Assembly: GCA_038230095.1 (NCBI GenBank) | Contig: JBBRNT010000001.1 | Span: 112,848-176,847, forward strand | Length of the DNA: 64,000 bases | Reading direction: 5' to 3' | Source: Candidatus Saccharimonadia bacterium | GTDB lineage: Bacteria; Patescibacteriota; Saccharimonadia; UBA4664; JBBRNT01 | In this document: positions 1 through 64,000 of the stretch, piece by piece | Position numbering within the stretch: position 1 is the first letter of the stretch | Layout: each line of letters begins with the position of its first letter | Notes under the pieces: model-generated | Database searches by the model: none | Seen by the model: the letters and a program-made list of their open reading frames with translations, nothing else | Told to the model about the DNA's origin: nothing | Translations under genes and position numbers: made by a program

Positions 1-387
1 GTAGTTGGTACGAGGCTTACCGAAAGAGCCATTACAGATGTGGAGCCGATCATTGCGCTTATCGAGAGCCTTAGTCGCTATCTAGCTGAAAAAGTGGGTG
101 CAAGAGAGGCGTTTTTGTATGACATCTTTGAACCCAGGCAATATATACTGGGCACATGGGACGGCCAGTCAGTCGCACAACCCTGGCTAGTAGATGTAGA
201 ACCATTGAAACAAGACTACGCCGAGAACGCCCAGCTCTATATGCGTTTTCATCAGGGCGCCATGGCAGGGCTTGAGAAGCTAGAGAACCTAGTCTTGGCG
301 CGTGTTACCCAAGAGCAACAACGGCGTCTGGACCGGGCAGCGTTGTTAGTGGCCGATGGTACGGACCTGTCCTTCAAGGCCGCCTAA
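1..387 (+). CDS. 3' end of a CDS that starts upstream of the window; hypothetical protein
   Basis: The frame is open from position 1 with no stop before the annotated ATG at 40. It ends at TAA 385-387. No family-defining motif was recognised. Confidence 0.4.
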   Translation, partial: VVGTRLTERAITDVEPIIALIESLSRYLAEKVGAREAFLYDIFEPRQYILGTWDGQSVAQPWLVDVEPLKQDYAENAQLYMRFHQGAMAGLEKLENLVLARVTQEQQRRLDRAALLVADGTDLSFKAA

Positions 388-403
388 CATACAAAGGATT
401 ACT

Positions 404-1414
404 ATGCCTGAACTGAAATTTGAATCACTACATAACCACACCCTTATATCTGACGGCTACCTGAGCCATCTGGATCTATTAGCGGCAGCCGAGCGGCAGG
501 GCGTTGGGATTGTCGGCCTGACAGACCACGACTGCCTGCCTAATGCCGAGATTATGGATCAACTGCGGGCCTATGCTGGCCCAGTGCAGTGGACCGTGGG
601 TATAGAGCTGTCGACGGGCCTGCCCAAAGAGCACCCGGAGTGGATGCGGCACTCGGTGCACATACTGGGATTATTCATTGATCCGGCAAACGAGCCTATC
701 CTAGAGTTTTGTGAGCAAATACACCAAGGCCGCGTGAAGCGCATGAGCCGGGTGGTGGCGCATCTGCAGTCGCTCGGCATGGACATTACCGAGGCGGAGT
801 GCCAGGCGGCAGCGGGTACCAGTGTGCCAGGGCAGCCCCATATTGTAAAAGCTATGCTCGCCAAGCCGCAGAACGTACAACTGCTGGCCACGTTTAAGGC
901 TGAGATGGCCGAGGCGACTCAGACCAATCCCAAGCTGAAGAAGAGCTACAACTACATGCTAGAAGGTGGCGCGCGCCAAGAGCCCTATGCTCTGGTAATG
1001 GGATCTAAGTCCTTCAAGCCGCTGCCCAAGGCCGACTTTGAATTTATTAGTGATTTGGATAGCGGCGTTAAACTCATCCGTGACGCCGGCGGGATTGCCA
1101 TATTTGCTCACCCCTACCACTACTGGGAGGACTTTTCGCCAGCTATGCTCGAGCAGCTGGTAAAGGATGGACGGATTGATGGACTAGAGCTCATAAATGA
1201 GAACAATATTAGCCCGCATATGAAGGCTGATCTGGACATACTACAGGGCATTGTGGACCGTACCGGGGTAGCCTACATGGTGAATAGCGATGCTCATGAC
1301 GAGAAGGATCTGGAGGCGTTTGTTACGAGCCCTATCGGTGAGGCTAGCGTAGGCCAGACGCAGCGGTTGCTGGAGCGCTTTAACCCTAATCTGAGCTGGA
1401 GCCGACTGAAATAG
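404..1414 (+). CDS. PHP-domain metal-dependent phosphoesterase
   Basis: PHP signatures are present: HxH region (LHNHT), LTDHD, FAHPYHY and NSDAHD. ATG at 404 is preceded by AAAGGA. The 356 start would overlap the upstream gene and is unlikely. Confidence 0.75.
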   Translation: MPELKFESLHNHTLISDGYLSHLDLLAAAERQGVGIVGLTDHDCLPNAEIMDQLRAYAGPVQWTVGIELSTGLPKEHPEWMRHSVHILGLFIDPANEPILEFCEQIHQGRVKRMSRVVAHLQSLGMDITEAECQAAAGTSVPGQPHIVKAMLAKPQNVQLLATFKAEMAEATQTNPKLKKSYNYMLEGGARQEPYALVMGSKSFKPLPKADFEFISDLDSGVKLIRDAGGIAIFAHPYHYWEDFSPAMLEQLVKDGRIDGLELINENNISPHMKADLDILQGIVDRTGVAYMVNSDAHDEKDLEAFVTSPIGEASVGQTQRLLERFNPNLSWSRLK

Positions 1415-1430
1415 CCGCATTCGTATTTTG

Positions 1431-1459
1431 TTCGCATAGCTTGCCTCTCCCTGTATAAT
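1431..1459 (+). promoter_or_regulatory. sigma70-like promoter for leaderless dnaG (TTCGCA-17-TGTATAAT, ATG 6 nt downstream)
   Basis: -35 TTCGCA at 1431-1436, 17-nt spacer, extended -10 TGTATAAT at 1452-1459. The ATG at 1466 coincides with the expected TSS. Confidence 0.45.
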
Positions 1460-1465
1460 AGGTAT

Positions 1466-3244
1466 ATGAACGAAGTTGAGGAGATAAAAGGCCGGCTGGA
1501 GATTGCCGATGTGGTGGGTGGGTATGTGCAGCTGAAGCAAGCTGGGCGCAACCTAAAGGCACCGTGTCCATTCCACCAGGAGAAGACTGCTAGCTTCATG
1601 GTGAGCCCTGAAAAGGGCATATTCCATTGTTTTGGCTGTGGCCAGGGTGGGGACGTCTTCAAATTTGTCATGCTCATAGAGGGTCTAGACTTCCGGTCAG
1701 CACTGGAGCTACTGGCACGGCGGGCTGGGGTGGAGCTGAAGACCAAGAGTGGCCGACCTAAGGAGAATACCGATCGACTGTATGCAGCTATAGAGCTGGC
1801 GGCCAAGTACTTCCAGGCTACCCTGGTAAAGAACCCAAAGGCACTGGAGTATGTAACGAGAGACCGGCGGTTGGGGAAGCAGATTATTACCGACTTTATG
1901 ATTGGCTACGCACCCGAGTCGTGGGAGGCGCTCAGTGGATTCTTGCTGAAGAAAGGCTACACCCAAGACGAGCTCCTGCGGGCGGGGCTAGCGGGTCAGC
2001 GGCCGGAGCGCTCCACAGTATACGACCTATACCGCGGCCGGGTAATGTTTACCATCTCCGATGGGCAGGGGCGGCCGATTGGCTTTACCGGTCGGGTACT
2101 AGACGACTCGCTACCCAAGTACCTGAACACACCCCAGACAGTGCTCTACGACAAGTCCCGCGCCATCTTCGGCCTGCATCTAGCTAAGGAGGCCATTCGG
2201 ACCAAGGATGAGGTGGTGCTGGTAGAAGGCAATATGGACGTCATTGCGAGCCACCAGGCGGGGGTGCGGCAGGTGGTAGCGGCTAGCGGCACGGCGCTGA
2301 CGCTCGACCAGCTGAAGGCGCTGTCCTACCTGAGCAAGAACGTGAAGCTATGCTTTGACGCTGATCGCGCCGGGCTGGCCGCCACTGAGCGGGCCATACC
2401 GCTGGCGCAGAAGCTGGGGCTGAACTTATTCGTGGTGGAGATAGAGGGTGCCAAAGATCCCGATGAGCTTATTCTCCAAGACCCTGCCCTCTGGGAGAAG
2501 GCAATCAAGGATGCCAAGGAGATTCGGGAGTACTGGTACGAGCGGTCTCGGCGGGAGTTTAATATTGATGATAAGCCAAGCGGCATTGATAAGATCCAGT
2601 TTGTGAAACGCATGGCGACTATCCTGCGACTATACGATAATGCGACCCAGCAAGTCTTTGTCCAGCACATGGCAGGTGAGACTGGCATAGAGGAGCAGTC
2701 GTTCCTGGATGCCATTGAGAGCACAGACGAGACTATGCCGACTACCACGCGGACGTCCACGTCTGCGGCTACGGCGCGGATAGCGACCGCAACTGCGGCC
2801 ATAGTGCCCCCGCCTAAGCTAAGTGGTCGAGCCAATATTGAGGTATCGGTGCTTAGCCTGAACCTGGCGTTTCCCGAGGCACGGCTGAGCCTGGAGGACC
2901 TGAGGACTACGGATTTTGCCGATGAACGCCACCAGACTATATTTGATCGGATGATCAGCGAGGGGAGTAATGCCGCTCTGGACCAGCTGGTAAAGGTATT
3001 GCCAGAACAGGCGGATTATGTCAAAATCTTGGCATTGCAAGGCGAAGAAGAATATGCGGATACCGCCCCGGCTGACCGGAGCTTCGTGGCCTTTACCCTA
3101 GCCCGCCGATTGATTGAGCTGGCTAGTCACGACCAGAAAATGACACTAAGTAAACGCCTGAAGGCCGCTGAAGCAAGTGGCGACACTGCGCTGACCCACC
3201 AGATACTTGGTGAGTACCAGGCCATCATGGCAGAGGAGAGATAA
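1466..3244 (+). CDS. dnaG: DNA primase DnaG
   Basis: N-terminal zinc ribbon CPFHQEKTASF...HCFGCGQGGD and a Toprim segment (EGNMDV, DAD). It sits immediately upstream of rpoD in the classic MMS arrangement. Confidence 0.95.
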   Translation: MNEVEEIKGRLEIADVVGGYVQLKQAGRNLKAPCPFHQEKTASFMVSPEKGIFHCFGCGQGGDVFKFVMLIEGLDFRSALELLARRAGVELKTKSGRPKENTDRLYAAIELAAKYFQATLVKNPKALEYVTRDRRLGKQIITDFMIGYAPESWEALSGFLLKKGYTQDELLRAGLAGQRPERSTVYDLYRGRVMFTISDGQGRPIGFTGRVLDDSLPKYLNTPQTVLYDKSRAIFGLHLAKEAIRTKDEVVLVEGNMDVIASHQAGVRQVVAASGTALTLDQLKALSYLSKNVKLCFDADRAGLAATERAIPLAQKLGLNLFVVEIEGAKDPDELILQDPALWEKAIKDAKEIREYWYERSRREFNIDDKPSGIDKIQFVKRMATILRLYDNATQQVFVQHMAGETGIEEQSFLDAIESTDETMPTTTRTSTSAATARIATATAAIVPPPKLSGRANIEVSVLSLNLAFPEARLSLEDLRTTDFADERHQTIFDRMISEGSNAALDQLVKVLPEQADYVKILALQGEEEYADTAPADRSFVAFTLARRLIELASHDQKMTLSKRLKAAEASGDTALTHQILGEYQAIMAEER

Positions 3245-4360
3245 TTGCCTAAGAAAGCTGCAACACCGGAGTCGGAAGAGACCCCGGCTGGATCTGGGTA
3301 TTCCCCGGAGATTGAACGATTAATTGCCAAGGGCAAGGAGCAGGGCTTTGTCACCCAGCAGGAGATAGCCCAGGCTATTCCTGATGCGGAAGATAACCTT
3401 GAGGAGCTGGATGAGTTGTACGCGGCGTTGCTAGAAAACGGCGTAGAGCTGACAGACCAAAAAGAACGACTCATCTGGGACCAATCGGATGAAGAGCCCG
3501 TGGCCGAAGACAACGACGACTACATTAAGGACATTGCCGATGACTCGGTGCGCCTGTACCTACGTGAGATTGGTAAGATTCCGCTCCTTACCGGTGAGCA
3601 GGAAGTGACCCTGGCCAAGCGCATAGAAGCGGGAGACAAGGCAGCTAAGGACGCTATGGCCGAGGCCAATATGCGTCTCGTCGTATCGATTGCTAAGAAG
3701 TATATTGGCCGTGGGCTGGACCTACTTGACCTGATCCAAGAGGGTAATACTGGCTTGCTACGGGCCGTGGAGAAGTTCGACTACACAAAGGGCTACAAAT
3801 TTTCGACCTACGCTACGTGGTGGATTCGCCAGGCTATTACCCGAGCTATTGCCGACCAGGCTCGCACCATCCGCATCCCCGTCCATATGGTAGAGACCAT
3901 AAATAAGCTTATCCGTACTCAGCGCCGTCTGGTGCAGGAGCTGGGCCGCGAGCCTATGCCCGAGGAGATTGCTGCTGAGATGGAAATGGACGTCGATAAG
4001 GTGAACCACATTATTAAGATTAAGCAGGACATTGTATCGCTCGAAGCGCCGGTTGGTGAAGAGGACGACTCGCGTCTTGGTGACTTTATTGAAGACGAGG
4101 AAGCACAGACACCAGCCGAAGCGGCTACCTATCAACTGCTTAAGGAGCATGTAAACCAGGTACTGGCGCTCTTAACACCGCGTGAGCAGAAGATCCTCCG
4201 CATGCGGTTTGGTCTGGAAGATGGCCGCAGCCATACCCTGGAAGAAGTGGGACAAGAGTTCGGTGTTACTCGCGAGCGCATCCGTCAGATTGAGGCCAAG
4301 GCCCTGGCCAAGCTGCGCAAGCACCGCGAAAGCAAGAAGCTTCGCGACTACCTGAGCTAA
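3245..4360 (+). CDS. rpoD: RNA polymerase primary sigma factor (sigma-70/RpoD family)
   Basis: Region 2 motif [54 protein letters not shown]. Region 4 motif [24 protein letters not shown]. The TTG start at 3245 directly abuts the dnaG TAA stop. Confidence 0.95.
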
Positions 4361-4377
4361 GTTAGATGTCTAACCGG

Positions 4378-4400
4378 AAAGCCCCGAAAGGGGCTTTTTT
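4378..4400 (+). terminator. Rho-independent terminator after rpoD
   Basis: AAAGCCCC-GAAA-GGGGCTTT hairpin followed by a T6 run. Confidence 0.8.
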
Positions 4401-4413
4401 GGTGGGCGCATGA

Positions 4414-4442
4414 TTGACTCTGCGCAGAGCGAGTCGTATGGT
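4414..4442 (+). promoter_or_regulatory. candidate sigma70 promoter (TTGACT-17-TATGGT) heading an ORF-poor transcript
   Basis: Hexamers with exact 17-nt spacing. No credible CDS downstream until the hairpin at 4871-4904. Confidence 0.35.
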
Positions 4443-4870
4443 GGAGCTAGGCCAGGGGATCTGTACGCCACTGGTTTGCCGGAGCAGCGAGTCTACCATC
4501 TAATGCTCGCTGCAGTAGTACCGGATACGCCGAGAACAAATGTACTGAGTGTGTTTACACCCATGCCAACGCGGTGCCACGGGGAGACCCACGGACTAGA
4601 TCGAAGTATCTGGACTTGGCCGCAGGCAATTATGCGGGGTTCATCGTCCTCTCGGAAACGACGGAGAACGGTCGTAGCGGAAGCACCACGTACCGCTACG
4701 CAAAACGAAGTGTGGAAGCCCACCCCGTAGGGGTGGACGAACCTCTGGAGCGTGTTGCTGTGATTGCGCACAGTGACGTAGCAACGTCTTCACCGCCTAC
4801 GTGCAATAGATGTAGCAATCTGAAAAACCGGTAAGGGTGTCAGCAGCCGCGTAAACACCCAAATCCGAAA

Positions 4871-4904
4871 GGGCCGTCCGGGAGTTTCGACTCCTGGACG
4901 GCCC
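4871..4904. terminator. very stable 15-bp GC hairpin with UUCG tetraloop; candidate terminator or repeat palindrome
   Basis: GGGCCGTCCGGGAGT-TTCG-ACTCCTGGACGGCCC with one G-U pair. The trailing U-tract is weak (ATTTCC). The 5' arm is near-identical to the hairpin at 5555. Confidence 0.45.
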
Positions 4905-4927
4905 ATTTCCATCTCCGTAGCAAAATC

Positions 4928-4956
4928 TTGACAGTGATCTGGAATAGGACTATCGT
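4928..4956 (+). promoter_or_regulatory. candidate sigma70 promoter (TTGACA-17-TATCGT)
   Basis: Consensus -35 TTGACA, 17-nt spacer, -10 TATCGT. About 600 nt of ORF-poor sequence follows, ending at the terminator at 5555-5598. Confidence 0.4.
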
Positions 4957-5554
4957 ACTTCTCACGTCCGTCGTGGGCTTGCTCACGGCCGACGTGCACC
5001 GATTCCCAACATGCCCGTTCGTGAACGCGGCCACGGGACTCGGTCCAGGGCTCCGGCCCACTTGTCCACACTCGCAGTAGCGAGTCCGCCCTTGCGCCTA
5101 AGGAGTAACGTTGCTGCAACGCATTCGCGCTCCGGTTTCGTAGGTGATCGTCTCCTGATTGCCTACTCGACCACGCTTTCTCGAGCCTCCCTGTTAAGCC
5201 CAAACCAATAGGTGGCGGCCAGTACCGGATCAACGAATCCGGCTGACAGGACTAGGAGGATCAACAACTGGGGATGCATCCACTTGAATGGCAGGATGCC
5301 GCATACGTTCATCATTCACAAGCGATAGTGGCGAATGGTCTGCAACTGGTGCAGTAGACTTCGGTCACCAGTATGATCGTAGACCCTACCGGGTCATGAT
5401 CGGTCTTGGGCCCCCTGGGGGACTTTGCGCGGCATGCTGAGGGCATGTCGAAGCGGCAATTTGGGGAGCACTCGTGCAGCCCTGCCCAAGACCAAGCTCG
5501 TACGAAACAGTCCACCTCCGACCAAGAGGCGCCGGTTGACCGGACTGCTCGATG

Positions 5555-5598
5555 GGGCCGTTCGGGAGCTAGCGCTCCCGAACGGCCCTCTTTCTTTC
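5555..5598 (+). terminator. Rho-independent terminator (15-bp stem, TAGC loop, TCTTTCTTTC tail)
   Basis: GGGCCGTTCGGGAGC-TAGC-GCTCCCGAACGGCCC followed by a T-rich tract. Confidence 0.7.
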
Positions 5599-5699
5599 TA
5601 ACGCCAACAGATTAACAGCCAGATAGGTGGACGGTACAGTCTAGCCCTATTACAATCTGGTATCATCTGGCGTGCGCCCCCAAGTTCCCTACTAGTGAG

Positions 5700-6095
5700 A
5701 TGAGCACCGTGCTTACACTGACGTTTGCTTTGTACCCGCCTTATAATACCGACTGCCTCGAAAGGGGAATACGCGACGCTATTGCCCAGGTCGTGACACA
5801 GTACTACTCCTGGCCAGCAGGCCGACTGACTCTGAGCGTACCCGTCATGAGTGATCTCAGCGCCACACCCTACCCATTCCAGTTGACGCTGGAGCTGCCC
5901 ATGGACTGCTGGCCAGAGACCGATACCAGCGATCTGGCACGTGACGTAGCTATAAAGTCCGTGGCAGCTATCTATCTGCAGCACGCGGGTAATTTGGCTG
6001 TAGCACTTGAGCCAGTAGTGCCATACCGGCTGCCTTGGCGCCTGATCGTAGTTGGCGAAGGCATAGGGGAGTGGTACAGCGACGCCCATTCCTAG
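5700..6095 (+). CDS. hypothetical protein
   Basis: Protein-like composition, and an intrinsic terminator follows. The overlapping minus-strand ORF 5598-6152 is Cys/Trp/His-rich and looks non-coding. Confidence 0.5.
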   Translation: MSTVLTLTFALYPPYNTDCLERGIRDAIAQVVTQYYSWPAGRLTLSVPVMSDLSATPYPFQLTLELPMDCWPETDTSDLARDVAIKSVAAIYLQHAGNLAVALEPVVPYRLPWRLIVVGEGIGEWYSDAHS

Positions 6096-6105
6096 CCCCG
6101 TCCCT

Positions 6106-6142
6106 GGCCCCGCACTCGTGCGGGGCCTATTATTTTGCTTTT
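6106..6142 (+). terminator. Rho-independent terminator
   Basis: GGCCCCGCAC-TCG-GTGCGGGGCC then TATTATTTTGCTTTT. Confidence 0.75.
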
Positions 6143-6450
6143 CCAAGGCCATAATATGCTAAAAAGGTTGTTTCACACTGCTACGACGCGTATGATCAGG
6201 GGGATTGTCCATCTAGTCAAAGTAGGTGATCACTCTGATCAGCCGAGTTCTAGAGTTTCCGGCTTCTAAACAGTTCGCACTCTGCAACAGTTATGGCAAT
6301 AAAGCCGGTTGCTCACATCCAATCCACCTAGAGAGTAGGCAAAGCGTCTGCTCCAACGAATCTCTCAGGAGGCATGATGTGGCAATCTAGTCCAAGTATT
6401 TGCTCGATTGATGTTTCTATTGCAACCAGTGGCAAGGGGAGGGGATAGCA

Positions 6451-6717
6451 ATGAGACAACCACGACCGGCCACACGTATTCGGGCCTACCTGCTGGGTAA
6501 GGACCGCTTTCCGGAAGAGCGTACGCTCGAACACATTCAAAAAGCTTGCGCTGGCGACGACTCGATCGAAGCCCTTCAAGTTGAGCTCGATGCACTGGTG
6601 GCGACGGGGCATGTGGTGCGGAGCGGGTTGCTGTACCAGTTGTCCGACGATGAGCGGCATCAGATCATTGAAGACTTCCGAGTAGCCTTGCGCATGCGAG
6701 GGCGTGTCCGCATGTAA
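6451..6717 (+). CDS. small hypothetical protein (88 aa)
   Basis: Strong SD AGGGGAGGGG lies 6 nt before the ATG. Coding-like composition. Confidence 0.5.
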   Translation: MRQPRPATRIRAYLLGKDRFPEERTLEHIQKACAGDDSIEALQVELDALVATGHVVRSGLLYQLSDDERHQIIEDFRVALRMRGRVRM

Positions 6718-6881
6718 TCGTGGGCTCCGTCTGGACCAGGAGTCTAGACGGAGCCCTTCTGCGTCTTAGTCCTTGCGCTGGTCGCACAGGGCTGCTGCTG
6801 CGCCGTCCCTCTAGTTCACCACTCGTCCCCGGGGGCTTTGCTCCTGGGGACTTCTTGTTTGTATCGGGGTATAATTGGCGT

Positions 6882-9605
6882 ATGAGCAAAAAACCCACCC
6901 TCGTTCTCGTTGACGGTAGCGCGGTATTTCACCGAGGCTATCACGCCATACCGCCACTTTCGAATAAGGATGGCGTGCCTACCAATGCTACCTACGGCTT
7001 TACTACTATTCTGCTTAAGGTCATTGCCGAGCTGAAGCCGACCTACATGGTAATGGCCTGGGACATGAAGGGGCCAACGTTCCGGCACGAGATGTACCCC
7101 GAGTATAAGGGAACGCGGGTAAAGCAGCCGGACGATCTGTATGAACAAATGCCGTGGGCCAGGAAGGTGACGGAGGCATTGGGCATACCCTGGGTGGAGT
7201 TAGCACGCTATGAGGCAGACGACATTATTGGCACCTTTGTGAAACAGTCTGGCGACCTTGATACCATTATTGTGACCGGTGATAAGGATGAGTTCCAGCT
7301 AATCAATGACACTACACGGGTCTACACCATGCAGCGTGGGTTCACTGACACCACCATCTATGACCTGGCCAAAATGCAGGAGCGCTACGGCTTAACGCCC
7401 GGGCAGTTCTTGGACGCTAAGGCGCTAATGGGCGACTCCAGCGATAACATTCCTGGCGTCCCCGGCGTGGGCGAGAAGACGGCTATGGCACTGATCCAGA
7501 ACTATGGCACGCTGGATGCTGTGTATGACAATCTTGAAAAAATACCAGGCAAACTCGGAGAACGGCTGCGAGATAATAAGGAACTGGCCTACCATAGCCA
7601 CGAGCTATCGCGAATTGTGCAGGATGCGCCGGTCAAGCTAGATCTAGCCGCAGCGGAGCTGGGCCAATACAACCGCACGGAGATCCACGATCTATTTCGC
7701 GAGCTCGGCTTTAAAGGGCTTCTCAGCAAGCTCCCGCCGGAAATGGTAGAGACTGTACCAAGCCTGTTTGATCTAGGTGAACCACAGAAGAAGGACCGGG
7801 CGCATCTGAAGTCGGTGAAGTACCATAGCGTAACCACTGAGAAGGATCTAGCTGAGCTCGTGGCCACACTGGAAAAGACCAAGATCTTTGCTATGGACAC
7901 GGAGACTACTGGGCTAGACGTACTGACGGCCGATCTAGTAGGGTTATCATTCTCTGTAAAGCCTGCTGAGGCCTATTATGTGCCGGTAGGGCACCAGGCG
8001 GGTAAGCAGCTGGCTAAGGATGTGGTACTAGGGGCATTGCGGCCAGCATTGACGAATCCGGCTATAGGTAAGGTGGGGCACAATATTAAATACGATTACC
8101 AAATTCTCCACGAGGCTGGTGTGGTGGTGGCGGGGATTGCCTGGGACACTATGATTGCCGCGTTCTTGCTAAACCCCACTGGCCGCACTCAGTCGCTGGA
8201 CGATCTGGCCTTCTCCGAGCTGGGTATAGACATGATCCCAATTACTGAGCTGATTGGTGCAGGTAAGAGCCAGGCTACTTTTGATACTACTGACATCGCC
8301 GAGGCTACTACTTATGCTTGTGAGGACGCCGACATGAGCTGGCGTATCTATGAGAAGCAGGTCGCCGAGATGGGCCATAAGGACGCGGTGGGCGTAGCCA
8401 AGCTGGCTGCAGCTACCGAGTGGCCGCTCATACCCATACTGGCAGACATGGAGCTGGCTGGTATAGAGCTGGACTCCAAGTTCCTGCACGACTTCAATAA
8501 GGTAATCTCGGCCAAGATTCTGGGTCTGGAAGAGGACATTTATAAGGCCGCGGAGCAGCACTTCAACATTGGCTCGCCGTCGCAGCTGGCCGAGATCCTC
8601 TATAACAAGCTAGCGCTGTCGGCAGTGGGCATAAAGAAGGGCAAGACCGGGCTTTCTACAGCTGCCGATCAGCTGGAGAAAATGCGTGGGATGCACCCTA
8701 TCATTGAACTTATTCTCGAGTACCGCGAGCTAATGAAGCTGAAGAATACCTACATAGACACCCTGCCACAGCTAGTAGCGGCCGACGGGCGCGTGCACAC
8801 CAGCTACAGCCAGACAATTGCGGCCACGGGGCGACTTAGCTCTAATAGCCCCAATCTACAGAACATACCAGTGCGCACTGATCTGGGTCGGGAAATCCGT
8901 AAGGCCTTTGTGGCGCCGAAGGGCCGTGTGCTGGTGGGTGCAGACTACTCGCAGATTGAGCTGCGCGTAGCAGCAGCGCTGGCCAAAGACGAGGCTATGA
9001 TCCAGACCTTTCGTGATGGTATAGATCTGCACCAGCAGACGGCTGCTGAGCTGTATACCGTACCGCTAGAGACTGTCACTAAGCAGCAACGCTATAATGC
9101 CAAGACTATTAACTTCGGTGTAATGTACGGCATGAGCGCTCATGGCCTATCTGTCGCCACAGGTATGACGCGTGAGGAGTCGGCTGGGTTTATCCAGCGC
9201 TACTTCGAGGTGCGACCCAAACTGAAGGCCTACATTGAAGAGACGAAGCTATTTGCCCGCGAGCATGAGTACACCGAGACACTATTTGGTCGCCGTCGAC
9301 CCTGCCCGGAGATTAACTCAAACAACCAGATTCTGGTAAACGCGGCCGAGCGCATGGCGGTAAATGTGCCTATTCAGGGCACGGCAGCGGACATTATTAA
9401 GCTGGCCATGATTGCCCTAGTGCCACGGCTGGATGGTGATGCTAGGCTACTACTCCAGATACATGATGAACTCATCATTGAGACTGACGCGAGCAAGGGC
9501 GAGGCAGTAGCGGCACTGATCCGCGATGTGATGACCAATGTATATGACCTGGGCGTGCCGCTGGCGGTGGATACGGAGATTGGGACCAACTGGGGCGAGC
9601 TGTGA
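6882..9605 (+). CDS. polA: DNA polymerase I (5'-3' exonuclease, 3'-5' exonuclease and polymerase domains)
   Basis: N-terminus MSKKPTLVLVDGSAVFHRGYHA is a typical 5' nuclease start. 3'-5' exonuclease motif FAMDTETTGLD. Polymerase motifs RRPCPEINSN, DYSQIELR and QIHDELI. TATAAT at 6870-6875 lies 6 nt before the ATG. Confidence 0.93.
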   Translation: MSKKPTLVLVDGSAVFHRGYHAIPPLSNKDGVPTNATYGFTTILLKVIAELKPTYMVMAWDMKGPTFRHEMYPEYKGTRVKQPDDLYEQMPWARKVTEALGIPWVELARYEADDIIGTFVKQSGDLDTIIVTGDKDEFQLINDTTRVYTMQRGFTDTTIYDLAKMQERYGLTPGQFLDAKALMGDSSDNIPGVPGVGEKTAMALIQNYGTLDAVYDNLEKIPGKLGERLRDNKELAYHSHELSRIVQDAPVKLDLAAAELGQYNRTEIHDLFRELGFKGLLSKLPPEMVETVPSLFDLGEPQKKDRAHLKSVKYHSVTTEKDLAELVATLEKTKIFAMDTETTGLDVLTADLVGLSFSVKPAEAYYVPVGHQAGKQLAKDVVLGALRPALTNPAIGKVGHNIKYDYQILHEAGVVVAGIAWDTMIAAFLLNPTGRTQSLDDLAFSELGIDMIPITELIGAGKSQATFDTTDIAEATTYACEDADMSWRIYEKQVAEMGHKDAVGVAKLAAATEWPLIPILADMELAGIELDSKFLHDFNKVISAKILGLEEDIYKAAEQHFNIGSPSQLAEILYNKLALSAVGIKKGKTGLSTAADQLEKMRGMHPIIELILEYRELMKLKNTYIDTLPQLVAADGRVHTSYSQTIAATGRLSSNSPNLQNIPVRTDLGREIRKAFVAPKGRVLVGADYSQIELRVAAALAKDEAMIQTFRDGIDLHQQTAAELYTVPLETVTKQQRYNAKTINFGVMYGMSAHGLSVATGMTREESAGFIQRYFEVRPKLKAYIEETKLFAREHEYTETLFGRRRPCPEINSNNQILVNAAERMAVNVPIQGTAADIIKLAMIALVPRLDGDARLLLQIHDELIIETDASKGEAVAALIRDVMTNVYDLGVPLAVDTEIGTNWGEL

Positions 9606-10144
9606 GTCGGTGGAAAGTTACCGGTACTAAAACCGTTTTTGAGCATCCACGGCTATCGCTCGTAATTGATGATGTTGTCATGCCCGACGGAAAGCTCTCA
9701 ACCTATCTTAGGTTTGCACCGGGGCCCGGTGCTGTGAGCATCCTGGCGCGCAATGCTCAAGGTAAGCTCCTTATGATGACTGAGTATTCGCATCCGCTCG
9801 GTGTAGCTATGTACCAATTGCCTGGTGGTAGCATCGAGGAAGGTGAAACGAATGAGCAGGCTGCAGTACGTGAATTGGCAGAGGAAGCTGGTTTGGCAGC
9901 GGGGAAGTTGACCTATCTAGGAAGTTTCTACATGGATAATCGACGAACTACTGACAAAATGTTTATTTATCTGGCCGAGGAGCTCTCGGACCACAAACTG
10001 CCTGGTGATGAGGAAGAACAGGGCTTGGAATCTTTTTGGCTAACCCCAGCCGAAGTCAGTGAACTGATTCGTACGCATCAACTAGATAATAATCGCGCCT
10101 TGGTGGCCTGGGCGCTGTATCTTGAGTCTGCCGATGTCGCCTGA
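9602..10144 (+). CDS. Nudix hydrolase (ADP-ribose pyrophosphatase-like)
   Basis: Nudix box GGSIEEGETNEQAAVRELAEEAGL. The GTG start overlaps the polA stop (GTGA). Confidence 0.8.
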   Translation: MSRWKVTGTKTVFEHPRLSLVIDDVVMPDGKLSTYLRFAPGPGAVSILARNAQGKLLMMTEYSHPLGVAMYQLPGGSIEEGETNEQAAVRELAEEAGLAAGKLTYLGSFYMDNRRTTDKMFIYLAEELSDHKLPGDEEEQGLESFWLTPAEVSELIRTHQLDNNRALVAWALYLESADVA

Positions 10145-10901
10145 TTTTCACGATGCCAGGGCTGCCGAGATCGTGGATAGCACGGAATCTTTTAACCCCC
10201 AGAGCGACATTAGCATAGTGGGCACCGGGCCAGATGTTTTGATCCTAGTTCACGGATTCGGGGTGCAGCGGGACAGCCGCGGTATGTTTACCGAGGTAGC
10301 TCGGTATTTTGCCGACCATTATACCTCCGTATTATTTGATCTGAACCAAGTGGAGGGAGACGAGGTGACGCTGCGGACACTAACAGAGCAGCGAGACATT
10401 GTGCGGCAGGTACTGGCGGCTGCCCGAGCAAAGCACCCTGGCGCACGGGTGCATCTACTGGGCCACTCCATGGGGTGCGTAGTAGCCTCACTGGCCGGCG
10501 ATAGCGAACTAGATTCGGTAATTTTTTTGGCGCCACCGACACGCTCAGGCGGAGATAGCACGCGGCGATACTTCATGGCATACAAGGGCGCCCAGCTTGA
10601 CGGTCGTATCCTGACGGTGCCACGTAAGGATGGTACAACGACGGTGATCCCATTGGACTACTTTGATGACATGGAGCGCCACAACCCCGCGCAGCTGATT
10701 ACCGAGTATGCTGCTGCCCAGCCGCTACATGTAATAGAGGCGCTGGAGGAGGATGTGATTCGTCATGCCGACTACTCAGTATTTCAGAGCCAGCCGGGCA
10801 TAGTGCTGCGGGCTATCCACGGCGATCATAACTGGACTGGCGATGCGCGGGCGGGGCTGCTGGCAGAGCTGAGTCACCTGCTGGGTGGAGAGGATAAATG
10901 A
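10134..10901 (+). CDS. alpha/beta-fold hydrolase (esterase/lipase-like)
   Basis: GHSMG nucleophile elbow and HGFG oxyanion region. The ATG at 10134 overlaps the end of the Nudix gene. Confidence 0.75.
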   Translation: MSPDFHDARAAEIVDSTESFNPQSDISIVGTGPDVLILVHGFGVQRDSRGMFTEVARYFADHYTSVLFDLNQVEGDEVTLRTLTEQRDIVRQVLAAARAKHPGARVHLLGHSMGCVVASLAGDSELDSVIFLAPPTRSGGDSTRRYFMAYKGAQLDGRILTVPRKDGTTTVIPLDYFDDMERHNPAQLITEYAAAQPLHVIEALEEDVIRHADYSVFQSQPGIVLRAIHGDHNWTGDARAGLLAELSHLLGGEDK

Positions 10902-11938
10902 CACCAGCATTTATCGGAACCTATACGGACAAGGGGGGCGAAGGCATGTATCGGGCTGAGTGGGATAGTGTGTCTGGCAAACTATCAGGATTGGCGCTGG
11001 CGGCGAAGCTAGCGCACCCGTCATGGGTACTGGTGGAGCCGACAGGGCAGTTCCTGTACGCCGCTAGCGAAGTGGATGAGGGTGTAGTTTATAGTTATAG
11101 CATTGCGGCGGAGACTCTCGAGCTGACGCTCATTGGTCGCCAGCTAACCGGCGGTGCACACCCCTGTCACCTGGCGGTAAGCGCGGACGGCCGGGTGCTG
11201 GTGGTGGCCAACTACGTGGGCGGATCGGTGGCGGTGCTAGCAGTGGGGGCCGACGGCACTCTTGGCGCAGCGCAGGTAGTGCAATATGACGGGAGCGGGC
11301 CCGATGCCGTACGGCAAGCTGCGCCTCACCCACATGGTGTGGCATTTGATACGTCCGGGCGGCTATGGGTGGCGGACCTGGGGCTAGATAGGCTGACGAT
11401 GTACCAGGTAGGTGCTGGGGGAATTAATGTTGCATCGGCGCGAGCGACTCAGGCAAAGGCTGGCAGCGGGCCGCGATATATGGTATTTCATCCGACGCTA
11501 TCACGCTTGTATGTGGTGGGAGAGCTGGACTCCACTATAATGGCCTACGATCTGGGTGGTGATGGAATTCTTAAGCCAACCGAAACGCTGTCCACGCGGG
11601 CTGCGGGTGCTCAGGGAGAGAATAGGGCGGGAGCTATTAGTATGCATTCTTCGGGAAAGTTCCTGTATGTGACCAACCGTGGGGACGAGAGCGTAGCGAG
11701 CTACCGTATTGATGCGCAGAGCGGAGCGCTTGAACTGATCGACATTTTGCCCGTGCTTGGCACAGAGCCGCGGTCGGCAGTGATAGATCCAAGTGGGCAG
11801 TATCTACTGGTGACGAACCAGAAGAGCGACGCGGTGGTAACGTACCGTATTGATGAGGGCGGCGGGCTGGAGGCGGAGTCGAACTTAGCGGTGCCGTCAC
11901 CGACGTGTATAGCATTTATAATCAAGAATGAGGAATAA
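10898..11938 (+). CDS. 7-bladed beta-propeller lactonase family protein (6-phosphogluconolactonase-like)
   Basis: Repeated propeller blades (VANYVGGSVAV, HPHGVAFDTSGRLWVADLGLDRL, YVTNRGDESV). ATGA overlap with the upstream gene. Confidence 0.75.
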   Translation: MTPAFIGTYTDKGGEGMYRAEWDSVSGKLSGLALAAKLAHPSWVLVEPTGQFLYAASEVDEGVVYSYSIAAETLELTLIGRQLTGGAHPCHLAVSADGRVLVVANYVGGSVAVLAVGADGTLGAAQVVQYDGSGPDAVRQAAPHPHGVAFDTSGRLWVADLGLDRLTMYQVGAGGINVASARATQAKAGSGPRYMVFHPTLSRLYVVGELDSTIMAYDLGGDGILKPTETLSTRAAGAQGENRAGAISMHSSGKFLYVTNRGDESVASYRIDAQSGALELIDILPVLGTEPRSAVIDPSGQYLLVTNQKSDAVVTYRIDEGGGLEAESNLAVPSPTCIAFIIKNEE

Positions 11939-11940
11939 CT

Positions 11941-12273
11941 ATGGCAACCTACGAGGACTTTGAGAAGCTAGATGTGCGAGTGGGAAAGATTATTGGCGTC
12001 CAGGACTTTCCGGAAGCACGAAAGCCCGCCTACAAGCTGACCATTGATTTTGGCCCAGAGATTGGAACTAAGAAGTCTAGCGCCCAGCTAGTAAAGCACT
12101 ATTCTAAGGAGCAGCTGCAGGACCGGCGGGTGTTGGGGGTAGTGAACTTTCCGCCCCGGCAGATTGGGCCGTTTATCTCCGAGTCGCTGACGCTGGGCGT
12201 ACCAGACGGCGACGGCGATTGTGTGCTGATTAACCCGGACGAGGGCGCCGTGATAGGTGGACGGCTGTACTAA
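11941..12273 (+). CDS. tRNA-binding domain protein (CsaA/Trbp111-like)
   Basis: LDVRVGKIIGVQDFPEARKPAYKLTIDFG...GVVNFPPRQIGPFISESL matches the OB-fold tRNA-binding domain. Confidence 0.8.
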   Translation: MATYEDFEKLDVRVGKIIGVQDFPEARKPAYKLTIDFGPEIGTKKSSAQLVKHYSKEQLQDRRVLGVVNFPPRQIGPFISESLTLGVPDGDGDCVLINPDEGAVIGGRLY

Positions 12274-12338
12274 CTAAACTCCACTTTACTAGACTGGCCA
12301 GGAGGCGTAGCCTAATCTGAAGGCAAAGAGGAGCCGCT

Positions 12339-13052
12339 ATGAGTACTGAAGTGAAGATCCACGATGCGCAGACTAGCATACTGCGAGAGCTATTATTTGT
12401 GCCACACTCTGGCTTTGCCGAGCTCCAGAAGCCGACTGGGTTGGCCAGTGACCATTTTAACTTTCATATTGGCAAGCTTGTGTATCTGGGGCTGGTCGAG
12501 AAGGTGGAGCGCGGCAAGTACCGGCTGACAACCAAGGGCAAGGAGTACGCCAATAAGCTGGACACTGACACGAAAACCATTGAGCGGCAGCCCAAGGTAG
12601 CGGTACTTTTGGTGATTGAGCGAATGTCTGGTGGAGAGCGCCAGCTGCTATTCCAGGAACGCCGCAAAAACCCGTACTACGGCTACGTTGGCTTTCCGAC
12701 TGGTAAGATCCGCTGGGGCGAGACAATTGTGTACGCCTCGGCTCGGGAGCTTCTGGAGGAGACCGGACTTATTTCTAAGCATAAAATACTGGGCTTATAC
12801 CACGAACATACGTTTCTAGAAGATGAGCCCGAAGCGGTGGAAGACAAAATGTTTTTTGCCATACATTGCACAGATATTGAAGGCGAGCTTATTGCCGAGT
12901 TTGAAGGCGGACGCAATGTCTGGATGACGGTTGCCGAAGCCCGCAAGCTAGAGAAGAAATACACCAGCTTCGAGACCGAAATTGCTATGATCGAAGGTAC
13001 GCTCGGGTCATTTGTTGAGGAAGTGCACCACTATACGAAGGAGCAGTTTTAG
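12339..13052 (+). CDS. Nudix hydrolase with N-terminal winged-helix domain
   Basis: Nudix box GFPTGKIRWGETIVYASARELLEETGL in the C-terminal half. N-terminal roughly 90 aa are wHTH-like (ILRELLF...HIGKLVYLGLVEK). SD AAAGAGGAG precedes the ATG. Confidence 0.75.
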   Translation: MSTEVKIHDAQTSILRELLFVPHSGFAELQKPTGLASDHFNFHIGKLVYLGLVEKVERGKYRLTTKGKEYANKLDTDTKTIERQPKVAVLLVIERMSGGERQLLFQERRKNPYYGYVGFPTGKIRWGETIVYASARELLEETGLISKHKILGLYHEHTFLEDEPEAVEDKMFFAIHCTDIEGELIAEFEGGRNVWMTVAEARKLEKKYTSFETEIAMIEGTLGSFVEEVHHYTKEQF

Positions 13053-13906
13053 CGGCCGAGCAACACCAGGGTCGTAATACCTGCGAATGTAATAACTATG
13101 CCAGCTACCTGACTGTGGCTGATCCGATCCTTAAGCTTGAAGTGGGCTATTATGGCGAAAACGATGATGCTAGCCGTGACGAGCACTGCCACTATGCTAG
13201 CGGGCCCAGCAGCGTAGCCGTAGACCTCAATATAGCTGGTAACACCTGTGAGAAGGCCATACCACAGTAGATTGGCGTGGCCTTTTCTAGGCCAAAGGCG
13301 ACGTCGCTGCCGTCTTGCCACTACCAAGAGAGTACTCAAGCCGATGATAACGATAATGAGAATATCTAGATACCAGCCGGTATGGTTCACTACGTACTTG
13401 TTCATAGCATTGCCAACGCCATAAAGTAGCGCTGAGACTATGGCTGCTACCGTGCTCAGACCAGGCCGGCCACCCGCTCTAAGGCGTTTGAAATTGACCG
13501 AGCAGAGCAGGGCGCCGAAGAATGTGAGCGCGAGAGCGGCCCACTGTGTGGGTCTGAGGTGTTCACCGATAAATATAACTGCCAGGATGACCACGATGGC
13601 GCTACTGCTGCTGACGATTGTCTGGTGGGCAGAGGCGTTACCGTGAGTGTAGGAGTAGTTTGAAAGAAAGAAAGCGCTAACCATACAGAGACTGGCCGCT
13701 AGCAGAAAAAGCGACACTATCGGGGATAGGCTGGCCCAGGGGATATGTCTGGTCGGCAGCAGCACAAGGGCTACTACTCCGGCTATAGCATAAGACCAGA
13801 TGCTCGCTAGTAATGGGCTATTGGAGCGGCTGGCAAAGGTGCCAAAGAGCGACGCTACGCCGTAGGCCACCATGCAAACAAGACCGCAGATAATCGCAAT
13901 AGACAT
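13049..13906 (-). CDS. EamA/DMT-family membrane transporter (about 10 TM)
   Basis: Two repeated 5-TM halves of hydrophobic helices typical of the EamA family. Confidence 0.7.
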   Translation of the reverse strand: MSIAIICGLVCMVAYGVASLFGTFASRSNSPLLASIWSYAIAGVVALVLLPTRHIPWASLSPIVSLFLLAASLCMVSAFFLSNYSYTHGNASAHQTIVSSSSAIVVILAVIFIGEHLRPTQWAALALTFFGALLCSVNFKRLRAGGRPGLSTVAAIVSALLYGVGNAMNKYVVNHTGWYLDILIIVIIGLSTLLVVARRQRRRLWPRKGHANLLWYGLLTGVTSYIEVYGYAAGPASIVAVLVTASIIVFAIIAHFKLKDRISHSQVAGIVITFAGITTLVLLGR

Positions 13907-13980
13907 GTATTCAGCTTAGCATGCCACTTATGCTAAACTAGGCCTCGCTTTCCAGGTATAATTGATGCATAGGAGTTACT

Positions 13981-14871
13981 ATGCCAGAAGGGCCAGAAGT
14001 AGAAACAATACGACGTGGGCTGTCGGAGACCATTGTGGGGCAGAGGATTGCCCGGATAGACGTCCTAACGCCGAAAACGTTTGATCTGCCAGCGGGCTTC
14101 ATCGATGAAGTTACACGGGGACAGGAGGTGCTGCTGGTGGAGCGGCTGGCCAAGGTACTTATCTGGCACCTGGCCAACCAGTACTCGCTGCTATTCCATC
14201 TGAAGATGACAGGCCAGGTGGTGCTGGAGCGGGCTGGTGGCAAGCGCTATGCTGGCGGCCACCCCAGCGACTCCATGGCTCATGAGCTGCCAGATAAAAC
14301 GACGCGGGTGGTGTTTGCGCTGGAGTCGGGGGATACCGTGTACTTTAATGACATGCGGAAGTTTGGTTGGGTGAAGCTGATGCCGACAGCCGATATTACT
14401 AATGATGAGCTTATTGCGCGCCTCGGCCCCGAGCCCCTGAGCCCAGCCTTTACACTGGTGGGCTTTGCAGCAAAGGTGGCTCGGCACAAGGGGGCACCGA
14501 TAAAGGCAGTGATCCTAGACCAGTCGACGGTGTCTGGTGTGGGCAATATCTATGCGGATGAGAGCCTACACCTTGCCAAGATCCACCCCACCCGGACCGG
14601 TGGCGACCTGACTAAGGCTGAGGTAAAGCGCCTCCATGAGGCCATAATTGCAATAATTACCCTGGGGATAGAGCACGGCGGCACGAGCTTTTCCAGCTAT
14701 GTAAATAGCTTTGGGGGGACTGGAAACTATCTAGACCATGCACGCGTTTTCAGGCGTGAGGGAGAGCCCTGCCCGGTATGCGGTACAACGATTGTGAAGA
14801 CCAGGGTGGGTGGCCGTGGGACGCATACCTGTCCGGTGTGTCAGCCAGTGCCCAAACTACGTCGTAAATAG
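13981..14871 (+). CDS. mutM: formamidopyrimidine-DNA glycosylase
   Basis: N-terminal MPEGPEVE, the H2TH region, and C-terminal zinc finger CPVCG...CPVCQ. Confidence 0.92.
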   Translation: MPEGPEVETIRRGLSETIVGQRIARIDVLTPKTFDLPAGFIDEVTRGQEVLLVERLAKVLIWHLANQYSLLFHLKMTGQVVLERAGGKRYAGGHPSDSMAHELPDKTTRVVFALESGDTVYFNDMRKFGWVKLMPTADITNDELIARLGPEPLSPAFTLVGFAAKVARHKGAPIKAVILDQSTVSGVGNIYADESLHLAKIHPTRTGGDLTKAEVKRLHEAIIAIITLGIEHGGTSFSSYVNSFGGTGNYLDHARVFRREGEPCPVCGTTIVKTRVGGRGTHTCPVCQPVPKLRRK

Positions 14872-14890
14872 AAAGCGGCCCGGACAAGTA

Positions 14891-14918
14891 AATGTCCGGG
14901 CCGAATGCTTCCGCTGCT
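14891..14918. terminator. bidirectional terminator hairpin between convergent genes
   Basis: CGGCCCGGACA-AGTAAA-TGTCCGGGCCG. The U-rich tail is on the minus-strand side (CTTTCTATTT). Confidence 0.6.
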
Positions 14919-14926
14919 TCATGTGC

Positions 14927-15454
14927 TCAGGGTGTGAGTAGACTACCCGTACCCTGACAGTACGCCTCGACGTCGGCCAGAAGGCCGGCGGGGGCTACCG
15001 GCTTGGCCAGGGCGGCCAGTTCGGTGTACTTGTCGCCGAGCCACTGGGCTGCTCCCACGAGCTGCTGGCGGCCAAGGCCGCTGACGACACCGACCGAGCT
15101 GGTTTCCAGGGCGCAGTACTGGTAGGTAATGGTGCCCAGCTGGCCGGCGCTGTTGCCGGCGAAGGCTGTCAGCCTGGCGTCCACTGCCTGTTGCCAGGCG
15201 CCACGATTGAACGTGGCAATGTCTAGCTGCTGGGTGGTGGTGGCCGTCTGCTGAGCTGGGGCGGTCGAGCTAGTTCCGCCCCGGAGGGCAGCGCCCAAGA
15301 GTGGCAGGAGCACGAGGCCGACGATGATCAGCCAGGTGGGGATGCGTCGACGCTTGGAGGCCCAGTGCTGTCGGTATGGCGTGGTGGGGGCGATGACCGG
15401 GATGACTGTAGCCCGGGCGGTGCCCGGCGGGGTGGGGCTCGTTGTGGTGCTCAT
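14927..15454 (-). CDS. hypothetical membrane-anchored protein (single TM plus extracytoplasmic domain)
   Basis: ATG at 15454 is preceded by AGGAGG. The longer ORF to 15583 lacks an SD. One TM segment (WLIIVGLVLLPLLGAAL). Confidence 0.5.
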   Translation of the reverse strand: MSTTTSPTPPGTARATVIPVIAPTTPYRQHWASKRRRIPTWLIIVGLVLLPLLGAALRGGTSSTAPAQQTATTTQQLDIATFNRGAWQQAVDARLTAFAGNSAGQLGTITYQYCALETSSVGVVSGLGRQQLVGAAQWLGDKYTELAALAKPVAPAGLLADVEAYCQGTGSLLTP

Positions 15455-15801
15455 GGTGACCTCCTGGTCGGGTAGGGCCACTTCGGATGAAGTAGCGGAG
15501 AGCTTCTCAGCGGATAATCTTGCGATTACCCGCAAAAAGCTCTCTGCAACAGGCTGTGAAAGGACAATGACGTATATTAGCACAATAACTATATATTGTC
15601 AATAGTTATCACCAAGAAATGGTGACGGCTCGAACAAGTATTGTTCGGGCGCGTGCGCTCAGGCAATGAGTGGGCGCGCGGTGGTGGATGGGTTCATAGC
15701 GCTTCCTAACAGAATATTTCAAGCTGCTCCGAGTGGACCCTCGTTCGAAGGAGGACCTGCCAACATTCGACCTGGTCTCTAGATTGACCTAAACTGAGTT
15801 T

Positions 15802-16731
15802 ATGATCTTTTTCTTTCATGGGCCGAACCAATATGCCATCAAGAAGCAGCTGCAGAGTATGCGGCAGGCTTTTGTGGCGAAGAACGGAGCAGATTTCGGC
15901 ATTGAGCAGCTTGACGGAGCCGGCGTGGACCCCAAGCGCTTGCCCGAGCTACTACAGGCGGCGCCGTTCCTAGCGAACTCACGGCTGGTTATTCTGGAAG
16001 GACTGGGGAAGAATAAGCCGGCGACAGAGGTGGCGCTGACGCTACTGGCGAAGATTCCGGACACCACCGTGGCAGTGTTTGCGGACACAGAAGTAGACCA
16101 GCGAACGAGCTGGTTTAAGATCCTGTCGACGGAGGCTAAGGTGGTGAAGTTTGATCTGTTGGAAGGCTCACAGCTAAGTAGCTGGATTAAGCGTACCGCG
16201 GAGGAGCAGGGCGGGCGTATTGAGCGACCAGGTGTAGATGCTCTTGCGGCAGCCTGTGGACCGGACCAGTGGCGGCTGGAGCAGGAGATACAGAAGCTGG
16301 TGAGTTATGCCCCGGATATTACCGAAGAGACGGTGAAGCTCCTGGTGGAGACCACCGTAGAGCAATCCATATTTGAGCTGGTGGAGGCAATTACGAGCGG
16401 CAAGACCAGTAAGGTACTTACCATGTACCGCGAGCTGATTCGGCAGCGAGTAAATGAATTCTATCTACTCACCATGGTGCAGTGGCAGCTACGAAATCTG
16501 CTATCGGCTAAGGCTGGTGAGGGCCTAAGTAGTAGCGAGCTCGCTAAGCGGGTGAAGATGAGCCCCTACGTGGCGGGTAAGGCCCAGCAGGCTGCCAGGC
16601 GGCTGAGTGTAGAGGATCTAGAAGCGGGGTTCCTGACCTCCCTGGATGCCGAAGTGGCGATGAAGAGTGGGCGACCCCAGCAGGCCTCACTGGAGCAGCT
16701 GCTGTATGATCTATCCACGCGGTTCAGGTAG
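15802..16731 (+). CDS. holA: DNA polymerase III delta subunit
   Basis: N-terminal FFHGPNQYAIKKQL and overall delta-subunit (clamp-loader) architecture. Confidence 0.8.
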   Translation: MIFFFHGPNQYAIKKQLQSMRQAFVAKNGADFGIEQLDGAGVDPKRLPELLQAAPFLANSRLVILEGLGKNKPATEVALTLLAKIPDTTVAVFADTEVDQRTSWFKILSTEAKVVKFDLLEGSQLSSWIKRTAEEQGGRIERPGVDALAAACGPDQWRLEQEIQKLVSYAPDITEETVKLLVETTVEQSIFELVEAITSGKTSKVLTMYRELIRQRVNEFYLLTMVQWQLRNLLSAKAGEGLSSSELAKRVKMSPYVAGKAQQAARRLSVEDLEAGFLTSLDAEVAMKSGRPQQASLEQLLYDLSTRFR

Positions 16732-16935
16732 CTAGTGAGCGTCGGCTTGCTTGATTTGCTCGATCAGGTGGTCTATCTCGCCAATGACGGTGCGGATACG
16801 GGCCAGCTCGCCCTTGGCCAGCCAGGCATTGCCCGGTGTGTGGGCGTAGTCACGCAGGAGCTTGAGGTGCTGGGTGGCCTCAATGGTGAGGTCGTGGCAC
16901 TCTTGGCGTAGGCTGCTGGCATCGGTGGGTTTCAT
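16732..16935 (-). CDS. small hypothetical protein (67 aa)
   Basis: ORF only. Coding-like composition. No recognised domain. Confidence 0.35.
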   Translation of the reverse strand: MKPTDASSLRQECHDLTIEATQHLKLLRDYAHTPGNAWLAKGELARIRTVIGEIDHLIEQIKQADAH

Positions 16936-16983
16936 AGTATCTATTGTATAGGATTGCGACCAGATTGGCGTAATACCAAAAAA

Positions 16984-17004
16984 CCACCCGGCAGGGTGGT
17001 TTTG
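16984..17004. terminator. terminator hairpin downstream of rpsT
   Basis: CCACCC-GGCA-GGGTGG flanked by A/T runs on both strands. Confidence 0.6.
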
Positions 17005-17019
17005 TATCCGTAGGATGGA

Positions 17020-17388
17020 CTACTTCTTGGTGGTTTTCTTGGCGGCTGGTTTCTTGGCAGCGGCTTTAGCCTTGGCCTGAGCTGGTGTAAGCTCCTTTTT
17101 CTTAGGCTTTTCAGCCTTAGGAACGGCACCGGCGGCTTTCTTGAGGCTGGCTACCAGGCGGCTCTTCTTGCGAGCAGCGGTGTTCTTGTGGAGCGTACCC
17201 TTCTTGACGGCGCGGTCAATCTCGGACACAGCAGCCCGCAGAGCTAGGTCGGCAGTCTTGGCGTCGCCGGTAGCGGCAGCCATAACAGCCTTGGTCTCGG
17301 ACTTGATGGCGGCCAAAACTTTCAGGTTGCGACTGCGTCGTACCTTGGTTTGCTTGGCTCGTTTGATGGCGGATTTGATGATTGGCAT
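17020..17388 (-). CDS. rpsT: 30S ribosomal protein S20 with Lys/Ala-rich C-terminal extension
   Basis: MPIIKSAIKRAKQTKVRRSRN... S20 core. It is followed by a roughly 40-aa KKAAGAVPKAEKPKKK...AAKKTTKK tail. Confidence 0.85.
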   Translation of the reverse strand: MPIIKSAIKRAKQTKVRRSRNLKVLAAIKSETKAVMAAATGDAKTADLALRAAVSEIDRAVKKGTLHKNTAARKKSRLVASLKKAAGAVPKAEKPKKKELTPAQAKAKAAAKKPAAKKTTKK

Positions 17389-17598
17389 AGGTTTGAATGT
17401 TTGAATTTAGACTACTGGACTATACCTGATCGTCTGGGCTTTGTAAAGTGTCTCGGGCGCGGTTCGTAGACCGATAGGGGATTATCGGGTACAGTGATCG
17501 AGTATATTGCACGTTCACAATCTGTTTCGGTACAGCTATGTGGCTAGGGGTGACCGCTAGGTAGTTGTACCGAACCATGTAGGGAAAGGGGTGCTGTC

Positions 17599-18444
17599 AT
17601 GGCGCTGCTCAATATTTCAGAAGTCGACCTAATCCAAGCCCTACGGGCGCGGGGTGGCATGTGGGCGCCGGACAAAGGCGAGTACTCAGTAGTGCCAGCG
17701 ATTGTTCGGGCGTTGAAGCCAGCTGATGCACGCCGAGTGATGCGCCTGCTCGTGAGTATGAGGGAGCGGCAGCTCATAGCCATCCCGCTTAGTCGTCGCC
17801 TGCCCAAAGGGGACGGACGATTGCCGCGGGCAGTTTCTAAGCGGGAGGATCCCGACCCAAGCGAGTGGGATGTAGAGTCGGTAACACTCCTGTATGCGGG
17901 GACCAAGATGTACACCCGCCATATGAGTGGCACAGTGCTGGGCCAGCCAGATGCTCTTCCCAAAGTGGCCAAGGAGCCGGAATTGTTTTCGAAAGGCGCT
18001 AAGCCACCGGGTGGAGGTAAGCCGCCCGCTCGGAGGGGCCGGTCGCCCAAGCTACCCGGTGCTGCTGCGCCACCGGCCCAGGAGCCTGCATCACCGCCGC
18101 CGCCTCCTACCGCTCGGCTCAGTAGCCAGCTTGCGCTCAGTGTTCCGCTGTCCGACCCCTATGAGCTGGTAGTGCTGGATCTGTTGCGGGTCCGACCCAT
18201 CAGCTTTGCCGATGATGCGGCAACAGCCGCCTTGCAGCTGCTGGAAACGGTAGGTCTGGAGCTACCAGATGATCGCCAGGTAGCACTCGCTGAGATGAGA
18301 GCTACCCTGAGCGAGCTGGAAGAGGCTGGCGAGATCCGGATTGATTGGCGTCCGAATCTAACCCAGCGCGGTCTGCACCTGCGCACAGCGGGCCGCCGTA
18401 GGCTTTATGCTCACGCGTCTAGGCCACCGGTGTCTGAGTCGTAG
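17599..18444 (+). CDS. hypothetical protein with central Pro-rich linker
   Basis: Strong G/C third-position bias in this frame. A terminator lies immediately downstream. No recognisable domain. Confidence 0.45.
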   Translation: MALLNISEVDLIQALRARGGMWAPDKGEYSVVPAIVRALKPADARRVMRLLVSMRERQLIAIPLSRRLPKGDGRLPRAVSKREDPDPSEWDVESVTLLYAGTKMYTRHMSGTVLGQPDALPKVAKEPELFSKGAKPPGGGKPPARRGRSPKLPGAAAPPAQEPASPPPPPTARLSSQLALSVPLSDPYELVVLDLLRVRPISFADDAATAALQLLETVGLELPDDRQVALAEMRATLSELEEAGEIRIDWRPNLTQRGLHLRTAGRRRLYAHASRPPVSES

Positions 18445-18449
18445 AAACT

Positions 18450-18482
18450 AGCCTGGATCCACAAGGATCCAGGCTTTATCTT
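18450..18482 (+). terminator. Rho-independent terminator
   Basis: AGCCTGGATCC-ACAA-GGATCCAGGCT then TTTATCTT. Confidence 0.65.
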
Positions 18483-18568
18483 ATGATTGTGCTTATGCTA
18501 AGCCGTAATCTTGACAAAAACGCAGTTTCCAGATATGATCACTAATCGTTTTGCGAGAGGTCAATACT

Positions 18569-19741
18569 ATGGAAACAGAACTCACTCCCAAACAACAAGC
18601 GTCCGAAGCCGTCCGCCAAGCGCGGACTATTCTGGTAGCTACGGGTGCACACCCATCGAACGATCAGGTGGCAGCTGTGATTGCGCTCACGTCTATCCTG
18701 CGCAAGTTCGACAAGAAGGTAACGGCAATTATTAGTGATCAGATCCCCCCAGCGCTGAGCTTCCTATCTGGAGAGACCCTAGACCGCAGCCTGAGCGGCC
18801 AGCGCGATTTTATTCTTAAGGTAGATCTGAAAAAGGCCGAAGTCGATAGCCTGAAGTACACCATAGAAGACGGCAAGCTGAATGTGCACATTACCCCGTT
18901 AAAGGGTGGTTTTGCCCCCAGCGACGTTACATTTGCCTACGGTGCGTACAAGTACGATTTGGCCATTGTGCTGGGTGTAGCCACTCGGGCACGTATGGAC
19001 CGCGTATTTACCGACAATCCACAAATAATGGCCGAAGTGCCCATTGTTAATTTTGATTTCCACCGCAGCAATGAGAACTACGGCGCTATCAACCTGATAG
19101 ATGGTAATGCCGCTAGCCTCTGCGAAATGCTGGTGGCCCTGTCTGAGTCACTACAAACTGGCCTCATTGATGAGCCCATAGCTACTGCCTTGCTGACCGG
19201 TATTATTGCCTCGACCGACCGCTTTACAGCTATTCACACAACCCCCAAGTCGCTGACAGTGGCCGCCCAAATGATGGCAGCCGGTGCTAAGCAGCAGCTG
19301 ATAGTCCAGAACCTATACCGCGGTGGTGGCCAGAAGGATGATCGTAAGGATGGTCGTGATCGAGGCCCACGTGATGGCGGTAATGGCGGCCGCCCAGAGC
19401 CAAAGCCAGTAGTGCCCACACCAAGCGCCCCTGAAGTAGTAGAGGAGGCGCCCGTGCTACCCCCTACCCCGGTAATGGTGCCATCGGAAACGCTGACTAT
19501 CCCTAGGGCACCCGAGGCTATACCAGAAACACCAGAATTATCGGAAGACGTGCCGGCCGTGGCTGCACCGAATGAGCTAGTGGCTGATCCAGCACCGTTC
19601 TTCCAGGGCGAGGGTAGTGTCCTGGCAACTCTGCCTGAAGTGCCGGTAGTGACGGCCCAGCCCATACTAGACCCATACCAGGACCCAGCTGTCTTGGCTT
19701 ATACGGCTGAAGTGCATAATACTGTGGGCATAAGCCTGTAG
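18569..19741 (+). CDS. DHH-family phosphoesterase-like protein (NrnA-like fold, degenerate catalytic motifs) with Pro-rich C-terminal tail
   Basis: Overall NrnA-like layout, but the DHH and PDGD motifs are replaced (HPSND, DFHRSNEN). About 100 aa of low-complexity P/E/V tail. ATG at 18569 follows GAGAGG. Confidence 0.7.
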   Translation: METELTPKQQASEAVRQARTILVATGAHPSNDQVAAVIALTSILRKFDKKVTAIISDQIPPALSFLSGETLDRSLSGQRDFILKVDLKKAEVDSLKYTIEDGKLNVHITPLKGGFAPSDVTFAYGAYKYDLAIVLGVATRARMDRVFTDNPQIMAEVPIVNFDFHRSNENYGAINLIDGNAASLCEMLVALSESLQTGLIDEPIATALLTGIIASTDRFTAIHTTPKSLTVAAQMMAAGAKQQLIVQNLYRGGGQKDDRKDGRDRGPRDGGNGGRPEPKPVVPTPSAPEVVEEAPVLPPTPVMVPSETLTIPRAPEAIPETPELSEDVPAVAAPNELVADPAPFFQGEGSVLATLPEVPVVTAQPILDPYQDPAVLAYTAEVHNTVGISL

Positions 19742-19824
19742 TTCTCGGTCGATACCGACGCCCTGCCCTACACTGGGTAGAGCGTCCGAATGGACGTGTG
19801 TACGCCGACAACCTGGAGGAAGAA

Positions 19825-20163
19825 ATGGCAACCTTTCGCGACCAATTTCATACCTGGAATTCCGCTCTGCGGCTGGGTAATGGCGAGGCGCCAACGACGA
19901 CCGAGCGTGTGGCCGGCTGGCGCAGGAGCTGGGTTGATACCCATGAGCTGTTGACAGAATGCAGACTGTCGCCGAAGCAGTGGGACCGCTGCCTGAGCTG
20001 GGAGACTCGGCTGAGTCACATCATCGCCGACTGGGAGCGCCGGCTCAAGCTGGAGCCGACTGGCCCGGCGCCCACAATCACGCCTCAGTATGGCTGGTCC
20101 ATGTCGCTGGACCTGTGGTTGCTGCGTCGGTATGTGACTCGCCTACACAGAACCAAGCATTGA
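19825..20163 (+). CDS. hypothetical protein (Trp/Arg-rich)
   Basis: ATG is preceded by GGAGGAAGAA. No known domain recognised. Confidence 0.35.
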   Translation: MATFRDQFHTWNSALRLGNGEAPTTTERVAGWRRSWVDTHELLTECRLSPKQWDRCLSWETRLSHIIADWERRLKLEPTGPAPTITPQYGWSMSLDLWLLRRYVTRLHRTKH

Positions 20164-20284
20164 CCTGGCGGCATCAGGCTAATACTGCTACCACTGTGGC
20201 AACAGCCAACATGCCTAAGGCCTACGCCCTCAGGATTACCTGGGGGCGTTTCATTTCTAGCGGCTCCAATGCTACACTCTGCCC

Positions 20285-20962
20285 ATGACTCACGCCTACA
20301 ACGGCCTGCTACTGGTCGACAAACCAGTAGGGCCATCTTCCTTCGATATTATTCGGCAACTGCGCCAGATCACTGGCTTTCGTAAGATTGGCCATGCTGG
20401 CACCCTGGACCCCCTGGCAAGTGGGCTCATGCTGATGCTATTTGGTCCAGCCTGTAAGAAGGCGGAGATGCTGACCAAGCTGGACAAGAGCTATGTGGCC
20501 CAGGTGGTACTGGGGGCAAACTCGACGACTGGGGATATGGAGGGTGAGAAGCTAGCCGTATCGGATAGGGAGCCAAGCGGGGAAGAGGTCCTAGCGGCGC
20601 TAGCGCAGCTACAGGGGGAAATAACACAAATTCCATCACAATATTCGGCAATTAAGATTAATGGCCAGGAGGCCTACAAGCTGGCACGAGCTGGGAAGAT
20701 CGTGGAAATGCCCAGTCGCCAGGTGACGGTAAGAACATTTAAGTTACTAGGCTTCCACCATACCCATCTGGAAATTGAGTGGAATGTGTCGTCTGGTACC
20801 TATATTCGCAACCTGGGAGAAGACCTGGGAGGGTTGCTGGGCACCGGTGCGCATCTGGCCGGTTTACGGCGTACGGTGGTAGGGGAGTATAGGCTAGAGC
20901 AGGCAATGGTGATTGCAGGGGCAGGAGCTGAGGATATTCAGCAGCATTTATTGACTATTTAG
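20285..20962 (+). CDS. truB: tRNA pseudouridine(55) synthase
   Basis: LLLVDKPVGPSSFDIIRQLRQITGFRKIGHAGTLDPLASGLMLMLFG contains the catalytic Asp motif. Confidence 0.92.
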   Translation: MTHAYNGLLLVDKPVGPSSFDIIRQLRQITGFRKIGHAGTLDPLASGLMLMLFGPACKKAEMLTKLDKSYVAQVVLGANSTTGDMEGEKLAVSDREPSGEEVLAALAQLQGEITQIPSQYSAIKINGQEAYKLARAGKIVEMPSRQVTVRTFKLLGFHHTHLEIEWNVSSGTYIRNLGEDLGGLLGTGAHLAGLRRTVVGEYRLEQAMVIAGAGAEDIQQHLLTI

Positions 20963-21055
20963 CCGTTTTATGCTAATATAGTCGTTATCGCTTCGCACTT
21001 GCGTCGTGAGCACCAGACGCTGACCCGAGAGGGCAGCTATCGAGAAAGACCATCC

Positions 21056-21445
21056 ATGACCCGATTCCTCACCTGCAGCAACAACCACACCATCGCCGTC
21101 ATCAGCGCGGCCGACCGGGAGCTGCTCCGGCAGCGCAACACGACCGAGAGCTTCATCGCTTCCGGGGGTGTGATCTTCACCTTCGTGAGCCCCGACATTT
21201 GGGAGCAGCTGGCGGTGTTCTCACACGGCATCCCCTTCCACACCGGCACCACCGAGGACATGGCGGTCCTACTCGCCGGCCATGAGGTCGACAGCGACTT
21301 CTTCCACGTCCCGTTCTCGAACTCGTTCGAGTACGACCCTGGCGAGAACGGTCAGCTGGAGCGGATGTACCGCACCACGCTCCGTCAGGCCATCGAGGGC
21401 TTCGGCCTGCGCCGCGACCTGCCTCTGGCTACCACTCGGGTCTGA
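21056..21445 (+). CDS. hypothetical protein in GC-rich cassette
   Basis: Markedly C-ending codons compared with neighbours. Followed by a GC hairpin repeat. Confidence 0.45.
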   Translation: MTRFLTCSNNHTIAVISAADRELLRQRNTTESFIASGGVIFTFVSPDIWEQLAVFSHGIPFHTGTTEDMAVLLAGHEVDSDFFHVPFSNSFEYDPGENGQLERMYRTTLRQAIEGFGLRRDLPLATTRV

Positions 21446-21461
21446 TCCCGTCCTCTCCATC

Positions 21462-21495
21462 TGTCGTTCCGGCCCCCTTCGGGGGCCGGGCGGCA
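21462..21495. repeat. GC-rich hairpin repeat copy 1 (CCGGCCCCC-TTCG-GGGGGCCGG core)
   Basis: Lies immediately after the stop of the upstream CDS. About 90 percent identical to the copy at 22043-22076. Confidence 0.7.
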
Positions 21496-21622
21496 AGCTA
21501 CCTTGTGATCTGATAAGAGACCAAACTCTAACCAGATCGCAAGAACTGGCCAACAGATTTATTATCTGCTGGAGCACTTCGACAATCCACCGGCCCGCTA
21601 TGGCCCCGTCTCTGAGGAGAAC

Positions 21623-22037
21623 CATGAATACTACTCGAACCCCGCAAGTTGGCGACTTGGTGGCTATCACGGGCGAACTGCCGAGCTTCGGCGTTGTTAC
21701 TCGATTTGATGGTGACCGGTTCTTCTTCAAGGACCCTGGTAGCAACCTCGATGTCGCCATGGCTCCGGCTCCCGATGAGCCCTACGTCGTGATCTCGGTC
21801 GACGAGGCCAAAAGCTTTCTCGAAAAGCTACTGGACGCCATTCTTACCGACACGGCCTACCTGGGCGAAGGCTTCGCCAACTGGATGCGAGAGCAGTTCA
21901 AGGTTGCGATTCCGGTGCGACCCGTGCTCGATGAGAAGTCCATGTCATACTTCATGACACTGGCTGTCGCGACCTGGCCGGGGGACAGTGTCCGCATGGC
22001 GCTCATGCTCTGGGCGCTGTTCGGCTGGCCAGTCTGA
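21623..22037 (+). CDS. hypothetical protein in GC-rich cassette
   Basis: ATG follows GAGGAGAACC. Same codon bias as the preceding small gene. Confidence 0.45.
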
Positions 22038-22042
22038 TCACC

Positions 22043-22076
22043 GTCGTTCCGGCCCCTTCGGGGGTCGGGACGGCAA
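22043..22076. repeat. GC-rich hairpin repeat copy 2
   Basis: GTCGTTCCGGCCCCTTCGGGGGTCGGGACGGCAA, directly after the stop of the upstream CDS. Confidence 0.7.
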
Positions 22077-22165
22077 TACCATCCTCATGCTTTGATCTAG
22101 TTTGCAAAACCTAGATGAGCGCGTGAGGGGAGAGAGGGTTGCCAACAGGAGGGTAATCTGCTAGC

Positions 22166-22444
22166 ATGTGTCCTGTAATGCTAAAAACTGAAGTCAAAAC
22201 TAAAGTAATCGGCTCGATGCAAACACACAAAAAGGACACTGGTTCGCCAGAGGTCCAGATTGGTATTTTCACAGAGCAGATCAAGCAGCTCACGTCTCAC
22301 TTGCAGACCCATAAGAAAGACGAGCATTCTCGCCGCGGCCTCCTGAAAATGGTTGGTAAGCGTCGTAGTTTGCTGGACTATCTGAACAAGAAAGATCACA
22401 AAAAATACCAAGAAGTGATCAAGAAGCTGGAACTCCGTCGCTAA
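22166..22444 (+). CDS. rpsO: 30S ribosomal protein S15
   Basis: S15 core ...[54 protein letters not shown] lies 8 nt before ATG 22166. Confidence 0.9.
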
Positions 22445-22647
22445 GACGTCCCGTTTCTGCCTGTTCAGCCCCACATTATGTCATCCAGATCGAAGCAGAG
22501 AGCTCCTTGGAGCCCTCGACTGCGCTCAGGATGGATCCTGGGAGAGTACCAATACGTTAATTATGGCGGCCCGTAAGTAGCAGAGTTTTGAGATTAACAC
22601 CATTAATCTTGTATCCCTGAGACCTACTCGCCCCAGAATAGGAGCAT

Positions 22648-24768
22648 ATGAATCAAGATATAATCAACCCTTTTGGCGCTAAGACGCTGAAGTTCTCGGC
22701 GCAGTTCTGCGGTCGCGAACTTACCATTGAAACCGGTAATATGGCTTTCCTGGCGGCAGGCGAAGTGACTGTGAGCTATGGTGACGCCGTAGTTCTCGGC
22801 ACGGCCGCAGTCTCAAACGCGCCTCGTCCCGGCATAGACTTCTTCCCCCTCATGGTCGACTACGAGGAGCGTATGTATGCCTCGGGTAAGATTAGCGGTA
22901 GCCGCTTCATGAAGCGTGAGGGTCGGGCCAGCGAGCACGGTACTCTGGCTTCGCGCCTGATCGACCGCCCCATCCGCCCACTGTTCCCCGCAGGCTACCG
23001 TAACGATGTCCAGGGTGTAGCCACCGTCTTATCCGTGGACCCAGACTTCGGCACCAACATCCTTGGTATTATTGCCGTATCTGCCGCCCTTAGCATTAGT
23101 GGTGCGCCATTTGAGGGCCCAGTAGCGGGCGTGAGTATTGGCCTGGTTGATGGCGAGCTGGTAGCTTACCCAACTACCGAGCAAATGAAGACCTCCGAGC
23201 TGGATCTGACTGTGGCTGGAACCAAGGACGCGATTATGATGGTCGAAGCCGGCGCCAACCAGGTGGACGAAGAGCTTATGGTAAAGGCTATTGAGCTGGC
23301 TCATCAGGCCTGGCAGCCAGTCATTAAGCTCCAGGAGGAGTTGGTGGCCGCCCTCAAGCCCCAGCTGAAGCCATTTGAGCTTATTGAAACCGACAAAGAG
23401 CTCATTAAGAAAATCCAGAAATTTGTAGACGGCAAGCTTATCCCAGTCCTGCGCCATGAGGACCACTACGTCCACATAAATCACCCAGCCTTCCGAGCGC
23501 TGAAGGATGAAGTAATTGCCGAGCTTGGTGAAGCGTATCCAGATACAGCGGCTTTGACGACGGCCTACTACGAAGTGATTGATATTGAAGTCCGCCGCGG
23601 CATTCTGGAAGACAATACTCGCCCAGACGGTCGCAAGCCCGATGAGATCCGTCCGCTATCGCACCAGGTAGGCATACTGCCACGGGTGCATGGCTCGGCG
23701 CTCTTCACGCGCGGCATTACCCAGGTGCTCAATACGACCACGCTGGCTTCGACTAGCTACGCCCAGCTGATTGATACCATGGAAGAGGACACTACCAAGC
23801 GCTATATGCACCACTACAACTTCCCACCCTACGCGACTGGCGAGGTGCGCCCCATGCGCTCACCGGGCCGCCGAGAGATTGGCCATGGTGCCTTGGCTGA
23901 GCGGGCCCTGCTTGCCGTGATTCCATCGGTTGAAGACTTCCCCTATACCATCCGAACTGTCAGCGAAGCTATTAGCTCAAATGGTTCAACTTCTATGGCC
24001 TCAGTCTGTGGCAGCACCATGTCGCTGATGGATGCGGGCGTACCTATTACCGCACCTGTTGCTGGTATTGCCATGGGGCTGGTCATGGGGGATGACGGTC
24101 ACTTTGTAGTGCTCAGCGACGTCGCTGGCGCCGAGGACCACGGTGGGGACATGGACTTCAAGGTGGCTGGTACCGCTACCGGTGTCACTGCCCTGCAAAT
24201 GGACATTAAGATTAAGGGTATTACCCCAGCCGTCATGCGCGAAGCGCTGGTGAAGGCCAAAGTGGGCCGGATCAAGATTCTAGATAGCATGCTGGCAGTT
24301 ATTGCCGAGCCGCGCCCAGAGATGAGCCCCTACGCTCCTCGTATCTACAAAATGCAGATCAACCCAGACAAGATTAAGATTGTTATTGGTAAGGGTGGCG
24401 ACACTATTAATAAGATTATTGCCGAAACCGGTGTGGAGATAGATATACAGGACTCTGGCCTGGTCATGATTGCCGCCAATGATGGTGAAAGCGCCAAGGC
24501 AGCTATTGAGTGGATCGAGAGCCTAACAGCCGAGGCTGTGGTGGGCAAGATCTATACCGGCCGCGTGGTGAAGATTATGGAATTCGGTGCCTTTGTGAAC
24601 ATTATGCCGGGTAAGGACGGTCTGGTGCACATCTCTCAACTAGCCGACAAGCGGGTAGAAAAGGTTGAAGACGTTGTTGAAGTTGGTGATACAATACAGG
24701 TAAAGCTTATGGAGATAGACGACAAAGGTCGCATGAACCTGAGCAAAAAGGCAGCCGACAACGCCTAG
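22648..24768 (+). CDS. pnp: polynucleotide phosphorylase
   Basis: Two RNase PH domains plus KH and S1 domains, with the classic rpsO-pnp linkage. Confidence 0.95.
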   Translation: MNQDIINPFGAKTLKFSAQFCGRELTIETGNMAFLAAGEVTVSYGDAVVLGTAAVSNAPRPGIDFFPLMVDYEERMYASGKISGSRFMKREGRASEHGTLASRLIDRPIRPLFPAGYRNDVQGVATVLSVDPDFGTNILGIIAVSAALSISGAPFEGPVAGVSIGLVDGELVAYPTTEQMKTSELDLTVAGTKDAIMMVEAGANQVDEELMVKAIELAHQAWQPVIKLQEELVAALKPQLKPFELIETDKELIKKIQKFVDGKLIPVLRHEDHYVHINHPAFRALKDEVIAELGEAYPDTAALTTAYYEVIDIEVRRGILEDNTRPDGRKPDEIRPLSHQVGILPRVHGSALFTRGITQVLNTTTLASTSYAQLIDTMEEDTTKRYMHHYNFPPYATGEVRPMRSPGRREIGHGALAERALLAVIPSVEDFPYTIRTVSEAISSNGSTSMASVCGSTMSLMDAGVPITAPVAGIAMGLVMGDDGHFVVLSDVAGAEDHGGDMDFKVAGTATGVTALQMDIKIKGITPAVMREALVKAKVGRIKILDSMLAVIAEPRPEMSPYAPRIYKMQINPDKIKIVIGKGGDTINKIIAETGVEIDIQDSGLVMIAANDGESAKAAIEWIESLTAEAVVGKIYTGRVVKIMEFGAFVNIMPGKDGLVHISQLADKRVEKVEDVVEVGDTIQVKLMEIDDKGRMNLSKKAADNA

Positions 24769-24859
24769 CCCTAGATAGTTCGACTGGCCCGGATACCATC
24801 TGGGCCGGATCGAGGGATCTAGTTCGCGGATTCCTGAACCGATGAGGGACAGAGAAGGT

Positions 24860-25444
24860 ATGACCACGGCCACGAGTAAGCAAAACCAGCTGGAGCAAAT
24901 CGCCAAGCGAATCGAAGCGGACAATCCATGTCCCGATTTGCGGGCGACCGCGACCCAGCTGGTCCCTGGTGATGGAGACTCGGATGCCCAGATAGTGCTC
25001 ATTGGCGAGGCCCCCGGGGCCAAGGAAGATGAGCAAGGCGTGCCATTTGTAGGCGCTGCCGGTAAGCTGCTGGACGAGATGCTAGCTACCATCCACCTAG
25101 CGCGCACCGACATTTACATTACCAATATTGTGAAATACCGACCGCCCAGTAACCGCGATCCGTTGCCAGAGGAGATAGCCGCATTTATGCCGTATCTCGA
25201 GGCGCAACTGGCTGTCATACAGCCAAAGCTAGTGGTATTTCTTGGGCGCCATTCCATGAGCGCGTTCTTGCCCGAGCTGAAGATAAGCGAAGTACACGGC
25301 CAGCCTAAGCGCCTAGGGGGCCAGGTCTACTTGCCGCTGTACCATCCGGCTGCCGCGCTCTACAACGGTGGCATGCGCCAAACCCTGTTCGACGACTTCG
25401 CCAAAATTCCGGCCATTCTTGACCTGATCGAAAGCCGAAAGTAG
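24860..25444 (+). CDS. uracil-DNA glycosylase superfamily protein (family 4-like)
   Basis: GEAPGAKEDEQGVPFVGAAGKLLDEML and a later HP...NIVKYRPP motif. Only one Cys is present, so there is no obvious 4Fe-4S ligand set. Confidence 0.75.
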   Translation: MTTATSKQNQLEQIAKRIEADNPCPDLRATATQLVPGDGDSDAQIVLIGEAPGAKEDEQGVPFVGAAGKLLDEMLATIHLARTDIYITNIVKYRPPSNRDPLPEEIAAFMPYLEAQLAVIQPKLVVFLGRHSMSAFLPELKISEVHGQPKRLGGQVYLPLYHPAAALYNGGMRQTLFDDFAKIPAILDLIESRK

Positions 25445-25505
25445 CTCTCAATCGCAATGCAATTATTTTCAAGTAACACGACCCAACCGGGTCAGAAAAG
25501 GACAT

Positions 25506-27650
25506 ATGAATCCAGAACAACCAACTAACACACCCGCACCAAGCCCACGACCGGCAGGAGGTGACGACTTATTCCCTGGCGGTATACCCAACGTACCAAG
25601 CCGTTCGGCACGACCGCAACGCTCTAATTCCGGGCGTGGCGGCCAGAGCCCACGCCCCGGTAGCCAGCCACAGGGCATGACAAACCGACCGAACGCCCCG
25701 CGTCCCGTAGGCGCCGACGGACTACCAATTGCTCCTGGAACTGGCGGCCAGAGCCCACGCCCAGCCGGCCAAGGCCAGGGCCAAGGTGGTGGCCAGCGTC
25801 CTGGCGGGCGTGGTACCAACTCCACACCCAAAGGCACACGCTTCCGCAATGGTCAGCGTAGTAAGCCACTGCCAACTGGTAAGGAAATTCCAGTTAACAA
25901 GACATTGTTTAACGGTGCCGGCGGTGCGCAACAGACCCAGATAAAGGAGCGCGACGCCAACACCTTTACCAAGGTACCAAAGCTGAAGGTAATTCCACTG
26001 GGTGGCTTGGGTGAGATTGGTAAGAACATGATGGCCGTGGAGTACGAGAACGACATTGTGATCATCGATATGGGCTTTGCCTTCCCGGACGAGTCCCAGC
26101 CCGGCATTGACTACATTATTCCAGATACAACCTATCTGGATAAGAACAAGCATAAGATCCGCGGCATTATCATTACCCACGGCCACATGGACCACATTGG
26201 TGCTGCCGGCTACATGATCCCCAAGTATCCTGTGCCCATCTATGGCTCCAAGCTGAGCCTAGCCTTTGTTGAAAAGCAGATTGGCGAGTTTAAGATACAC
26301 CAGCCCAAGTGGATTGTCCTAGACCCCGACAAGCACGAGCGCGTGCAGCTTGGCGTGTTCAATATTGAGCTGGTTCGCGTTACCCATACCATATCCGACT
26401 CCACGGCAGTGGTACTGCGTACGCCTATTGGAACTCTAATTAACACCGGTGACTGGCGTCACGACACCCAGCCGCTGGACAACAAGCCCATGGACTTCCC
26501 TCGACTCGAAGAGATTGGTAAGGAAGGCGTACTCTTGCTCATGAGCGACAGTACTAGCTGTGACCGGGCTGGCCACAACCCCTACGAGCGCGATCTGACA
26601 GCCTCGATTGACGATCTGTTCAGCCGAGCCCAGGCTCGCATCATTATCTCGGCATTCTCCAGCTCTATCACCCGCGTGCAGCTCATTATTGATGCCGCCG
26701 CCAAGGCTAATCGTAAGCTAGCCCTCGTAGGCCGCTCCACGCTGGCCAATGTAGAGCTGTGTGTGAAGCTCGGCTACATTAAGATTCCACCTGGCCTGCT
26801 AATGCGCGTGCAGGACATTACCCGCCAGCCCGATGAGCAGATTGTGATCCTGAGCACCGGCTCTCAGGGCGAGGAGAACTCAGCACTGGTGCGCATGTCC
26901 ACTGGCGACCACCAACAGGTCAAAATTAAGCCTGGCGATACCATCATCTTCAGCTCCAGTGTAATTCCCGGTAATGAGATTTCCGTGGTACGCCTCATCG
27001 ATAACCTGATGCGTGAGGGTGCCAATGTCTTTGCAGGCTCAACCCAGGGCATTAAGCACCACGGCCCAGTGCACGTGGGCGGTCACGCCTGGCGCGAGGA
27101 CGTCGGCGAGCTTGTAGCTTTGGTAAAGCCCAAGTACTACATGCCGATCCACGGAGAGTTCCACCACCTGGTTTACAGCGCCGAAGTGGCGGTAGAGAAC
27201 GGTGTAGCTCCTGCCAATACGTTTGTCCTAGACAATGGTGATGTGCTAGAGATAACCCCCAATGGTGCCAAGCGCGGCGAGCGCGTGCCCAGCGGCGTAG
27301 TGCTGATCGACGGCTCTGGAGTGGGTGACGTAGAGCAAGTGGTTCTACGCGATCGTCTCACCATGTCTGGTGACGGCATATTCATGATCCTAGCCACAGT
27401 GGACCGCAAGACCGGTAAGCTGCTTACCAGCCCAGACATTATCTCCCGTGGGTTCATCTACATGAAGGACAACGAGGAGCTGATCGGCCGCGCTCGGGCC
27501 GAGATTCGAAAGGCCTTTGAGAACCGTAGTGTACGCGAGCCCGATGACTGGGTGAAGTTCAAGCTACGCCTGCGCGACGACATTGGTGACTTGCTCTACA
27601 AGCGCACCAAGCGCAATCCGATGATTATTCCGGTAATAAACGAAGTATAG
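25506..27650 (+). CDS. rnj: ribonuclease J (beta-CASP metallo-beta-lactamase) with long disordered N-terminal extension
   Basis: ITHGHMDHIGA motif, beta-CASP region and C-terminal domain. The first roughly 160 aa are rich in G/P/Q/R/S. Confidence 0.9.
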   Translation: MNPEQPTNTPAPSPRPAGGDDLFPGGIPNVPSRSARPQRSNSGRGGQSPRPGSQPQGMTNRPNAPRPVGADGLPIAPGTGGQSPRPAGQGQGQGGGQRPGGRGTNSTPKGTRFRNGQRSKPLPTGKEIPVNKTLFNGAGGAQQTQIKERDANTFTKVPKLKVIPLGGLGEIGKNMMAVEYENDIVIIDMGFAFPDESQPGIDYIIPDTTYLDKNKHKIRGIIITHGHMDHIGAAGYMIPKYPVPIYGSKLSLAFVEKQIGEFKIHQPKWIVLDPDKHERVQLGVFNIELVRVTHTISDSTAVVLRTPIGTLINTGDWRHDTQPLDNKPMDFPRLEEIGKEGVLLLMSDSTSCDRAGHNPYERDLTASIDDLFSRAQARIIISAFSSSITRVQLIIDAAAKANRKLALVGRSTLANVELCVKLGYIKIPPGLLMRVQDITRQPDEQIVILSTGSQGEENSALVRMSTGDHQQVKIKPGDTIIFSSSVIPGNEISVVRLIDNLMREGANVFAGSTQGIKHHGPVHVGGHAWREDVGELVALVKPKYYMPIHGEFHHLVYSAEVAVENGVAPANTFVLDNGDVLEITPNGAKRGERVPSGVVLIDGSGVGDVEQVVLRDRLTMSGDGIFMILATVDRKTGKLLTSPDIISRGFIYMKDNEELIGRARAEIRKAFENRSVREPDDWVKFKLRLRDDIGDLLYKRTKRNPMIIPVINEV

Positions 27651-27666
27651 TCTGACGTATTAGAAG

Positions 27667-27687
27667 AGGCCCGTAAGGGCCTTTTTT
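27667..27687 (+). terminator. Rho-independent terminator after RNase J
   Basis: AGGCCC-GTAA-GGGCCT then T6. Confidence 0.8.
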
Positions 27688-27688
27688 A

Positions 27689-28960
27689 ATGTCTGGCACT
27701 ACTGGTAAGATAGCAACGATCATGCACTCATATGTAGATAAATATTGGACTGGTTTCTCGCCGCGTCTGCGGAAAATGGTGCTGTACTATGCCTCAGCTG
27801 GGCTGGTCTTTTGGTATGCCGTAGAGAAGCTCTTTCTTACAACCCAGCTCCATTTGAATCCTGTACAGCTGGTTATATTAATCAATGTAGCGTACATAGC
27901 CCACTTCATCATTGATATACCATCAAGCGTACTGGCCGACCGCTGGAGCCGGAACAAGACTCTGGCACTCAGTCTGGTATCTGCTTGGATTGCCGCGCTA
28001 ATAGGCGGCCTTGCCAACGGTTTCTGGATGTATGTATTTGTAGCTATCTTCTGGGCGGGGGCAAGTGCTCTCCATGGTGGTGTAGCCGATGCCCTGGTTT
28101 ACGATATATGCAAAGATGAAGGGAGCGACGAGACCTATGCAGTGACAGGCAATCGCATGAACAATGTGTTTATCGCAGCTATTGCCTCCGCTCTAATCCT
28201 AGGGGGCATCATTGCCCATTTCGGTGGTCTTCGGGCGCCGTATCTGGCAACGCTCATCTTCTTCCTGCCGAGTGCCTGGCAAATGTGGACGCTGAAAGAG
28301 CCTAGCTTCCATCGTAAGGACCAGCATGACTCAAGCCGCGGGCATATTATGGAGTCATTGCGTACGTTCAAACGTAGCCCCCAGCTCCTGTTCGTTGCAG
28401 TGATGATGGTGATTAACAACGGTGTGATTGCCATACCCCTTTATGAGTTCTCGCAATTGGTTTTTGCCAATGCAGGGCTTGCGCTCATTGGTATTGGCAT
28501 TGCGACGGCTACGACAAACACCATCCTGACGCTACTGATGACTGGTGTAACGATCCGTCTCCAGACCCGAGCGGGGTGGCTTTTCCCAATCTGGTTCGTG
28601 GTGACGGCGCTAGCACTATTTGCAGTTCGGTTTATTGGGCATTGGCCGCTTCTGGTGGCGCTCTACGGCGTGGGCGTGGCGGCTCAGGCTATGACCAGCC
28701 GCTGGCTTGCCATTGGCTTGCAACAGAACGTGGCTAGTAGTGAGCGTGCGGCTACTAGCTCGGTTGTGGGGACGGGGTCCAATGTAGCGTGGTTAGCTAT
28801 AAGCCCGCTTGTTGCCATTGCCTTGTTCCGGTTCGGGCCGGTGGGTGGCTCACAGGTATCGGCAGCATTTGCGCTGGTGGCTGCCGTCCTAGCTGCAGCT
28901 ACTTGGCTTTACTTCCGCAGTAGGTTTACTGGCCTGTTTCATAAGTCGGAGGCCCTATGA
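27689..28960 (+). CDS. MFS transporter
   Basis: About 12 predicted TM helices in two halves. The first ATG abuts the terminator T-run, so an alternative start at 27722 is possible. Confidence 0.7.
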   Translation: MSGTTGKIATIMHSYVDKYWTGFSPRLRKMVLYYASAGLVFWYAVEKLFLTTQLHLNPVQLVILINVAYIAHFIIDIPSSVLADRWSRNKTLALSLVSAWIAALIGGLANGFWMYVFVAIFWAGASALHGGVADALVYDICKDEGSDETYAVTGNRMNNVFIAAIASALILGGIIAHFGGLRAPYLATLIFFLPSAWQMWTLKEPSFHRKDQHDSSRGHIMESLRTFKRSPQLLFVAVMMVINNGVIAIPLYEFSQLVFANAGLALIGIGIATATTNTILTLLMTGVTIRLQTRAGWLFPIWFVVTALALFAVRFIGHWPLLVALYGVGVAAQAMTSRWLAIGLQQNVASSERAATSSVVGTGSNVAWLAISPLVAIALFRFGPVGGSQVSAAFALVAAVLAAATWLYFRSRFTGLFHKSEAL

Positions 28961-29220
28961 GCCAGGGTGTTGAACGCTTCTTATCGACTACTGGATTGGT
29001 ACAAATCTGGCCTTCAAAACAGGCAGATAAGCAGCTGGTATGTGAGTACTTGGCAACGAAATTTGATTCTCAACAGATATATAACGAGCAATCTATAAAT
29101 AATGTGCTCAAAGCCTGGCACACGTTTAATGACTGGCCACTGCTGCGCCGGGAGCTGTATGAACGAGGCCTTTTGAGCCGTAATAATGATGGCTCACAAT
29201 ACCAGGTCGTAGGACACTGA
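28957..29220 (+). CDS. small hypothetical protein (87 aa)
   Basis: ATGA overlap with the MFS gene. Coding-like composition. Confidence 0.4.
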   Translation: MSQGVERFLSTTGLVQIWPSKQADKQLVCEYLATKFDSQQIYNEQSINNVLKAWHTFNDWPLLRRELYERGLLSRNNDGSQYQVVGH

Positions 29221-29278
29221 GGCGCTAGCTGATAGCGCACAGGGATAAAATATTCAGCCCGGGTGGTAAGATGGACGT

Positions 29279-30382
29279 ATGGCACTTCAACCCGACAATC
29301 TGCGAGAACATGTATCACTTGCCCGGTACTCTACAATGCGGCTGGGCGGTGAGGCGCGCTACTTTGCCGAAGTGCGCTACGAAGAAGAACTCAAGAATGC
29401 GGTGGCCTGGGCCAAGGAGCAGAAGCTCCCCATGATTATGCTGGGGGGTGGAAGCAATACGGTTATCACCGATGCTGGATTCGCTGGACTGGTGATTATT
29501 AATCGGATTACCGGCCTGCGTAAGGGTCCGGCTGGCGTAGGGGAGGTACTCGTAACGGCTGGTTCTGGTGAGATTTGGGACGATCTGGTGGCCTATACGG
29601 TTGAGCAGGGCTTGTCGGGGCTAGAGACGCTGTCGCTTGTGCCTGGCACGGTGGGGGCGGCGCCCATGCAGAACATTGGCGCCTACGGCATGGAGATTGA
29701 CCAAGTACTGGAGCACTTGGAGGCGTTGGATCTGCAGACAGACCAAGTGGTGTCGCTCACACCGGTAGAGTGCGGGTTTAGCTACCGCTCTAGCTGGCTG
29801 CAGACCAAGCTGAAAGGGCGGTATTTTATTATGAGCGTCACGTTTCGGCTGCAGGACTTTGCCAAGACGCTAGAGATGGAGCGCAAGATAAAGCCACCGT
29901 ACTATACGGATATTGCCGACTACCTAGCCGAGCACCCGGTCGCAGCCCCGACGCCACAAGTAATACGGGACGCTGTGATTGCCATACGCAAGCGGAAGCT
30001 GCCAGATGTGGCTACTGTGGCAACGAGCGGCTCTTTTTTCGGTAATCCCATACTTGACGCAGCCGCTTTCGAGAAGCTAGTGGCCGAGCACCCTGCCCTC
30101 AATGAGCCGGGTGCCGGCTACACCCAGAAGCCGTATTGGCCTATGCCAGACGGCCGTATTAAGGTGTCGGCCGGCCGACTGATTGAAATGTCTGGCATGC
30201 GCGGCTGGAAAGACGCCGAGACCGGCATGGCTATTAGTGATAAGCAGGCATTGGTCGTTATTAATGAGCATGCCGAGTCGGCGGCTGACCTGTTCCGTTT
30301 TCGACAAAAGATAGTTGATAGGGTCTATGAGCAGTGGGGGATTATACTTGAACAAGAGCCAGAAACCATTGGTGCCGAGTAG
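29279..30382 (+). CDS. murB: UDP-N-acetylenolpyruvoylglucosamine reductase
   Basis: FAD-binding N-terminus YSTMRLGGEARYF...MLGGGSNTVI and the MurB C-terminal domain. Confidence 0.9.
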   Translation: MALQPDNLREHVSLARYSTMRLGGEARYFAEVRYEEELKNAVAWAKEQKLPMIMLGGGSNTVITDAGFAGLVIINRITGLRKGPAGVGEVLVTAGSGEIWDDLVAYTVEQGLSGLETLSLVPGTVGAAPMQNIGAYGMEIDQVLEHLEALDLQTDQVVSLTPVECGFSYRSSWLQTKLKGRYFIMSVTFRLQDFAKTLEMERKIKPPYYTDIADYLAEHPVAAPTPQVIRDAVIAIRKRKLPDVATVATSGSFFGNPILDAAAFEKLVAEHPALNEPGAGYTQKPYWPMPDGRIKVSAGRLIEMSGMRGWKDAETGMAISDKQALVVINEHAESAADLFRFRQKIVDRVYEQWGIILEQEPETIGAE

Positions 30383-30433
30383 GCAGATTCCCATCTGGAC
30401 AAAGCAGAGCATAAGGAGTATAATAGGAACATA

Positions 30434-32563
30434 ATGGCTCGTAAAAAAGCAGCAAAAAAACCAAAAAAGACCAAGGATGTCGAAAAGGAGCCCAAGCTTG
30501 CTCGTGGCGTAGGCCAGGAGATTATTGCTATCCTCATTATGATTGTGGCAGTGGTACTGCTCCTCTCGTCGTTTGGTTGGGGTGGTGACTTTGCCAACCA
30601 GACCTTTGCCACTATCCGACTTACCCTGGGACTAGCGGCCTTCTTGGTGCCGTTTATCCTAGCCATATTGGGCTGGATGCTTGTGCGTCCGTCTCGGTAC
30701 GCCGTAAAGGGCAATTTCTACTTTGGCTTCCTTGGCTTCGAGCTGGCATTTGCCGCGCTGCTGGGCGCCCTGACTAACCCCGACATGGCACTAACGCAGG
30801 CTCAAGCTGGCATGGGCGGTGGTATGGGTGGGTTCTTTGTGTCTACGCTATTTCTCCGGTTCGTGAACGTGCCGACGTCCGTTATTATCCTATCTGGTCT
30901 TATGGTGGTGTTCCTGATTGTCGCGGCCAATGCGCGCATTGTAGACATGTGGCACATCCTGACCGGCCGGTTTGCCAAGGCTCCGCTTGAAGAACTGAAG
31001 ATAAACGAGGCCACCGGTGTGGAGGCACAGCCAAGTAACAAGCTCCAGATAAAAGGCACGATTGGACTGGCCAAGGCTCCGGCCAAGCCTAAGACCGAGG
31101 AAGAAGCACTGACAGTGAATCTAGACCCAGAGTGGGAGCCACCGTCAACAAACTTGCTGGAATCTACCAGCACTAAGGCTGACGCCGGCAATGTCAAAGA
31201 AAACGCTGCAATCATTAAGGATACGCTGGAAAGCTTTAATATTAATGTTCAGATGGGCGAGGTTAATGTCGGCCCCACGGTGGCCCAGTACACCTTCTTG
31301 CCACCCTCGGGTGTGAAGCTGAATAAGATTACTGGGCTCGATACTAATCTCGCGCTATCGCTGGCGGCTCACCCTATTCGGATCGAAGCGCCAATTCCAG
31401 GCAAGTCGGCGGTAGGTGTGGAAATACCCAATAAGACAATTGCCACGGTGCGCCTGCGCGACGTATTGATGAGCCCCGAAGTACGGGCGCAGAAGTCGCC
31501 GCTGCAGTTCGTGCTGGGCCGCGATGTCAGTGGTATTTCTATGTCTGCTGACCTGGCCAAGATGCCCCATATGCTCATTGCCGGTGCGACTGGCTCGGGT
31601 AAGTCCGTCATGATTAATGCCGTGCTGACGAGCCTACTCTATCGCAACTCGCCTTCAGACCTGAAGCTGATTCTTGTCGACCCGAAACGAGTAGAGCTGA
31701 GCCTGTATAATGACATTCCCCATTTGCTTACACCCGTCATTGTGGAGCCAGAGAAGTGTATCTCGGCACTGAAGTGGGCTGTGGCTGAGATGGAGCGCCG
31801 ATACAAGCTGCTGGCCGAGGTAGGCAACCGCAATATTATTGAGTACAACAAGGCCCACCCGGAAGAGGCTATGCCCTATATTGTGATAGTCATAGACGAG
31901 ATGGCCGACCTGATGGTGCTGGCTGCCCAAGACGTGGAAGGCCTGATCGTGCGTCTGGCTCAGATGGCGCGTGCCATTGGTATACACCTGGTACTCGCCA
32001 CGCAGCGCCCTTCAGTAGACGTGATTACGGGCCTTATTAAGGCCAATATCCCAGCCCGTCTGGCCTTTAGCGTGGCCTCACAGATTGACTCTCGGACTAT
32101 CCTGGACCAGGCCGGTGCTGAGAAGCTACTGGGTAAGGGTGACATGCTCTTCAGCTCTCCAGAGTACATGAAGCCACGTCGTATACAGGGCGTGTTCATG
32201 AGCGAGAAAGAAGTGAAGTCGGTGACAGACTACCTGCGTAGCGCACGGGCGCCTCAGTACAATGAGGAGATTACCAGCCAACCCGTGAAGATAGGCAAAG
32301 GCGGTGGCGGTGGTATGGACGACTTTGACGGCGCTGATGACGACATGTTTGAGCAAGCTGCCGAGACAGTCATCAGAAGCGGCAAGGCCTCTGCTAGCCT
32401 TCTACAGCGCCGCCTGCGAGTGGGCTATGCTCGGGCCGCCCGTCTCCTAGACCTACTGGAAGAGCGCGGGATAGTGGGGCCACCTGACGGCGCCCGTCCG
32501 CGCGACGTACTAGTAGCTAGCATGAACGATGTTGCCAACGGCGATGTGACGTTCGAGGACTAA
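30434..32563 (+). CDS. ftsK: DNA translocase FtsK/SpoIIIE with gamma (winged-helix KOPS-reading) domain
   Basis: N-terminal TM helices. Walker A GATGSGKSV. C-terminal gamma domain SASLLQRRLRVGYARAARLLDLLEERGIVG. Confidence 0.93.
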   Translation: MARKKAAKKPKKTKDVEKEPKLARGVGQEIIAILIMIVAVVLLLSSFGWGGDFANQTFATIRLTLGLAAFLVPFILAILGWMLVRPSRYAVKGNFYFGFLGFELAFAALLGALTNPDMALTQAQAGMGGGMGGFFVSTLFLRFVNVPTSVIILSGLMVVFLIVAANARIVDMWHILTGRFAKAPLEELKINEATGVEAQPSNKLQIKGTIGLAKAPAKPKTEEEALTVNLDPEWEPPSTNLLESTSTKADAGNVKENAAIIKDTLESFNINVQMGEVNVGPTVAQYTFLPPSGVKLNKITGLDTNLALSLAAHPIRIEAPIPGKSAVGVEIPNKTIATVRLRDVLMSPEVRAQKSPLQFVLGRDVSGISMSADLAKMPHMLIAGATGSGKSVMINAVLTSLLYRNSPSDLKLILVDPKRVELSLYNDIPHLLTPVIVEPEKCISALKWAVAEMERRYKLLAEVGNRNIIEYNKAHPEEAMPYIVIVIDEMADLMVLAAQDVEGLIVRLAQMARAIGIHLVLATQRPSVDVITGLIKANIPARLAFSVASQIDSRTILDQAGAEKLLGKGDMLFSSPEYMKPRRIQGVFMSEKEVKSVTDYLRSARAPQYNEEITSQPVKIGKGGGGGMDDFDGADDDMFEQAAETVIRSGKASASLLQRRLRVGYARAARLLDLLEERGIVGPPDGARPRDVLVASMNDVANGDVTFED

Positions 32564-32578
32564 TACCACTGAATAAGA

Positions 32579-32601
32579 CGGCCCCGTAAGGGGTCGTTTT
32601 T
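32579..32601 (+). terminator. Rho-independent terminator after ftsK
   Basis: CGGCCCC-GTAA-GGGGTCG then T5. Confidence 0.75.
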
Positions 32602-32651
32602 GGTGCAGACTACTGACTGCTCGATCCGAGTAAATCCTGTACACTAGGAGT

Positions 32652-33650
32652 ATGAAAGAGAAGCCAGTACAGCTTGCACCGCTTATTCCGCATGTGGCCG
32701 ACCTGCGAGTGGGAGCAATGCTGCGTAAGCAGCGGCAAGTGCTTAAGATTACGCTGGCCGACGTGGAGATAGCAACCAAGATCCGGGGTAAATACCTGGT
32801 GAGTCTAGAGGCCTGTGACTACGGTAGCCTGCCAGATGACATATATACCAAGGGCTTTGTGCAGAGCTACGCGGACTTCCTGGGGCTTGAGGGCAGGCTG
32901 GTGGCCAAGCAGTACCAAAGCGAGCGTGGTTCGGTAAAGACTAAGCGCGCGGTGGCGGCCAAGAAGCCGGTACAGAGGAAGGCACGTGGTTTCTACATTA
33001 CGCCGCGGCTGTTTATAGTGGCGGGCTCGGTGCTGGTGGCGGCGGGTATTATTGCCTACCTATCTTGGCAGTTCCAGGGGCTATCTGCCCCGCCCCGGCT
33101 GGCTGTAGACAGCCCCGGCGATAACCAAGTGATAGACGGCGGTCTCACAACCATTAGTGGAAGCGTGGCGGGTGGGTCCAATGTGTTTGTGAATGACTCG
33201 CCCGTGCTACTAGATGCACGCGGGCACTTCAGCGATCAGCTGGCTCTGCAGGACGGCGTGAATACTGTGCGGGTGACGGCTACCAACCGCCTTGGTCGCG
33301 AGGCAATCGTCACACGTAATGTGCTAGCGAGAGTGGCCAAGATGGCTAACGGCACGGCAGACAGCCCGCAGCTTATCCCTGGCGTACGGGTAATAGTGAC
33401 TGCCAAGGGTGGCACAGCCAGTATTACGATCGCCATTGATGGCCAGGGCAAGCCGCGCGTGACCATGCTGGACGGTACCTCGCAGACATTTGAGGGCACT
33501 GATCGTATTACCATCTCCACCACGAATGCGGGGGTGACAAACCTGACTGTGACCAATAGTGTGGCCGCGGGTAAGACTATTAGTCCGGTGGGACATGACG
33601 GCGAGGCTAAGAATGATCTGGAGTTTACCAAGGACACAGTGATCCCATAG
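32652..33650 (+). CDS. RodZ-like HTH domain membrane protein
   Basis: N-terminal Xre-type HTH (ITLADVEIATKIRGKYLVSLE...YTKGFVQSYADFLGL), one TM segment, then an extracytoplasmic beta-rich domain. Confidence 0.65.
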   Translation: MKEKPVQLAPLIPHVADLRVGAMLRKQRQVLKITLADVEIATKIRGKYLVSLEACDYGSLPDDIYTKGFVQSYADFLGLEGRLVAKQYQSERGSVKTKRAVAAKKPVQRKARGFYITPRLFIVAGSVLVAAGIIAYLSWQFQGLSAPPRLAVDSPGDNQVIDGGLTTISGSVAGGSNVFVNDSPVLLDARGHFSDQLALQDGVNTVRVTATNRLGREAIVTRNVLARVAKMANGTADSPQLIPGVRVIVTAKGGTASITIAIDGQGKPRVTMLDGTSQTFEGTDRITISTTNAGVTNLTVTNSVAAGKTISPVGHDGEAKNDLEFTKDTVIP

Positions 33651-33693
33651 CTGGGAGCGTGCTACAATTACGCATAGATAAGGAGAAATACCG

Positions 33694-34191
33694 ATGGCCA
33701 AAGACTCTTCGTTTGATGTGGTGAGCGACTACGACGCCGCCGAGATGGCCAATGCCGTCGACCAAGCCCAGCGTGAGCTGGCAACCCGATATGACTTCCG
33801 CGGGACGACAGCGGGTATAGAATTTGCGGAGGGCAAGACTGGGCTGGCAATTACTGGCGATTCACAGGTGCAGCTAGATGCAATTATAGACGTAATCCAG
33901 TCCAAGCTACTCAAGCGCAATGTCTCGCTTAAGGTACTAGACACGTCGACAGAACCGGTCCAGGGTGGCAAGGAAATGCGTTGGGCGGTAGCATTCAAGA
34001 AGGGATTGGACCAGGACAAGGCCAAGTCTGTGACCAAGTCTATCCGCGACCACTACCCGAAGGTAAAAGCAAACATCCAGGGAGATGAAGTGCGCGTGAC
34101 TAGTCCAAGCCGGGATGACCTGCAGGGCGTCATGGCAATGCTGAAGACGCAGGAGTTCGACTTCCCGCTACAGTTTACGAACTATCGCTAG
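33694..34191 (+). CDS. yajQ: YajQ-family (UPF0234) nucleotide-binding protein
   Basis: MAKDSSFDVVSDYDAAEMANAVDQAQRELATRYDFRGT matches the YajQ N-terminus. Confidence 0.85.
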   Translation: MAKDSSFDVVSDYDAAEMANAVDQAQRELATRYDFRGTTAGIEFAEGKTGLAITGDSQVQLDAIIDVIQSKLLKRNVSLKVLDTSTEPVQGGKEMRWAVAFKKGLDQDKAKSVTKSIRDHYPKVKANIQGDEVRVTSPSRDDLQGVMAMLKTQEFDFPLQFTNYR

Positions 34192-34466
34192 GCTGCTTAC
34201 GCTTTCGGGCCCTTTTAATTACCTGGACAATAATCCAGGTAATAATAGCGGGCCAGAGAATGAAGGCAATGACAATGAGGAGCTGGACAATGTCGCGCTG
34301 GGCTGGAGTCCAGGTAGTGGGGAATAGGTTCATGGGCGTAGTGTAGCACGGCTGTTTCCAGATGTATAAACAGAGGCTTGACAGTACGGTTTATGTTCGG
34401 TTATGATGCATACATCAATACATTGGCCTGGTAACAGCCTGGCCACAAGATAAGGAGCGCGCTACA

Positions 34467-35561
34467 ATGGCTACAGCACTACAGGAGAAAACAATGCCTC
34501 AGGAATCGGAATCATCAACTCCCGTCCGTAAGATTGGTACTCATGAGGCCGCCGTTCGGCCGCCTATGTCCGACGCCGATAAAGCCGGACGGTTGCAGGC
34601 CGTCGACCTAGCTATATCGCAAATTGAGAAGCAGTTTGGTAAGGGCTCTATCATGAAGCTCGGCGAGGGCAGCAAGATAGAGGTAGAGACTATTCCTACC
34701 GGTAGCTTGAGCCTAGACCTAGCCCTCGGCGGCGGTATCCCACGCGGCCGTATCATTGAGATCTATGGCCCGGAGTCCAGCGGTAAGACTACGCTTGCCC
34801 TACACACTGTGGCTGAGGTACAGCGCAGTGGTGGCTTAGCGGCCTTTATTGACGCAGAGCATGCCCTAGACCCAGAGTATGCTGCGCGTATTGGAGTAAA
34901 CCTAGATGACCTCCTCATCTCACAGCCAGACACCGGTGAGCAAGCGCTCGAGATCACTGAGACGCTAGTTCGCTCTAACGCGGTAGACATTGTAGTCATC
35001 GACTCTGTGGCCGCTCTCGTGCCGCGGGCTGAGATTGAGGGCGACATGGGCGACTCACTTCCTGGTTTGCAGGCTCGTCTCATGAGCCAGGCACTACGCA
35101 AGCTGACTGGTGTGATCAGCAAAAGCAAGACTACGGTGGTATTCATTAACCAGCTCCGCATGAAGATTGGTGTTATGTTTGGTAACCCGGAGACCACTGC
35201 AGGTGGCCAGGCACTGAAGTACTATGCTTCGGTCCGTCTAGACATACGACGCACTGAGACTATTAAGGACGGCGAGACACCATTGGGCAACCACGTGAAG
35301 GTAAAAGTGGTCAAGAATAAGGTAGCGGCACCATTCAAGCTAGCCGAGTTCGACATTATGTTTAACGAAGGTATTTCCACTGCTGGTGATCTCATTGATC
35401 TAGCTGTGAAGTACGGCGAAGTGGGTAAGGCAGGAGCCTGGTACGAGTACAAGGGCGAGAAGATTGGTCAGGGACGTGAAGCCGCCAAGCAATACCTGAA
35501 GGATCACCCTAAGGTTATGAAGGACCTGGACGCTGCCATCCGCAAGGCTGCATCCGTCTAG
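34467..35561 (+). CDS. recA: recombinase RecA
   Basis: [19 protein letters not shown], Walker [11 protein letters not shown]1/L2 regions. Strong SD TAAGGAG precedes ATG 34467, which gives a roughly 33-aa N-terminal extension. Confidence 0.95.
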
Positions 35562-35570
35562 TCTCTACGC

Positions 35571-36200
35571 ATGCGTATAACCGACATTAAGCGCCAGAAC
35601 CGTGATGGCTACTACTCAGTCTTTTTGGACGATGAGTTTAGATTCTCCCTCACGGATCTGGCGCTGTCGAGTGGAGGCTTGCGAGTAGGGCGAGAGCTAA
35701 CCGAAGCGGACGTAGAAGCATGGCGCAAACAGTCTGGCGAGAGCAAGGCGCTCGGTTATGGCTACCGCTATCTGGCAAGCCGAGCTCGATCGGCGAGTGA
35801 GCTTGGGAGCTACCTCCGACGCAAGGGGTTTGAGCCGACGGAGATTGAGTACGTGACCAAACGGCTTATGGAGGAACGCTTAATCAGTGATGAGCAGTTC
35901 GCTAAGGACTGGGTAGATATGCGCCAACGCACGAGTCCACGTAGTAAGCAGCGGCTGACTGCTGAGCTACGAAAGAAGGGCTTATCGACAGAGAACATTG
36001 ACGAAGCCTTGGTCGTGGTAGCCGGCGACCAGATTATAACCATCGCCCGGATAGTTGAGAACAAGCGGCTGCGTGATAAATACAAAAACGAGCCATCTAA
36101 GCTGGTGGCTTATCTGGCCCGTCAAGGGTTTGGCTATAGCGATATTACAAATGCGATCAATTTACTAAATATTGGCGACCCGGACGAGATGGAACAGTAG
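35571..36200 (+). CDS. recX: recombination regulator RecX
   Basis: Three-helix repeats (YLASRARSASELGSYLRRKGFEPTEIEYV...) and the position immediately after recA. Confidence 0.85.
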   Translation: MRITDIKRQNRDGYYSVFLDDEFRFSLTDLALSSGGLRVGRELTEADVEAWRKQSGESKALGYGYRYLASRARSASELGSYLRRKGFEPTEIEYVTKRLMEERLISDEQFAKDWVDMRQRTSPRSKQRLTAELRKKGLSTENIDEALVVVAGDQIITIARIVENKRLRDKYKNEPSKLVAYLARQGFGYSDITNAINLLNIGDPDEMEQ

Positions 36201-36285
36201 ACCCGCAGCCGCAACCCACAAAATTACAATTATCAACGCACCCTCCATTTCATCTATCTTACAGCCGTTACCTGGTAAGAACAAG

Positions 36286-36840
36286 CTATTCTATGGGCAT
36301 GGTTGCACCAACACCGGCCCGCTTTGACTCTCTGATTGTGGCCTCGCGAACGGTGATTCGGTCGTTGGTAACATCCACAATTTGCTCGCGGTCTATCAGC
36401 AGGGTGTCCGACATGAGCCGTCGCAAGAGCTGCGGCTGGATAGTAAGCCTCTGTACCCGGCTGGTCTCGAAATTGATCGTAAAGTCTTCAACCTTGCCCA
36501 AGTAGCTCCCCCCTTCAGTGAACACCTTTGTGTCTACTAGTCGAAAGCCACTTGCTACAATCTGTTTGATACGCACAATATCCTCTAGACTGGCCAGCGC
36601 ATCCGCGCTGTCTACCAAAATGCAATCATTTCCTATCTCTCTAGCATCGCGAAGAAAGAGAATGGGGTCTACTAGGTCCAGGTCGGGGGCAAAACACCGA
36701 AAAGCTACTAGCTCTAGCTTATCGGCAGTAACCACAAAGTCGCCAACGATGGCTACGAGGCCGCCGACTTGGAGGCTTATCACCGCTTTACTCACTAGCT
36801 GGCTCGCAAATACATACATAATGGTATTGTACGTGCCCAT
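36286..36840 (-). CDS. PRC-barrel-like domain protein (two tandem beta-barrel-like modules)
   Basis: Two segments resembling PRC barrels: GGLVAIVGDFVVTADKLELVAF and SYLGKVEDFTINFETSRVQRLTI. The start is ambiguous. The ORF is open up to 37131, but an ATG at 36990 would overlap the rpsF start. Confidence 0.5.
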   Translation of the reverse strand: MGTYNTIMYVFASQLVSKAVISLQVGGLVAIVGDFVVTADKLELVAFRCFAPDLDLVDPILFLRDAREIGNDCILVDSADALASLEDIVRIKQIVASGFRLVDTKVFTEGGSYLGKVEDFTINFETSRVQRLTIQPQLLRRLMSDTLLIDREQIVDVTNDRITVREATIRESKRAGVGATMPIE

Positions 36841-36980
36841 CTGGAAACAAGCAATTTTGGGCTTGCCAGAGCGGTAAATAACTCGTATAATGCGTCCATT
36901 AACAACTAACCTTTTTCCTCCTCCACGAAATGGGGCAGGATACCCAGCTACAAGCTGGGATGCCAAAGAAAGGCTTATAT

Positions 36981-37343
36981 ATGCGTTCATACGAACTCGT
37001 GGTGCTTTTGCACCCCGATCTAGAGATCGATGTAGATGCACCGATTGGAAAGATTGAAAAGCTGGTTTCTGCCAATGGTGGCAAGCTAACCATGCGCGAT
37101 AATTGGGGTAAGAAGCGCCTAGCGTACCCAATTAAAAAGCAAGACTTTGCAGTCTACGTCTATTTTGAACTAGACCTACCGACCGAGAAAGTCCGCGACA
37201 TTGAAGCAAGCCTGCTTATTACCGAGGAAGTCCTACGACACCTGCTGGTAAGCGCAGTAGCACCTGAAGTAAAAGCCGCCAAGCCTGCCAAGGCTAAAGC
37301 CGCTGATGCAGCAACAACGAAAGAAAAGGGTGAGGATAAATAA
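36981..37343 (+). CDS. rpsF: 30S ribosomal protein S6
   Basis: MRSYELVVLLHPD...DNWGKKRLAYPIKKQDFAVYVYFEL S6 core. Confidence 0.9.
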   Translation: MRSYELVVLLHPDLEIDVDAPIGKIEKLVSANGGKLTMRDNWGKKRLAYPIKKQDFAVYVYFELDLPTEKVRDIEASLLITEEVLRHLLVSAVAPEVKAAKPAKAKAADAATTKEKGEDK

Positions 37344-37804
37344 TGGCAAAGAGCTTTAATCAAGCGATCGTGATGGGTAACCTAACGCGCGATCCTGAAT
37401 TGCGCTCTACGCCAGGTGGACAGCAGGTAGCTAGCTTCGCAGTAGCTACGAACCGCACTTGGGTGGATGGAAGCGGCGAGAAAAAAGAAGCGGTGGAGTA
37501 CCACGAAATTGTGGCCTGGGGTAAGCTCGGCGAACTAGCCGGCCAGTACCTAGCCAAAGGTCGTAAAGTCATGGTAGTCGGTCGTTTACAGACCCAGTCC
37601 TGGGAAAAAGATGGCGTTAAGCGCTCTCGTACCGAGATTGTGGCTGCGGACATTAACTTCCTGGACCGACCCGGCGAGGCGCCAGCTATGTCCGAATCCG
37701 CTCCTAGTGCCTCTGCCCCGAAGAAGGCTACCAAGTCTGACGATGTCGTTATTGAAGACCTAGATTCGGAAGCGCCGGTTAATCTCGATGACATCCCTTT
37801 CTAG
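37343..37804 (+). CDS. ssb: single-stranded DNA-binding protein
   Basis: OB-fold N-terminus NQAIVMGNLTRDPELR, disordered linker, and C-terminal acidic tip DDIPF. Confidence 0.92.
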   Translation: MAKSFNQAIVMGNLTRDPELRSTPGGQQVASFAVATNRTWVDGSGEKKEAVEYHEIVAWGKLGELAGQYLAKGRKVMVVGRLQTQSWEKDGVKRSRTEIVAADINFLDRPGEAPAMSESAPSASAPKKATKSDDVVIEDLDSEAPVNLDDIPF

Positions 37805-37974
37805 CCGCCTGTTCCTTGAGCGCTTCGCGTCGGTATCACTTGTGATTCGCGCTCACCATATTGCTCCATATGCCTCGCTTGCGATTCTCGGTGCTGCCTA
37901 GCGTAGCATCTCAATCAACAGCCCGCATTCCTGGGCTTTGTTAACAAGAAACCTAATAGGATAATTTAAATATA

Positions 37975-38193
37975 ATGGCAAATTTTTACAGTAAGAAAGT
38001 CTGTCGGTTCTGCGCTGAGCACACCGACTACGTCGACTACAAGGACGTAAAGCTCCTGCAGCGTTACCTGAACAGCTATGGCAAGATTGAGTCACGCAAG
38101 CGTAGTGGCACCTGCCTACGTCACCAGCGTCTAGTTGCTCAGGCCTTGAAGCGGTCTAGGCACATTGCGCTCCTGCCCTTCATGGTCCGCTAA
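37975..38193 (+). CDS. rpsR: 30S ribosomal protein S18
   Basis: CRFC...DYKDVKLLQRYLNSYGKI...TCLRHQR S18 signature. rpsF-ssb-rpsR order. Confidence 0.9.
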   Translation: MANFYSKKVCRFCAEHTDYVDYKDVKLLQRYLNSYGKIESRKRSGTCLRHQRLVAQALKRSRHIALLPFMVR

Positions 38194-38344
38194 TTACTCG
38201 ACTAGCTCCGGTGGGACATTTCGGCGTCATGGCTTGCGGTGCGCGCTTAACGTATTAGCATATACGTCTCGCTTCCGCTCCTCGCCACCCCTAGAACTGC
38301 CCTCACCAGAACTAGTCTCGTGTTAATAGAGAAAAGGAAATATT

Positions 38345-38905
38345 ATGTACGGACATACCGATCTCAAAAAAGGCGTATTGGTTGAGCTCGACGGGGCGCC
38401 GCAGCTGGTACTAGAGTCTTCCCACGTGGCTACGGGCCGTGGGAGTGGGGTGATGCGGGTAAAGTTCCGCAACCTATTCACCAACTCCGTGACCGAGAAG
38501 TCCTTCCGTGCGTCGGACAAGCTCCCGCCGGCGGAAGTTGAGCGACTAAACATGCAGTACCTGTACCAGAGTGGCGACGATTTTGCGTTTATGAACGACG
38601 CTACCTACGACCAGGAAACGTTGTCGGCCGAGACAGTGGGGGATGCTGTCAAGTTCCTGACAGAGGGTAGCATTGTCCAGCTCATGCGCTACAATGGCCG
38701 GATCATTAGTCTGGAAATGCCAAACTCGGTGTTCCTCAAGATTACTGAAACTGGCGATGGCGCGAAAGGCGACACGGCAAATGCAGCGTTGAAGCCAGCG
38801 GTATTAGAAACAGGCACGGAGGTAATGGTGCCCATGTTTGTAAAGCAAGGCGACGTCATAAAAGTAGATACCCGGACCGGTGCCTACCTGGAACGGCAGA
38901 AGTAA
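38345..38905 (+). CDS. efp: elongation factor P
   Basis: KKGVLVELDGAPQLVLESSHVATGRGSGVMRVKFRNL contains the EF-P KOW-like N-terminus and OB domains. Confidence 0.92.
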   Translation: MYGHTDLKKGVLVELDGAPQLVLESSHVATGRGSGVMRVKFRNLFTNSVTEKSFRASDKLPPAEVERLNMQYLYQSGDDFAFMNDATYDQETLSAETVGDAVKFLTEGSIVQLMRYNGRIISLEMPNSVFLKITETGDGAKGDTANAALKPAVLETGTEVMVPMFVKQGDVIKVDTRTGAYLERQK

Positions 38906-38907
38906 CC

Positions 38908-38931
38908 AAAGGCGGCTAAGGCCGCTTTTTT
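38908..38931 (+). terminator. Rho-independent terminator after efp
   Basis: GCGGC-TAAG-GCCGC then T6. Confidence 0.8.
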
Positions 38932-38943
38932 GGTAGGAATTAT

Positions 38944-39669
38944 ATGAAGCAAAGACTAGATCTAGTACTGGTAGAGCGCAGTTTGGCGCCAAGTCGCACA
39001 ATTGCTGCCGCCATGATTATGGCGCGCCAAGTGAAGACAGGCGAGCGTATTCTCGATAAGCCCGGGCTCAACATTGATACAGAGCTGGAGCTGACCGTGA
39101 CCGGGCTACCGCGCTACGCGTCGCGAGGCGGTGACAAGCTGGCCTCGGTGGCAGGGGAGCTAGGCTTAGACCCAGCTGGACGGGTAGTGCTAGATGTAGG
39201 CTCATCGACCGGAGGCTTTACCGACTATTGCCTACAGCATGGAGCCACTAAGATCTACTGTGTGGACGCTGGCAGTAACCAACTAGCCTATAAGCTGCGC
39301 GGTGATGAGCGGGTAGTAGTGATGGAACGGACAGACATTCGCGAAGTCGGTGAGCTACCAGAAAAGCCGGATCTAGCTGTCATAGATGTGTCCTTCATCG
39401 CACTGTCTCGGGTGCTGGCTGCGACTGCACAATTAATTAGTTCAGATGCTATCATTTATGCTTTAATGAAGCCACAATTCCAAGCTGGAAAAGACATTGC
39501 CGATAGGTTCAAAGGTATTATTTCGGACGAGAACGTCCGCCAAAACATTATTGCCGACTTTGAGACGCTAGCAGCCGACGACTTTGAGATACTTGGTGCA
39601 GCGGATTCGGCAGTGCACGGAGCCGAAGGGAATAGAGAACGGTTCTACGCGCTGCGCTCGAAGCACTAG
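38944..39669 (+). CDS. tlyA: TlyA-family rRNA 2'-O-methyltransferase (S4 domain plus FtsJ-like MTase)
   Basis: S4 RNA-binding N-terminus (RLDLVLVERSLAPSRTIAAAMIMARQV) and the SAM motif DVGSSTGGFTDYCLQHGA. Confidence 0.85.
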   Translation: MKQRLDLVLVERSLAPSRTIAAAMIMARQVKTGERILDKPGLNIDTELELTVTGLPRYASRGGDKLASVAGELGLDPAGRVVLDVGSSTGGFTDYCLQHGATKIYCVDAGSNQLAYKLRGDERVVVMERTDIREVGELPEKPDLAVIDVSFIALSRVLAATAQLISSDAIIYALMKPQFQAGKDIADRFKGIISDENVRQNIIADFETLAADDFEILGAADSAVHGAEGNRERFYALRSKH

Positions 39670-40034
39670 ACCTGGTTCTTACCAATCTTACCCAGGTGGG
39701 TGTCCTGGAAGCCTGTGTCGAACTTTAGCCCGTACCCGAGGGCTCGGTCCATAGCTATGTGAGCGGCCCAAATGATAGAAAAGGGGATGAGGCTCGTAAC
39801 CCCGAGCAGAGCGACCAATAGGAGCGCGACGGGAGCGCTATAGTTGTGGCCTAGATTGTATACTACTGCGCCGACTCGAGGGTTTACCAAGTAGCCCAGC
39901 ATAGATACGTCTACCGTGAACAGTAATAGCACGAATACCAGCCAGCTGTAGTGAGCCAGGCCGAATAGCCAGAGAAGGGCGATGAAAATGGCAGTGGACT
40001 CAACGCGCTCAAATAGGGTGGGAAGGTGTTTCAT
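39666..40034 (-). CDS. small integral membrane protein (3-4 TM; DUF4260-like)
   Basis: Hydrophobic helices plus HIAMDRALGYGLKF. ATGA overlap with the upstream gene. Confidence 0.55.
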   Translation of the reverse strand: MKHLPTLFERVESTAIFIALLWLFGLAHYSWLVFVLLLFTVDVSMLGYLVNPRVGAVVYNLGHNYSAPVALLLVALLGVTSLIPFSIIWAAHIAMDRALGYGLKFDTGFQDTHLGKIGKNQV

Positions 40035-40774
40035 GTGGTTAGCTCAAGAATTGCAGATAACAGCGGGTGGTCGGAAGCACTGCTTTGCTCATGCTGTATG
40101 TCTGTGGCTTGGTAGTGCCCGCTGACGTACATGGCGTCTATAGATACATCTGGCGCGAGGCGCGGGAAAGTAATACCCTTGTAATTCGGCTGCGGGAACT
40201 GAGGGCGGTCGACTTGGTGTATTTCGTGCAGTCCGGCTGCACTTAGGCGCTTACGGGCGGCCATCCAGGGTAGGGAATTGAGATCGCCAAGCACAATAGA
40301 TGGGCCCCTGTCTGCCAGGTGGTCTAGTACATGCTCGGTGGCGCGGTTGCGAGCTAGGGTATCTAGCAGGGGGCGCCAGGGGTAGTGTGCGCCGACTATA
40401 GTGTGCGGGCCCAGCTGGAGTGAGAGCACGCCGAACTTATTGGCTTGGTGACTGAAGGGAACGAAGCTGGCTTTGGCGTGTGGCAGTAGCTCTGGGCTAA
40501 CGGCAAACATCATCCAGTCACCGTCGGTGTAGGGTGATGGTGTGCCGACTACAGAGAGACCACAGGCCTGGGCAAGCCGGAGTAAGTGCTCCACCCGTGT
40601 ACCTTCGCAGACATAGAGGACCACCGGCGTGGCAGCTAGCAGGGCAGCGTTTACGTGGTCAATATGGGCGCTGAGACGGTCGGCTTGGGGCGCGTGCTTT
40701 GGCACCGCGTAGTTGTTCAGCAGGTTCCAAGACAGTAGCTGGAACCGAGTGGTGGGGTTTGGCTTGCTAGACAT
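40031..40774 (-). CDS. endonuclease/exonuclease/phosphatase (EEP) family protein
   Basis: GDLNS and SDHPLL catalytic motifs. ATG at 40774; an alternative TTG lies at 40789. Confidence 0.75.
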   Translation of the reverse strand: MSSKPNPTTRFQLLSWNLLNNYAVPKHAPQADRLSAHIDHVNAALLAATPVVLYVCEGTRVEHLLRLAQACGLSVVGTPSPYTDGDWMMFAVSPELLPHAKASFVPFSHQANKFGVLSLQLGPHTIVGAHYPWRPLLDTLARNRATEHVLDHLADRGPSIVLGDLNSLPWMAARKRLSAAGLHEIHQVDRPQFPQPNYKGITFPRLAPDVSIDAMYVSGHYQATDIQHEQSSASDHPLLSAILELTT

Positions 40775-41846
40775 TGAAGCGGAACTCAACTACATCGCCG
40801 TCACGCATGACGTAGTCTTTGCCCTCAAGACGCATCTTACCAGCTGCCTTTGCTGCTGCTTCTGAGCCGGCAGCCATAAGATCCCCGTAATTAACGATTT
40901 GGGCCTTGATAAAGCCTTTTTCGAAGTCTGTATGGATAACGCCGGCAGCCTGGGGAGCAGTGTCACCCTGGTGGATAGTCCAGGCGCGCACCTCATCTGG
41001 TCCGGCGGTGAGGTAGGTCTGCAAGCCGAGCGTCTTAAACCCAAGGGTAACCAGCTGCTCTAGACCTGAGGCGTTCTGACCTAGGTCCTGGAGCAGCTCG
41101 GCAGCGTCGGCTGCTTCCAGTTCTGAGAGCTCGGCCTCTATCTTGGCGCAGAGGAAGACAGTGGGGGCTGGCGATACAAGCGCAGAGAGCTCTGCCTGCT
41201 TCGCTGAATCGGACAGATCACCTTCGTCCATGTTGAAGACAATGATAAATGGCTTGGCGGTGAGTAGCTGCAGATCCTGTAGCTCGAGGAGCTGCTCCGG
41301 CTTCAGGAACGCCCCAGCCAGCTGGCCGCTATCCAGCGCAGATACCAGCGCTTGAAGCAGATCGCGGTAGGGGACGGCCTTGGGATTGCTCTTGGCTTCC
41401 CCCTGAGCTTTGGCTAGGCGATTCTGCGTAGTAGCTAGGTCGGCCAGGATTAGCTCGGTGTTGATTGTCTGGATGTCCGACAGGGGATCTAGCTTGTCGT
41501 CTACGTGAATAACATTTTTATCCGAAAAGACCCGTACAACCTGACAGATGGCATCGGTTTCTCGGATATGAGACAGAAACTTGTTACCAAGACCCTGGCC
41601 TTCTGAGGCGCCACGGACCAGCCCGGCAATGTCGACAAAGGTGACAATAGCGGGGGTGATCTTCTTGGGATCATACAGCTCAGCTAGCTTAGCGAGGCGG
41701 GTGTCGGGCACCGGAACAATACCCACATTGGGGTCAATGGTGGCAAAAGGGTAGTTGGCTGCAAGGACATTATTACCCGAGAGAGCGTTGAAGAGAGTGG
41801 ACTTACCAACGTTTGGTAGGCCAACGATGCCAATAGATAAACTCAT
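40767..41846 (-). CDS. ychF: ribosome-binding ATPase YchF (Obg-like GTPase family)
   Basis: G1 GIVGLPNVGKSTLFNAL, YchF-type coiled insert, and C-terminal TGS domain. ATG at 41846; the upstream ORF extension lacks an SD. Confidence 0.9.
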   Translation of the reverse strand: MSLSIGIVGLPNVGKSTLFNALSGNNVLAANYPFATIDPNVGIVPVPDTRLAKLAELYDPKKITPAIVTFVDIAGLVRGASEGQGLGNKFLSHIRETDAICQVVRVFSDKNVIHVDDKLDPLSDIQTINTELILADLATTQNRLAKAQGEAKSNPKAVPYRDLLQALVSALDSGQLAGAFLKPEQLLELQDLQLLTAKPFIIVFNMDEGDLSDSAKQAELSALVSPAPTVFLCAKIEAELSELEAADAAELLQDLGQNASGLEQLVTLGFKTLGLQTYLTAGPDEVRAWTIHQGDTAPQAAGVIHTDFEKGFIKAQIVNYGDLMAAGSEAAAKAAGKMRLEGKDYVMRDGDVVEFRFNV

Positions 41847-41995
41847 ATGCCTATTATACCAGTAAACACTCGTTTTCGAAGGACGGAAGCACAAGCAAAT
41901 GTCTGCCATTTTAACCTTGTTATGGTTGTAATAATGGCAAAACGGCTGTATAGTCGCCTCAACACCCACCCCCTCGACTCTGGAAAGGAGTCATC

Positions 41996-44107
41996 ATGGA
42001 TGTGCAATTTGAAAATACCAAGTCCTACTCAGCACGGCGAGCACTGATGCTCCTCGTGCCTTTCTTGTTCTCTATCATTGCGATAGGTACGCCGCAAGCG
42101 GCCCACGCGGATGCTGCGCCGACCTCTCGCTATGTGCCGCTGACACCAGCGCGTATCTTGGATACGCGGGATGGTACAGGTACTGGCACGGTTGCGCCGG
42201 TACGGACAGACTCAGCTATAAGCCTGCAAGTGACGGGCCGTGGCGGCGTTCCAGCCAATGCCTCGGCGGTGGTCATGAATGTGACAATCGCCAATCCGAT
42301 TGGCTCTGGTTATGTCACAGTCTGGCCACATGGCGTGTCGCGCCCGGTAGTTTCGAGTGTCAACTATTCGGGCCCTCGAGATGTTCAGGGCAACGAAGTT
42401 ACAGTGTTGCTCGGTAACGATGGTCAAGTCGATCTCTACACCTTGGTCCAATCTGACATGGTGGCAGACGTCATGGGCTACTACGAGCCAATCAGCACAC
42501 CGGTGTCCTCTGGCCGTTTCATGCCACTTACCCCTGCTCGTATCTTGGATACGCGTAATGGTAACGGCGCTCCAGTAGCCAAGTTGCCCCAAGGTGGCAT
42601 GATTACCCTGCAAGTAACTGGCCGCGGTGGCGTTCCGGCCAGTGGTGTTTCGGCGGTGACCTTGAATATAACCGCAACCAATGCTGCCGAAGGCTACGTT
42701 ACGGTTTGGCCGGCAGGTCAGCCAATGCCTACAGCCTCTGTTCTAAACCCAACCGCTCAGCGCACGACGGTCCCTAATAAGGTGACGGTGCCCGTAAGCG
42801 GGGGCGGGCAGATCAACTTGTATACGCTCAATCCGACTGATTTGATTGCCGACGTGAGTGGCTACTACACGGATAGTAGTGCTAGTCCGTCCATGGATGG
42901 CTTATTCGTTGCGTTGACGCCCGCGCGGGTGCTCGATACCCGCAAAGTCAATCCGTTTCTTGCGCCTGGAGCTCAGGGTACAGCGACGCTGCGATTCGGC
43001 GGACTTGGTGGCGTTCCTACTACCAATGTCGCTGCAGTGTTGTTCAACCTGACGGGGACGCAGAGCCAGAGTGCTGGCTTCGTTACCGTCTATCCGGCTG
43101 GCCAGGCTCGGCCCGAAGCCTCGAACTTGAACCTGATAGGGCCTGGGGATACCAAGGCCAACGCGGTAATCGCGCCGGTGAGCTCCGAAAACGCCGGCGT
43201 CACAATGTTTACCATGCCCAATGTGGATCTGGTGGGGGATGTGAGCGGCTACTTCACCGGCAGCGCCACCGCGGTCGGCCCGCCACCAACAGGCTGCGGC
43301 TATACTGCTACCGTTGACAACGGTGGCCAAGGAAGCCAAGCCGAACTGGTATTGCACAACACTACGACCCAGATAGACGCGGTTTTGGTCACTGGCGTGA
43401 CTGCGTACGACTCGCAGCCATGGATTACTTATGACTGCCAGTACATGTGGTATACGACTTTCCCAAATGGGCTGAATACCGAGCCGCTCGAGAAGCTACG
43501 GTTCATTGCTACCGGCCAAGAAGTGGCGCCGCGCGCAGGCCCGGGCTACTCCTACGACTTTGTGGCTCGGGATAACAGCGAGGCCATGTTCTATATAGAG
43601 GGTAATGGTCTGGAGTGGCGGATTACTGAGTCTGCAATTCACTCGAACCCACTGGGCCGTACCATTACCCAAACTGCAAACGGCTTCAACCTGTACGATC
43701 TGACTGTGGGCCGGTATTCGAATGATGTTTGCTATTCGATTACCAAAGGGACGCCGCAAAAGCAATTGGAGTGTCGGGACATTACAACAAGCGTAGTAAC
43801 AACCCAGCTGGCGAGCTCCTCCAGCGACTATCAGGGGGCGCTTAGCCCCGATGGTCGGTATCTGGCATTCCTGCGCAGCAGCAACTCTGGTTCACGAGTA
43901 ATGTTGCTGGATCGCTCTACCAATACCATTTCTGACCCCTTTGGATCAACTTCACAGCACCCCACTTGGGATGCGGCAAGCCGGCTGGTGGCCAGTGTGT
44001 TTGTGAACGGTCAGCTGGACCTGTTTGCGAGAGATATTGCCACGGGCGCGGTGACTCAATTGACGAATACGCCAGCCCTCAACGAGTACCAAACGGTCAT
44101 GCCCTGA
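41996..44107 (+). CDS. secreted protein with three tandem about 115-aa repeats (LTPARILDTR...VTGRGGVP...DVSGYY) and C-terminal TolB/PD40-like beta-propeller repeats
   Basis: N-terminal signal peptide (LMLLVPFLFSIIAIGTPQAAHA). Three clearly alignable repeats. The C-terminus has SPDGRYLAF and similar PD40 motifs. AAAGGAG lies before the ATG. Confidence 0.6.
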   Translation: MDVQFENTKSYSARRALMLLVPFLFSIIAIGTPQAAHADAAPTSRYVPLTPARILDTRDGTGTGTVAPVRTDSAISLQVTGRGGVPANASAVVMNVTIANPIGSGYVTVWPHGVSRPVVSSVNYSGPRDVQGNEVTVLLGNDGQVDLYTLVQSDMVADVMGYYEPISTPVSSGRFMPLTPARILDTRNGNGAPVAKLPQGGMITLQVTGRGGVPASGVSAVTLNITATNAAEGYVTVWPAGQPMPTASVLNPTAQRTTVPNKVTVPVSGGGQINLYTLNPTDLIADVSGYYTDSSASPSMDGLFVALTPARVLDTRKVNPFLAPGAQGTATLRFGGLGGVPTTNVAAVLFNLTGTQSQSAGFVTVYPAGQARPEASNLNLIGPGDTKANAVIAPVSSENAGVTMFTMPNVDLVGDVSGYFTGSATAVGPPPTGCGYTATVDNGGQGSQAELVLHNTTTQIDAVLVTGVTAYDSQPWITYDCQYMWYTTFPNGLNTEPLEKLRFIATGQEVAPRAGPGYSYDFVARDNSEAMFYIEGNGLEWRITESAIHSNPLGRTITQTANGFNLYDLTVGRYSNDVCYSITKGTPQKQLECRDITTSVVTTQLASSSSDYQGALSPDGRYLAFLRSSNSGSRVMLLDRSTNTISDPFGSTSQHPTWDAASRLVASVFVNGQLDLFARDIATGAVTQLTNTPALNEYQTVMP

Positions 44108-44131
44108 CCAACTTTCGACCGTCCCCGGCAG

Positions 44132-45676
44132 CTACGCTGCCGGGGACTTTTCGTTGCCATTTCGGCGGTAGGCGTAGAACGCAAGGCAGGCTAGTCCTAG
44201 TAGCTGGGGCCAGATAGTCCATTCGCCTAGCCGAGAGTAGGGCGTGAGGGTGGTTTGTGGCTGGATGCGGGCACTGATCACATCTAGCCCGTCGATGGGG
44301 GAAGAGGCAATTAATTTGCCATTAGCATCCAGGACGTAGCTAGCACCTGCCCGCGCTGACTGGATAAATGGCCTGGCATTCGCGATAGCTATGAAACGAC
44401 TAAAGTGCTTTGATTGTTCGAAGTAGATTGGTGCATTGCTGAAAATACCCAGAGCGGCACTATTGGTAAGTACTTGTGCGCCACCACGAGTGAGCTTTTG
44501 GTAGAGGTCTGGTGCTATCACTCCAGAGCAAGCAAGGCTGCCAATTTCGGTATTTCCGGCAGAGGCAAATGGGTGTGGGGTAATTCTGGTGCCAGTAATT
44601 GTGCGGTATTTTTCGAAGTAATCGACTAGGTCTCTGAACCCCAGTCCAAGGGCCACCCACTTCACTACGTAGGGCAAGAACTCACCAGTAGGGACTAGGA
44701 AACTCTTAGGTTGTTCATAGCTGATATTGCCGGCGGAGTCTCTGACAACAATGATGTTTGACAGGGTATTTGCGGAATTGCTATCTTGGTCATCCAATAC
44801 GGTGCCATCGGTCCGGGCTAGAGCAGCTAAATTCTGGTCGCTAGTTGGCTGCTTGCCGTCGAAGAACCGGGAGTACTCTGTGAGGACGAGTAGCTGGGCG
44901 GGTTGCACAGACTTGCTTGATAGAAGTTGTGTAAGATTGGCCTGGTAATTGGTATCAGACTCACCAAGCTGCAGCACATTTACGGAGACTTGCCTTGTGT
45001 GCTGGAGTGGCCATACCCAGCCGAGCACGGAAATGGCAACCAATCCAGCCAGCATTAAAGTAGCAGTACGCCACTGTCGGTTCAGCGACATGTAGAGAGT
45101 AATATTGGCCATAACTACGAGTAGACTTAGACCAAATAAGCCAACAATCCTTGAGGCAGGCCCCAGCCAGGTGGTAGCTCCAGCCAATCCGAGCACCCCA
45201 AAATTCCAGTAACTGCCTAGGCTGGCACCCGGTCCAGCAGTGAAGATCGAGAAAAGCCAACTACGGGCGTATTCACAGAGCACCCATAAGACCGCAAAGG
45301 TGGATAGCCGGGCCAGGCCGGCGGGTAGTTTGCTCGCAATGTATTTGTACCCCAAGCCCAGTATCATGAACCCGCTGGATAAAAATAGACAGGCAAGCAG
45401 CCACACAATACCAATGAGACTCTGCACGACCCAGCCACTGGTATTACCCCAAGTAACTGGATTGGTATTGAGCATCCAGCTACAAGCCAGGCAACAGTAG
45501 ATAAGGCCAGTGACCCAAAACAATAGGATACTGCGCTTACCCTGGAATTTTTCTAAGAATATGAACAACGGAATAAGACAAAGTAACACAAGCCACTGGA
45601 AATGGGGGATACAGAATGCTGCTGTGGATAGGGTAAGCCACGCAGATAGGAGTAAAAATTGTTTGGTTCGATGCAT
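44132..45676 (-). CDS. apolipoprotein N-acyltransferase-like protein (polytopic N-terminus plus carbon-nitrogen hydrolase domain)
   Basis: 6-8 TM helices followed by a CN-hydrolase-like domain. Candidate catalytic Glu in LVLTEY and Cys in GSLACSGVI. Confidence 0.55.
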   Translation of the reverse strand: MHRTKQFLLLSAWLTLSTAAFCIPHFQWLVLLCLIPLFIFLEKFQGKRSILLFWVTGLIYCCLACSWMLNTNPVTWGNTSGWVVQSLIGIVWLLACLFLSSGFMILGLGYKYIASKLPAGLARLSTFAVLWVLCEYARSWLFSIFTAGPGASLGSYWNFGVLGLAGATTWLGPASRIVGLFGLSLLVVMANITLYMSLNRQWRTATLMLAGLVAISVLGWVWPLQHTRQVSVNVLQLGESDTNYQANLTQLLSSKSVQPAQLLVLTEYSRFFDGKQPTSDQNLAALARTDGTVLDDQDSNSANTLSNIIVVRDSAGNISYEQPKSFLVPTGEFLPYVVKWVALGLGFRDLVDYFEKYRTITGTRITPHPFASAGNTEIGSLACSGVIAPDLYQKLTRGGAQVLTNSAALGIFSNAPIYFEQSKHFSRFIAIANARPFIQSARAGASYVLDANGKLIASSPIDGLDVISARIQPQTTLTPYSRLGEWTIWPQLLGLACLAFYAYRRNGNEKSPAA

Positions 45677-45730
45677 TGTTTCCCACTCATAATGCTTTTG
45701 CTATAGTATAGTGTACAAGATGGATGTTAC

Positions 45731-46297
45731 ATGAAGCTGTCACGATACAAGCTTGGAGTCATAATAGTTCTCGTCGTAATCGCTGCTGTCGGTGGTGCGC
45801 TATTTTTTCGTTCAGTCGTCTTGAATGCTCAAAAGAAGGCGAACCAACGCCACGGTGTGCAGCCAACAAAGGCCGAGGAGGGCATTGCCGTCGTGGCAGC
45901 TTTGGTTGCTAAGGATAGCGCCTCGGCAGCGGAGCTGAAACAGGCCAAAACCGACTTGCTTAATCAGCTGGCCAAAGCTACAACCATTCCGGATAAAGTG
46001 GCAATATTGGATACGCTCACGGTTGTTTGCCAAAAGCAGAAGGATCTGGTCTGCGCTAACGAGTACCAAGTACAGGTTTTGCAACTGGACCCCTCCAACT
46101 ACGATAATCTAGTTTCTGCGGGGGAGGCTGCACAGGCTGCGGGCAAGTATGCCGACGCATTAGCTGATTTCCAGAAAGCATTAACGGCTCTTGATACAAA
46201 GTCGAAGAATTACTCATACATGAAAGACTACGTGGACGGCAAGATTACTGAGCTACTGGCGCTGATTGCAAAACCGGCGACTAAGGGCAAATCATGA
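45731..46297 (+). CDS. membrane-anchored TPR-like protein
   Basis: N-terminal TM helix and Ala/Leu-rich helical repeats. ATGA overlap with the downstream giant gene. Confidence 0.5.
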   Translation: MKLSRYKLGVIIVLVVIAAVGGALFFRSVVLNAQKKANQRHGVQPTKAEEGIAVVAALVAKDSASAAELKQAKTDLLNQLAKATTIPDKVAILDTLTVVCQKQKDLVCANEYQVQVLQLDPSNYDNLVSAGEAAQAAGKYADALADFQKALTALDTKSKNYSYMKDYVDGKITELLALIAKPATKGKS

Positions 46298-49200
46298 AGC
46301 GCCTACTCCTACTTATCCCAGTATTATTTGCTACCTTGGTCATGTCCGGGGCTGCACATGCGGCTGCCTGGAGCTTGACTGATACACTGCCAGACCCTGC
46401 ATCCAATGGCCCTGAGATTTACCTAGACATAGCCAAAAGCGGCTGCGGGATTAGGCTGGATGCCCCTATAAGCTATACCAAGGCCTATTATGCAAACGGT
46501 ACGGTAGACTTTAAAGTAAATATAATTGATGGCGACTATGGCGCGGACGGGGCATCGGTGGACTACGGCGGCTGGGGCGGCAATGTAAATCGCGATGCTG
46601 TCTACGATCTATACCCGCTAGACGCGAACGGGAACATTCAGGGAGGCAAGGCACCTGGTGGAGCTGCAAGCGCAGTAGCTGGTCGTACCAATGCTACGGG
46701 TGACGCTGTTTCGCGACACCTAGGCAATGAAATGCCCACTTCCGGCTTTGAGGTGAACTTGACGGCCGAAAACCGTCAACCAACCCAGCGGATTACTAGC
46801 CTAGGCTTATATGGCGTGCTAATTGTAGCCTACTGGTATAACAATAGTTTCTGCGGGCGCATCAATGGGTATAAGCTGCAGGCTATTGGTACTACTGGCG
46901 GCAAAGGTGGTGCTGGCAAATACGCATATATGGGCTATGTAGCCTCTTTTGATGATCCATTCCAGAACGGCACAGGAAGCTATCCGCAAGCTGTTGGCGC
47001 CATGCCTCTATCACTCAGTGGCAAGAAAACCATTGATTTCAAAAGTGGCGTACCATGCGACTTTGAGACGAATCCCGCCTATAACAACACGCTACATCTG
47101 CGATGGCAGGATGCAGATGCCGGAAGTAGGCCTGGGTCCAGTCCGGCGAACGCGGGAATTGGTTTCACTATTACCCAGTACCGAACTGATGCAGGCGGCA
47201 ACCTAGTGCAAGTCGCAGCATTTTCAATAACGGACCCAGCAGATAACTTTGCCCTTGGTGGTAATGGCGAATTCCGCGACTTGGCGTTTACTAGGGCTGG
47301 CGGCGGGACGTACACAGCGGCGTTATCCGGTTCGAATATTCCAGGATCAATTGATGTAACCGGAACTATCGTGGCCCAAAGCGGAGTACAGATAGCAATT
47401 CAGAATAATGATAAATTCGAGTGGAAATGGACCCAAGTTCTGGTTGATAATCATCTGCAGTTGTGGGCACCATTTGATACTATATTTGGCTTTATAAATT
47501 GTACTCCTGCGAGGAACGACTCCATTTGCAGCTGGTCAGGAGGCATACCCGGCAGCGTTCCGGCGGGGAGCACCTTTAACGCCGGTATAACCATGCAAAA
47601 CAGTGGCACTACCACCTGGACGCCTGGGCCTGCCGGCGTGGTAAATTCGTACCTCTTAGGTACAGCGCAGCCACACGATAATACGATTTGGGGGCCAAGT
47701 AGGTATGGGCTGCCATTTGCGGTGGGACCCGGCGGGTCCGTCACCTTCAACGCCACGTTTACCGCACCAACCGCACCAGGAGACTATCCGTTCGCGTTCC
47801 AGATGCTGCAAGAGGGGGTGGAGTGGTTTGGTGGGACCTGCTTTACTACGATAACTGTAAGTGCCATTAATAAAGCCAGCTGCTCAGTTATATTCACCGA
47901 TAGAGCCAGCTACGGCGCCGGTGACACTATAAATGCGGTGGTGCAGTTCTTTAACTCCGGCTCAAAGGACTGGTGGTCGGGCGCAAACTACCACATGGGC
48001 GAAATAGACGGTGTAGGATGGGTGCCGGGCGCCAGAGTGTGGATGCAGCCGAACGGGTATGGTAACCCCACGCCTGAGTGGGTCAGACCAGGACAGTACG
48101 CGACATTCAGCTTTGCAGTAACAGCACCGGCGACGCAAGGCACTTATCCGTTCTCCTGGCAGATGGTTCAAGACGGCGTGGAGTGGATTACCGGGGTGAA
48201 CCCAGTTTGTAGCCTAAATATCCCCGTGACGCAGCCATTCCAGTACACGCTCGATGAGTCCAGCTCCAGCGCTGTCTGGGGTGACCCTACATATCCTGTA
48301 GGCAATTTGGATCTGACCTCGGGCACCATTAATATGACATTCCTTATAAATCCACGGGCCGTGGCGCTGGCATTTGCTCGCACCGGTGACGCTTATAATC
48401 TAGCGCCCTACCTCTTCGGTGGGGGTGGCAGTGTGGCACAGTCTGGCACCTGGGGGCCAGGCCCTTGGAACGGTCAGCCTGGAATAGCACCGGGCGGGGG
48501 CGCCTCGTACTACGTACGCTACAATGTGCCGCGCACCACCCCAGATGGAACCGTCTTCTGTGTGTACTCGGGTATTACGCCGCACGCTTCGTTTGATGGC
48601 GGCCAGCTGCTCTCAAACATCCTTTGTTATACCATTGCGAACCCTCGGTATCCTTATCTGACCACGAGCCAGGGTGATGTACACGCTGGTGCTGCGCCAA
48701 CCTGTACGCTTCCTGGAAGTACGCCGAACAATATTAAGGGCGTGACCGTCCTGAACCAAGGCTCCGTTGGCCAGTTCATAGTGTCGGCTGGTGGGACTAT
48801 TACCGACTTCTCGTCAGGTGGAGTACAGGGGAGTAGTGGGCAGAGTCTACCCGGCTATGGGACCATCTGTAGGCCAGACCTAATAGCCCGGGCCCAGCAG
48901 TACCGCACTGACTACGGCTCTGTTGACCCCGGTGCGTCCTTTGCCCCAACTGCCTACGTACCCGGTACGCTAGCGAGCCGCCTGCTGTACCACGTGGGCC
49001 CGGTAACGCTACAGGCCGGTACCATCTCTGGACGCTATAGCCTAGTAGTTATTGGCGACCTTACCATCAATGGCAACTTGAGCTATGACGGTACACCCCG
49101 GGCGCTGGTGGACCTGCCTTCCCTGGGCATAATTGTGACCGGTAATGTATATATAAGCCCCGGAGTAACTACCATGGTCGGTGCAGTGTTTGCCAACGGC

Positions 49201-49452
49201 ACCATAGACACCTGTAGCCCTTACCAGGCAACGAATTGCAATAACTCCCTGTTTTTGGACGGCTCCATGTACGCCAAGAGCTTTAATTTCAAACGCACTG
49301 GCAACGGAATCCAGGGTGGAGTAGACCAGGGCTTTGCCGAGAATATCCATGGCTCAACCCGTCTGTACATAGCGCCACCACCGGGCTTCAAGGACCTAGC
49401 ACCGATCCAATCTCAGAGCCAAGCACCAAACGAAAAACCACCATCCTACTAG
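46294..49452 (+). CDS. large secreted surface protein (1052 aa) with two tandem FW/NBR1-like Ig domains and a Gly/Thr-rich beta-rich C-terminal region
   Basis: Signal peptide MKRLLLLIPVLFATLVMSGAAHA. Two segments with the four-Trp pattern (MQNSGTTTW...FTAPTAPGDYPFAFQMLQEGVEWFG, and FFNSGSKDWW...VTAPATQGTYPFSWQMVQDGVEWITG). C-terminus has GNVYISPGVTTMVGAVFANGTI beta-helix-like repeats. Confidence 0.6.
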   Translation: MKRLLLLIPVLFATLVMSGAAHAAAWSLTDTLPDPASNGPEIYLDIAKSGCGIRLDAPISYTKAYYANGTVDFKVNIIDGDYGADGASVDYGGWGGNVNRDAVYDLYPLDANGNIQGGKAPGGAASAVAGRTNATGDAVSRHLGNEMPTSGFEVNLTAENRQPTQRITSLGLYGVLIVAYWYNNSFCGRINGYKLQAIGTTGGKGGAGKYAYMGYVASFDDPFQNGTGSYPQAVGAMPLSLSGKKTIDFKSGVPCDFETNPAYNNTLHLRWQDADAGSRPGSSPANAGIGFTITQYRTDAGGNLVQVAAFSITDPADNFALGGNGEFRDLAFTRAGGGTYTAALSGSNIPGSIDVTGTIVAQSGVQIAIQNNDKFEWKWTQVLVDNHLQLWAPFDTIFGFINCTPARNDSICSWSGGIPGSVPAGSTFNAGITMQNSGTTTWTPGPAGVVNSYLLGTAQPHDNTIWGPSRYGLPFAVGPGGSVTFNATFTAPTAPGDYPFAFQMLQEGVEWFGGTCFTTITVSAINKASCSVIFTDRASYGAGDTINAVVQFFNSGSKDWWSGANYHMGEIDGVGWVPGARVWMQPNGYGNPTPEWVRPGQYATFSFAVTAPATQGTYPFSWQMVQDGVEWITGVNPVCSLNIPVTQPFQYTLDESSSSAVWGDPTYPVGNLDLTSGTINMTFLINPRAVALAFARTGDAYNLAPYLFGGGGSVAQSGTWGPGPWNGQPGIAPGGGASYYVRYNVPRTTPDGTVFCVYSGITPHASFDGGQLLSNILCYTIANPRYPYLTTSQGDVHAGAAPTCTLPGSTPNNIKGVTVLNQGSVGQFIVSAGGTITDFSSGGVQGSSGQSLPGYGTICRPDLIARAQQYRTDYGSVDPGASFAPTAYVPGTLASRLLYHVGPVTLQAGTISGRYSLVVIGDLTINGNLSYDGTPRALVDLPSLGIIVTGNVYISPGVTTMVGAVFANGTIDTCSPYQATNCNNSLFLDGSMYAKSFNFKRTGNGIQGGVDQGFAENIHGSTRLYIAPPPGFKDLAPIQSQSQAPNEKPPSY

Positions 49453-49489
49453 CACGGATGGTGCGGTAAAAAAAGCCGCTGATCCAGCG

Positions 49490-49518
49490 TAGACAAGCCA
49501 TAGTTGTTATGCTAATGT
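49490..49518 (+). promoter_or_regulatory. candidate promoter for pilM (TAGACA-17-TGCTAATGT)
   Basis: Extended -10 TGnTAATGT ends 7 nt before ATG 49526. Short or leaderless transcript. Confidence 0.35.
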
Positions 49519-49525
49519 CGAAGCA

Positions 49526-50563
49526 ATGGCATTATTTAATACAGACAATGACTACTTCGGTTTAGACATTGGCGAGACGGGTATCCGGCTGGTCCAGCTA
49601 CGCAAGTCGGCTGGTAAACCGGTGCTGGTGACGCTTGGGGATATACCCGTGCCGGGTAACTTGCTTATGAGCGATGCCCCGATCGACCAGGATAAGCTGT
49701 CCAGTATCATCCGCCAGCTAGTGAAGGATCTGGGTGTGTCGACAAATAGCGTGGCGCTTGGTCTGCCAGCCAATAAGGTCTATGCTGCCGTGATAACCAC
49801 CCCGAAACTGACCGAAGCCGAGCTGTCGAAGGCTATCCGCTTCCAGGCTGATCAGTACGTACCGGTGGCAATTGACCAGGTGAAGTTGGATTGGACGGTA
49901 CTAGGACCCGGCAAGACCGACAACGAGCTGGAAGTTCTACTAGTAGCGTGCCCCAATACTGTAGCCGACAAATACCTATCTATCGCCGAGAACGCGGGGC
50001 TAGACGTAATGTCTTTGGAGACAAACTCTATGGCGCTGTACCGGGCAGTGGTCCCTACTGGCAGTCCGGCAGTGGTGGTGATTGATATTGCCAATACCGA
50101 CACTGATCTGGCCATTGTCTACAATGATACCCCTCGCTTGTTGCGCTCTATTGCGGTGGGCGGAAATACATTCCTAAAGGTTGTGTCGCAAGGTCTGGGA
50201 CTTGATGAAGTGCAGGCAGACCAGTTCATTAAGAAATTTGGTCTGACGCAAACCAAGCTCGAAGGACAGGTCTACAAAGCCATTAAGCCCAGCATTGACC
50301 TCCTGATTGAAGAAGTGGGGAAGAGCATTAAGTTCTTTGCTACTCGCTACCCAGAGGTAAAAATTGAGAAGCTCGTGCTGACTGGTGGTAGCTCACAGAT
50401 GCTGGAGCTTCCGACCTATCTGGCGAATGCAACCAGGCTACCAGTTGAAATTGCTAACCCGTGGATTAATATAGGCTACCCAGCAAGCATGCACGAGCGA
50501 CTGCTGGGCCTGGCCCACACCTATGGTGTGGCAGCTGGCCTTGCCCAAAGGATGTACCTGTAA
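49526..50563 (+). CDS. pilM: type IV pilus assembly protein PilM (actin-like ATPase fold)
   Basis: YFGLDIGETGIRLVQL N-terminus, FtsA/PilM fold length, and gene order pilMNO. Confidence 0.85.
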   Translation: MALFNTDNDYFGLDIGETGIRLVQLRKSAGKPVLVTLGDIPVPGNLLMSDAPIDQDKLSSIIRQLVKDLGVSTNSVALGLPANKVYAAVITTPKLTEAELSKAIRFQADQYVPVAIDQVKLDWTVLGPGKTDNELEVLLVACPNTVADKYLSIAENAGLDVMSLETNSMALYRAVVPTGSPAVVVIDIANTDTDLAIVYNDTPRLLRSIAVGGNTFLKVVSQGLGLDEVQADQFIKKFGLTQTKLEGQVYKAIKPSIDLLIEEVGKSIKFFATRYPEVKIEKLVLTGGSSQMLELPTYLANATRLPVEIANPWINIGYPASMHERLLGLAHTYGVAAGLAQRMYL

Positions 50564-51159
50564 TGGCTGTAAGCATTAATCTGCTACCCGATGTTCGTCA
50601 GGCCCGAATTCGGGATGCGGAACGACGCCAGCTACTCAGCATAGTGCTAGTGGGCACACTCGTACTATGTGGCCTGGTGGCCGGGGGACTGTTTGCCGTA
50701 ACCACCGCGCAACAGAGCCAAATTAAGGGGCTATCGGCGAGTATTACTGACAAGAAGGCCCAACTGACCAAGGACCCCGACCTAATTAAGATTCTGACTG
50801 CGCAGCAACAAGTGAGCAGCCTAGACCGGCTGCTGACCAATAAGCGCTATGTCACCAAAGTATTCAATATTTTGACTGAGATCTCGCCTACAGCTAAGGA
50901 ACTCATGCTGACTAATCTAGAAATTGACGACAAGAACCTAATGAAGGTGACTGTAACGGGCCGAGACTTCTTGGTGGCCGATCGATTCGTTAAGGCACTA
51001 GTGGCTAGCAACGTCAAGATTGGTAGCAAGGCGGCCGAGGGTAACCTACCAGACTTTACCAATGTGCAGCTATCGACGGTGGCAACGGATACTGGCAGTC
51101 GGACAATATTTAGTATAACGATGCAATTAGCTGATGGAGTGTATGATGCCAAGCGCTAA
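50563..51159 (+). CDS. pilN: type IV pilus assembly protein PilN
   Basis: INLLP motif at the N-terminus, single TM, periplasmic coiled coil. TAATG overlap with pilM. Confidence 0.8.
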   Translation: MAVSINLLPDVRQARIRDAERRQLLSIVLVGTLVLCGLVAGGLFAVTTAQQSQIKGLSASITDKKAQLTKDPDLIKILTAQQQVSSLDRLLTNKRYVTKVFNILTEISPTAKELMLTNLEIDDKNLMKVTVTGRDFLVADRFVKALVASNVKIGSKAAEGNLPDFTNVQLSTVATDTGSRTIFSITMQLADGVYDAKR

Positions 51160-51757
51160 ACAACAAAAAGCCGAGCTTAGCTTCAATAACTACCTTATGC
51201 TGGTGGTCTTGGTTTGCATACTAGCTGTGGGGGCGACGGTATTTGCCGCAAACACTATGGTACAGAGCTACTTGCGCAATCAGAAACTGATTACCGGCAA
51301 GACGGCAGCCGACAAGCAGCTAAGCGAGAACATTGATTCTTTCGGTAAGCTAAAACAGCAGTATGGTGGACTCGGCGCTACTGCCGACTACCTAAACCTA
51401 GCGCTGCCTTCTGTGCCCAACTATCCAGGCTTGGTTTCGACGGTGGCCAATATGGCCGGTATTAGCGGGGTTAAGCTGAAGTCCATTGCACCCGCAGAGA
51501 CTACGGACTCTGCCAATGCTATAGCAGCGGCACCTTCGGCAAATGCACCTGTCACCTATCCTGTGAACGTGATCGTGGACGGTAACTATGCGGCTGTTCA
51601 GACCTTTCTGAAGAATATGGAGCTATCAGCCAGGCAGTTCAAGATTACCACCTTGAGTATAACCGGCCCAAGCGCTGCCCAGACACTGACTATAAGCGTA
51701 CTGGCTTATCACCAGACAGCTGCGACAATCACCGAAAAGACGGAGGCAGTTAAATGA
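51134..51757 (+). CDS. pilO: type IV pilus assembly protein PilO-like
   Basis: Single TM plus extracytoplasmic domain, at the PilO position. The true start is probably ATG 51143 or 51146 after GGAG. Confidence 0.6.
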   Translation: MECMMPSAKQQKAELSFNNYLMLVVLVCILAVGATVFAANTMVQSYLRNQKLITGKTAADKQLSENIDSFGKLKQQYGGLGATADYLNLALPSVPNYPGLVSTVANMAGISGVKLKSIAPAETTDSANAIAAAPSANAPVTYPVNVIVDGNYAAVQTFLKNMELSARQFKITTLSITGPSAAQTLTISVLAYHQTAATITEKTEAVK

Positions 51758-52017
51758 AACGCAAAGACGTCACCTATCTAATAATTACGGTGGTCATTCT
51801 AGCTGCGACGGGTATTATGGCCTACTTCTTCCTGTTCCCCCAGAAGTCGACGGGCACTGGTGCTAAATCTAGCTATGAAGTCATAACCCCGATCGACGCT
51901 ACGCTTACTGGTGATAAGCTCAATCGTATCCTTGATTCCACGAAGCTGAAAGACTTCAGCGTTCCAGTAGACCTAAAGGGTCTTGGCAATACGACGCCGT
52001 TTGGACCGTTGCAATAA
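51754..52017 (+). CDS. small membrane-anchored protein in pilus operon (87 aa)
   Basis: ATGA overlap with pilO. One TM (YLIITVVILAATGIMAYFFLF). Confidence 0.45.
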   Translation: MKRKDVTYLIITVVILAATGIMAYFFLFPQKSTGTGAKSSYEVITPIDATLTGDKLNRILDSTKLKDFSVPVDLKGLGNTTPFGPLQ

Positions 52018-52035
52018 CCGACAGGGGAGGGCCAG

Positions 52036-53826
52036 ATGCTATCGGTTGAGAGCCAGCAACGAATTGAGAAACTGCTACTGTCGAACAATATTATTTCCAA
52101 GCCTGACCTAGAGAAGGCCCGTCTAGATGCCATTGCTTCGAACAAGCCGCTCTTGACCTACCTGGCTGAGAAGCAGCTAGTGGCGGACGAAGAGCTGACT
52201 AAGGTCTCGGCCCAGGCCTCTACAGTGCCGTATGTGAACCTGACTGGCGTGTCTGTAGTGAAGGATATACTAGATGCACTCCCTAAGACGAGCGCTGAGA
52301 CCTATATGGCCGTGCCGTTTGGACAGCTCCAAGGCCGCTTAGCAGTAGCCATGCTCGACCCCACCAATGTGCAGGCCATAGACTTCCTCGCACGCAAGAG
52401 CGGTCGACAGATTGCCTCGTTCATGGCCTCTCGGGCTAGCATTGAGCACGTTCTGAGCCAGTATCGTAGCGATGTGGGCGCAGACGTGAGCGCTGCCATC
52501 CAGAATGCCGATAATGCAGTGGTGCCAACGGCTTCACAAAATCGGCAAGCGGCGGCAGATACCAAGGAGCTTCAGAACCTGGTTCAGGATGCTCCAATCA
52601 CCAGGGCACTGAATGCCATCCTCGACTACGCTGCACAGTCTCGAGCGTCGGATATTCATATTGAGCCGCGCGAGAATGAGCTAGCTATCCGTTACCGAAT
52701 CGACGGGATCCTTCAAGAATCCATGAAGCTTCCGAAGTCGGTTGAACCAGCGCTAATTAGCCGAATAAAGATTTTATCCAATTTGAAGATTGATGAGCAC
52801 CGCATCCCCCAAGACGGGCAGTTCCAGATACATTCCGGCGGTAAAGACATAGACCTGCGTATTGCTATTGCGCCCGTGGTGCACGGAGAGCAGGTGGTCA
52901 TACGGTTGCTCGACAAGAGCTCAACGGTATTGACGCTGGAGTCGCTGGGGTTCAAGGGCCGGGCATTTCGACTTATTAAGGAGGGTATCCACCGGCCACA
53001 CGGTATGACGCTGTCGACGGGTCCGACTGGGTCGGGTAAGTCAACCACACTGTACGCGGTGATCTCAGCTATTAACGATGTGGCGATCAATATTGTGACA
53101 CTGGAAGACCCGGTAGAGTACAAGATGGATGGTATCAACCAAATTCAGGTCAATAACGATGTGGGTCTGACATTTGCCTCCGGCCTGCGATCTATCCTAC
53201 GTCAAGACCCTAACGTGGTGATGGTAGGGGAGATCCGAGATAAGGAGACGGCCGATCTAGCCGTGCAAGCGGCACTGACGGGTCATACCGTGCTATCGAC
53301 GCTGCACACCAACTCCGCTGCCGGTGTCTTGCCCCGTATGCTCGACATGCAGATTGAGCCATTTCTGATAGCTTCTACTATTAACACCGTGATTGGTCAG
53401 CGACTAGTGCGTAAGCTTGGTGATGCAAAGGATGTGGAAACCTTTGAGTCCAACCAGCTCGAGACGGACTCTATTAACCGAGTGGTGGGGGACCTACTGC
53501 CCAAGACCAAGGCCGATGTGGCGCGAGTGGCGGAGGACCTAGGATACGATAACTTGCCCCTTGGTGGTCAAAACGCTTATACTTTATATAGACCAAAGAC
53601 ACGGGCCGACGGTAGCAAGAACTACAAGGGACGTATCGGGGTGTATGAGGTGTTTGCAATGACCGAAGCTATGGAAAAATTACTGCTCGGGCGTGCCACC
53701 ACTTCGGAGGTACAGACCCAGGCTCAGAAAGATGGAATGATAACGATGAAACAGGATGGTTACCTGAAGGCACTAGTGGGAATGACTACGCTCGAAGAAG
53801 TTGAGCGAGTGGCGGCGGACGCATAA
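52036..53826 (+). CDS. pilB: type IV pilus extension ATPase PilB (GspE family)
   Basis: N-terminal GSPII domain, Walker A GPTGSGKSTTL, Asp and His boxes, and tetracysteine-like region. Confidence 0.92.
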   Translation: MLSVESQQRIEKLLLSNNIISKPDLEKARLDAIASNKPLLTYLAEKQLVADEELTKVSAQASTVPYVNLTGVSVVKDILDALPKTSAETYMAVPFGQLQGRLAVAMLDPTNVQAIDFLARKSGRQIASFMASRASIEHVLSQYRSDVGADVSAAIQNADNAVVPTASQNRQAAADTKELQNLVQDAPITRALNAILDYAAQSRASDIHIEPRENELAIRYRIDGILQESMKLPKSVEPALISRIKILSNLKIDEHRIPQDGQFQIHSGGKDIDLRIAIAPVVHGEQVVIRLLDKSSTVLTLESLGFKGRAFRLIKEGIHRPHGMTLSTGPTGSGKSTTLYAVISAINDVAINIVTLEDPVEYKMDGINQIQVNNDVGLTFASGLRSILRQDPNVVMVGEIRDKETADLAVQAALTGHTVLSTLHTNSAAGVLPRMLDMQIEPFLIASTINTVIGQRLVRKLGDAKDVETFESNQLETDSINRVVGDLLPKTKADVARVAEDLGYDNLPLGGQNAYTLYRPKTRADGSKNYKGRIGVYEVFAMTEAMEKLLLGRATTSEVQTQAQKDGMITMKQDGYLKALVGMTTLEEVERVAADA

Positions 53827-54896
53827 TGGAAGCTGTAGTACCCAAAATTGAGCTTATGCTCGAAGCGGTTCTTAAGCTGGACGCCTCAGACTTGCATTTG
53901 CAAGCGGGCGTACCACCTATGCTCCGTGTTGACGGCGCCTTGCGCCCCATGGCTGAGGCGGCTGTGCTGGATGCCGATGCAATAGAGAAGCTTATCTTCT
54001 CTATCCTAGATGATGAACAGAAAGATGTGCTCATTAAGGATAAGGAAGTGGACTTCTCGTTTGCCTTTGGCGACTTGGGCCGGTTCCGGGTAAATGCCTT
54101 CCATGAGCGTGGTAATCTAGCGGCCGCGTTGCGCCTGATCCCAACCAAGATCCGGACCATGCAAGAGCTGGGTCTACCCAAGGTAATGGACAAGTTCTGT
54201 GACTTCCCGCGTGGTTTGGTGCTGGTAACTGGGCCGACGGGTTCTGGTAAGTCGACTACTCTGGCGGCCATATTGAACCAGATTAACACAGATAAGTCGT
54301 TGCATATTCTGACGATTGAGGACCCTATTGAGTACGCCCACGAGTCCAAGAAGTCTATCGTAGTACAGCGAGAGATCCACTATGACACCTACAGCTTCGG
54401 TGCAGCGCTGCGCTCCAGCCTGCGCCAAGACCCTGATGTGGTACTAATCGGTGAGATGCGCGACCTAGAGACGATTGCGGCAGCGATTACGATTGCCGAG
54501 ACGGGGCACCTAGTACTGGCAACCCTGCACACCAACTCCGCAGCGCAGTCCATAGACCGTATGATTGATGTCTTCCCGCCCCACCAACAGCAGCAGATCC
54601 GGATCCAGCTGGCAGGTATACTCCAGGGCATTTGTGCGCAACGCCTGGTGCCTACCATTGGTGGTGGCCGTATGGCTATTTCAGAGATCCTAATGGTGAA
54701 TAACGCGGTGCGTAATATTATCCGCGAGGGTAAAACCCACCAGCTGGACGCTGTGATCCAAACTGGTGCCGAGGAAGGCATGCAGTCTATGGATAAGACC
54801 CTGGTGCAGTTTATCCAGCAGGGCAAGATAACCTATGACGAAGCCAAGAACTATGCTGTTGATCTTAAAGAACTGGATAGGATGATGCGCGGATGA
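53826..54896 (+). CDS. pilT: type IV pilus retraction ATPase PilT
   Basis: LVLVTGPTGSGKSTTLAAILNQIN and the PilT-length (356 aa) AAA+ core. TAATGG overlap with pilB. Confidence 0.92.
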   Translation: MEAVVPKIELMLEAVLKLDASDLHLQAGVPPMLRVDGALRPMAEAAVLDADAIEKLIFSILDDEQKDVLIKDKEVDFSFAFGDLGRFRVNAFHERGNLAAALRLIPTKIRTMQELGLPKVMDKFCDFPRGLVLVTGPTGSGKSTTLAAILNQINTDKSLHILTIEDPIEYAHESKKSIVVQREIHYDTYSFGAALRSSLRQDPDVVLIGEMRDLETIAAAITIAETGHLVLATLHTNSAAQSIDRMIDVFPPHQQQQIRIQLAGILQGICAQRLVPTIGGGRMAISEILMVNNAVRNIIREGKTHQLDAVIQTGAEEGMQSMDKTLVQFIQQGKITYDEAKNYAVDLKELDRMMRG

Positions 54897-54903
54897 GTAC
54901 GCC

Positions 54904-56115
54904 ATGTTGACATACGTCTACAGCGCTAAGAATGCTGAAGGGGTCTTGATTAAGGCCGAGGTACAGGCCGAGAACGAGCAATCGGCGGCGAAGCTGCTTA
55001 TGTCCCAGGCGCTGTTTCCGATTACCATCGAAAGCAAAGAAGCTGCTAATAAACTGCCCATCAACCTACCGTTTCTGAACCAAGTACCAAACAAAGAGCG
55101 AGTTATTTTTACCCGACAACTCTCCACGTTGATTAACGCAGGCCTACCACTTCTGCAGTCTATCCGAACGGTGAGCGACCAGGTGGTGAATAAGAAGCTG
55201 AAAGAAGTGCTATCGAAGGTGATTGCCGCGGTCGAGGGTGGGGCTAGTCTGTCGGCCGCGTTTGCGCAGCACCCCGCGGTGTTTAACCAGATCTACGTGA
55301 GCCTAGTAGCGGCTGGTGAGACCTCGGGTACGCTAGACAAGTCGCTGGCTCGGCTGGCCGACCAGCAGGAGAAAGACGCCGCGATTGCGTCCAAGATCCG
55401 TGGCGCCCTGATCTACCCAGTGATCGTGCTATTCGTGATTGTTGCGGTGGTGGTATTTATGCTATCTACACTGCTCCCACAGGTGTCGCAGCTCTATAAA
55501 GATCTGAAAAAAACCCTGCCCTTAGTCACCCGTATTCTGGTATCTATTTCCGACTTTGTTGGACACTTTTGGTGGCTCGTGGCCATACTGCTGGGTGGGC
55601 TAGTGTATGCGCTGACGCGCTACGTGAAGTCCACGCAAGGACGAGAGGTCTGGGACAACTTGAAACTACACCTGCCTATATTTGGAGTAATATTTCAGAA
55701 AGTGTACATGGCACGGTTTGCGCGAACTACGTCGGTATTGCTTATGAGCGGTATCCCTATGCTGGAAACCCTGGAGATTGTGAAAAAGGCCGTGAGCAAC
55801 GTCATTGTGGGCAACGCTATTGAGCGCGCCATGGGCAAGGTGAAGGCAGGTAAATCACTTTCAAGTAGCTTAGAGAATGAGGATAGCTTTATTCCCCTAG
55901 TGCCTCAGATGACCAAGATTGGTGAAGAGTCTGGCGGCATAGATGACATGTTGGGCCGGGTGGCGGGCTTCTACGAGAATGAGGTGGATGAGGCGGTAAA
56001 GAACCTCTCTACCATCATGGAGCCCATCCTAATGGTAGTTCTGGGTGTAGTGGTTGGCGGCGTGATAGTGGCAGTTCTGCTGCCGGTGTACTCACTCGTT
56101 GGGCAAGGCCTCTAG
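54904..56115 (+). CDS. pilC: type IV pilus platform protein PilC (GspF family)
   Basis: Two GspF repeats each followed by TM helices. Confidence 0.9.
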   Translation: MLTYVYSAKNAEGVLIKAEVQAENEQSAAKLLMSQALFPITIESKEAANKLPINLPFLNQVPNKERVIFTRQLSTLINAGLPLLQSIRTVSDQVVNKKLKEVLSKVIAAVEGGASLSAAFAQHPAVFNQIYVSLVAAGETSGTLDKSLARLADQQEKDAAIASKIRGALIYPVIVLFVIVAVVVFMLSTLLPQVSQLYKDLKKTLPLVTRILVSISDFVGHFWWLVAILLGGLVYALTRYVKSTQGREVWDNLKLHLPIFGVIFQKVYMARFARTTSVLLMSGIPMLETLEIVKKAVSNVIVGNAIERAMGKVKAGKSLSSSLENEDSFIPLVPQMTKIGEESGGIDDMLGRVAGFYENEVDEAVKNLSTIMEPILMVVLGVVVGGVIVAVLLPVYSLVGQGL

Positions 56116-56193
56116 CGTAAGTATTGACGTTGGTAAGCATAACTATTAAGGTATTTGTAAGCAATAATTTGCAATAAGGAAGGTGAGATTCGA

Positions 56194-56661
56194 ATGCTAA
56201 AGAAACTAATGAAAGAGAATAAGGGTTTTACCCTTATTGAAATCGTCCTGGTCCTGGCCATTGCCGGACTGATCCTTGTCGTGGTGTTCCTGGCCGTCGG
56301 TGGTGCACAGCGTGCTCGCCGAGATACGCAACGTAAGGAAGATGTAGCTAAGGTAGTGGCCCAAATTGAGAGCTATGCGGGTAACAACAATGGCTGTTAT
56401 CCTGGCTCAGCCGCCGCCACTGGCTGTGCTTCGGCAGTTACGTTTGCCGCGTTTGCCGCAAGTAACTACATTACCGGTATTACGCTGACAGATCCCCTGG
56501 CCGGCGTTAACTACACCTATGTGGCTGCAGTTACACCTACAGCAGCTACGCCAATGGGTCTGGTCTATGTCTATGGTACTGACTGTGCCGGTGTTGCAGG
56601 ACGCACGTACAATCTTCGAGCAAACCTCGAAGCTGGTAGTGTCTGCCGCGACAACAAATAG
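56194..56661 (+). CDS. pilA: type IVa major pilin
   Basis: Class III signal MLKKLMKENKG/FTLIEIVLVLAIAGL with Phe+1 and Glu+5. Short globular domain with a Cys pair. Confidence 0.85.
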   Translation: MLKKLMKENKGFTLIEIVLVLAIAGLILVVVFLAVGGAQRARRDTQRKEDVAKVVAQIESYAGNNNGCYPGSAAATGCASAVTFAAFAASNYITGITLTDPLAGVNYTYVAAVTPTAATPMGLVYVYGTDCAGVAGRTYNLRANLEAGSVCRDNK

Positions 56662-56673
56662 CTAAGACAGCTT

Positions 56674-56701
56674 AAAAAAAGACCCGTAAGGGTCTTTTTT
56701 T
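56674..56701 (+). terminator. Rho-independent terminator after major pilin gene
   Basis: A7-GACCC-GTAA-GGGTC-T7 perfect hairpin. Confidence 0.85.
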
Positions 56702-56724
56702 ATTGGCTCTGGTATAATCTGGTT

Positions 56725-57531
56725 ATGGTTTTTCTTCTGGGTGTATTGGGTCTTATCTTCGGTAGCTTCTCAGGGGCAACGGCTTGGCGTATTCATAAAC
56801 GTATGGAGGCAGAGGACGCCGGCAAGCAGATAGATGAGAAGTACTCCGTAAGCCGGGGGCGTTCGTTGTGTGAGTCCTGCGGCCATGAGCTGGCAGCGCT
56901 GGACCTGGTGCCGCTACTAAGCTGGCTGGTCCTGCGGGGTCGGTGCCGCTACTGCCGGACCCGGCTGTCGTGGGAGTATCCGCTAATTGAGCTGGTGATG
57001 GCGGGGCTATTTGTTGTGTCATACCTGGTACTTGCGCCCACAAGCCTCAGCCAGTGGCTGTACTTTGCCTACTGGCTCTATCTGGTAACTAGTTTGTTGA
57101 TCCTGGCGGTATCGGACCTGAAATGGATGCTGCTGCCGGACGTGGTGCTGCTACCCGCACTGGCCCTGGCGACTGCCCTGGCTCTGGCGCAGCTGCTAGC
57201 GGGTGGATCAGCGGGCATGCTCCTTGCCGGGCTGGTGGCGGGTGGTGCGTTTCTAGCCCTGTCTGTCCTGTCTGGTGGGCGGGGGATGGGGATGGGGGAC
57301 GTGAAGCTGGCGGCGCTCATGGGGGTGGTACTGGGCCCGCTACACACAGTGATAGCTATGCTAATTGGATTTAACAGTGCCGCGGTGGTCAGTCTGGGAC
57401 TCATTGCACTCCATCGCAAACGGGCCAAAGACCACATACCGTTTGGGCCGTTTCTTATAGCCGGGCTGGTAATTGCCCTGCTCTGGGGTGCCCCCATTAG
57501 CACCTGGTACCTCCGGGTGGCCGGACTATAG
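56725..57531 (+). CDS. pilD: prepilin peptidase (A24 family) PilD
   Basis: Cytoplasmic zinc motif CESCGHEL...CRYCRTRL, catalytic Asp regions, 7-8 TM. TGGTATAAT lies 6 nt upstream of the ATG. Confidence 0.88.
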   Translation: MVFLLGVLGLIFGSFSGATAWRIHKRMEAEDAGKQIDEKYSVSRGRSLCESCGHELAALDLVPLLSWLVLRGRCRYCRTRLSWEYPLIELVMAGLFVVSYLVLAPTSLSQWLYFAYWLYLVTSLLILAVSDLKWMLLPDVVLLPALALATALALAQLLAGGSAGMLLAGLVAGGAFLALSVLSGGRGMGMGDVKLAALMGVVLGPLHTVIAMLIGFNSAAVVSLGLIALHRKRAKDHIPFGPFLIAGLVIALLWGAPISTWYLRVAGL

Positions 57532-57566
57532 CTGCGCAGCATAAGCACCATGGTATAATTTGAGCA

Positions 57567-58193
57567 ATGGCGCGTAATCAATCTCAAGCTGGATTTACCC
57601 TGATCGAACTCGTTCTAGCCCTGACTATCTCGGCGGCGCTTATTCCGATTGTCTTAAACGGCCAGCGAGAAATACGCTCGCGGGCACAGTTCTCCGATGG
57701 CGTGGAGCGGCTGCGAAACGACTTGGTGAATATTAAGAACGAAGCCAATACAACTGTAAGTACCCGCCAGATTGCTCCTGGCACTGACAGCCGCTACGCT
57801 GTCGCGGGCAAGGTGGTCATACTAGATAATACGGGTAGTAGCGGTGCATTGCGCCTGACTATTCGTACGTTGCGGTTTGATGAGTCGGTAAGCCCGCTAC
57901 AACTCAGCTTTGACCCAGATCCGACTGCCACTACCACGCAGGATATACCCTGGGGAGTACGGATTGATCCTGCTGTACCGGTGCCACTGCCGCAGATTGT
58001 AGTGTACTTGCGTAACGATGATACTGGGCATTTGCAGACGTATTTCCCCGCTAGCATAGTTGCTACCACTACCTATGCTAGCTATGTGCAGGCCGGGGTG
58101 GCTAAGACAATAAACTTGATTGATCCCGATAACCACAAGGGTACAGTGGTAGTAGATCCTATTTTTGGCAACGTAACGAGGACAATCCAATGA
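57567..58193 (+). CDS. minor pilin / pseudopilin (prepilin-type N-terminal domain)
   Basis: MARNQSQAG/FTLIELVLALTIS. TGGTATAAT lies 7 nt upstream of the ATG. Confidence 0.7.
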   Translation: MARNQSQAGFTLIELVLALTISAALIPIVLNGQREIRSRAQFSDGVERLRNDLVNIKNEANTTVSTRQIAPGTDSRYAVAGKVVILDNTGSSGALRLTIRTLRFDESVSPLQLSFDPDPTATTTQDIPWGVRIDPAVPVPLPQIVVYLRNDDTGHLQTYFPASIVATTTYASYVQAGVAKTINLIDPDNHKGTVVVDPIFGNVTRTIQ

Positions 58194-58735
58194 GACAATG
58201 GCTAGATCTACGCACAATCCTACGTAATCAGCGCGGCGATACGCTGGTGGAGATTACGATCGCCCTGGCTATTCTGTCATTTGTGCTCCTCAGCTCGTTT
58301 AATCTGGCCTCTTTCTCGTTCCGCCTCGGACAGATGGCCAAGGAGCGAACCCAGGGCGTGCAGCTGGCGCAGGAGCAGGCCGAGGCGCTCCGTAACTTCC
58401 GCGACAACTCGAGCTGGGCCAACTTCAATAGCGGTGCCGTCGGTACATTTCACTTTGAGAAGCAAAGTGGGGTATGGGCCAAAATAGCTGGCAATTACCA
58501 GCCACTACTGAACAGCCAGGGTACGCCATTTCTTGTTAATATCGAGCGCCTAGGTGACGTCATTATTAATGCCGGCCCACCAATTATTTCCGTGAATAGC
58601 TACCGAGTAACCTCGAAGTGGGCTCCTCTGGCCGGCCAGTCCTGCCCACTGAACGGCAGCGGTGTGCGCGAGTGTACCGTCCAGTTTCTCACGAATCTAG
58701 GCCGTACCGACGATCTAGCTCCGGTGGCAAACTAG
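58190..58735 (+). CDS. minor pilin-like protein
   Basis: RG/DTLVEITIALAILSFVLL has Glu+5 but an unusual Asp+1. ATGA overlap. Confidence 0.6.
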   Translation: MRQWLDLRTILRNQRGDTLVEITIALAILSFVLLSSFNLASFSFRLGQMAKERTQGVQLAQEQAEALRNFRDNSSWANFNSGAVGTFHFEKQSGVWAKIAGNYQPLLNSQGTPFLVNIERLGDVIINAGPPIISVNSYRVTSKWAPLAGQSCPLNGSGVRECTVQFLTNLGRTDDLAPVAN

Positions 58736-59379
58736 TGAAGCCGGCAACCCAACGACAGCGGGGATATACCCTAATAGAGCTGATTATGGCCATGGCTATC
58801 TTTAGCTTTATGCTGTTAATTATTGTGGGGGGATACCTAAATGTGTTTAAGCTATACCAGAACGGATTAGCTTCGCGTGATACTCAGCAGAACGGCCGAT
58901 TCGGTATGGAGGAGATGGTCCGTACTGTCCGTGAGAGTAAGGACGCGCTGGGTGTGGTGTCGGGCGGTGACTTTGACTATGTATGCCTGCAGAGTCAGAC
59001 CGGGGCTATGAGTAAGCTCATGACCGCGGCTTCGGGGAGCTACCAGGTACTACAGATAGTGGTCCTGCCTAACCCCGCGGCATTTGACCTGGCCACCTGT
59101 GGGGCGCTGAGCGCGGCAACTGCTGGCGTTGCCACCGAGATCCTATCGAGTACCAATGTGGAAGTTGTGAGCTTTAAGCCTACGGTACTACTGGCACCAA
59201 CGGCTGCGGGATCGAAAAGTGTTATGCTAGAACTGAAGATTGCCACCCACAAGAATGGTCTTAGCTTCGGGGTAGATACCGTGACGCAGAAGACTTGCAG
59301 TACGGTGACCACATCCCAGTTCTGTTCTATTACTACCTATGAATCGAGCGCGACAGTGCGCGGAAAGGACGAATTATAA
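58735..59379 (+). CDS. minor pilin (prepilin-type N-terminal domain)
   Basis: QRQRG/YTLIELIMAMAIFSFMLL. The GTG start overlaps the upstream stop (TAGTG). Confidence 0.65.
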   Translation: MKPATQRQRGYTLIELIMAMAIFSFMLLIIVGGYLNVFKLYQNGLASRDTQQNGRFGMEEMVRTVRESKDALGVVSGGDFDYVCLQSQTGAMSKLMTAASGSYQVLQIVVLPNPAAFDLATCGALSAATAGVATEILSSTNVEVVSFKPTVLLAPTAAGSKSVMLELKIATHKNGLSFGVDTVTQKTCSTVTTSQFCSITTYESSATVRGKDEL

Positions 59380-60368
59380 TGCAGACCAACGCAACAACAC
59401 GACAGCGGGGCATTGTATCTCTCCTAACAACGGTGATTGTGAGTACCTTGCTGCTGATCATCACTACGAGTATGGCTGCTCTCATGACGGGGGAGCTCCA
59501 CCAAGCGACCGATTCCGACCAATCTGCAAAGGCCTACTTTGCCGCTGAGTCCGGCATCGAAGATGCCCTTCAGCGGATAAAACCGCTCATTAAGAGTGGC
59601 CAATCGATAAGTAATGACGGTACTTGTGTGCAACCAGCGTTGAACACTTCGGCTATTCAGGACCCGCTGGGACTGGCTGTCACCTGCGAGCGAGTGGTGG
59701 AGCTGACCAATGCCCTCGCTGGTAAACTGGATCGGGATGCAGCTCGGCAAATAGAGTTACTCGGCGCTACCGGCATGAACCAGGTAGACCTGTATTGGAA
59801 TATTGATCCGCGGTTTACACCCGTGGGTGGCGACGCCTTGGCGGTTGCCAATATGGCTACTATGGAAGTGCTGATTGCCGGCTACGATCGGGTGGTGAAC
59901 CTAGGTCCGGGCAATATTGATCAGCTGAAAACGGTAACAATCCGCCCAGGGGCAAACGCCACACCGACGAGTAACATCGGCATTAATGCCATCCAGACGG
60001 CCTCGTGCGTAACGCCGCCCCAGTCTGCTACCTACAACTGTCACTTCACTATGACTGGCTTTAATGGTACGGCGAAGAACTATGTGATCCGCCTGAAGAC
60101 TCGAAACGCTGGCACCCACTTCAGTCTGCGGCCGCTGGCTGGTGGAGCTACGGTAACCGTACCGGACAACTACATTACGGTGGACGTCACCGCTAGTTCT
60201 GGTGAGGTCTACCGACGGATTGTGCGCAAAATACCACGCAGTGCTGGTCTGGTGAGTGGCCTAGAATTTGTACTCTTTAGTGACACTGAAATCTGTAAGA
60301 AGTTTGGCGTGGTTGACACCGCGGGTGTGCCAAACGTGCAATACCCTGGCTGTCCGGCCTTCCCGTAA
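59379..60368 (+). CDS. PilX-like minor pilin
   Basis: TRQRG/IVSLLTTVIVSTLLLIITTSMAAL resembles the PilX N-terminal domain. No Glu+5. TAATG overlap. Confidence 0.6.
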   Translation: MQTNATTRQRGIVSLLTTVIVSTLLLIITTSMAALMTGELHQATDSDQSAKAYFAAESGIEDALQRIKPLIKSGQSISNDGTCVQPALNTSAIQDPLGLAVTCERVVELTNALAGKLDRDAARQIELLGATGMNQVDLYWNIDPRFTPVGGDALAVANMATMEVLIAGYDRVVNLGPGNIDQLKTVTIRPGANATPTSNIGINAIQTASCVTPPQSATYNCHFTMTGFNGTAKNYVIRLKTRNAGTHFSLRPLAGGATVTVPDNYITVDVTASSGEVYRRIVRKIPRSAGLVSGLEFVLFSDTEICKKFGVVDTAGVPNVQYPGCPAFP

Positions 60369-60369
60369 C

Positions 60370-61284
60370 CTAGACCTCTTTGGAGTGGAACCGGTCGTGG
60401 ACACTTTTGAGCTGTGGGTCGGTAATGTGGGTGTAGATCTGGGTAGTGGCAATATTGGCATGGCCCAATAGGCCCTGCACGCTGCGAATATCGGCACCAT
60501 TTATAAGTAGATCGGTGGCAAAGGAGTGGCGAAGAGTGTGGGGTGTCACGGTCTTAGTAATACCAGCTGCCAGAGCGTAGTGGTGTACCATGCGCTGAAT
60601 ACTGCGGGCCGTGAGGCGAGTAAAGGAGCCTCCTTCGCTCGGGTCCTTGGAGCCAGCATAGTGGATAAACAGCGGCTTAAACTCATCGTGACGGGTCTTC
60701 AGGTAGGCGTCCAGCCAGTCCGCGGCCTGCTGGCTTATGTAGACCGGACGATCTTTCTGGCCCTTACCGCGGACGACAAACTCTCGCCGATCTAGATTAA
60801 TGTGCTCGGTGTTGAGATTGACTAGCTCGGATACCCGCAGGCCACTAGAGAACAAGAGCTCCAGAATGGCGCGGTCGCGCAGGCCAATAGGATTGGTAGT
60901 ATCCATGCTACCAAATAGGCGGGATAGCTCGTCGGCCTCCAGGAAGCCTACCTGTGGTCGCACAGTCTTAGCCAACTCCACCTTGGCCGAGTCGAGGGCG
61001 GCTATGTCGCGCTTGGCCAGGTACTTGAGGAAACTGCGGAGGGCAATGAGATGGTAGTTGGTAGTGGCTTTGGAGAGCTCATCTCCCCGATTGTCCTTCT
61101 GGCGGGCTAGTGCGAGGCGCCACTTGCGAATGGTGTCATTGGTAATTGCAGCGATGGGTGCATCATCGGTAAACTCCACCAAACGTTGGAGGTAGCGGTC
61201 GTAGTTGGCAATGGTGGCCTGTGACCGATTCTGTTCGATCTCCAGGTACTCTAGGTAGTCTGTAACTAATTCGCTTATGTTCAT
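60370..61284 (-). CDS. tyrosine recombinase XerC/XerD family
   Basis: N-terminal SAM-like domain. C-terminal R...HxxR...Y motifs (HTLRHSFATDLL, LLGHANIATTQIYTH). Confidence 0.9.
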   Translation of the reverse strand: MNISELVTDYLEYLEIEQNRSQATIANYDRYLQRLVEFTDDAPIAAITNDTIRKWRLALARQKDNRGDELSKATTNYHLIALRSFLKYLAKRDIAALDSAKVELAKTVRPQVGFLEADELSRLFGSMDTTNPIGLRDRAILELLFSSGLRVSELVNLNTEHINLDRREFVVRGKGQKDRPVYISQQAADWLDAYLKTRHDEFKPLFIHYAGSKDPSEGGSFTRLTARSIQRMVHHYALAAGITKTVTPHTLRHSFATDLLINGADIRSVQGLLGHANIATTQIYTHITDPQLKSVHDRFHSKEV

Positions 61285-61387
61285 AGACCCTATTGTAAGC
61301 TAGCAATGGGGGAGAGCCAAGTCGCACAATAATTGCCAAGTGTAATCTACTTTACAGCCGTCCGCCCCCATCTGGTACACTGAGGGC

Positions 61388-63271
61388 ATGATAGGTGCGA
61401 GGGGACGCCGACAATTTGCAGCACTCGCATTGGTGCTCGCCACCGCGCCATGGTTCCGTGGCGGCCGTGATGCTGGCGGCCTGGTAGTAATTGCGTTATT
61501 CCTAGCACTGGGGCTGATAGCGACACGCACACTAGAGCCAAAGCGGCTACGGCTAACAGGGCTGGGGTGGTGGTACGGCGCACTTATGGTGTGGGCTAGT
61601 GCGTCTTGGTTCTGGTCGGCCAATCGCTATGCGACGCTTGTATGGGTAGCCACCTGGCTCTTGGGCGGTCTGGCTGCACTGCTCGCGGTGCACGTGGCTT
61701 CCGACGAGACAAGCCGGGCCAGGCTACTCCGGGGCCTGTTGGAGCTGGCGGTTATATTCTCGGTGTACGGCATATGGCTGTTTGTGACCGGGGACTACAA
61801 CCGGCTGACATCCACATTCTACTGGGCTAATCCGTGGGCAACGTTCTTATTCCCGGCAGTTATATTGGCCCTAGGCCGGTACGTGCAACAGGGCCGCAAG
61901 CTATACCTGGGTATGGCGGCGGTGCTCCTTACCGCCTTCCTTTTGACCTACTCACGAGCGGCATTGCTGGTCTTAGTAGTAGTGGTTCTAGTCGGAGTGG
62001 TAGCACGCTACCACCGGCGTTGGCACCTGATGCGCCTGGCGCTGAGCCTGGCGCTCGTAGCCGTCAGCTGCATTGTGCTGATACAGCTGCGTACTCGGTA
62101 TGTACACCAGAGTGGGCTGGGCATTAGTGCTCGGTTTGCGGACGCCCTGAGCGGCGACTCAGTAAGCGGCCTTGACCGCCTGTACTACCTACGCAGTGCT
62201 TGGGCTATTCTGGTGGACAACCCAGTGGCGGGAACAGGCGCTGGCACCTACGGTGCGGTACACCCGGCGTACCAATTCCGGGTTATTAGTGCTGGCTCGA
62301 CAGCGCACAATGTCTATGCCCAAACGGCTGCTGAGCTGGGCGGTATTGGGGCTATTATTCTGATTGGATTTGGGGTGTCACTACTCCTAGGGCTACGGCG
62401 GCAGCTGCGCCATGACCCCGAGAGGGTATTGCTAACGGCCGGGCTACTGGCACTGCTACTGCACGCCGGGCTGGATATTGGCGCAAACTATCCGGCAGTA
62501 ATCATACTTGGTGGGTTACTGATTGGAACGCTATACCGATCTAAGCCTGGGGCAATTGCGCCACAGTTCTCACTGAACTGGCTGGCTTTTGGGGCCCTGG
62601 CGCTTATGGCACAGCCGCTGGTGGCAAGCTATCGGTCGGCGGTGGTGACAACCACGGCGGCGGATGAGCAGAGCGAGGGTAATCTACCAGCAGCAGCTGA
62701 GGACTACCGTAGTGCACACTTATTTCTTACCTATAGTCCAGATACCCTGACGGCCGAGGGGATTAATCGGTTCGCCATGGCCAGTGCCGGCCGTGATACG
62801 GCGCTTAATACTGAGCTGGCTATCCGGAGGGCTGAAGCGGGCATACACCAGGACCCCCGCAATGCCGAGAATTACCTACTGCTAGCCCGCTCCGAGTGGC
62901 TAGGTGGTAGCGTAAAGCGCGCTGAGCAGGCGTATTTGAAGGGTCTCCAGCTAGATCCCTGGAACCAGCCGCTGCTGTATAGTGATCTGGCCACTCTCTA
63001 CCTGTCGCGTGACCGCAATGCTGAGGCGCTAGAGCTCTCGACCCAGGGGCTAGCTAAGTACCCAGGGAGCGTTATTATCAACCGAAACTCACTAAACCAA
63101 CTACCGGGCCAGATAGCCGACCTATACGTGGTGCAAGGGCATGCCTGGGAGGCATTGGGTAACTTAGCTGAGGCAGTACGCTCCGCCCAGACAGCACTAG
63201 AGACTGATCGATCGAGCCTAGCGGCCGGCAATATGTACAAGCGGCTCACGGGTGCATTGCCGCCGCGGTAG
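61388..63271 (+). CDS. O-antigen ligase (Wzy_C)-like polytopic membrane protein with C-terminal TPR repeats
   Basis: More than 10 TM helices, with a Wzy_C-like loop region (YSRAALLVL...). The C-terminal roughly 200 aa are TPR-like. TGGTACACT lies 6 nt upstream of the ATG. Confidence 0.6.
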   Translation: MIGARGRRQFAALALVLATAPWFRGGRDAGGLVVIALFLALGLIATRTLEPKRLRLTGLGWWYGALMVWASASWFWSANRYATLVWVATWLLGGLAALLAVHVASDETSRARLLRGLLELAVIFSVYGIWLFVTGDYNRLTSTFYWANPWATFLFPAVILALGRYVQQGRKLYLGMAAVLLTAFLLTYSRAALLVLVVVVLVGVVARYHRRWHLMRLALSLALVAVSCIVLIQLRTRYVHQSGLGISARFADALSGDSVSGLDRLYYLRSAWAILVDNPVAGTGAGTYGAVHPAYQFRVISAGSTAHNVYAQTAAELGGIGAIILIGFGVSLLLGLRRQLRHDPERVLLTAGLLALLLHAGLDIGANYPAVIILGGLLIGTLYRSKPGAIAPQFSLNWLAFGALALMAQPLVASYRSAVVTTTAADEQSEGNLPAAAEDYRSAHLFLTYSPDTLTAEGINRFAMASAGRDTALNTELAIRRAEAGIHQDPRNAENYLLLARSEWLGGSVKRAEQAYLKGLQLDPWNQPLLYSDLATLYLSRDRNAEALELSTQGLAKYPGSVIINRNSLNQLPGQIADLYVVQGHAWEALGNLAEAVRSAQTALETDRSSLAAGNMYKRLTGALPPR

Positions 63272-63277
63272 TCTGGG

Positions 63278-64000
63278 CTAGGCAGCAGCTGTGGCAAGAG
63301 CCTTGTGGTTCTGGACCATGAGGATGCTGAGGTCAGCTGGCGTAACCCCCTGAATGCGGCTAGCCTGGCCCATGGTGGTGGGTGCTACTTCGCTGAGGCG
63401 GATCCGGGCCTCATTGCGCAGGCTCGCCATGGTGGCGTAGTTGAGGCTTGTGGCGATAGGCTGGTGCTCCAGGTCACGGAGCTTCTCGGCGAACCGTAGT
63501 TGCTTGTCGAAGTAGCCAGAGTACTTGGCAGTAAGCTCTATCTGCTCATCTAGCTCAGTGCCGTAGTCGTCCAGCTCGTAGAGTGTACGCGTGTCGGCCA
63601 ATGATACCTCTGGGCGGGACAGGTATTTCCAGGCCGTGGTACGCTCATTATTAACGTGAAGAGTGGCCGATTTTAGCTGAGTACTAATATTGTTCAATGC
63701 CTGAATTTTGGCTTCTACACGGGATAATTCACTAGCTGGGAGTAATCCAATACGGGCACCAAGTGGTGATAAACGGAGATCGGCATTGTCGTTGCGAAGG
63801 AGCAGGCGATACTCCGATCGGGACGTGAACATACGGTAAGGCTCTACATGAACCTTGGTAACAAGGTCGTCGATGAGCACGCCAATGTAGGCCTGGTCAC
63901 GGCCGAGGATAATCGGCTCTAGGAGCTGAGTAGCGCGAGCAGCATTAATACCGGCCATAAGCCCCTGGGCAGCGGCCTCTTCGTACCCGGTGGTGCCATT
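63278..64000 (-). CDS. mnmG: tRNA uridine-5-carboxymethylaminomethyl modification enzyme MnmG (GidA), C-terminal part; continues beyond window end
   Basis: NGTTGYEEAAAQGLMAGINAARA and the downstream GidA C-terminal helical domain. The frame is open to position 64000. Confidence 0.9.
   Translation of the reverse strand, partial: NGTTGYEEAAAQGLMAGINAARATQLLEPIILGRDQAYIGVLIDDLVTKVHVEPYRMFTSRSEYRLLLRNDNADLRLSPLGARIGLLPASELSRVEAKIQALNNISTQLKSATLHVNNERTTAWKYLSRPEVSLADTRTLYELDDYGTELDEQIELTAKYSGYFDKQLRFAEKLRDLEHQPIATSLNYATMASLRNEARIRLSEVAPTTMGQASRIQGVTPADLSILMVQNHKALATAAA

Follow-up and report, generated by a model that had tools for sequence, protein, structure and literature searches.

Leaderless-type gene starts with a -10 box next to the ATG in Saccharimonadia

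The window analyzed here is a 64,000-nucleotide stretch from a Candidatus Saccharimonadia bacterium (contig JBBRNT010000001.1). At about one quarter of its genes, a -10 box was located 6-7 nt upstream of the ATG (spacing is counted from the end of the hexamer to the ATG throughout), an arrangement termed the leaderless-type start below. Seven such sites had been named in a preliminary description of the sequence, at dnaG, polA, truB, pilM, pilD, the first minor pilin gene and a wzy-like gene. All seven were present in the window sequence at the coordinates given, and nine more of the same type were found, bringing the total to at least 16. By our assignment, the sites number about 16 among the ~60 genes of the window and would head ~40% of the transcription units, with ordinary leaders and GGAGG-type Shine-Dalgarno sequences predicted for the remainder.

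Upstream of dnaG (1431..1468, forward strand), TTCGCA (1431-1436) was followed after 17 nt by TATAAT (1454-1459) and after another 6 nt by the ATG at 1466. The polA site (6870..6884, forward) consisted of TATAAT at 6870-6875, 6 nt and the ATG at 6882. On the reverse strand, the gene of an EamA-family transporter (13904..13921) was preceded by TGCTAAGCT at a spacing of 6 nt; this gene is divergent from the Shine-Dalgarno-led mutM (ATG 13981). A weaker box without TGn, TAAACT, was located 6 nt before the ATG of holA, encoding DNA polymerase III delta (15790..15804, forward), and TACAAT was found 7 nt before a 67-aa ORF on the 3' side of rpsT (16933..16948, reverse), a candidate leaderless small gene. 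Spacings of 6 nt were also observed for truB (20270..20287, forward; TGCTACACT at 20270-20278, ATG 20285) and for murB (29264..29281, forward; TGGTAAGAT), which had a Pfam match. In ftsK (30419..30436, forward), TATAAT was separated from the ATG by 9 nt, predicting a near-leaderless transcript with a leader of ~3 nt; an AGGA at a distance of 5 nt renders this site ambiguous. An HTH_25 (RodZ-like) gene with a Pfam match (32637..32654, forward) carried cTG-TACACT at 6 nt. Three further sites on the reverse strand, all with 6-nt spacing, belonged to a 52-aa membrane-type small ORF (34333 to 34175; site 34331..34348, TGCTACACT) lying between DUF520/yajQ and recA, to a PRC-barrel gene with a 177-aa product divergent from rpsF (36817..36831, TACAAT), and to ychF (41844..41861, TGGTATAAT), the first gene of a ychF-EEP-DUF4260 operon.

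The remaining sites included those of the type IV pilus genes. pilM (49510..49528, forward; TGCTAATGT at 49510-49518, 7 nt, ATG 49526) is the first gene of the pilM-N-O-(87 aa)-B-T-C operon (49526-56115). The prepilin peptidase gene pilD (56710..56727, forward; TGGTATAAT at 56710-56718, 6 nt, ATG 56725) had its promoter directly 3' of the pilA terminator, and the first minor pilin gene (57551..57569, forward; TGGTATAAT at 57551-57559, 7 nt, ATG 57567) heads a four-gene operon (57567-60368). Farther downstream, the promoter of a xerC/D recombinase gene (61282..61320, reverse; TTGGCT, 17 nt, TACAAT, 7 nt, ATG) was placed back to back with that of the wzy-like O-antigen polymerase/ligase gene, which had a Pfam match (61373..61390, forward; TGGTACACT at 61373-61381, 6 nt, ATG 61388). 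The proposal that whole pilus sub-operons are among the leaderless set was thereby supported for the operon running from pilM to pilC, for pilD and for the operon of the minor pilins. Judged by their upstream sequences, the operons for the pilus machinery and for the minor pilins appear to be leaderless-type, as does the prepilin peptidase gene, whereas the major pilin appears to be Shine-Dalgarno-led. In 11 of the 16 window sites the spacing was 6 nt with a pyrimidine at -1, and the start codon was ATG at every leaderless-type site of the window. Two details of the first description required revision: the TG at dnaG was one base off the canonical TGn register (as it was at the RodZ-like gene), and the pilM box, TAATGT, does not fit the suggested TAYAMT consensus.

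The tRNA and Rfam scans of the window gave no match, so no RNA gene or riboswitch accounts for any site. The heptamer GCATAAG, found 5' of three boxes, was considered as a shared regulatory site and dropped, with 10 occurrences in the window versus 10 expected.

The called ATGs were supported by the positions of Pfam domains, except for wzy, whose start is unconstrained by a domain that begins only at aa 177. Pfam alignments started at aa 3 in DnaG (zinc ribbon) and in the EamA-family transporter (EamA domain), at aa 5 in YchF (G domain), at aa 6 in PolA (5'-3' exonuclease domain), at aa 7 in PilD (A24 N-terminal domain), at aa 8 in XerC/D (SAM-like domain), and at aa 12 in PilM (PilM_2). TruB_N covered aa 27-174, the N-methylation motif of the first minor pilin covered aa 6-25, and the delta domain of HolA started at aa 4.

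The position of the box relative to the ATG was strongly non-random. Among the 56 first-ATG ORFs of the window, TANNNT ended at spacing 6 in ten and at spacing 7 in three, that is, in 13 of 56 versus ~2.7 expected (Poisson P ~5e-6), while spacings 8-30 had 0-4 each (~1.35 per position). The arrangement TGNTANNNT-N6-ATG occurred seven times in the window compared with 1.75 expected, a count reached in none of 100 shuffles; six of the seven were domain-supported gene starts and the seventh opens the conserved 52-aa ORF. TGNTANNNT alone was not enriched (113 versus 109 expected), indicating that the signal is positional. A scan also bore out that the motif is commoner near gene starts than elsewhere: TGnTANNNT at spacing 6-7 was found at 7 of 56 gene starts and at 3 of 1730 other ATGs in the window (Fisher P = 2e-9). 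Across 80 Saccharimonadia loci, the corresponding numbers were 82 of 1245 gene starts and 101 of 37824 other ATGs, with a clade-wide peak that covered spacings 6-10. No enrichment was observed in either the window or the clade profile at spacings 20-30, the distance of an archaeal-type TATA element.

A logo was built from 238 clade sites that were selected only on T-12, A-11 and T-7. Beyond this selection, T-17, R-16, T-15, G-14, A-9 and A-8 emerged, yielding TRTGnTAYAAT (T-15 in 62%, G-14 in 61% and T-17 in 58% of sites). No -35 element was detected in this logo, in which no column from -38 to -28 exceeded 0.16 bits. In the window, the TG was in the canonical register in 8 of 14 aligned sites versus 1 in 16 expected. 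A generic scan of 44-64 kb for -35/-10 promoters and terminators returned 18 promoter-like sites versus 15.9 in shuffles and recovered only the xerC/D promoter among the leaderless-type sites, which fits promoters lacking a -35 element. Position -1 was occupied by T or C in 96% of the 77 sites with spacing 6, compared with 54% of 1618 other genes (P = 6e-16). In the classes with spacings of 8-10, a pyrimidine-preceded A was located 7-8 nt past the hexamer (at -3 in the spacing-9 class of the clade, to which ftsK corresponds). Since this pair moved with the hexamer, the start-site signal is tied to the hexamer rather than to the start codon. PMC12641261, in which 188 TM7x start sites were used, gives 7 nt as the empirical norm across bacteria for the distance between -10 box and start site. 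At spacing 7 (pilM, the minor pilin and xerC/D), a 1-nt leader and no leader are equally possible.

Shine-Dalgarno sequences were present at none of the 15 clean leaderless-type sites versus 30 of the 43 other window genes (P = 1e-6). This agrees with the earlier suggestions that these starts lack the element and that the organism mixes two initiation modes, box-bearing starts without a Shine-Dalgarno sequence and Shine-Dalgarno-led other genes. Of the control genes cited for the second mode, rpsO is not a clean case, with a GGAGGG at 12 nt from its ATG and a TAATCT at 6 nt. Every leaderless-type site was situated in an intergenic gap of 35 nt or more, and several were found immediately 3' of terminators or in divergent pairs. 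At operon-internal genes (overlaps or gaps of at most 18 nt) the signature was not found, apart from an artefact at recX (35571), where TAGTCT-6-ATG is a chance match, its TAG being the stop codon of recA, 9 nt upstream. Only genes that open a transcription unit thus carried the signature.

To assess conservation, orthologs from 160 related loci were compared, with the box counted at spacing 5-8. Gene calls in these loci were crude (first ATG of a long ORF), and the clade-wide fractions are therefore rough: the box was found in 73% of 70 dnaG orthologs (Shine-Dalgarno in 3%), 71% of 41 xerC/D orthologs, 60% of pilM orthologs and 58% of pilD orthologs, and the polA arrangement was kept in 65% of 17. 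The sequence GTCGTACAAT was conserved at xerC/D, cTTATGcTAnAAT was conserved 5' of pilM in most of 75 ortholog upstreams, and the terminator-then-promoter layout of pilD was seen again in many orthologs. Per family, a Shine-Dalgarno sequence occurred in 0-12% of dnaG, polA, pilM, pilD and xerC/D orthologs. In contrast, the control families pilA, pilB, pilT, pilC and rpoD had the box in 0-9% and a Shine-Dalgarno sequence in 34-79%. ATG was used by 93-99% of dnaG, polA, pilM and xerC/D orthologs, by 82% of pilD orthologs and by 84% of the ychF orthologs examined alongside, versus 65-91% in the Shine-Dalgarno-led families. Minor-pilin orthologs mostly had a spacing of ~10 and a conserved A(c/g)ttATG; this spacing implies a leader of ~4 nt, and strict leaderlessness is accordingly not universal for the minor pilin. 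By these upstream sequences, the predicted leaderless mode is gene-specific and conserved across Saccharimonadia. The motif, its geometry, its mutual exclusivity with Shine-Dalgarno sequences, its operon position and its conservation were all established at the sequence level, and each prediction of the leaderless interpretation that was examined at this level was borne out.

From these features we infer the 5' ends and the translation mechanism of the leaderless-type genes. The RpoD gene lies in the window (3245-4360) and encodes regions 1.1 to 4. The housekeeping sigma-70 holoenzyme would recognize the extended -10 or '-16 region' (TRTGnTAYAAT) with little or no contribution of a -35 element. 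RNA polymerase would, as it normally does, initiate at a pyrimidine-preceded purine ~7 nt 3' of the hexamer; with the hexamer ending 6 (sometimes 7) nt before the ATG, this rule would make the A of the ATG the first transcribed base. The resulting mRNA would have neither a 5' UTR nor a Shine-Dalgarno sequence, and its first cistron would be translated by ribosomes binding the 5'-terminal AUG, while later cistrons of such operons would rely on Shine-Dalgarno sequences or translational coupling. Extra upstream promoters could add leadered isoforms. Overall, it is very probable that these extended -10 promoters initiate on the A of the ATG and give rise to leaderless translation.

Three other explanations were weighed against leaderless transcription. 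One is that the arrangement reflects chance or mis-annotation, with the true start codons located farther downstream and the boxes belonging to normal promoters of leadered transcripts. The starts of wzy, the 67-aa ORF and holA are less tightly fixed by domain alignments and leave some room for it, but the domains of DnaG, PolA, PilM, PilD, YchF, EamA and XerC/D start 3-12 residues past the ATG, the minor-pilin ATG is required by the prepilin leader and N-methylation motif, and the N-termini of orthologs align from residue 1. Chance is excluded by the positional, shuffle and Fisher/Poisson statistics, and this explanation can hardly be credited. More weight, although still little, is due to the possibility that the promoters are real but the transcripts not strictly leaderless, either with leaders of 1-5 nt or with leadered isoforms carrying most of the expression; we consider this unlikely. 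Spacings of 7-10 occur in the window (pilM, the minor pilin, xerC/D and ftsK) and are frequent among the related loci, whose TGnTANNNT peak extends from 6 to 10; the spacing 7-10 classes have the Y-A dinucleotide at -1 to -4, and the conserved A(c/g)ttATG of minor-pilin orthologs points the same way. However, most window sites combine a 6-nt spacing with a pyrimidine at -1, so that the favoured initiation point coincides with the A itself, and a longer leadered isoform would have no Shine-Dalgarno sequence available for its use. Leaders of 1-4 nt are in any case too short for a Shine-Dalgarno sequence and act as leaderless in known systems.

It is also conceivable, but very improbable, that TAnnnT is not a promoter but a non-Shine-Dalgarno translation signal on leadered mRNAs, such as an S1 site or an unstructured enhancer as in Bacteroidota. 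The element does lie at the usual distance of a ribosome-binding site, and Pribnow boxes and ribosome-binding sites share a distance of 6-8 nt according to the GeneMarkS-2 study (PMC6028130); CPR ribosomes are moreover unusual, with a short bS1 and, in some Parcubacteria, no anti-Shine-Dalgarno (PMC9297842). Nevertheless, TRTGn together with the near-invariant T-12, A-11 and T-7 and with A-9 and A-8 is a signature of RNA polymerase that goes beyond A/T richness. The motif is missing at operon-internal genes, which would need such a signal too, and it appears 3' of terminators and back to back in divergent intergenic regions. Furthermore, the Y-R dinucleotide follows the hexamer and not the ATG, and GGAGG-type Shine-Dalgarno sequences are plainly in use elsewhere in the same genomes.

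Placement of a -10 box at the ATG is familiar from mycobacteria and Deinococcus. In mycobacteria, GTG also serves as a leaderless start codon, whereas ATG was used almost exclusively here. In the GeneMarkS-2 "group C" Actinobacteria (Mycobacterium tuberculosis, M. smegmatis, Corynebacterium and Streptomyces; PMC6028130, PMC3898074, PMC4633059), as in the window, a Pribnow box is found 6-8 nt from the first-gene start and the Shine-Dalgarno sequence is missing at leaderless starts. A minority to about half of group C operons are leaderless (a share of 25-50% according to PMC6028130) and the rest Shine-Dalgarno-led, compared with the ~40% of units estimated for the window. The extended -10 or TRTG signature is strong here in comparison with group C, and the start sites are predicted from sequence. 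The architecture is therefore already known; the lineage, Saccharimonadia (CPR/Patescibacteria), is new for it and does not figure in the GeneMarkS-2 main text. A search of the accessible literature for a link of leaderless initiation or Shine-Dalgarno sequences to Saccharibacteria, Patescibacteria, CPR or TM7 gave no match, which is not proof of novelty, and a TM7x transcriptome preprint had no start-site, promoter or operon analysis. Deinococcus-Thermus likewise combines a -10 box immediately 5' of the start with leaderless and Shine-Dalgarno-led genes in one genome. The leaderless fraction there is higher (167 of 262 mapped genes in Deinococcus deserti, as cited in PMC6028130) and was demonstrated by dRNA-seq and N-terminal proteomics, as opposed to prediction from sequence and conservation here.

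The clade logo (T-17 R-16 T-15 G-14 n TAYAAT, the -35 region being nearly uninformative) matches the Gram-positive extended -10 or '-16 region' (TRTGnTATAAT). Extended -10 promoters function without a good -35 element. In Firmicutes they normally precede leaders with a strong Shine-Dalgarno sequence, whereas the box abuts the start codon here. Archaeal leaderless genes (GeneMarkS-2 group D) are similar in that the mRNA begins at or near the start codon and Shine-Dalgarno sequences serve downstream cistrons, but they are transcribed from a TATA/BRE element situated 22-26 nt upstream (PMC6028130), in contrast to the bacterial -10 box at 6-7 nt. The window instead contained a bacterial RpoD, -10 boxes of the sigma-70 type and Shine-Dalgarno sequences of the GGAGG type. 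Translation of a 5'-terminal AUG without a Shine-Dalgarno sequence is also familiar from E. coli, phage and transposon cases (lambda cI from PRM, Tn1721 tetR). These are rare exceptions in a Shine-Dalgarno-dominated genome, whereas the pattern here is systematic, extending to type IV pilus operons and to core genes such as dnaG, polA, holA, murB, truB and ychF.

Tentatively, leaderless initiation may be ancient across the class Saccharimonadia and possibly wider in Patescibacteria, as a gene-specific mode that is itself selected; we hold this to be possible but rather doubtful. The genes dnaG, polA, xerC/D, ychF, pilM and pilD appear to remain leaderless-type while protein identity drops to 35-60%, which under an ancient origin would point to selection on the mode itself. 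If so, a separate translational regulon might exist in organisms whose ribosomes are reduced (short bS1), or the reason might lie in the control of pilus and replication genes over the epibiotic life cycle; the leaderless-mRNA factor YchF would itself be encoded on a leaderless mRNA. More broadly, a CPR lineage would join the heavy users of leaderless mRNAs, Actinobacteria and Deinococcus-Thermus, and could be compared with respect to the reduced CPR ribosome.

Saccharibacteria (TM7x, Southlakia) have recently become genetically tractable. The TRTGnTATAAT-N6-ATG arrangement, ~20 nt long and predicted to need no ribosome-binding site, may serve as a practical expression element and bears on clean insertions beside pil genes. 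The contrast between the putatively leaderless pilus machinery and the Shine-Dalgarno-led major pilin provides a way to test whether parts of the host-attachment organelle are under different translational control.

For annotation, gene finders tuned to Shine-Dalgarno sequences are expected to assign wrong starts in MAGs of Saccharibacteria and to overlook small genes there. The 67-aa ORF had no Pfam match, and tblastn of both small ORFs against the 160 related loci, which do not contain the recA and rpsT neighbourhoods, gave no match either. The signature led to the conserved 52-aa membrane ORF, a homolog of which showed 78% identity in the same gene context and was preceded by TGGTAGGCT, 6 nt and the ATG. 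It also fixed the start of the PRC-barrel gene, whose ortholog in a related locus (L161) was called at 177 aa with an identical N-terminus and again had TACAAT 6 nt before the ATG.

The seven -10-like hexamers listed in the preliminary description were all present exactly where described, usually preceded by TGn. The spacing between the end of the hexamer and the ATG was 6 nt for dnaG (1466), polA (6882), truB (20285), pilD (56725), and the wzy-like gene (61388), and 7 nt for pilM (49526) and the first minor pilin gene (57567). As far as the sequence can tell, these ATGs are the true starts. In the predicted products, Pfam alignments set in close to the N-terminus: the zinc ribbon of DnaG from aa 3, the 5'-3' exonuclease of PolA from aa 6, the PilM domain from aa 12, the N-terminal A24 domain of PilD from aa 7, and the prepilin N-methylation motif of the minor pilin at aa 6-25. 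The wzy start lacked such support, its domain beginning only at aa 177.

For 56 long, non-overlapping ORFs, the positions at which TANNNT ends upstream of the first ATG were recorded. Ten starts had a spacing of 6 and three a spacing of 7, with 0-4 for each spacing from 8 to 30 (mean ~1.35), and the excess at 6-7 had a Poisson probability of ~5e-6. The extended form TGnTANNNT at spacing 6-7 occurred at 7 of the 56 gene starts versus 3 of 1730 other ATGs in the window (P = 2e-9). TGNTANNNT-N6-ATG was present in seven copies versus 1.75 expected, a number reached in none of 100 dinucleotide shuffles. Bare TGNTANNNT was not enriched in the window (113 versus 109 expected), and the signal therefore lies in its position relative to gene starts. 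Inspection of all gene starts in the window added EamA (13906, minus strand), holA (15802), murB (29279), a RodZ-like HTH_25 gene (32652), ychF (41846, minus strand), xerC/D (61284, minus strand), a PRC-barrel gene (36819, minus strand), and two small ORFs of 67 and 52 aa (sORF67 at 16935 and the 52-aa ORF at 34333, both on the minus strand). At ftsK (30434), the box lay 9 nt upstream; the status of rpsO and rpsR was ambiguous. N-terminal alignments supported the starts of the added genes with Pfam domains except murB, the RodZ-like gene, and the PRC gene, where domain onset at aa 23-93 was too deep to fix the start; the 52-aa ORF and sORF67 had no Pfam match. In total, leaderless-type sites preceded about 16 of ~60 genes, or ~40% of transcription units in the window, more than the seven first described.

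A Shine-Dalgarno-like match, scored as at least a 4-mer located 3-12 nt from the ATG, was found at none of the 15 clean leaderless-type sites versus 30 of 43 other genes (Fisher P = 1e-6; the PRC gene, scored at another start, was left out), which agrees with the absence of this sequence noted before. Every leaderless-type site in the window had an ATG start codon and an intergenic gap of at least 35 nt. The pilA terminator lies directly before the pilD site, and EamA/mutM, xerC/D/wzy, ychF/41996, and PRC/rpsF form divergent pairs. The signature was absent from the overlapping or abutting genes rpoD, pilN, pilO, pilB, pilT, pilC, the later minor pilins, EEP, and DUF4260. The sole exception in operon position, recX, was rejected as a chance match whose box is made by the recA stop codon. 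At mutM, yajQ/DUF520, recA, and pilA, a -10 box was followed by a 20-50 nt leader and an AGGAG-type Shine-Dalgarno sequence; their presence alongside sites without one bears out the proposal that the organism mixes two initiation modes. Directly after dnaG lies the gene for a housekeeping sigma factor, which is full-length and comprises regions 1.1, 1.2, 2, 3, and 4.

PilB relatives in one-genome-per-species GTDB contigs all came from Saccharimonadia / Saccharibacteria MAGs (56-72% identity), which assigns the window to a Saccharimonadia bacterium within the CPR/Patescibacteria; its nearest relatives were soil MAGs. In 80 PilB loci and 80 metagenomic dnaG loci, orthologs were identified by tblastn, and the start codon nearest to the aligned N-terminus was chosen, blind to the motif. 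A -10 box at spacing 5-8 and a Shine-Dalgarno 5-mer were found, respectively, in 73% and 3% of dnaG (n = 70), 71% and 12% of xerC/D (n = 41), 65% and 12% of polA (n = 17), 60% and 7% of pilM (n = 75), 58% and 0% of pilD (n = 55), and 41% and 9% of ychF orthologs (n = 32). The corresponding values were 3% and 79% for pilA (n = 62), 9% and 40% for pilB (n = 78), 0% and 70% for pilT (n = 76), 5% and 34% for pilC (n = 74), and 5% and 65% for rpoD (n = 20). Upstream regions were otherwise diverged, with protein identity as low as 35-60%; despite this divergence, pilM was repeatedly preceded by cTTATGcTAnAAT, xerC/D by GTCGTACAAT, and pilD by a terminator and then TGcTAnnAT. When every ORF in the 80 PilB loci was considered, 82 of 1245 gene starts carried TGnTANNNT at spacing 6-7, versus 101 of the 37824 ATGs elsewhere.

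A logo of 238 clade sites, selected solely on T-12, A-11, and T-7 at spacing 6-7, revealed additional T-17, R-16, T-15, G-14, A-9, and A-8, with essentially no signal in the -35 region. We take this logo to be the TRTGnTATAAT '-16 / extended -10' promoter class, and the pattern is one of RNA polymerase contacts, not generic A/T richness. At spacing 6, a pyrimidine occupied -1 in 96% of 77 sites versus 54% of 1618 other genes (P = 6e-16), and Y(-1)R(+1) coincides with the A of the ATG. At spacings of 8, 9, and 10, a pyrimidine-preceded A was found 7-8 nt past the hexamer, at -1, -3, and -4, indicating that the Y(-1)R(+1) signal tracks the hexamer rather than the ATG. Across bacteria, the empirical norm places the start site 7 nt from the -10 box (PMC12641261). 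The sigma-70 holoenzyme would bind the extended -10 element and open the DNA; at spacing 6 transcription would start on the A of the ATG, and at spacing 7 on that A or at -1. Translation of the first cistron would begin at the 5'-terminal AUG, whereas later cistrons would rely on Shine-Dalgarno sequences or coupling.

The motif, its geometry, its exclusivity with Shine-Dalgarno sequences, its operon position, its conservation, and the start-site dinucleotide were all observed, and a leaderless reading, with mRNA beginning at the start codon, is supported by every available sequence and comparative test. The geometry exactly matches group C of GeneMarkS-2. In genomes of this class, the leading genes of operons have a Pribnow box 6-8 nt from their start and 25-50% of operons are leaderless; the class takes in 90% of Actinobacteria and 97% of Deinococcus-Thermus (PMC6028130), and, judged at the sequence level, the window qualifies for this class in all respects. 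The architecture has been experimentally demonstrated in M. tuberculosis (PMC3898074), in mycobacteria more broadly (PMC4633059), and, as cited in PMC6028130, in D. deserti. The present case extends a known architecture to a new lineage and is not mechanistically new. None of the papers searched linked leaderless mRNAs with Saccharibacteria, Patescibacteria, or CPR; a TM7 genome may already have been placed automatically in group C in the per-genome GeneMarkS-2 tables. A CPR ribosome survey, which describes a short bS1 and loss of the anti-Shine-Dalgarno in some Parcubacteria, leaves leaderless mRNAs unmentioned (PMC9297842), and a TM7x transcriptome preprint contains no start-site analysis. 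The value of the result lies in annotation and in the new Saccharibacteria genetics, and it makes a simple 5'-end-mapping experiment worthwhile. The product of ychF promotes or regulates leaderless-mRNA translation in E. coli, as cited in work on the biogenesis of CPR ribosomes (PMC12641178); ychF itself (within 40767-41861, minus strand) belongs to the leaderless-type genes here and in ~40% of relatives.

The seventh TGNTANNNT-N6-ATG match (34348-34331, minus strand) opens the 52-aa ORF (within 34175-34348, minus strand), located between yajQ/DUF520 and recA. Its product, MNLFPTTWTPAQRDIVQLLIVIAFILWPAIITWIIVQVIKRARKRKQPSDSS, has one hydrophobic helix and a basic tail, and the heading sequence TGCTACACTacgcccATG matches the truB site at 16/18 positions. 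Another assembly (L161) has a 47-aa homolog (78% identity) in the same context, headed by TGGTAGGCT-6-ATG. The signature has predictive value. The L161 locus also confirms the 177-aa PRC-barrel start, with TACAAT-6-ATG, and for this gene, divergent from rpsF, 36819 is most likely the start over those of the longer ORF. sORF67 (within 16732-16948, minus strand), downstream of rpsT with TACAAT-7-ATG, is a candidate gene that had no tblastn match in the fetched loci. Within 36286-38193, the rpsF-ssb-rpsR cluster (36930-37343, 37343-37804, and 37975-38193) begins with a long rpsF ORF whose S6 domain starts only at aa 21, so the rpsF start may be further downstream; rpsR follows a 170-nt gap and carries TAATTT-7-ATG. 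The rpsO start (22139-22180), presented earlier as a clear Shine-Dalgarno example, is a doubtful one: ATG 22166 has GGAGGG 12 nt upstream, long for a Shine-Dalgarno spacing, and TAATCT 6 nt upstream, and the offset of the S15 domain agrees slightly better with another in-frame ATG at 22178.

Several further observations concern other upstream regions. A clear rpoD terminator at ~4381-4400 is followed by a 2.3-kb stretch to the polA promoter (4400-6700), which held only short ORFs without Pfam match on both strands and no tRNA or Rfam match. At 27640-27725, the T-run of the RNase J terminator extends directly to the first ATG (27689) of the MFS transporter ORF; TATAGT lies upstream of the terminator hairpin, and a second ATG (27722) has TGGTAAGAT 10 nt upstream. 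Orthologs of the first minor pilin in loci L003-L019 displayed TGcTATAtT ~10 nt before the ATG and a conserved A(c/g)ttATG, which predicts a 4-nt leader instead of none, so that the exact spacing at this gene drifts from one lineage to another. In many Saccharimonadia (loci L002-L054), the Shine-Dalgarno-led leaders of pilA shared a recurrent ...(A/C)(A/G)TAAGCA(T)... ~25-40 nt before the ATG; GCATAAG was not enriched in the window. The counterpart in the window is gTAAGCA at ~56126, and the element may represent either the -10/start region of pilA or a site for a regulator.

Follow-up and report, generated by a model that had tools for sequence, protein, structure and literature searches.

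The window, by which we mean the whole 64-kb stretch of DNA that was analysed, belongs to a genome of Saccharibacteria (TM7, candidate phyla radiation, CPR) with a GC content of about 55%, its RpoD finding its best genome matches among Saccharibacteria MAGs, and carries in this order a gene for a PHP-domain protein, dnaG (1466-3244), rpoD (3245-4360), an intergenic gap, polA and a NUDIX gene, with rpoD through polA all on the + strand. The listed polA ORF extends too far upstream, to a GTG at 6720. The 5'-3' exonuclease domain of its product begins at residue 60, and translation most likely starts from the ATG at 6882, which has a TATAAT box upstream. The extension (6720-6881) holds two hairpins, one at 6722-6756 and a terminator-like one at 6825-6851. 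Because the polA start is placed at 6882, the gap between rpoD and polA spans 4361-6881, and its contents are, in order, the rpoD terminator, two promoter-to-hairpin units referred to here as unit 1 and unit 2, the small reading frame ORF131, about 320 nt of non-coding DNA, a second small frame, ORF88, and the two hairpins (Table 1). Genomes of CPR bacteria, Saccharibacteria among them, are small and compact. An earlier reading of this DNA, made from the letters alone (the sequence-only reading), had remarked that non-coding DNA of such length is unusual in so tightly packed a window; when ORFs of at least 150 aa are taken as genes, several of them Pfam-confirmed, the longest stretch of the 64 kb without a credible gene is indeed the one at 4361-5699.

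Table 1. Features of the gap between rpoD and polA, in positions of the window
Feature	Position	Strand	Remarks
rpoD intrinsic terminator, AAAGCCCCGAAAGGGGC + T-run	4378-4402	+	Left edge of the variable island; kept in L081 and L163, which diverge after it
ORF of 106 aa	4410-4730	+	
Unit 1, sigma-70-type promoter-like site, TTGACT-17-TATGGT	4414-4442	+	9/12 consensus matches; 11 nt after the rpoD terminator
Unit 1, putative transcript body	4449-4867	+	Start placed about 7 nt past the -10 hexamer
Unit 1, perfect 8-bp hairpin, GCAGCGAG-N14-CTCGCTGC	4484-4513	+	Absent from the list of the sequence-only reading
ORF of 92 aa	4493-4771	-	
Unit 1, perfect 8-bp hairpin, CGTAGCGG-N12-CCGCTACG	4673-4700	+	
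Unit 1, perfect 7-bp hairpin, CCACCCC-GTA-GGGGTGG	4720-4736	+	
ORF of 147 aa	4790-5233	-	
Unit 1, terminal hairpin, GGGCCGTCCGGGAGT-TTCG-ACTCCTGGACGGCCC	4868-4907 (stem 4871-4904)	+	15 GC-rich pairs, UUCG loop, AAA and AUUU flanks
Unit 2, promoter-like site, TTGACA-17-TATCGT	4928-4956	+	10/12 consensus matches; 21 nt past the end of the unit 1 hairpin (4907)
Unit 2, terminal hairpin and terminator, GGGCCGTTCGGGAGC-TAGC-GCTCCCGAACGGCCC	5554-5589 (stem 5555-5588)	+	16 pairs, loop UAGC, T-rich tail CTTTCTTTCT
ORF131	5700-6095	+	Terminator at 6106-6127
ORF88	6451-6717	+	

The anatomy of unit 1 is that of a putative stand-alone transcription unit. The promoter directly after the rpoD terminator, the perfect internal hairpins and the closing GC stem with its UUCG tetraloop, all described in the sequence-only reading, were recovered where it had placed them, with a third internal hairpin in addition to the two it had listed and with one pair of the terminal stem turning out to be a G.T wobble. 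The promoter-like site has, as a matter of sequence, the -35 and -10 hexamers of a sigma-70 promoter within the usual 16-18 nt spacing, and such sites are only modestly enriched overall (8 sites in 5 kb, where 3.4±1.9 would be expected). The single wobble of the terminal stem, G4880.T4895, pairs on the + strand only, which favours the + strand for unit 1. The tail of this hairpin is AUUUCCAUCUCC, a weak U-tract (AUUUCC), and the terminator scan does not call the hairpin because its T-run is poor; we regard it as a putative terminator or 3'-end stabiliser.

No coding signal was found in unit 1. Codon usage was scored by log-odds with 25 long genes from the window as training set; real 300-nt gene chunks score 0.38±0.17, and wrong frames score -0.49±0.27. 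Across the six frames of 4400-5600 the score never exceeds 0.16 per 150-nt window, in keeping with the opinion of the sequence-only reading that the ORFs here are short or junk-like; the ORFs within the region score from -0.35 to 0.10, and the three of 106, 92 and 147 aa from -0.06 to -0.08. No plausible Shine-Dalgarno-led small ORF is present on the + strand of unit 1. The ORFs of at least 66 aa in the region had no Pfam match, and a six-frame translation of 4403-5610, queried as a concatenation of all stop-free segments that reach 30 aa, matched none of 5.8 billion proteins at E<=10. When ORFs from the same gap of ten relatives were compared with units 1 and 2 by tblastn, noise was all that came back. 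When the longest frame free of stops (4451-4831) was compared exhaustively by phmmer with 1.84 billion cluster representatives, three matches came back, with E values from 6e-8 to 3e-4. Two of them, P0125 (about 31% identity over 42 aa) and P0127, are exact tandem-repeat proteins, and their scores arise because weak per-repeat scores add up over the repeats; we treated both as artefacts, and the sequence of P0127 itself resembles a junk translation. This verdict covers P0125 and P0127 only; the remaining match, P0126, has an E value of 2e-4 over one 41-residue stretch. The translated searches, which the sequence-only reading had named as the way to expose a pseudogene remnant, thus yielded no credible protein match by Pfam, six-frame search or phmmer.

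Searches against known RNA families were equally unproductive. With Rfam 15 (4227 families) nothing in the whole window reached a gathering score, and at E<=10 with permissive filters, on both strands of 4300-5750, there were only hairpin- or terminator-like chance matches such as ftsZ-DE (27 bits, where the gathering score is 72) and Scr6925. ARAGORN found no tRNA or tmRNA gene in the window. Individual candidates were rejected on these grounds: tmRNA (RF00023 and relatives), for which both ARAGORN and Rfam, at gathering score and at E<=10, were negative; RNase P RNA (RF00010/RF00011), whose models were negative at both levels on both strands; SRP RNA (RF00169/RF01854) and 6S RNA (RF00013), negative in Rfam, the region being absent moreover from relatives at 76-90% RpoD identity; and OLE, GOLLD, ROOL, HEARO, raiA and the group I and II introns, for which no Rfam match went beyond the terminator-like chance ones. 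Since Rfam, ARAGORN, Pfam and translated searches gave nothing credible, we conclude that unit 1 is not a tmRNA, RNase P, SRP or 6S RNA, nor one of the known large ncRNAs, nor a recognisable pseudogene. The first four had failed to match by eye in the sequence-only reading, and the model searches agree.

The evidence for RNA structure is mixed. Unit 1 is enriched in perfect hairpins with stems of 7 bp or more: it has 3, whereas dinucleotide shuffles lead one to expect 0.31 (P=0.004), and of 136 background tiles of the same length in the window a single one reaches that number. The minimum free energy (MFE) of the whole unit (4448-4915) has a z score of -4.4 (-3.7 in a replicate; -3.6 on the minus strand), to be compared with -0.52±1.21 and a minimum of -2.84 for 30 equally long segments of the window. 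When the terminal hairpin is left out (4449-4866), z is -1.5 on both strands, inside the window background. The low folding energy of unit 1 therefore comes almost entirely from its terminal hairpin, and what the analysis shows is a strong 3' hairpin and a few short perfect stem-loops rather than a compact fold. Of the earlier description as a structured ncRNA, the enrichment of hairpins stands, but the body folds no better than ordinary background, and the structured reading is weakly supported.

Unit 2 (4928-5589, about 630 nt) repeats the promoter-to-terminator layout of unit 1. The score of its promoter-like site is the joint best in 3000-8000, tied with a site at 5718-5747; coding signal, protein match and Rfam match are all absent from unit 2, whose body has an MFE z score of -2.2 (+ strand) or -0.5 (- strand). 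In their bodies the two units are dissimilar; the terminal hairpins alone are related. The 14-mer GGGCCGTYCGGGAG is found in the window only at these two hairpins, one further match with 2 mismatches lying in coding-like sequence outside any hairpin and being attributable to chance. From unit 1 to unit 2 the stems differ by two compensatory swaps that preserve pairing (at arm position 8, C-G to T-A; at position 15, T-A to C-G) and by a G.T pair that has become G-C. The unit 2 hairpin is clearly related to that of unit 1, as a paralogue. The only covariation seen is that between these two paralogous hairpins (2 compensatory pairs, n=2), and covariation support for the unit 1 body is absent because homologues of the body were not found. 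Both stems are about twice as long as those of the other terminators of the window (6-9 bp), and no other short-loop GC-rich hairpin on record for the 64 kb is as strong as these two (among the listed pairs, short loops occur only in the unit 2 hairpin and in an A/T-rich 13-nt one at 56673-56702, the unit 1 hairpin being documented separately).

The synteny of dnaG, rpoD, the gap, polA and the NUDIX gene is kept in Saccharibacteria, and the content of the gap is not. In the relatives compared (L001, L002, L003, L010, L031, L036 and L083-L086) the gap is between 451 and 4576 nt long with unrelated content; that of L001 holds a small minus-strand ORF, and that of L083, whose RpoD is 90% identical, three different hypothetical ORFs. 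The rpoD-polA junction thus appears, from these comparisons, to be a variable hotspot in Saccharibacteria. Neither blastn nor nhmmer against 166 fetched loci detected anything similar to 4403-5610 past the rpoD terminator, and the region is absent even from L164-L166, loci in this set with RpoD C-termini 88-91% identical. Phage and plasmid collections searched in distant mode and exact-pattern scans of viral contigs gave no match to unit 1 or unit 2, and no homologue of the unit 1 body turned up in any collection searched. Exact-protein look-ups of the rpoD, polA, ORF131 and ORF88 products led to a single 2.1-kb contig, and RpoD cluster members and C-terminal fragments led only to contigs ending about 100 nt past rpoD or to distant relatives without the region.

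The really close relatives consist of three short contigs. L081 encodes an identical RpoD protein (87% nucleotide identity) and L163 one with 98% amino acid identity (84% nucleotide identity); these two contigs stop 104-125 nt past rpoD, 20-40 nt into unit 1. The third, L162, begins inside the unit 2 terminator and carries ORF131 (73% amino acid identity), ORF88 (58%), the hairpin corresponding to 6722-6756 and polA. At four-fold degenerate sites of rpoD, L081 and L163 are 51% and 43% identical to the window, so synonymous sites are essentially saturated. L163 is nevertheless identical to the window at 38 of 50 positions (76%) over the unit 1 promoter and the first 20 or so transcribed nucleotides, with an alignment score of 22 against 7.4±1.2 for shuffles (P<0.0005), and its promoter counterpart reads TTGACG-17-TATTGT. 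Set against saturated synonymous sites, this identity would imply purifying selection, and the promoter and 5' end of unit 1 look selected in this one sister lineage. L081 shows no significant similarity to the window past the rpoD terminator, and unit 1 appears, on this comparison, not to be universal even among the closest relatives. The sequence-only reading had held that absence from close relatives would tell against an RNA gene; the region is in fact absent from all but the very closest and undetected in L081, but L163 retains its promoter and 5' end.

The end of L081 (about 4485), the end of L163 (about 4465) and the start of L162 (about 5586) all fall at the edges of the block formed by units 1 and 2. 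These breaks could be due to chance, the contigs being about 2 kb long, to a drop in coverage at the GC hairpins, to strain hypervariability or to a multi-copy sequence.

Downstream of the two units, further promoter-like sites lie at 5612-5656, upstream of ORF131. The frames of ORF131 (131 aa) and ORF88 (88 aa) are kept open in L162, and both are otherwise ORFans: a search of 5.8 billion proteins with ORF131 as query gave 2 matches, nothing convincing emerged for either frame from Pfam, NCBIfam, PHROGs or PADLOC (ORF88 matches only a phrog of unknown function, E 0.26), and no relatives were found among viral contigs. AlphaFold models of the two had pLDDT below 50 and were set aside. ORF88 has a marginal tblastn match to a 149-aa ORF of L083 (8739-9188; E 2e-4, 27% identity over 37 aa), the only result below 1e-3 in the gap-ORF comparison with ten relatives, and one that lies outside units 1 and 2. 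Between the two frames, about 215 nt of non-coding DNA (6187-6400) are about 98% identical to L162 (about 575-790), and the flanking ORF131 and ORF88 are about 75-77% identical at the nucleotide level; this comparison involves two sequences only, and the saturation at rpoD was measured against L081 and L163, not L162. The segment holds three TGATCA palindromes, has no match in Rfam and is predicted to be only modestly structured (MFE z scores of -1.4 to -2.1). It could be an RNA or DNA element under strong constraint, or it could have been exchanged recently.

The reading of unit 1 that we tentatively favour, giving it a little less than an even chance, is a lineage-restricted, independently transcribed ncRNA gene of about 455-460 nt in a fast-turnover island between rpoD and polA. 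Speaking for such a gene are the promoter placed after a terminator, the conservation in L163, the lack of coding or protein signal, the compensatory swaps, the enrichment of hairpins and the compactness of the genome; on the other side stand the ordinary z score of the body, the lack of any body homologue, the dissimilarity of L081, the unrelated content of the gap elsewhere and the poor U-tract. The main rival is decaying, non-functional DNA, that is, cargo of a mobile element or foreign genes eroding in a recombination or insertion hotspot, with the promoter and hairpins as relics or products of chance. We consider this a substantial possibility. The variation of the gap among Saccharibacteria (451 to 4576 nt, with unrelated content), the immediate divergence of L081 after the terminator, two bodies that resemble neither each other nor anything else, a unit 1 body of ordinary overall folding energy and the ORFan neighbours ORF131 and ORF88 all fit it. 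Decay is harder to reconcile with a promoter and 5' end conserved in L163 far above the neutral level, with terminal hairpins that are both preserved through compensatory changes, and with sequence that shows no residual codon bias or protein similarity, even to the genes that relatives carry in the same gap; nor would 1.3 kb of junk be expected to persist, given that CPR genomes are, as is generally known, small and compact.

The remaining alternatives carry much less weight. Unit 1 might be part of a longer mRNA, either as 3' UTR or readthrough of rpoD or as a long leader of an ORF131 operon. The common + strand orientation from rpoD through polA would allow this, and readthrough from unit 1 into unit 2 is plausible because the U-tract of the unit 1 hairpin is poor; however, rpoD has a good terminator of its own that is kept in relatives, each unit has its own promoter-like site, unit 2 closes in a strong terminator whose tail is T-rich (5554-5589), and further promoter-like sites precede ORF131 at 5612-5656, which makes a longer mRNA quite unlikely. 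A missed protein-coding gene, small ORF or recent pseudogene is less likely again: frames of 106, 92 and 147 aa do exist and the frame at 4451-4831 drew three phmmer matches, but the codon scores of these frames lie far below those of real genes, Pfam and the six-frame search were empty, the two phmmer matches that were inspected are repeat or junk proteins and the + strand lacks a Shine-Dalgarno-led ORF. Least credible of all, and in our view very improbable, is that unit 1 is one of the housekeeping RNAs (tmRNA, RNase P, SRP or 6S RNA), or else a large ncRNA or intron of a known family, that has diverged beyond the reach of the models. A length of about 460 nt is within the size range of tmRNA and RNase P RNA, and RNAs of CPR bacteria can be divergent; yet Rfam is negative even at E<=10, as is ARAGORN, and a housekeeping RNA would be expected to be conserved across the phylum, whereas L083 and other close relatives lack the region.

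If unit 1 is an ncRNA gene, the housekeeping sigma-70 holoenzyme would initiate from the promoter-like site at about 4449, and the 15-bp GC hairpin with its UUCG loop would mark the point at which transcription ends or to which the transcript is trimmed back, acting as a (leaky) terminator and as a shield against 3' exonucleases. The body of the transcript would be a chain of short perfect stem-loops with loosely structured sequence between them. Because such a chain has no single compact fold, a regulatory or protein-binding accessory RNA fits better than a ribozyme-like housekeeping RNA. Unit 1 would then be one of two tandem units with paralogous 3' hairpins. A more far-reaching proposal, which we put forward as speculation and think improbable, is that the whole island is an RNA-centred module of an undescribed system, consisting of two tandem, independently transcribed large ncRNAs (of about 460 and about 630 nt) that have the 3' hairpin in common, the almost invariant non-coding element of about 215 nt (6187-6400) and two small ORFan proteins, with a role, for example, in defence or in the host interaction of an episymbiotic CPR bacterium.

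A full-text literature search found no paper on non-coding RNAs of CPR bacteria or Saccharibacteria. A real accessory RNA of 460 nt with a sibling of 630 nt would enlarge this sparse picture and would point to the junction of rpoD and polA as a hotspot of accessory cargo. At present unit 1 is of value as a target for transcriptomics, an orphan candidate rather than a finding.

Among known systems, several invite comparison. The terminal hairpins resemble intrinsic terminators and repeated extragenic palindromic hairpins in that GC stems of 15-16 bp with tetraloops form a two-copy family at the unit ends; the unit 2 copy has the T-rich tail of an intrinsic terminator, whereas that of unit 1 has a poor U-tract, and repeated extragenic palindromes differ in that only two copies occur here in 64 kb. 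With OLE, GOLLD, ROOL, HEARO and raiA, unit 1 shares its size class (hundreds of nucleotides) and intergenic position, and large Rfam ncRNAs are sometimes found in mobile or variable regions, as unit 1 is; these families are, however, defined by broad conservation and covariation, neither of which unit 1 displays, and its body is not unusually stable. Unit 1 also resembles the orphan sRNA and ncRNA genes encoded in bacterial islands, a recognised class of stand-alone promoter-to-terminator units in accessory regions. Unit 1 differs from typical trans-acting sRNAs in being several times longer, at about 460 nt, and in lacking an Hfq-type or U-rich 3' tail; with the island-encoded genes it has in common a sigma-70-type promoter (a promoter-like site here), no ORF, a strong 3' hairpin, a location in a variable, lineage-specific island and a narrow phylogenetic distribution, and, if real, it would join the stand-alone ncRNA genes of bacterial accessory islands as a new orphan.

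Follow-up and report, generated by a model that had tools for sequence, protein, structure and literature searches.

Large non-coding RNAs of bacteria such as OLE, GOLLD, ROOL, HEARO and raiA, whose functions are unknown or were discovered only recently, are hundreds of nucleotides long, densely structured and stand-alone, have a narrow range, and lie in variable or accessory DNA. Island-encoded orphan sRNAs, exemplified by the Salmonella Isr RNAs, carry a sigma-70 promoter and a Rho-independent terminator without an ORF, occupy strain-variable insertion hot spots and are poorly conserved beyond close relatives, and type III toxin-antitoxin systems (ToxIN, CptIN, TenpIN) consist of a structured RNA followed by a strong terminator and a small fast-evolving protein gene. 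Bacterial RNase P RNA (RNaseP_bact_a and RNaseP_bact_b) is of a comparable order of size; in CPR bacteria these RNAs are divergent and fall below the Rfam thresholds, and lowered thresholds are needed to find them (PMC8172020). Here we describe a putative transcription unit, U2, which lies between rpoD and polA in a stretch of 64,000 nucleotides (the window) from a Saccharibacteria (CPR) MAG. U2 (about 4963-5599) may be a stand-alone structured RNA gene of a narrow Saccharibacteria clade, a reading that we favor at roughly even chances. In length, dense structure, stand-alone organization, narrow range and accessory location it resembles OLE, GOLLD, ROOL, HEARO and raiA, but its distribution is far narrower (2-3 genomes) and its structure rests on thermodynamics and conserved helix arms, not on real covariation. 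None of the Rfam models of these five RNAs matched U2, and a HEARO fragment of 13.7 bits on the minus strand, inside the homolog of the neighboring ORF131 in the relative L162, was dismissed as noise. With the Isr RNAs it shares the promoter, the terminator, the lack of an ORF, the insertion hot spot and the poor conservation beyond close relatives; unlike them, it is several times the length of typical base-pairing sRNAs, no target complementarity was identified for it, and its organism is a CPR epibiont.

The initial annotation had proposed that a near-consensus promoter and a strong intrinsic terminator enclose about 600 nt, and both signals are borne out. The promoter at 4928-4956 of the forward strand consists of a -35 element TTGACA (4928-4933), a 17-nt spacer and a -10 element TATCGT (4951-4956), matches the sigma-70 consensus at 10 of 12 positions and is the top-scoring site within 4000-7000, an interval that holds 7 promoter-like sites compared with 1.7 +/- 1.4 in shuffled sequence. 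It falls in a segment that is missing from L162 and is thus without comparative support. Transcription would start at about 4963, where a 5′-terminal hairpin (4963-4996, forward strand) of 14 pairs and -21 kcal/mol is predicted, with a z of -3.4 and formed in 93% of the ensemble. At the other end, the terminator (5554-5599, forward strand) has a 16-bp stem at 5554-5589, in which 12 of the 16 pairs are G-C, a loop of 4 and the tail CTTTCTTTCT. The first bases of L164, GCCC TTTTCAATT, show that an end of this kind occurs in a third genome as well. Promoter and intrinsic terminator flank a stretch devoid of coding potential, as is expected of a stand-alone ncRNA gene.

Immediately upstream lies a sister unit, U1 (4414-4910, forward strand), with a promoter TTGACT-17-TATGGT at 4414-4442, about 460 nt lacking any strong or conserved coding signal, and a terminator-like hairpin at 4870-4904, the T-tract of which is weak, so that read-through into U2 is possible. 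U1 and U2 are partial paralogs sharing a short hairpin, hairpin h, and the terminator stem, the latter identical at 26 of 34 positions with the changes paired. They are not full-length paralogs: global alignment gave 42% identity, close to noise, and only these two elements are clearly common.

Relatives of the locus were collected through RpoD, giving 160 loci from GTDB genomes and JGI metagenomes with best identities of 76% and 74%, and neither single-sequence nor profile nhmmer searches of these rpoD loci revealed anything similar to U1 or U2. The rpoD-polA gap is hypervariable and accessory, and its content differs in every relative. In L002 it comprises 445 nt with an antisense ORF, in L163 it holds a 204-aa gene cassette between exact 28-bp direct repeats, and U2 is absent from both; the two nearest contigs from a DnaG search for close relatives stop before or inside rpoD. 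Searches of phage and plasmid collections with 4360-6720 (blastn 'distant') gave no match, no viral contig scanned with three conserved patterns matched, and a tRNA and tmRNA search of the window found none.

The informative relative is L162, whose PolA is 87% identical to that of the window while synonymous sites are saturated. The two agree at only 39% of the four-fold degenerate polA sites, meaning that neutral sequence is saturated and that any alignable non-coding block implies constraint. L162 holds a single unit, in which the 5′ part of U1 is joined to the 3′ part of U2 at the common hairpin h, the apparent crossover point of this chimera; it retains a promoter, hairpin h, a short motif and a four-way-junction domain, and the conserved blocks are collinear with similar spacing. 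The 5′ 205 nt of U1 match L162 143-341 (nhmmer E 4.6e-7), including the promoter hexamers with their 17-nt spacing and ~45 nt from the start of the transcript, and the promoter/5′ block is 67% identical over 54 nt. The match of U2 alone to L162 has an E of 0.14 and is not significant by itself, and the 5′ 60% of U2 (4963-5223) has no homolog among the loci compared.

Three elements of U2 stand out in this comparison. Hairpin h, CCGGAU-CAACGA-AUCCGG at 5225-5242 of the forward strand, recurs as a paralogous copy at 4596-4613 within U1 and as an ortholog at 319-336 of L162, and its region is 79% identical to L162 over 39 nt. Its stem reads CUAGAU/AUCUGG in U1 and CCGGAU/AUCCGG in L162 and U2, so that among the three copies one change, A-U to G-C, alters both sides and is compensatory, and another, U-G to C-G, alters one side and is half-compensatory. 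Further downstream, the motif UCCACUUGAAUGGCAGG (UCCACUUGARUGG; 5279-5295, forward strand) is identical to L162 370-386 at 15 of 17 positions (88%). The four-way-junction domain (5402-5493, forward strand; ortholog L162 515-593) is closed by the helix GGUCUUGGG(C)/(G)CCCAAGACC, followed by three hairpins, namely CCC-N4-GGG, a long one and a short one. The U2 and L162 sequences, which align in the closing helix only, each fold independently into this topology; the arms of the closing helix, about 75 nt apart, are both kept in L162, and the other two inner hairpins are kept in position and not in sequence. In the closing helix plus the first inner hairpin 12 pairs were counted and none is broken, while one of them shows a compensatory change (U-A to C-G) between the two sequences. 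Together with the compensatory change in hairpin h this is all the covariation present, and it carries no statistical weight: 252 of 500 shuffles reach as much. Against dinucleotide shuffles U2 has a z of -4.8 at full length and -3.5 without its terminator, U1 -4.6 and -3.3 respectively, and the L162 unit -4.0, compared with a mean of 0.0 +/- 1.15 and a minimum of -2.8 for 21 coding sequences of the same genome. With the MFE regressed on GC for every 600-nt window of the genome, this region deviates by just -1.55 sd. Only two genomes are informative, which makes the support from covariation anecdotal and leaves a decaying remnant as a serious rival.

That the interval between promoter and terminator lacks a credible CDS, as first suggested, is confirmed by codon usage, Pfam and recoding analyses. 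The codon-usage log-likelihood is positive in no frame across 4921-5600 (the best frame reaches about 0.0, whereas real genes score 0.36), the ten ORFs of the rpoD-polA gap have no Pfam match, no gene is called across the unit in L162, and allowing stop-codon recoding yields no long forward-strand ORF that fits the promoter-terminator bounds of U1 or U2; TAG, TAA and TGA all serve as stops in trusted genes. A decayed protein gene, which had been raised as an alternative origin of the region, finds no support either, given the negative Pfam result and a tblastx comparison of U1 and U2 with 1.66 Mb of related loci that returned nothing below an E of 0.009, with those matches scattered. It might still be argued that U2 encodes one or more small proteins overlooked by ORF heuristics, as a 27-codon ORF begins at 5275 and overlaps the conserved motif, and a 10-codon ORF lies downstream of an AAGGAG at 5111. 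We regard this as very improbable: the start codon is badly spaced relative to the Shine-Dalgarno-like sequence, the codon-usage signal is lacking in every frame of U2, and in L162 the frame across the motif is broken by a stop (CCA CUU GAG UGG UAG), so that conservation of the motif does not extend to a reading frame.

The initial annotation had also pointed to three strings resembling conserved regions of RNase P RNA, which would make U2 a divergent member of that family. The strings are present and in the right order, although the coordinates given for them were slightly off. They are a string GGTCCAGGGCTCC (GGUCCAGGGCUCC) like CR-I/P4-5′ at 5042-5054 (earlier placed at 5047-5059), a CR-IV-like string AAGCCCAAACCAATAGGTGG at 5196-5215, and a string ACGAATCCGGCTGACAGG like CR-V/P4-3′ at 5233-5250, all on the forward strand, with edit distances of 2, 4 and 3 to the consensus strings used in that annotation. 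The total of 9 is the best among 213 windows of 591 nt (U2 and 212 controls on both strands, the controls having a mean of 13.0 and a minimum of 10). An edit distance of 4 to CR-IV is matched by 20% of the 591-nt windows in the 64-kb scan, and the resemblance, real as it is, is no greater than expected of the best window in such a scan; the first two strings are judged to be chance resemblances, and the third is the 3′ arm of the conserved local hairpin h. At gathering thresholds Rfam has 0 matches in the whole 64-kb window, which is part of a 181-kb contig, hence no RNase P family and no rnpB there. The latter leaves room for U2 itself, as does the known sub-threshold divergence of these RNAs in the CPR. 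The covariance models (RNaseP_bact_a, RNaseP_bact_b and RNaseP_arch), however, retrieved no RNase P family even at E<=10, neither in searches of 1451 nt and 597 nt covering U2 nor in the L162 unit. Such searches of U2, the leader further downstream and the L162 ortholog returned terminator-like noise only, and because matches of other families at 13-27 bits were listed, an RNase P match of about 15-20 bits would have appeared.

Structural and comparative results point the same way. A duplex of the proposed P4 strands (5038-5060 with 5228-5252) is interrupted and has -11.1 kcal/mol, 77% of the other 25-mers of U2 pair with the first string equally well or better, and no specific long-range P4 pairing between CR-I (…AGUCCGGG…) and CR-V (…CCCGGCUU…) exists in U2. 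CR-II, already noted as not visible, is indeed recovered by no CM alignment of U2, and neither is CR-III (the J11/12-J12/13 module of the GGGUGAAA…GGUAAGAGCGCACC type). The first two strings lie within the 5′ 60% of U2, which lacks a counterpart in L162 despite a PolA identity of 87%, and the whole of U2 is missing from the syntenic gaps of L163 (PolA 81%) and L002, a statement about synteny only, as rnpB of these relatives could lie elsewhere. Since the two strings have no counterpart in L162 and U2 is absent in L163, U2 behaves unlike an essential universal RNA; unlike bacterial RNase P RNA it is duplicated, recombined and unconserved among close relatives, and a tandem partial paralog with recombination would hardly be expected of an essential gene present in a single copy. 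We consider the RNase P reading effectively refuted, with almost no probability left to it. The main practical outcome is negative: the RNase P RNA of this genome is something other than U2, and annotators should seek rnpB elsewhere.

The most serious rival to an RNA gene is that U1 and U2 are non-functional, being the decaying leftovers of acquired cassettes in an insertion/deletion hot spot, where promoter-like sequences and terminator hairpins persist through inertia or serve adjacent genes. This we deem possible, at clearly less than even chances. The gap content varies across L002, L163 and L162, the bulk of U2 is unalignable, the adjacent ORF131 also evolves very fast, and the GC-regressed MFE is unexceptional. 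Weighing against the RNA gene itself, neither L163 nor L002 nor any of about 160 further rpoD loci contains U2, L162 is the only informative relative, and its chimera of a U1 5′ part and a U2 3′ part fits poorly with two precisely folded RNAs. Against decay, a remnant should keep no alignable blocks where four-fold sites have diverged this far, and yet L162 keeps hairpin h, the promoter hexamers with their spacing and both long-range helix arms; three independent units fold at z <= -3.3, far from the controls; neither tblastx nor Pfam detects a trace of a former protein; and a gene-dense CPR genome seldom keeps 1.2 kb of junk.

Another explanation looks to the neighbor, in that U2 could be a cis-acting attenuator or very long 5′ leader of ORF131, its terminator gating read-through, or else an RNA that counteracts the ORF131 protein in the manner of type III toxin-antitoxin systems. 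Unit, terminator and ORF131 follow one another in this order in the window, in L162 and, it appears, in L164, an arrangement like that of ToxIN, CptIN and TenpIN. Like ORF131, the RNA unit is a fast-evolving orphan, and the two have an equally narrow distribution. The ORF131 cassette (5612-6137, forward strand), however, comprises its own promoter, ORF131 itself (5700-6095) and a terminator (6106-6127), and this separate promoter between the U2 terminator and ORF131 is conserved in position in the window, L162 and L164 (TTAACA/TTGACA, 17 nt, TACAGT/TAGAGT/TAGATT). No alternative antiterminator pairing was identified. Type III toxin-antitoxin RNAs carry tandem repeats, unlike U2: TRF reported nothing at a score >= 30 in the U2 region, and direct repeats within 4400-5700 form no family above chance 14-19-mers. 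Nor is ORF131 of the ToxN, CptN or TenpN type, as it matches no Pfam family at E<=1 (ToxN included), and its AlphaFold model, of low confidence (pLDDT 62) and ferredoxin-like in appearance, yielded in Foldseek only generic ferredoxin-like matches at E > 0.04, no PDB match at E < 0.001, and no endoribonuclease-like fold. A type III toxin-antitoxin system was hence rejected, and we consider a leader or partner role of either kind quite unlikely. As for the protein itself, profile searches of 5.8 billion and 1.84 billion proteins found just 3 homologs of ORF131; its amino-acid identity is 73% to L164 and 41% to L162, compared with the 87% of PolA in the latter, and exact-protein look-ups of ORF131, ORF88 and the 961-aa PolA call found none on record.

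The stand-alone RNA gene is thus the best reading of U2, and the suggestion of an unrelated, possibly novel ncRNA is supported, if thinly, by a single informative relative and a lone compensatory pair in its best helix. In such a scenario the sigma-70 promoter would initiate a transcript of about 600-640 nt that begins with the very stable 5′ hairpin, folds into several domains and stops at the 16-bp terminator, and the hairpins at both ends would shield it from exonucleases. Selection would keep at least hairpin h, the motif UCCACUUGARUGG and the four-way-junction domain, with U1 and U2 occupying a hypervariable accessory gap beside a fast-evolving orphan gene. We infer that it would act in trans as a stable, structured RNA, for instance as a protein-binding scaffold or decoy, and that its role would be accessory rather than housekeeping; a short antisense regulator is less likely because of its length, its dense structure and the lack of long complementarity to neighbors. 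A further proposal, speculative and unlikely, is that U1, U2 and the L162 unit represent a novel family of structured RNAs from a Saccharibacteria clade, large (0.5-0.65 kb), modular and fast-diversifying, in which recombination at the common hairpin swaps modules and which work jointly with the co-distributed ORF131, e.g., by forming an accessory system of RNA and protein that serves these epibionts in host interaction or in defence. If an RNA gene is indeed present, it would be a large structured CPR RNA without an Rfam family, in tiny genomes where such non-coding stretches of 0.5-1.2 kb are unusual and little explored, and the apparent exchange of modules between tandem RNA units would offer a rarely seen case of RNA-gene evolution by recombination, albeit with a very narrow distribution of 2-3 metagenomic contigs. 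Separately, a leader of ~190 nt (6168-6389), located 600 nt downstream, is far better conserved than U2, and this ultra-conserved leader is the more promising RNA element of the locus.

The window DNA is gene-dense, of about 55% GC, and belongs to a Saccharibacteria (TM7, CPR) genome, the best relatives of its RpoD being found in Saccharibacteria MAGs (76% identity in GTDB genomes, 74% in metagenomes). The gene dnaG (1466-3244) is followed by rpoD (3245-4360), a gap, and polA. The long polA ORF opens at GTG 6720 and encodes the 961 aa given for NCBI protein P0001; because both close PolA homologs (907 aa) begin at residues equivalent to ATG 6882, the latter is probably the true start, which would set the rpoD-polA gap at 4361-6881. 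The upstream extension (6720-6881) contains a terminator-like hairpin at 6825-6851. Four promoter-to-terminator units are found in the gap, namely U1 (4414-4910, + strand), U2 (4928-5600, the unit under study), a cassette carrying the orphan gene ORF131 (5612-6137) and a unit with ORF88 (6168 to about 6861), and 4000-7000 has more promoter-like sites than its shuffles (7 vs. 1.7 ± 1.4).

The outline of U2 given in the initial annotation was borne out. Its near-consensus promoter, TTGACA-17-TATCGT at 4928-4956, scores 10/12 and is the top site of the region, and its terminator is indeed strong, with a stem of 16 pairs (12 G-C), a 4-nt loop and the tail CTTTCTTTCT. The lack of a credible CDS also held: no frame of 4921-5600 had a positive codon-usage log-likelihood (top about 0.0 vs. 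a trusted-gene mean of 0.36), none of ten gap ORFs had a Pfam match, and reading any of the stop codons, all three of which are in use in this genome, as sense yielded no long + strand ORF fitting inside the promoter-terminator bounds of U1 or U2. The upstream sister unit U1 has a + strand promoter (TTGACT-17-TATGGT) and about 460 nt devoid of strong or conserved coding signal, and since the T-tract of its terminator-like hairpin is weak (ATTTCC), U1 may read through into U2.

The suggestion that U2 is a divergent RNase P RNA, based on three strings resembling P4-5′ (motif 1), CR-IV (motif 2) and P4-3′ (motif 3), is refuted, although the strings themselves are present, slightly displaced from the positions first assigned to them. 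Rfam gave zero matches across the whole 64 kb at gathering thresholds. Because RNase P RNAs of the CPR are known to score below default thresholds (PMC8172020), the proposed covariance-model check was run as unit-only searches at E<=10 with lax filters (1451-nt and 597-nt queries), and no RNase P match appeared, though other families gave matches of 13-27 bits. The edit distances of the strings to the proposed consensus are 2, 4 and 3, and their total of 9, the lowest among 213 scanned windows (controls: mean 13.0, minimum 10), is what the top window of any scan looks like and no outlier. The P4 helix fails as well: the duplex between motif 1 and motif 3 is interrupted (-11.1 kcal/mol), and motif 1 pairs equally well or better with 77% of the other U2 25-mers. 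The motif 3 string is the 3′ arm of a local hairpin, CCGGAU-CAACGA-AUCCGG (5225-5242), and L162, the nearest relative having this locus, does not conserve motifs 1 and 2.

Among phages, plasmids, viral contigs and 160 rpoD loci, no match was obtained by sequence search, and useful relatives came only through protein anchors. L162 (Logan ERR14064713; PolA 87%) carries one non-coding unit, an ORF131 homolog and the leader described below; L163 (JGI 3300081890; PolA 81%, RpoD 96%) has a cassette with a 204-aa gene in place of U1/U2; L164 (ENA ERZ27314309, 1.76 kb; ORF131 73%) begins within a U2-type terminator; and L001 (ENA ERZ28573577, 2.1 kb; RpoD 100% aa, 87% nt) stops 125 nt past rpoD. Searches with ORF131 and DnaG added no further orthologs. 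Two of these close relatives are short metagenomic contigs with ends that fall at the borders of the U1-U2 region (L001 2061-2140, L164 1-60), which fits low coverage and also strain-level heterogeneity of the interval. Compared at four-fold degenerate sites, the window is 39% identical to L162 and 35-38% to L163. Neutral positions have thus reached saturation, and any non-coding block that still aligns implies constraint.

The single non-coding unit of L162 lies between rpoD and the ORF131 homolog, with a promoter at 143-171 (TTGACG-17-TATCGT), a terminator at about 628-665 and no gene calls across it. Its 5′ 200 nt match U1 at window 4414-4618 (nhmmer E 4.6e-7), including both promoter hexamers with equal 17-nt spacing, about 45 first transcript nucleotides, and a 39-nt block (79%) around the hairpin; these 5′ 205 nt of U1 with the promoter are the portion of U1/U2 best conserved in L162. 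From the hairpin on, L162 is collinear with U2 (5224-5242 with L162 318-336; 5279-5295 with 370-386, 88%; 5395-5423 with 508-536, 79%; CCCAAGACC with CCCAGGACC), and in both a terminator follows these blocks. The match to U2 scores weakly when taken alone (nhmmer E 0.14), and collinearity and similar spacing make it credible. The L162 unit thus appears to be U1-5′ plus U2-3′, joined at the hairpin found in both window units (CUAGAU-CGAAGU-AUCUGG at 4596-4613 in U1, CCGGAU-CGCAGU-AUCCGG in L162). The terminator stems of U1 and U2 are also common (26/34 identical, changes paired), and further likeness between the two is at noise level. The simplest history would be two old tandem partial paralogs with a deletion between the common hairpins in the L162 lineage, the alternative being a duplication in the window lineage.

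Folding was assessed by z-scores against dinucleotide shuffles. Full-length U2 reached -4.8 and its two 500-nt segments -3.5 (the first, without the terminator) and -4.5, compared with -4.6 and -3.3 for U1, -4.0 for the L162 unit, and a mean of 0.0 (sd 1.15, minimum -2.8) for 21 coding controls of 500 nt each; when, as a cruder control, MFE is regressed on GC, the region lies only -1.55 sd out. Window 5402-5493 and L162 515-593 independently reach the same four-way junction, consisting of a 9-10-bp closing helix, a CCC-N4-GGG hairpin, a long hairpin and a short hairpin. Sequence is kept in the closing helix, which has one U-A to C-G compensation, and in the CCC-N4-GGG hairpin, while the other two hairpins keep position and not sequence. 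With two sequences only, 12/12 counted pairs are kept, one compensatory, which carries no statistical weight as 252/500 shuffles do equally well.

U2 is best read, at an even chance, as a structured RNA that has its own transcription and is restricted to one clade; it would carry stable hairpins at 5′ and 3′, and at least three of its modules would be under constraint. The initial annotation had offered an unrelated, possibly novel ncRNA as its other option, and excess folding and collinearity with L162 favor it. Its size, its dense structure and its place in a variable island, beside an orphan gene of like distribution, suggest an accessory role, played in trans and probably through protein binding. 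The main rival, a decaying remnant within an insertion hot spot, is less probable and draws on the variability of the interval: the gap of another relative, L002, is just 445 nt, and L163 bears, where the window has U1/U2/ORF131, a different cassette of about 830 bp with a perfect TTGACA-16-TATAAT promoter and the orphan 204-aa gene, bracketed by exact 28-bp direct repeats (CATATCTGATTTGCGCAGTACTTATGCT; L163 7517-7544 and 8374-8401), a pattern suggestive of such a hot spot between rpoD and the leader. A role for U2 as the leader or attenuator of ORF131, or as its type III TA-like partner, is possible but improbable, for ORF131 has its own conserved promoter, and a TA-like relation is further opposed by the lack of repeats in U2 RNA and of a recognizable nuclease in ORF131.

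ORF131 (5700-6095, + strand) is an orphan: searches of 5.8 billion and 1.84 billion proteins gave just three real homologs. Compared with its neighbors it evolves far faster (aa identity 41% to L162 and 73% to L164, vs. 87% for PolA), and its predicted fold is beta-alpha-beta-beta-alpha-beta, ferredoxin-like, at low confidence (pLDDT 62).

By sequence comparison, the non-coding element best conserved at this locus is not U2 but an ultra-conserved leader of about 190 nt (window 6168-6389, + strand; L162 1229-1440; L163 8440-8655; L164 584-792), which is 86-90% identical over four genomes that agree at about 35-50% of four-fold sites, close to saturation. The leader has a conserved promoter (TTGNNN-17-TATGAT), and in the consensus fold the region of the Shine-Dalgarno sequence and start codon (GAUGUGGCAAUC; AGGAGGC AUGAUGUGGCAAUC) is paired to the leader's 5′ end (GAUUGUCCAUC), accounting for the invariant 'MMWQS' codons; L163 shows a two-pair compensatory change in one of the hairpins. 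Rfam searched at E<=10 gave no match, and the leader may be a new element of riboswitch-like or translational-control type, or an sRNA. The gene behind it varies by genome, from a 227-aa putative secreted protein in L162 (1428-2111), which probably has a signal or TM segment and weakly matches a Transglycosylase-like family (PF06737, E 0.002), to an unrelated-looking 306-aa protein in L163 (8643-9563), similar N-terminally only. In the window (6374-6448 and 6451-6717) and L164 it has shrunk to a 24-codon remnant followed by ORF88, and the leader is kept even there.

Elsewhere in the window, a G+C-rich terminator-like hairpin (GTCGTTCCGGCCCC…GGGGCCGGGCGGCAA) occurs in two copies, 82% identical and 580 nt apart (21463-21496 and 22043-22076), within a locally GC-rich stretch (0.605). 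Each copy comes after a small ORF (20999-21445; about 21625-22037), and the two sets may be paralogous small-gene cassettes.

Follow-up and report, generated by a model that had tools for sequence, protein, structure and literature searches.

Two small genes between truB and rpsO

The stretch of DNA analysed here (64 kb, referred to as the window) has a GC content of 54.7% and belongs to a member of the Saccharimonadia (TM7/CPR), as indicated by the relatives of its TruB protein, which are Saccharimonadia MAGs with 54-68% identity. Between truB and rpsO we found two small genes on the forward strand, orfA and orfB, and GC climbs locally to 0.62-0.63. The array consists of the promoter-like sequence P1, orfA, a first spacer (hairpin 1, hairpin 2, promoter; module M1), orfB, a second spacer (hairpin 1', hairpin 2', promoter; module M2) and rpsO. 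The individual features are as follows:

20285-20962: truB (Pfam TruB_N, 8e-47)
20951-20979, forward strand: promoter-like sequence P1, TTGACT-17-TAATAT with an upstream TG, overlapping the truB stop
21019-21037, forward strand: small stem-loop GCTGACCCGAGAGGGCAGC in the 5' UTR of orfA, including a GACC(C)GAR motif
21056-21445, forward strand: orfA, 129 aa, member of a family of ~125-aa proteins; the start codon agrees with the N-terminus of the family
21462-21495, forward strand: hairpin 1 (module M1), 15 bp, UUC loop, -28 to -29 kcal/mol, no U-tract
21497-21550, forward strand: hairpin 2 (module M1), CTTGTGATCTG...CAGATCGCAAG, 79% identical to the orthologous module of a sister locus (L037, see below)
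21546-21575, forward strand: degenerate copy of the rpsO promoter (module M1), TGGCCA ... TATTAT/CTGCTGGAGC, recognised by alignment
21624-22037, forward strand: orfB, 137 aa, an ORFan with the Shine-Dalgarno sequence GAGGAG at 21614-21619
22043-22074, forward strand: hairpin 1' (module M2), 14 bp, UUCG loop, -28.8 kcal/mol, no U-tract
22082-22129, forward strand: hairpin 2' (module M2), recognised by folding and alignment
22139-22167, forward strand: rpsO promoter, TTGCCA-17-TAGCAT with TG, forming the 3' end of module M2
22166 or 22178 (start) to 22444: rpsO (Ribosomal_S15, 1.5e-33)

P1 is located close to the 3' end of truB, like the rpsO promoter in relatives with a short truB-rpsO gap, and likely drives orfA. 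The rpsO promoter itself is homologous to the promoter of the related locus L006. A Pfam scan of the region from 12339 to 30382, restricted to ORFs of 120 aa or more, returned housekeeping genes only and revealed no recombinase or integrase within ~8 kb, in agreement with the earlier note, according to which no recombinase is adjacent. An Rfam search of the array region and of the loci of the orfA family yielded tRNAs only, and no entry matched the S15 protein in an exact look-up.

We compared the composition of the two genes with that of 55 window genes (GC3 mean 0.606, sd 0.055, maximum 0.749). With a GC content of 0.644 (z=+2.9) and a GC3 of 0.892 (z=+5.2), orfA was a clear outlier, and its product contains no lysine and ten arginine residues. 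The corresponding values for orfB were 0.585 (z=+1.1) and 0.717 (z=+2.0), with five lysine and six arginine residues encoded. Both genes had been described as sharply GC-richer than their neighbours and as using almost exclusively C/G-ending codons; given a GC3 of 0.717 and its marginal deviation in orfB, this description is true of orfA only. Furthermore, the start of orfB had been placed at 21623, which is one base off: GC3 is 0.43 in that frame, and the right start is 21624.

When scored with a codon model built from the window's core genes, the annotated frames of orfA and orfB reached -3.92 and -3.97 per codon, respectively, much like truB (-3.93), and the remaining frames were clearly worse in both cases (-4.20 to -4.81 for orfB). 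Thus, both genes look coding, and neither conflicts with the codon preferences of the host. ORF length was not significant as evidence for coding (17-34% of shuffles reached it). As orfB has no homologue, its coding status is derived from the frame statistics and the Shine-Dalgarno sequence only. A paralogous relationship between orfA and orfB was rejected when the two were compared.

Hairpins and promoters in a duplicated spacer

The hairpins that follow the two genes gave fold z-scores of -4.3 (hairpin 1, at -29.4 kcal/mol) and -5.1 (hairpin 1'), and each copy folded as a single hairpin. The underlying direct repeat (21463-21496 and 22043-22076; 82% identical ungapped, one indel) was the sole direct repeat family reported, and its core CCGGCCCC(C)TTCGGGGG occurred exactly twice in the 64 kb compared to 0.00 occurrences expected from shuffles. 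The tails after hairpins 1 and 1' (AAGCTACCTT and AATACCATCC; also read as AAGCTACC... and AATACCAT...) contain two T in 8 nt, so that neither hairpin carries the U-tract of ~7-9 nt straight after the stem-loop that characterises a canonical intrinsic terminator. At least seven other genes of the window are followed by canonical terminators composed of A-tract, hairpin and T-tract, for example AAAACCACCCTGCCGGGTGGTTTTTT after rpsT; their stems measure 6-11 bp compared to 14-17 bp for the array hairpins. The earlier note was therefore correct both in reporting a near-identical GC hairpin without U-tail after each gene and in contrasting these hairpins with the terminators used elsewhere in the window. 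Its 9-bp stem, however, turned out to comprise 14-15 bp, and the UUCG tetraloop was found in the second copy, the first copy having a UUC triloop.

The repeat unit, described before as an element of ~34 nt, is in fact a module of ~130 nt (hairpin 1, hairpin 2, promoter) that is present twice. Alignment of 21430-21625 with 22022-22168 revealed similarity from the last codon and the stop codon (GTCTGATC) through the hairpins into the promoter, the promoter ends of the two modules being TGGCCAACAG...TATCTGCTGGAGC and TTGCCAACAG...AATCTGCTAGCAT, the latter representing the rpsO promoter. The second hairpins of M1 and M2 differ in sequence and retain the fold. As the consensus scan did not call the degenerate promoter of M1, we infer it from the alignment; it presumably serves orfB. 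A targeted search with nhmmer, using an alignment of four modules against 582 kb of fetched DNA, detected two copies in the window, two in L001 (the same locus re-assembled) and two in L037, and nowhere else.

The sister locus L037 is an ENA contig of 1,145 bp that stems from another sample and ends in the start of rpsO. It carries, in this order, a partial first copy of an orfA-family gene (GC3 0.86), hairpin 1, hairpin 2, a promoter (TGGTATAAT at the position of the degenerate M1 promoter), a second orfA-family copy, hairpin 1', hairpin 2', the rpsO promoter and rpsO. The second copy encodes P0003 (GC3 0.74), the closest homologue of orfA; orfA matches copy 1 at 45% and copy 2 at 37% identity, and the two copies of L037 share 42%. 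Between window and L037, identity amounts to 79% for M1, 76% for the M2 hairpin, and 85% for the promoter together with the rpsO start. The spacers are thus 76-79% identical between the sister genomes, compared to 45% in protein for the ORFs where these are not replaced outright. Replacement concerns slot 2, whose gene differs between the window and L037 while the flanking modules are kept: orfB and P0003 exhibit neither DNA nor protein similarity. We also asked whether orfB might have arisen from P0003 by a frame-shift, the two being 137 aa long, and rejected this idea for lack of similarity at the DNA level. Since both slots of L037 hold orfA-family paralogues, orfB appears to have replaced a paralogue between conserved spacers.

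Across all four copies of hairpin 1 (window and L037), 14-17 contiguous pairs are formed at -27 to -31 kcal/mol, although the outer stems differ in sequence (e.g., CCGG/CCGG versus CUCA/UGAG). That pairing is kept despite these differences argues for selection acting on the hairpin structure. Judging from sequence and predicted folds, the hairpins are most likely RNA stem-loops at the 3' ends of the cassettes that would either terminate transcription or block 3' exonucleases. Hairpins without a U-tract are no established terminators; in vitro, they failed to stop mycobacterial RNA polymerase (PMC3993855), and I-shaped structures have been reported from non-Actinobacteria as well. Hence, hairpins lacking a U-tract are no marker of a donor.

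Distribution of the insertion site and of the orfA family

The gene order nrnA-truB-rpsO-pnp is kept in 15 Saccharimonadia loci, and the truB-rpsO gap varies among them from 46 bp to ~1.4 kb. Six loci (L002, L003, L005, L008, L039, L044) have a gap of 46-126 bp that holds the rpsO promoter only, L007 harbours a tRNA in a gap of 344 bp, and the remaining eight (L004, L006, L009, L041, L043, L045, L056, L057) contain small ORFs in gaps of 0.5-1.4 kb. None of the 15 relatives has a homologue of orfA or orfB between truB and rpsO. The comparison of truB-rpsO spacing suggested in the earlier note thus supported its proposal of an insertion at this site, and the insertion is lineage-specific. The best candidate cargo ORFs of the long-gap relatives mostly showed a GC3 of 0.67-0.83; kinship among these ORFs was rejected, as they show no relationship to either orfA or orfB, or among themselves. 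Two further ORFans of the window, at 17599-18444 and at 19798-20163 (the latter with a GC3 of 0.74), are also missing from the relatives, indicating that lineage-specific small genes are scattered between core genes in this region.

Word-indexed searches of 5.8 billion proteins returned nothing except self matches for orfA and orfB. When orfA was instead compared by phmmer with the complete set of 1.84 billion representative proteins, 24 hits resulted, with 23 distant full-length relatives at E-values from 2e-11 to 1e-3, and a family profile, which scored 125 bits against orfA, extended the family to at least 71 proteins of ~110-190 aa. The family is characterised by the motifs NNG..A, P(I/V)FTF, TG..LM..LL.GH.V, VPFSN and FRTTL..A..AFGL. 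In the alignment, F41, T42, F43, T63, G64, L72, V85, P86, F87 and S88 are invariant, corresponding to FTF, TG and VPFS, and NN, H, N and E are near-invariant. Taxon labels, available for four of the 71 members, were Candidatus Saccharibacteria, Candidatus Magasanikbacteria and an ACD_17C CPR bin only; no actinobacterial label occurred among the 71 profile hits or among the ten phmmer hits whose clusters were looked up, these look-ups having come back without names. Searches of Pfam, NCBIfam, PADLOC, PHROGs and PDB sequences with orfA, its family and orfB gave no meaningful match, nor did tblastn against phages and plasmids give any. Likewise, IMG/VR scans revealed no match to either of the two hairpins, to orfB or to the family pattern. 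The two AlphaFold2 models computed without an alignment reached a pLDDT of 40 and 48 and were unusable.

Members of the orfA family reside in surrounding DNA of 34-50% GC, and 10 of 11 genes are GC-richer than their flanks (+0.04 to +0.17), the extreme case being a gene with a GC3 of 0.87 inside a Saccharibacteria contig of 46% GC. This excess is compatible with lateral movement within the CPR gene pool and does not point to Actinobacteria. The motif GACC(C)GAR was observed five times in the windows upstream of orfA-family genes compared to an expected 0.18, for a pattern that was chosen post hoc. The genomic contexts of the family differ from locus to locus:

L031-L033: adjoining a large serine recombinase and a tRNA
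L035: in an island with an MmeI restriction-modification system
L036: adjoining a GIY-YIG gene
L059: upstream of DUF4446-infB-rbfA
L061: near ftsK
L063: adjoining a radical-SAM gene

Origin of the array and comparison with known systems

We consider it probable that the array represents two self-contained accessory cassettes in a variable truB-rpsO hot spot of a Saccharimonadia genome, shaped by duplication followed by replacement. Each cassette would consist of an ORF and a spacer of ~130 nt in which a long GC hairpin and another hairpin precede a sigma-70-type promoter that serves the following gene. A tandem duplication may have copied an ancestral orfA-family cassette along with the spacer 3' of it, a state that would be preserved in L037, after which the copies diverged. 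The matching hairpins would then be relics of this duplication. In the lineage of the window, the coding sequence of the second paralogue would have been swapped for orfB by recombination inside the conserved spacers or beside them. The order of events, with duplication preceding replacement, is inferred from a single sister contig of 1.1 kb. Selection could keep the hairpins in place because they end the cassette transcripts or shield their 3' ends from exonucleases, and either role would leave rpsO, with a promoter of its own, insulated.

Several other explanations were weighed against duplication and replacement. One of them, which builds on the possible high-GC donor and the I-shaped terminator style of the earlier note, is a recent transfer of a two-gene block, with its I-shaped terminators, from a high-GC actinobacterium, plausibly the host of the epibiont. 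Saccharibacteria live on Actinobacteria, a relationship that makes such a transfer appealing, as do the GC3 of orfA (0.89), the absence of lysine and the ten arginines in its product, the lack of a U-tract in the hairpins, unlike the at least seven native terminators, and the missing cassette in more distant relatives. However, all labelled family members belong to the CPR, members lie in DNA of 34-50% GC, and the homologue search by which the donor clade was to be identified yielded no actinobacterial label in the 71 profile hits or the ten looked-up phmmer hits, and no phage or plasmid match for orfA or orfB. In addition, orfA and orfB are separate units and do not form a block (slot 2 of L037 is occupied by another gene), the hairpins and host-type promoters are joined in one spacer that was duplicated locally, and orfB is no compositional outlier. 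We therefore regard this transfer as unlikely; the story of a host-to-epibiont transfer from Actinobacteria into a TM7 genome, attractive as it was, is now removed as unsupported. Quite improbable, too, is that orfA and orfB constitute a functional pair of the toxin-antitoxin or effector-immunity type. The genes are adjacent, similar in size and located on the same strand, which speaks for a pair, but they form separate promoter and hairpin units, the partner in L037 is a paralogue, and no orfB-like neighbour was found at ten family loci (tested by phmmer directly at seven, by called genes at the later loci); matches to PADLOC, Pfam or NCBIfam were missing as well.

The hairpin itself might be a dispersed mobile repeat of the REP or MITE type that landed 3' of both genes. 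REP elements are GC-rich palindromes that stabilise upstream mRNA, and a GC-rich palindrome without U-tract in 3' UTRs does resemble them. Nevertheless, the 64 kb hold just two copies, each syntenic with its counterpart in L037, and searches of IMG/VR and of 582 kb of related DNA revealed no further one. The similarity moreover reaches into non-palindromic flank and promoter, leaving this explanation with a very low probability. An integron-like array, in which the hairpins would be attC-type sites of a site-specific recombinase, could account for the arrangement of ORFs with imperfect palindromes, for variable ORFs between conserved spacers, and for the sequence GTCGTT, which is found 1 nt past P1 (20981-20986) and at the 5' edge of both hairpins. 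Against it speak the near-perfect stems of 32-34 nt without R''/L''-L'/R' organisation, GTTRRRY core or extrahelical bases, the continuation of GTCGTT with CCGG instead of RRRY, the presence of a promoter in each cassette, the occurrence of only two copies, and the lack of an integrase or recombinase among the Pfam-scanned genes (12339-30382). We thus rate it as highly implausible. Finally, the local GC rise to 0.62-0.63 might hint at an assembly chimera or a contaminating high-GC fragment in a Saccharimonadia contig. This is extremely unlikely, as an independent assembly from Logan (SRR19962015; L001, 6.8 kb) shows the genes in the same order, holA, rpsT, ORFan, nrnA, ORFan, truB, orfA, orfB, rpsO; L037, from the other sample, has the same array abutting rpsO, and the spacers contain host-type promoters.

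Returning to duplication and replacement of cassettes, the locus is a lineage-specific array of accessory genes at a hot spot of a known type and otherwise fairly ordinary. A more far-reaching reading, which we put forward as speculation and hold to be rather doubtful, is that the hairpin-hairpin-promoter spacers might serve as a recombinase-free scaffold for the exchange of small, fast-diverging, GC-rich genes next to rpsO, and that the orfA family might be a CPR-wide, laterally moving single-gene unit (near-consensus promoter, GACC(C)GAR leader, GC content above that of every host examined) that could serve the epibiont lifestyle. As to the wider meaning, truB-rpsO emerges as a recurrent site of small-gene insertion across the Saccharimonadia. 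With its 71 or more members, the previously unnamed family of ~125-aa proteins lends itself to structure prediction and functional work, and conserved spacers with replaced ORFs offer a small, testable case of accessory-gene turnover in reduced genomes without mobile-element machinery.

In comparison with known systems, the array resembles integron cassettes with attC sites in that variable ORFs alternate with conserved imperfect palindromes, but differs from them by lacking an integrase, the attC architecture (~55-140 nt) and core sites, by having its own promoters and by comprising two units. It shares with REP-type 3' stabilisers and with I-shaped (U-less) terminators a strong GC hairpin located 5-17 nt past the stop codon without a U-tract; the pairing is maintained here via compensatory changes, and, unlike REP-type elements, the hairpin is not dispersed and occurs in two copies. 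The orfA product is comparable to uncharacterised CPR-restricted small-protein families without Pfam or NCBIfam entry and aligns over its full length with at least 71 proteins of ~125 aa; its family differs from those in having no name and in that 10 of 11 genes exceed the GC of the DNA around them. A further parallel is provided by islets between core genes, which likewise have constant flanks, a content ranging from nothing to ~1.4 kb of unrelated small ORFs, and no adjacent recombinase. In contrast to such islets, the cargo here consists of one to three tiny genes, a conserved, duplicated hairpin-hairpin-promoter spacer lies between the genes of the window lineage, and gene replacement apparently took place exactly between the spacers.

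Leader and 3′ elements of orfA-family genes

Two genes of the orfA family (uncharacterised proteins of about 125 aa), P0038 and P0009, which belong to different low-GC genomes, have a conserved 5′ leader of at least ~120 nt (GTAGCAAATTG.GAGTA...) in common. A structured 3′ region of ~130 nt, which ends in a long-range terminator stem, is likewise common to both. Neither the leader nor the 3′ region had a match in Rfam. Furthermore, when the upstream 130 nt of genes of this family were examined, the motif GACC(C)GA(A/G) occurred five times against an expectation of 0.18 (Poisson P ~1e-6, for a pattern chosen post hoc); it may represent a cis-regulatory element.

Shared elements of orfA-family genes (L028, L035 and L036, loci with family members; L037, sister contig)
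L028 5700-6000 and 6420-6560: 5′ leader and 3′ region of P0038/P0009
L036 700-915 and 1247-1390: 5′ leader and 3′ region of P0038/P0009
Window 21022-21029: GACC(C)GA(A/G)
L035 5922-5965: GACC(C)GA(A/G)
L028 5961: GACC(C)GA(A/G)
L037 489: GACC(C)GA(A/G)

The rpsO start and variable operon junctions

The ATG at 22166, taken as the rpsO start by ORF callers, falls within the –10 hexamer TAGCAT (22162-22167), while the alignment with relatives begins at the ATG at 22178 (MLKTEV...), just 10 nt past this hexamer. Judged from these positions, the rpsO mRNA is probably near-leaderless and the gene would span 22178-22444. One Saccharimonadia relative (L007) carries a tRNA gene within the truB-rpsO gap (~6680-6760), and in another (L043, 6512-9004) an insertion of ~2.5 kb separates rpsO from pnp; junctions adjoining truB-rpsO in the same operon are therefore variable as well.

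Further ORFans and hairpins of the window

Two ORFans lie among rpsT, nrnA and truB, and no related locus contained a counterpart of either.

17599-18444: ORFan, no Pfam match
19798-20163: ORFan, no Pfam match, GC3 0.74

The latter is followed on its 3′ side by a hairpin (20224-20249), and in the Logan assembly it is an alternative, overlapping ORF (19959-20288) that was called. The nrnA-like DHH-family protein (18551-19741) bears a low-complexity C-terminal extension of ~100 aa rich in Pro, Ala and Glu (window 19300-19741); its relatives align only up to residue ~260-326. The strongest U-less hairpin of the window was found at 5555-5588 on the minus strand (GGGCCGTTCGGGAGCGCTAGCTCCCGAACGGCCC, –34.8 kcal/mol). 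It adjoins ORFs 4790-5233 and 5598-6152, both lacking a Pfam match, for which the codon model leaves the coding strand uncertain.

Genomic neighbourhoods of orfA-family members

The family member P0075 is located directly upstream of DUF4446-infB-rbfA (L059, 5001-8000), the same conserved translation-gene neighbourhood as that of the window (infB-rbfA-truB-rpsO-pnp), which may be coincidence. Another member, P0029, adjoins a large serine recombinase of 583-609 aa (L031-L033, 6001-8550); in L034 the recombinase ORF was not called. A tRNA gene (8432-8503) overlaps the 3′ end of the recombinase gene in L031, and the P0029 locus looks like an integrative element.
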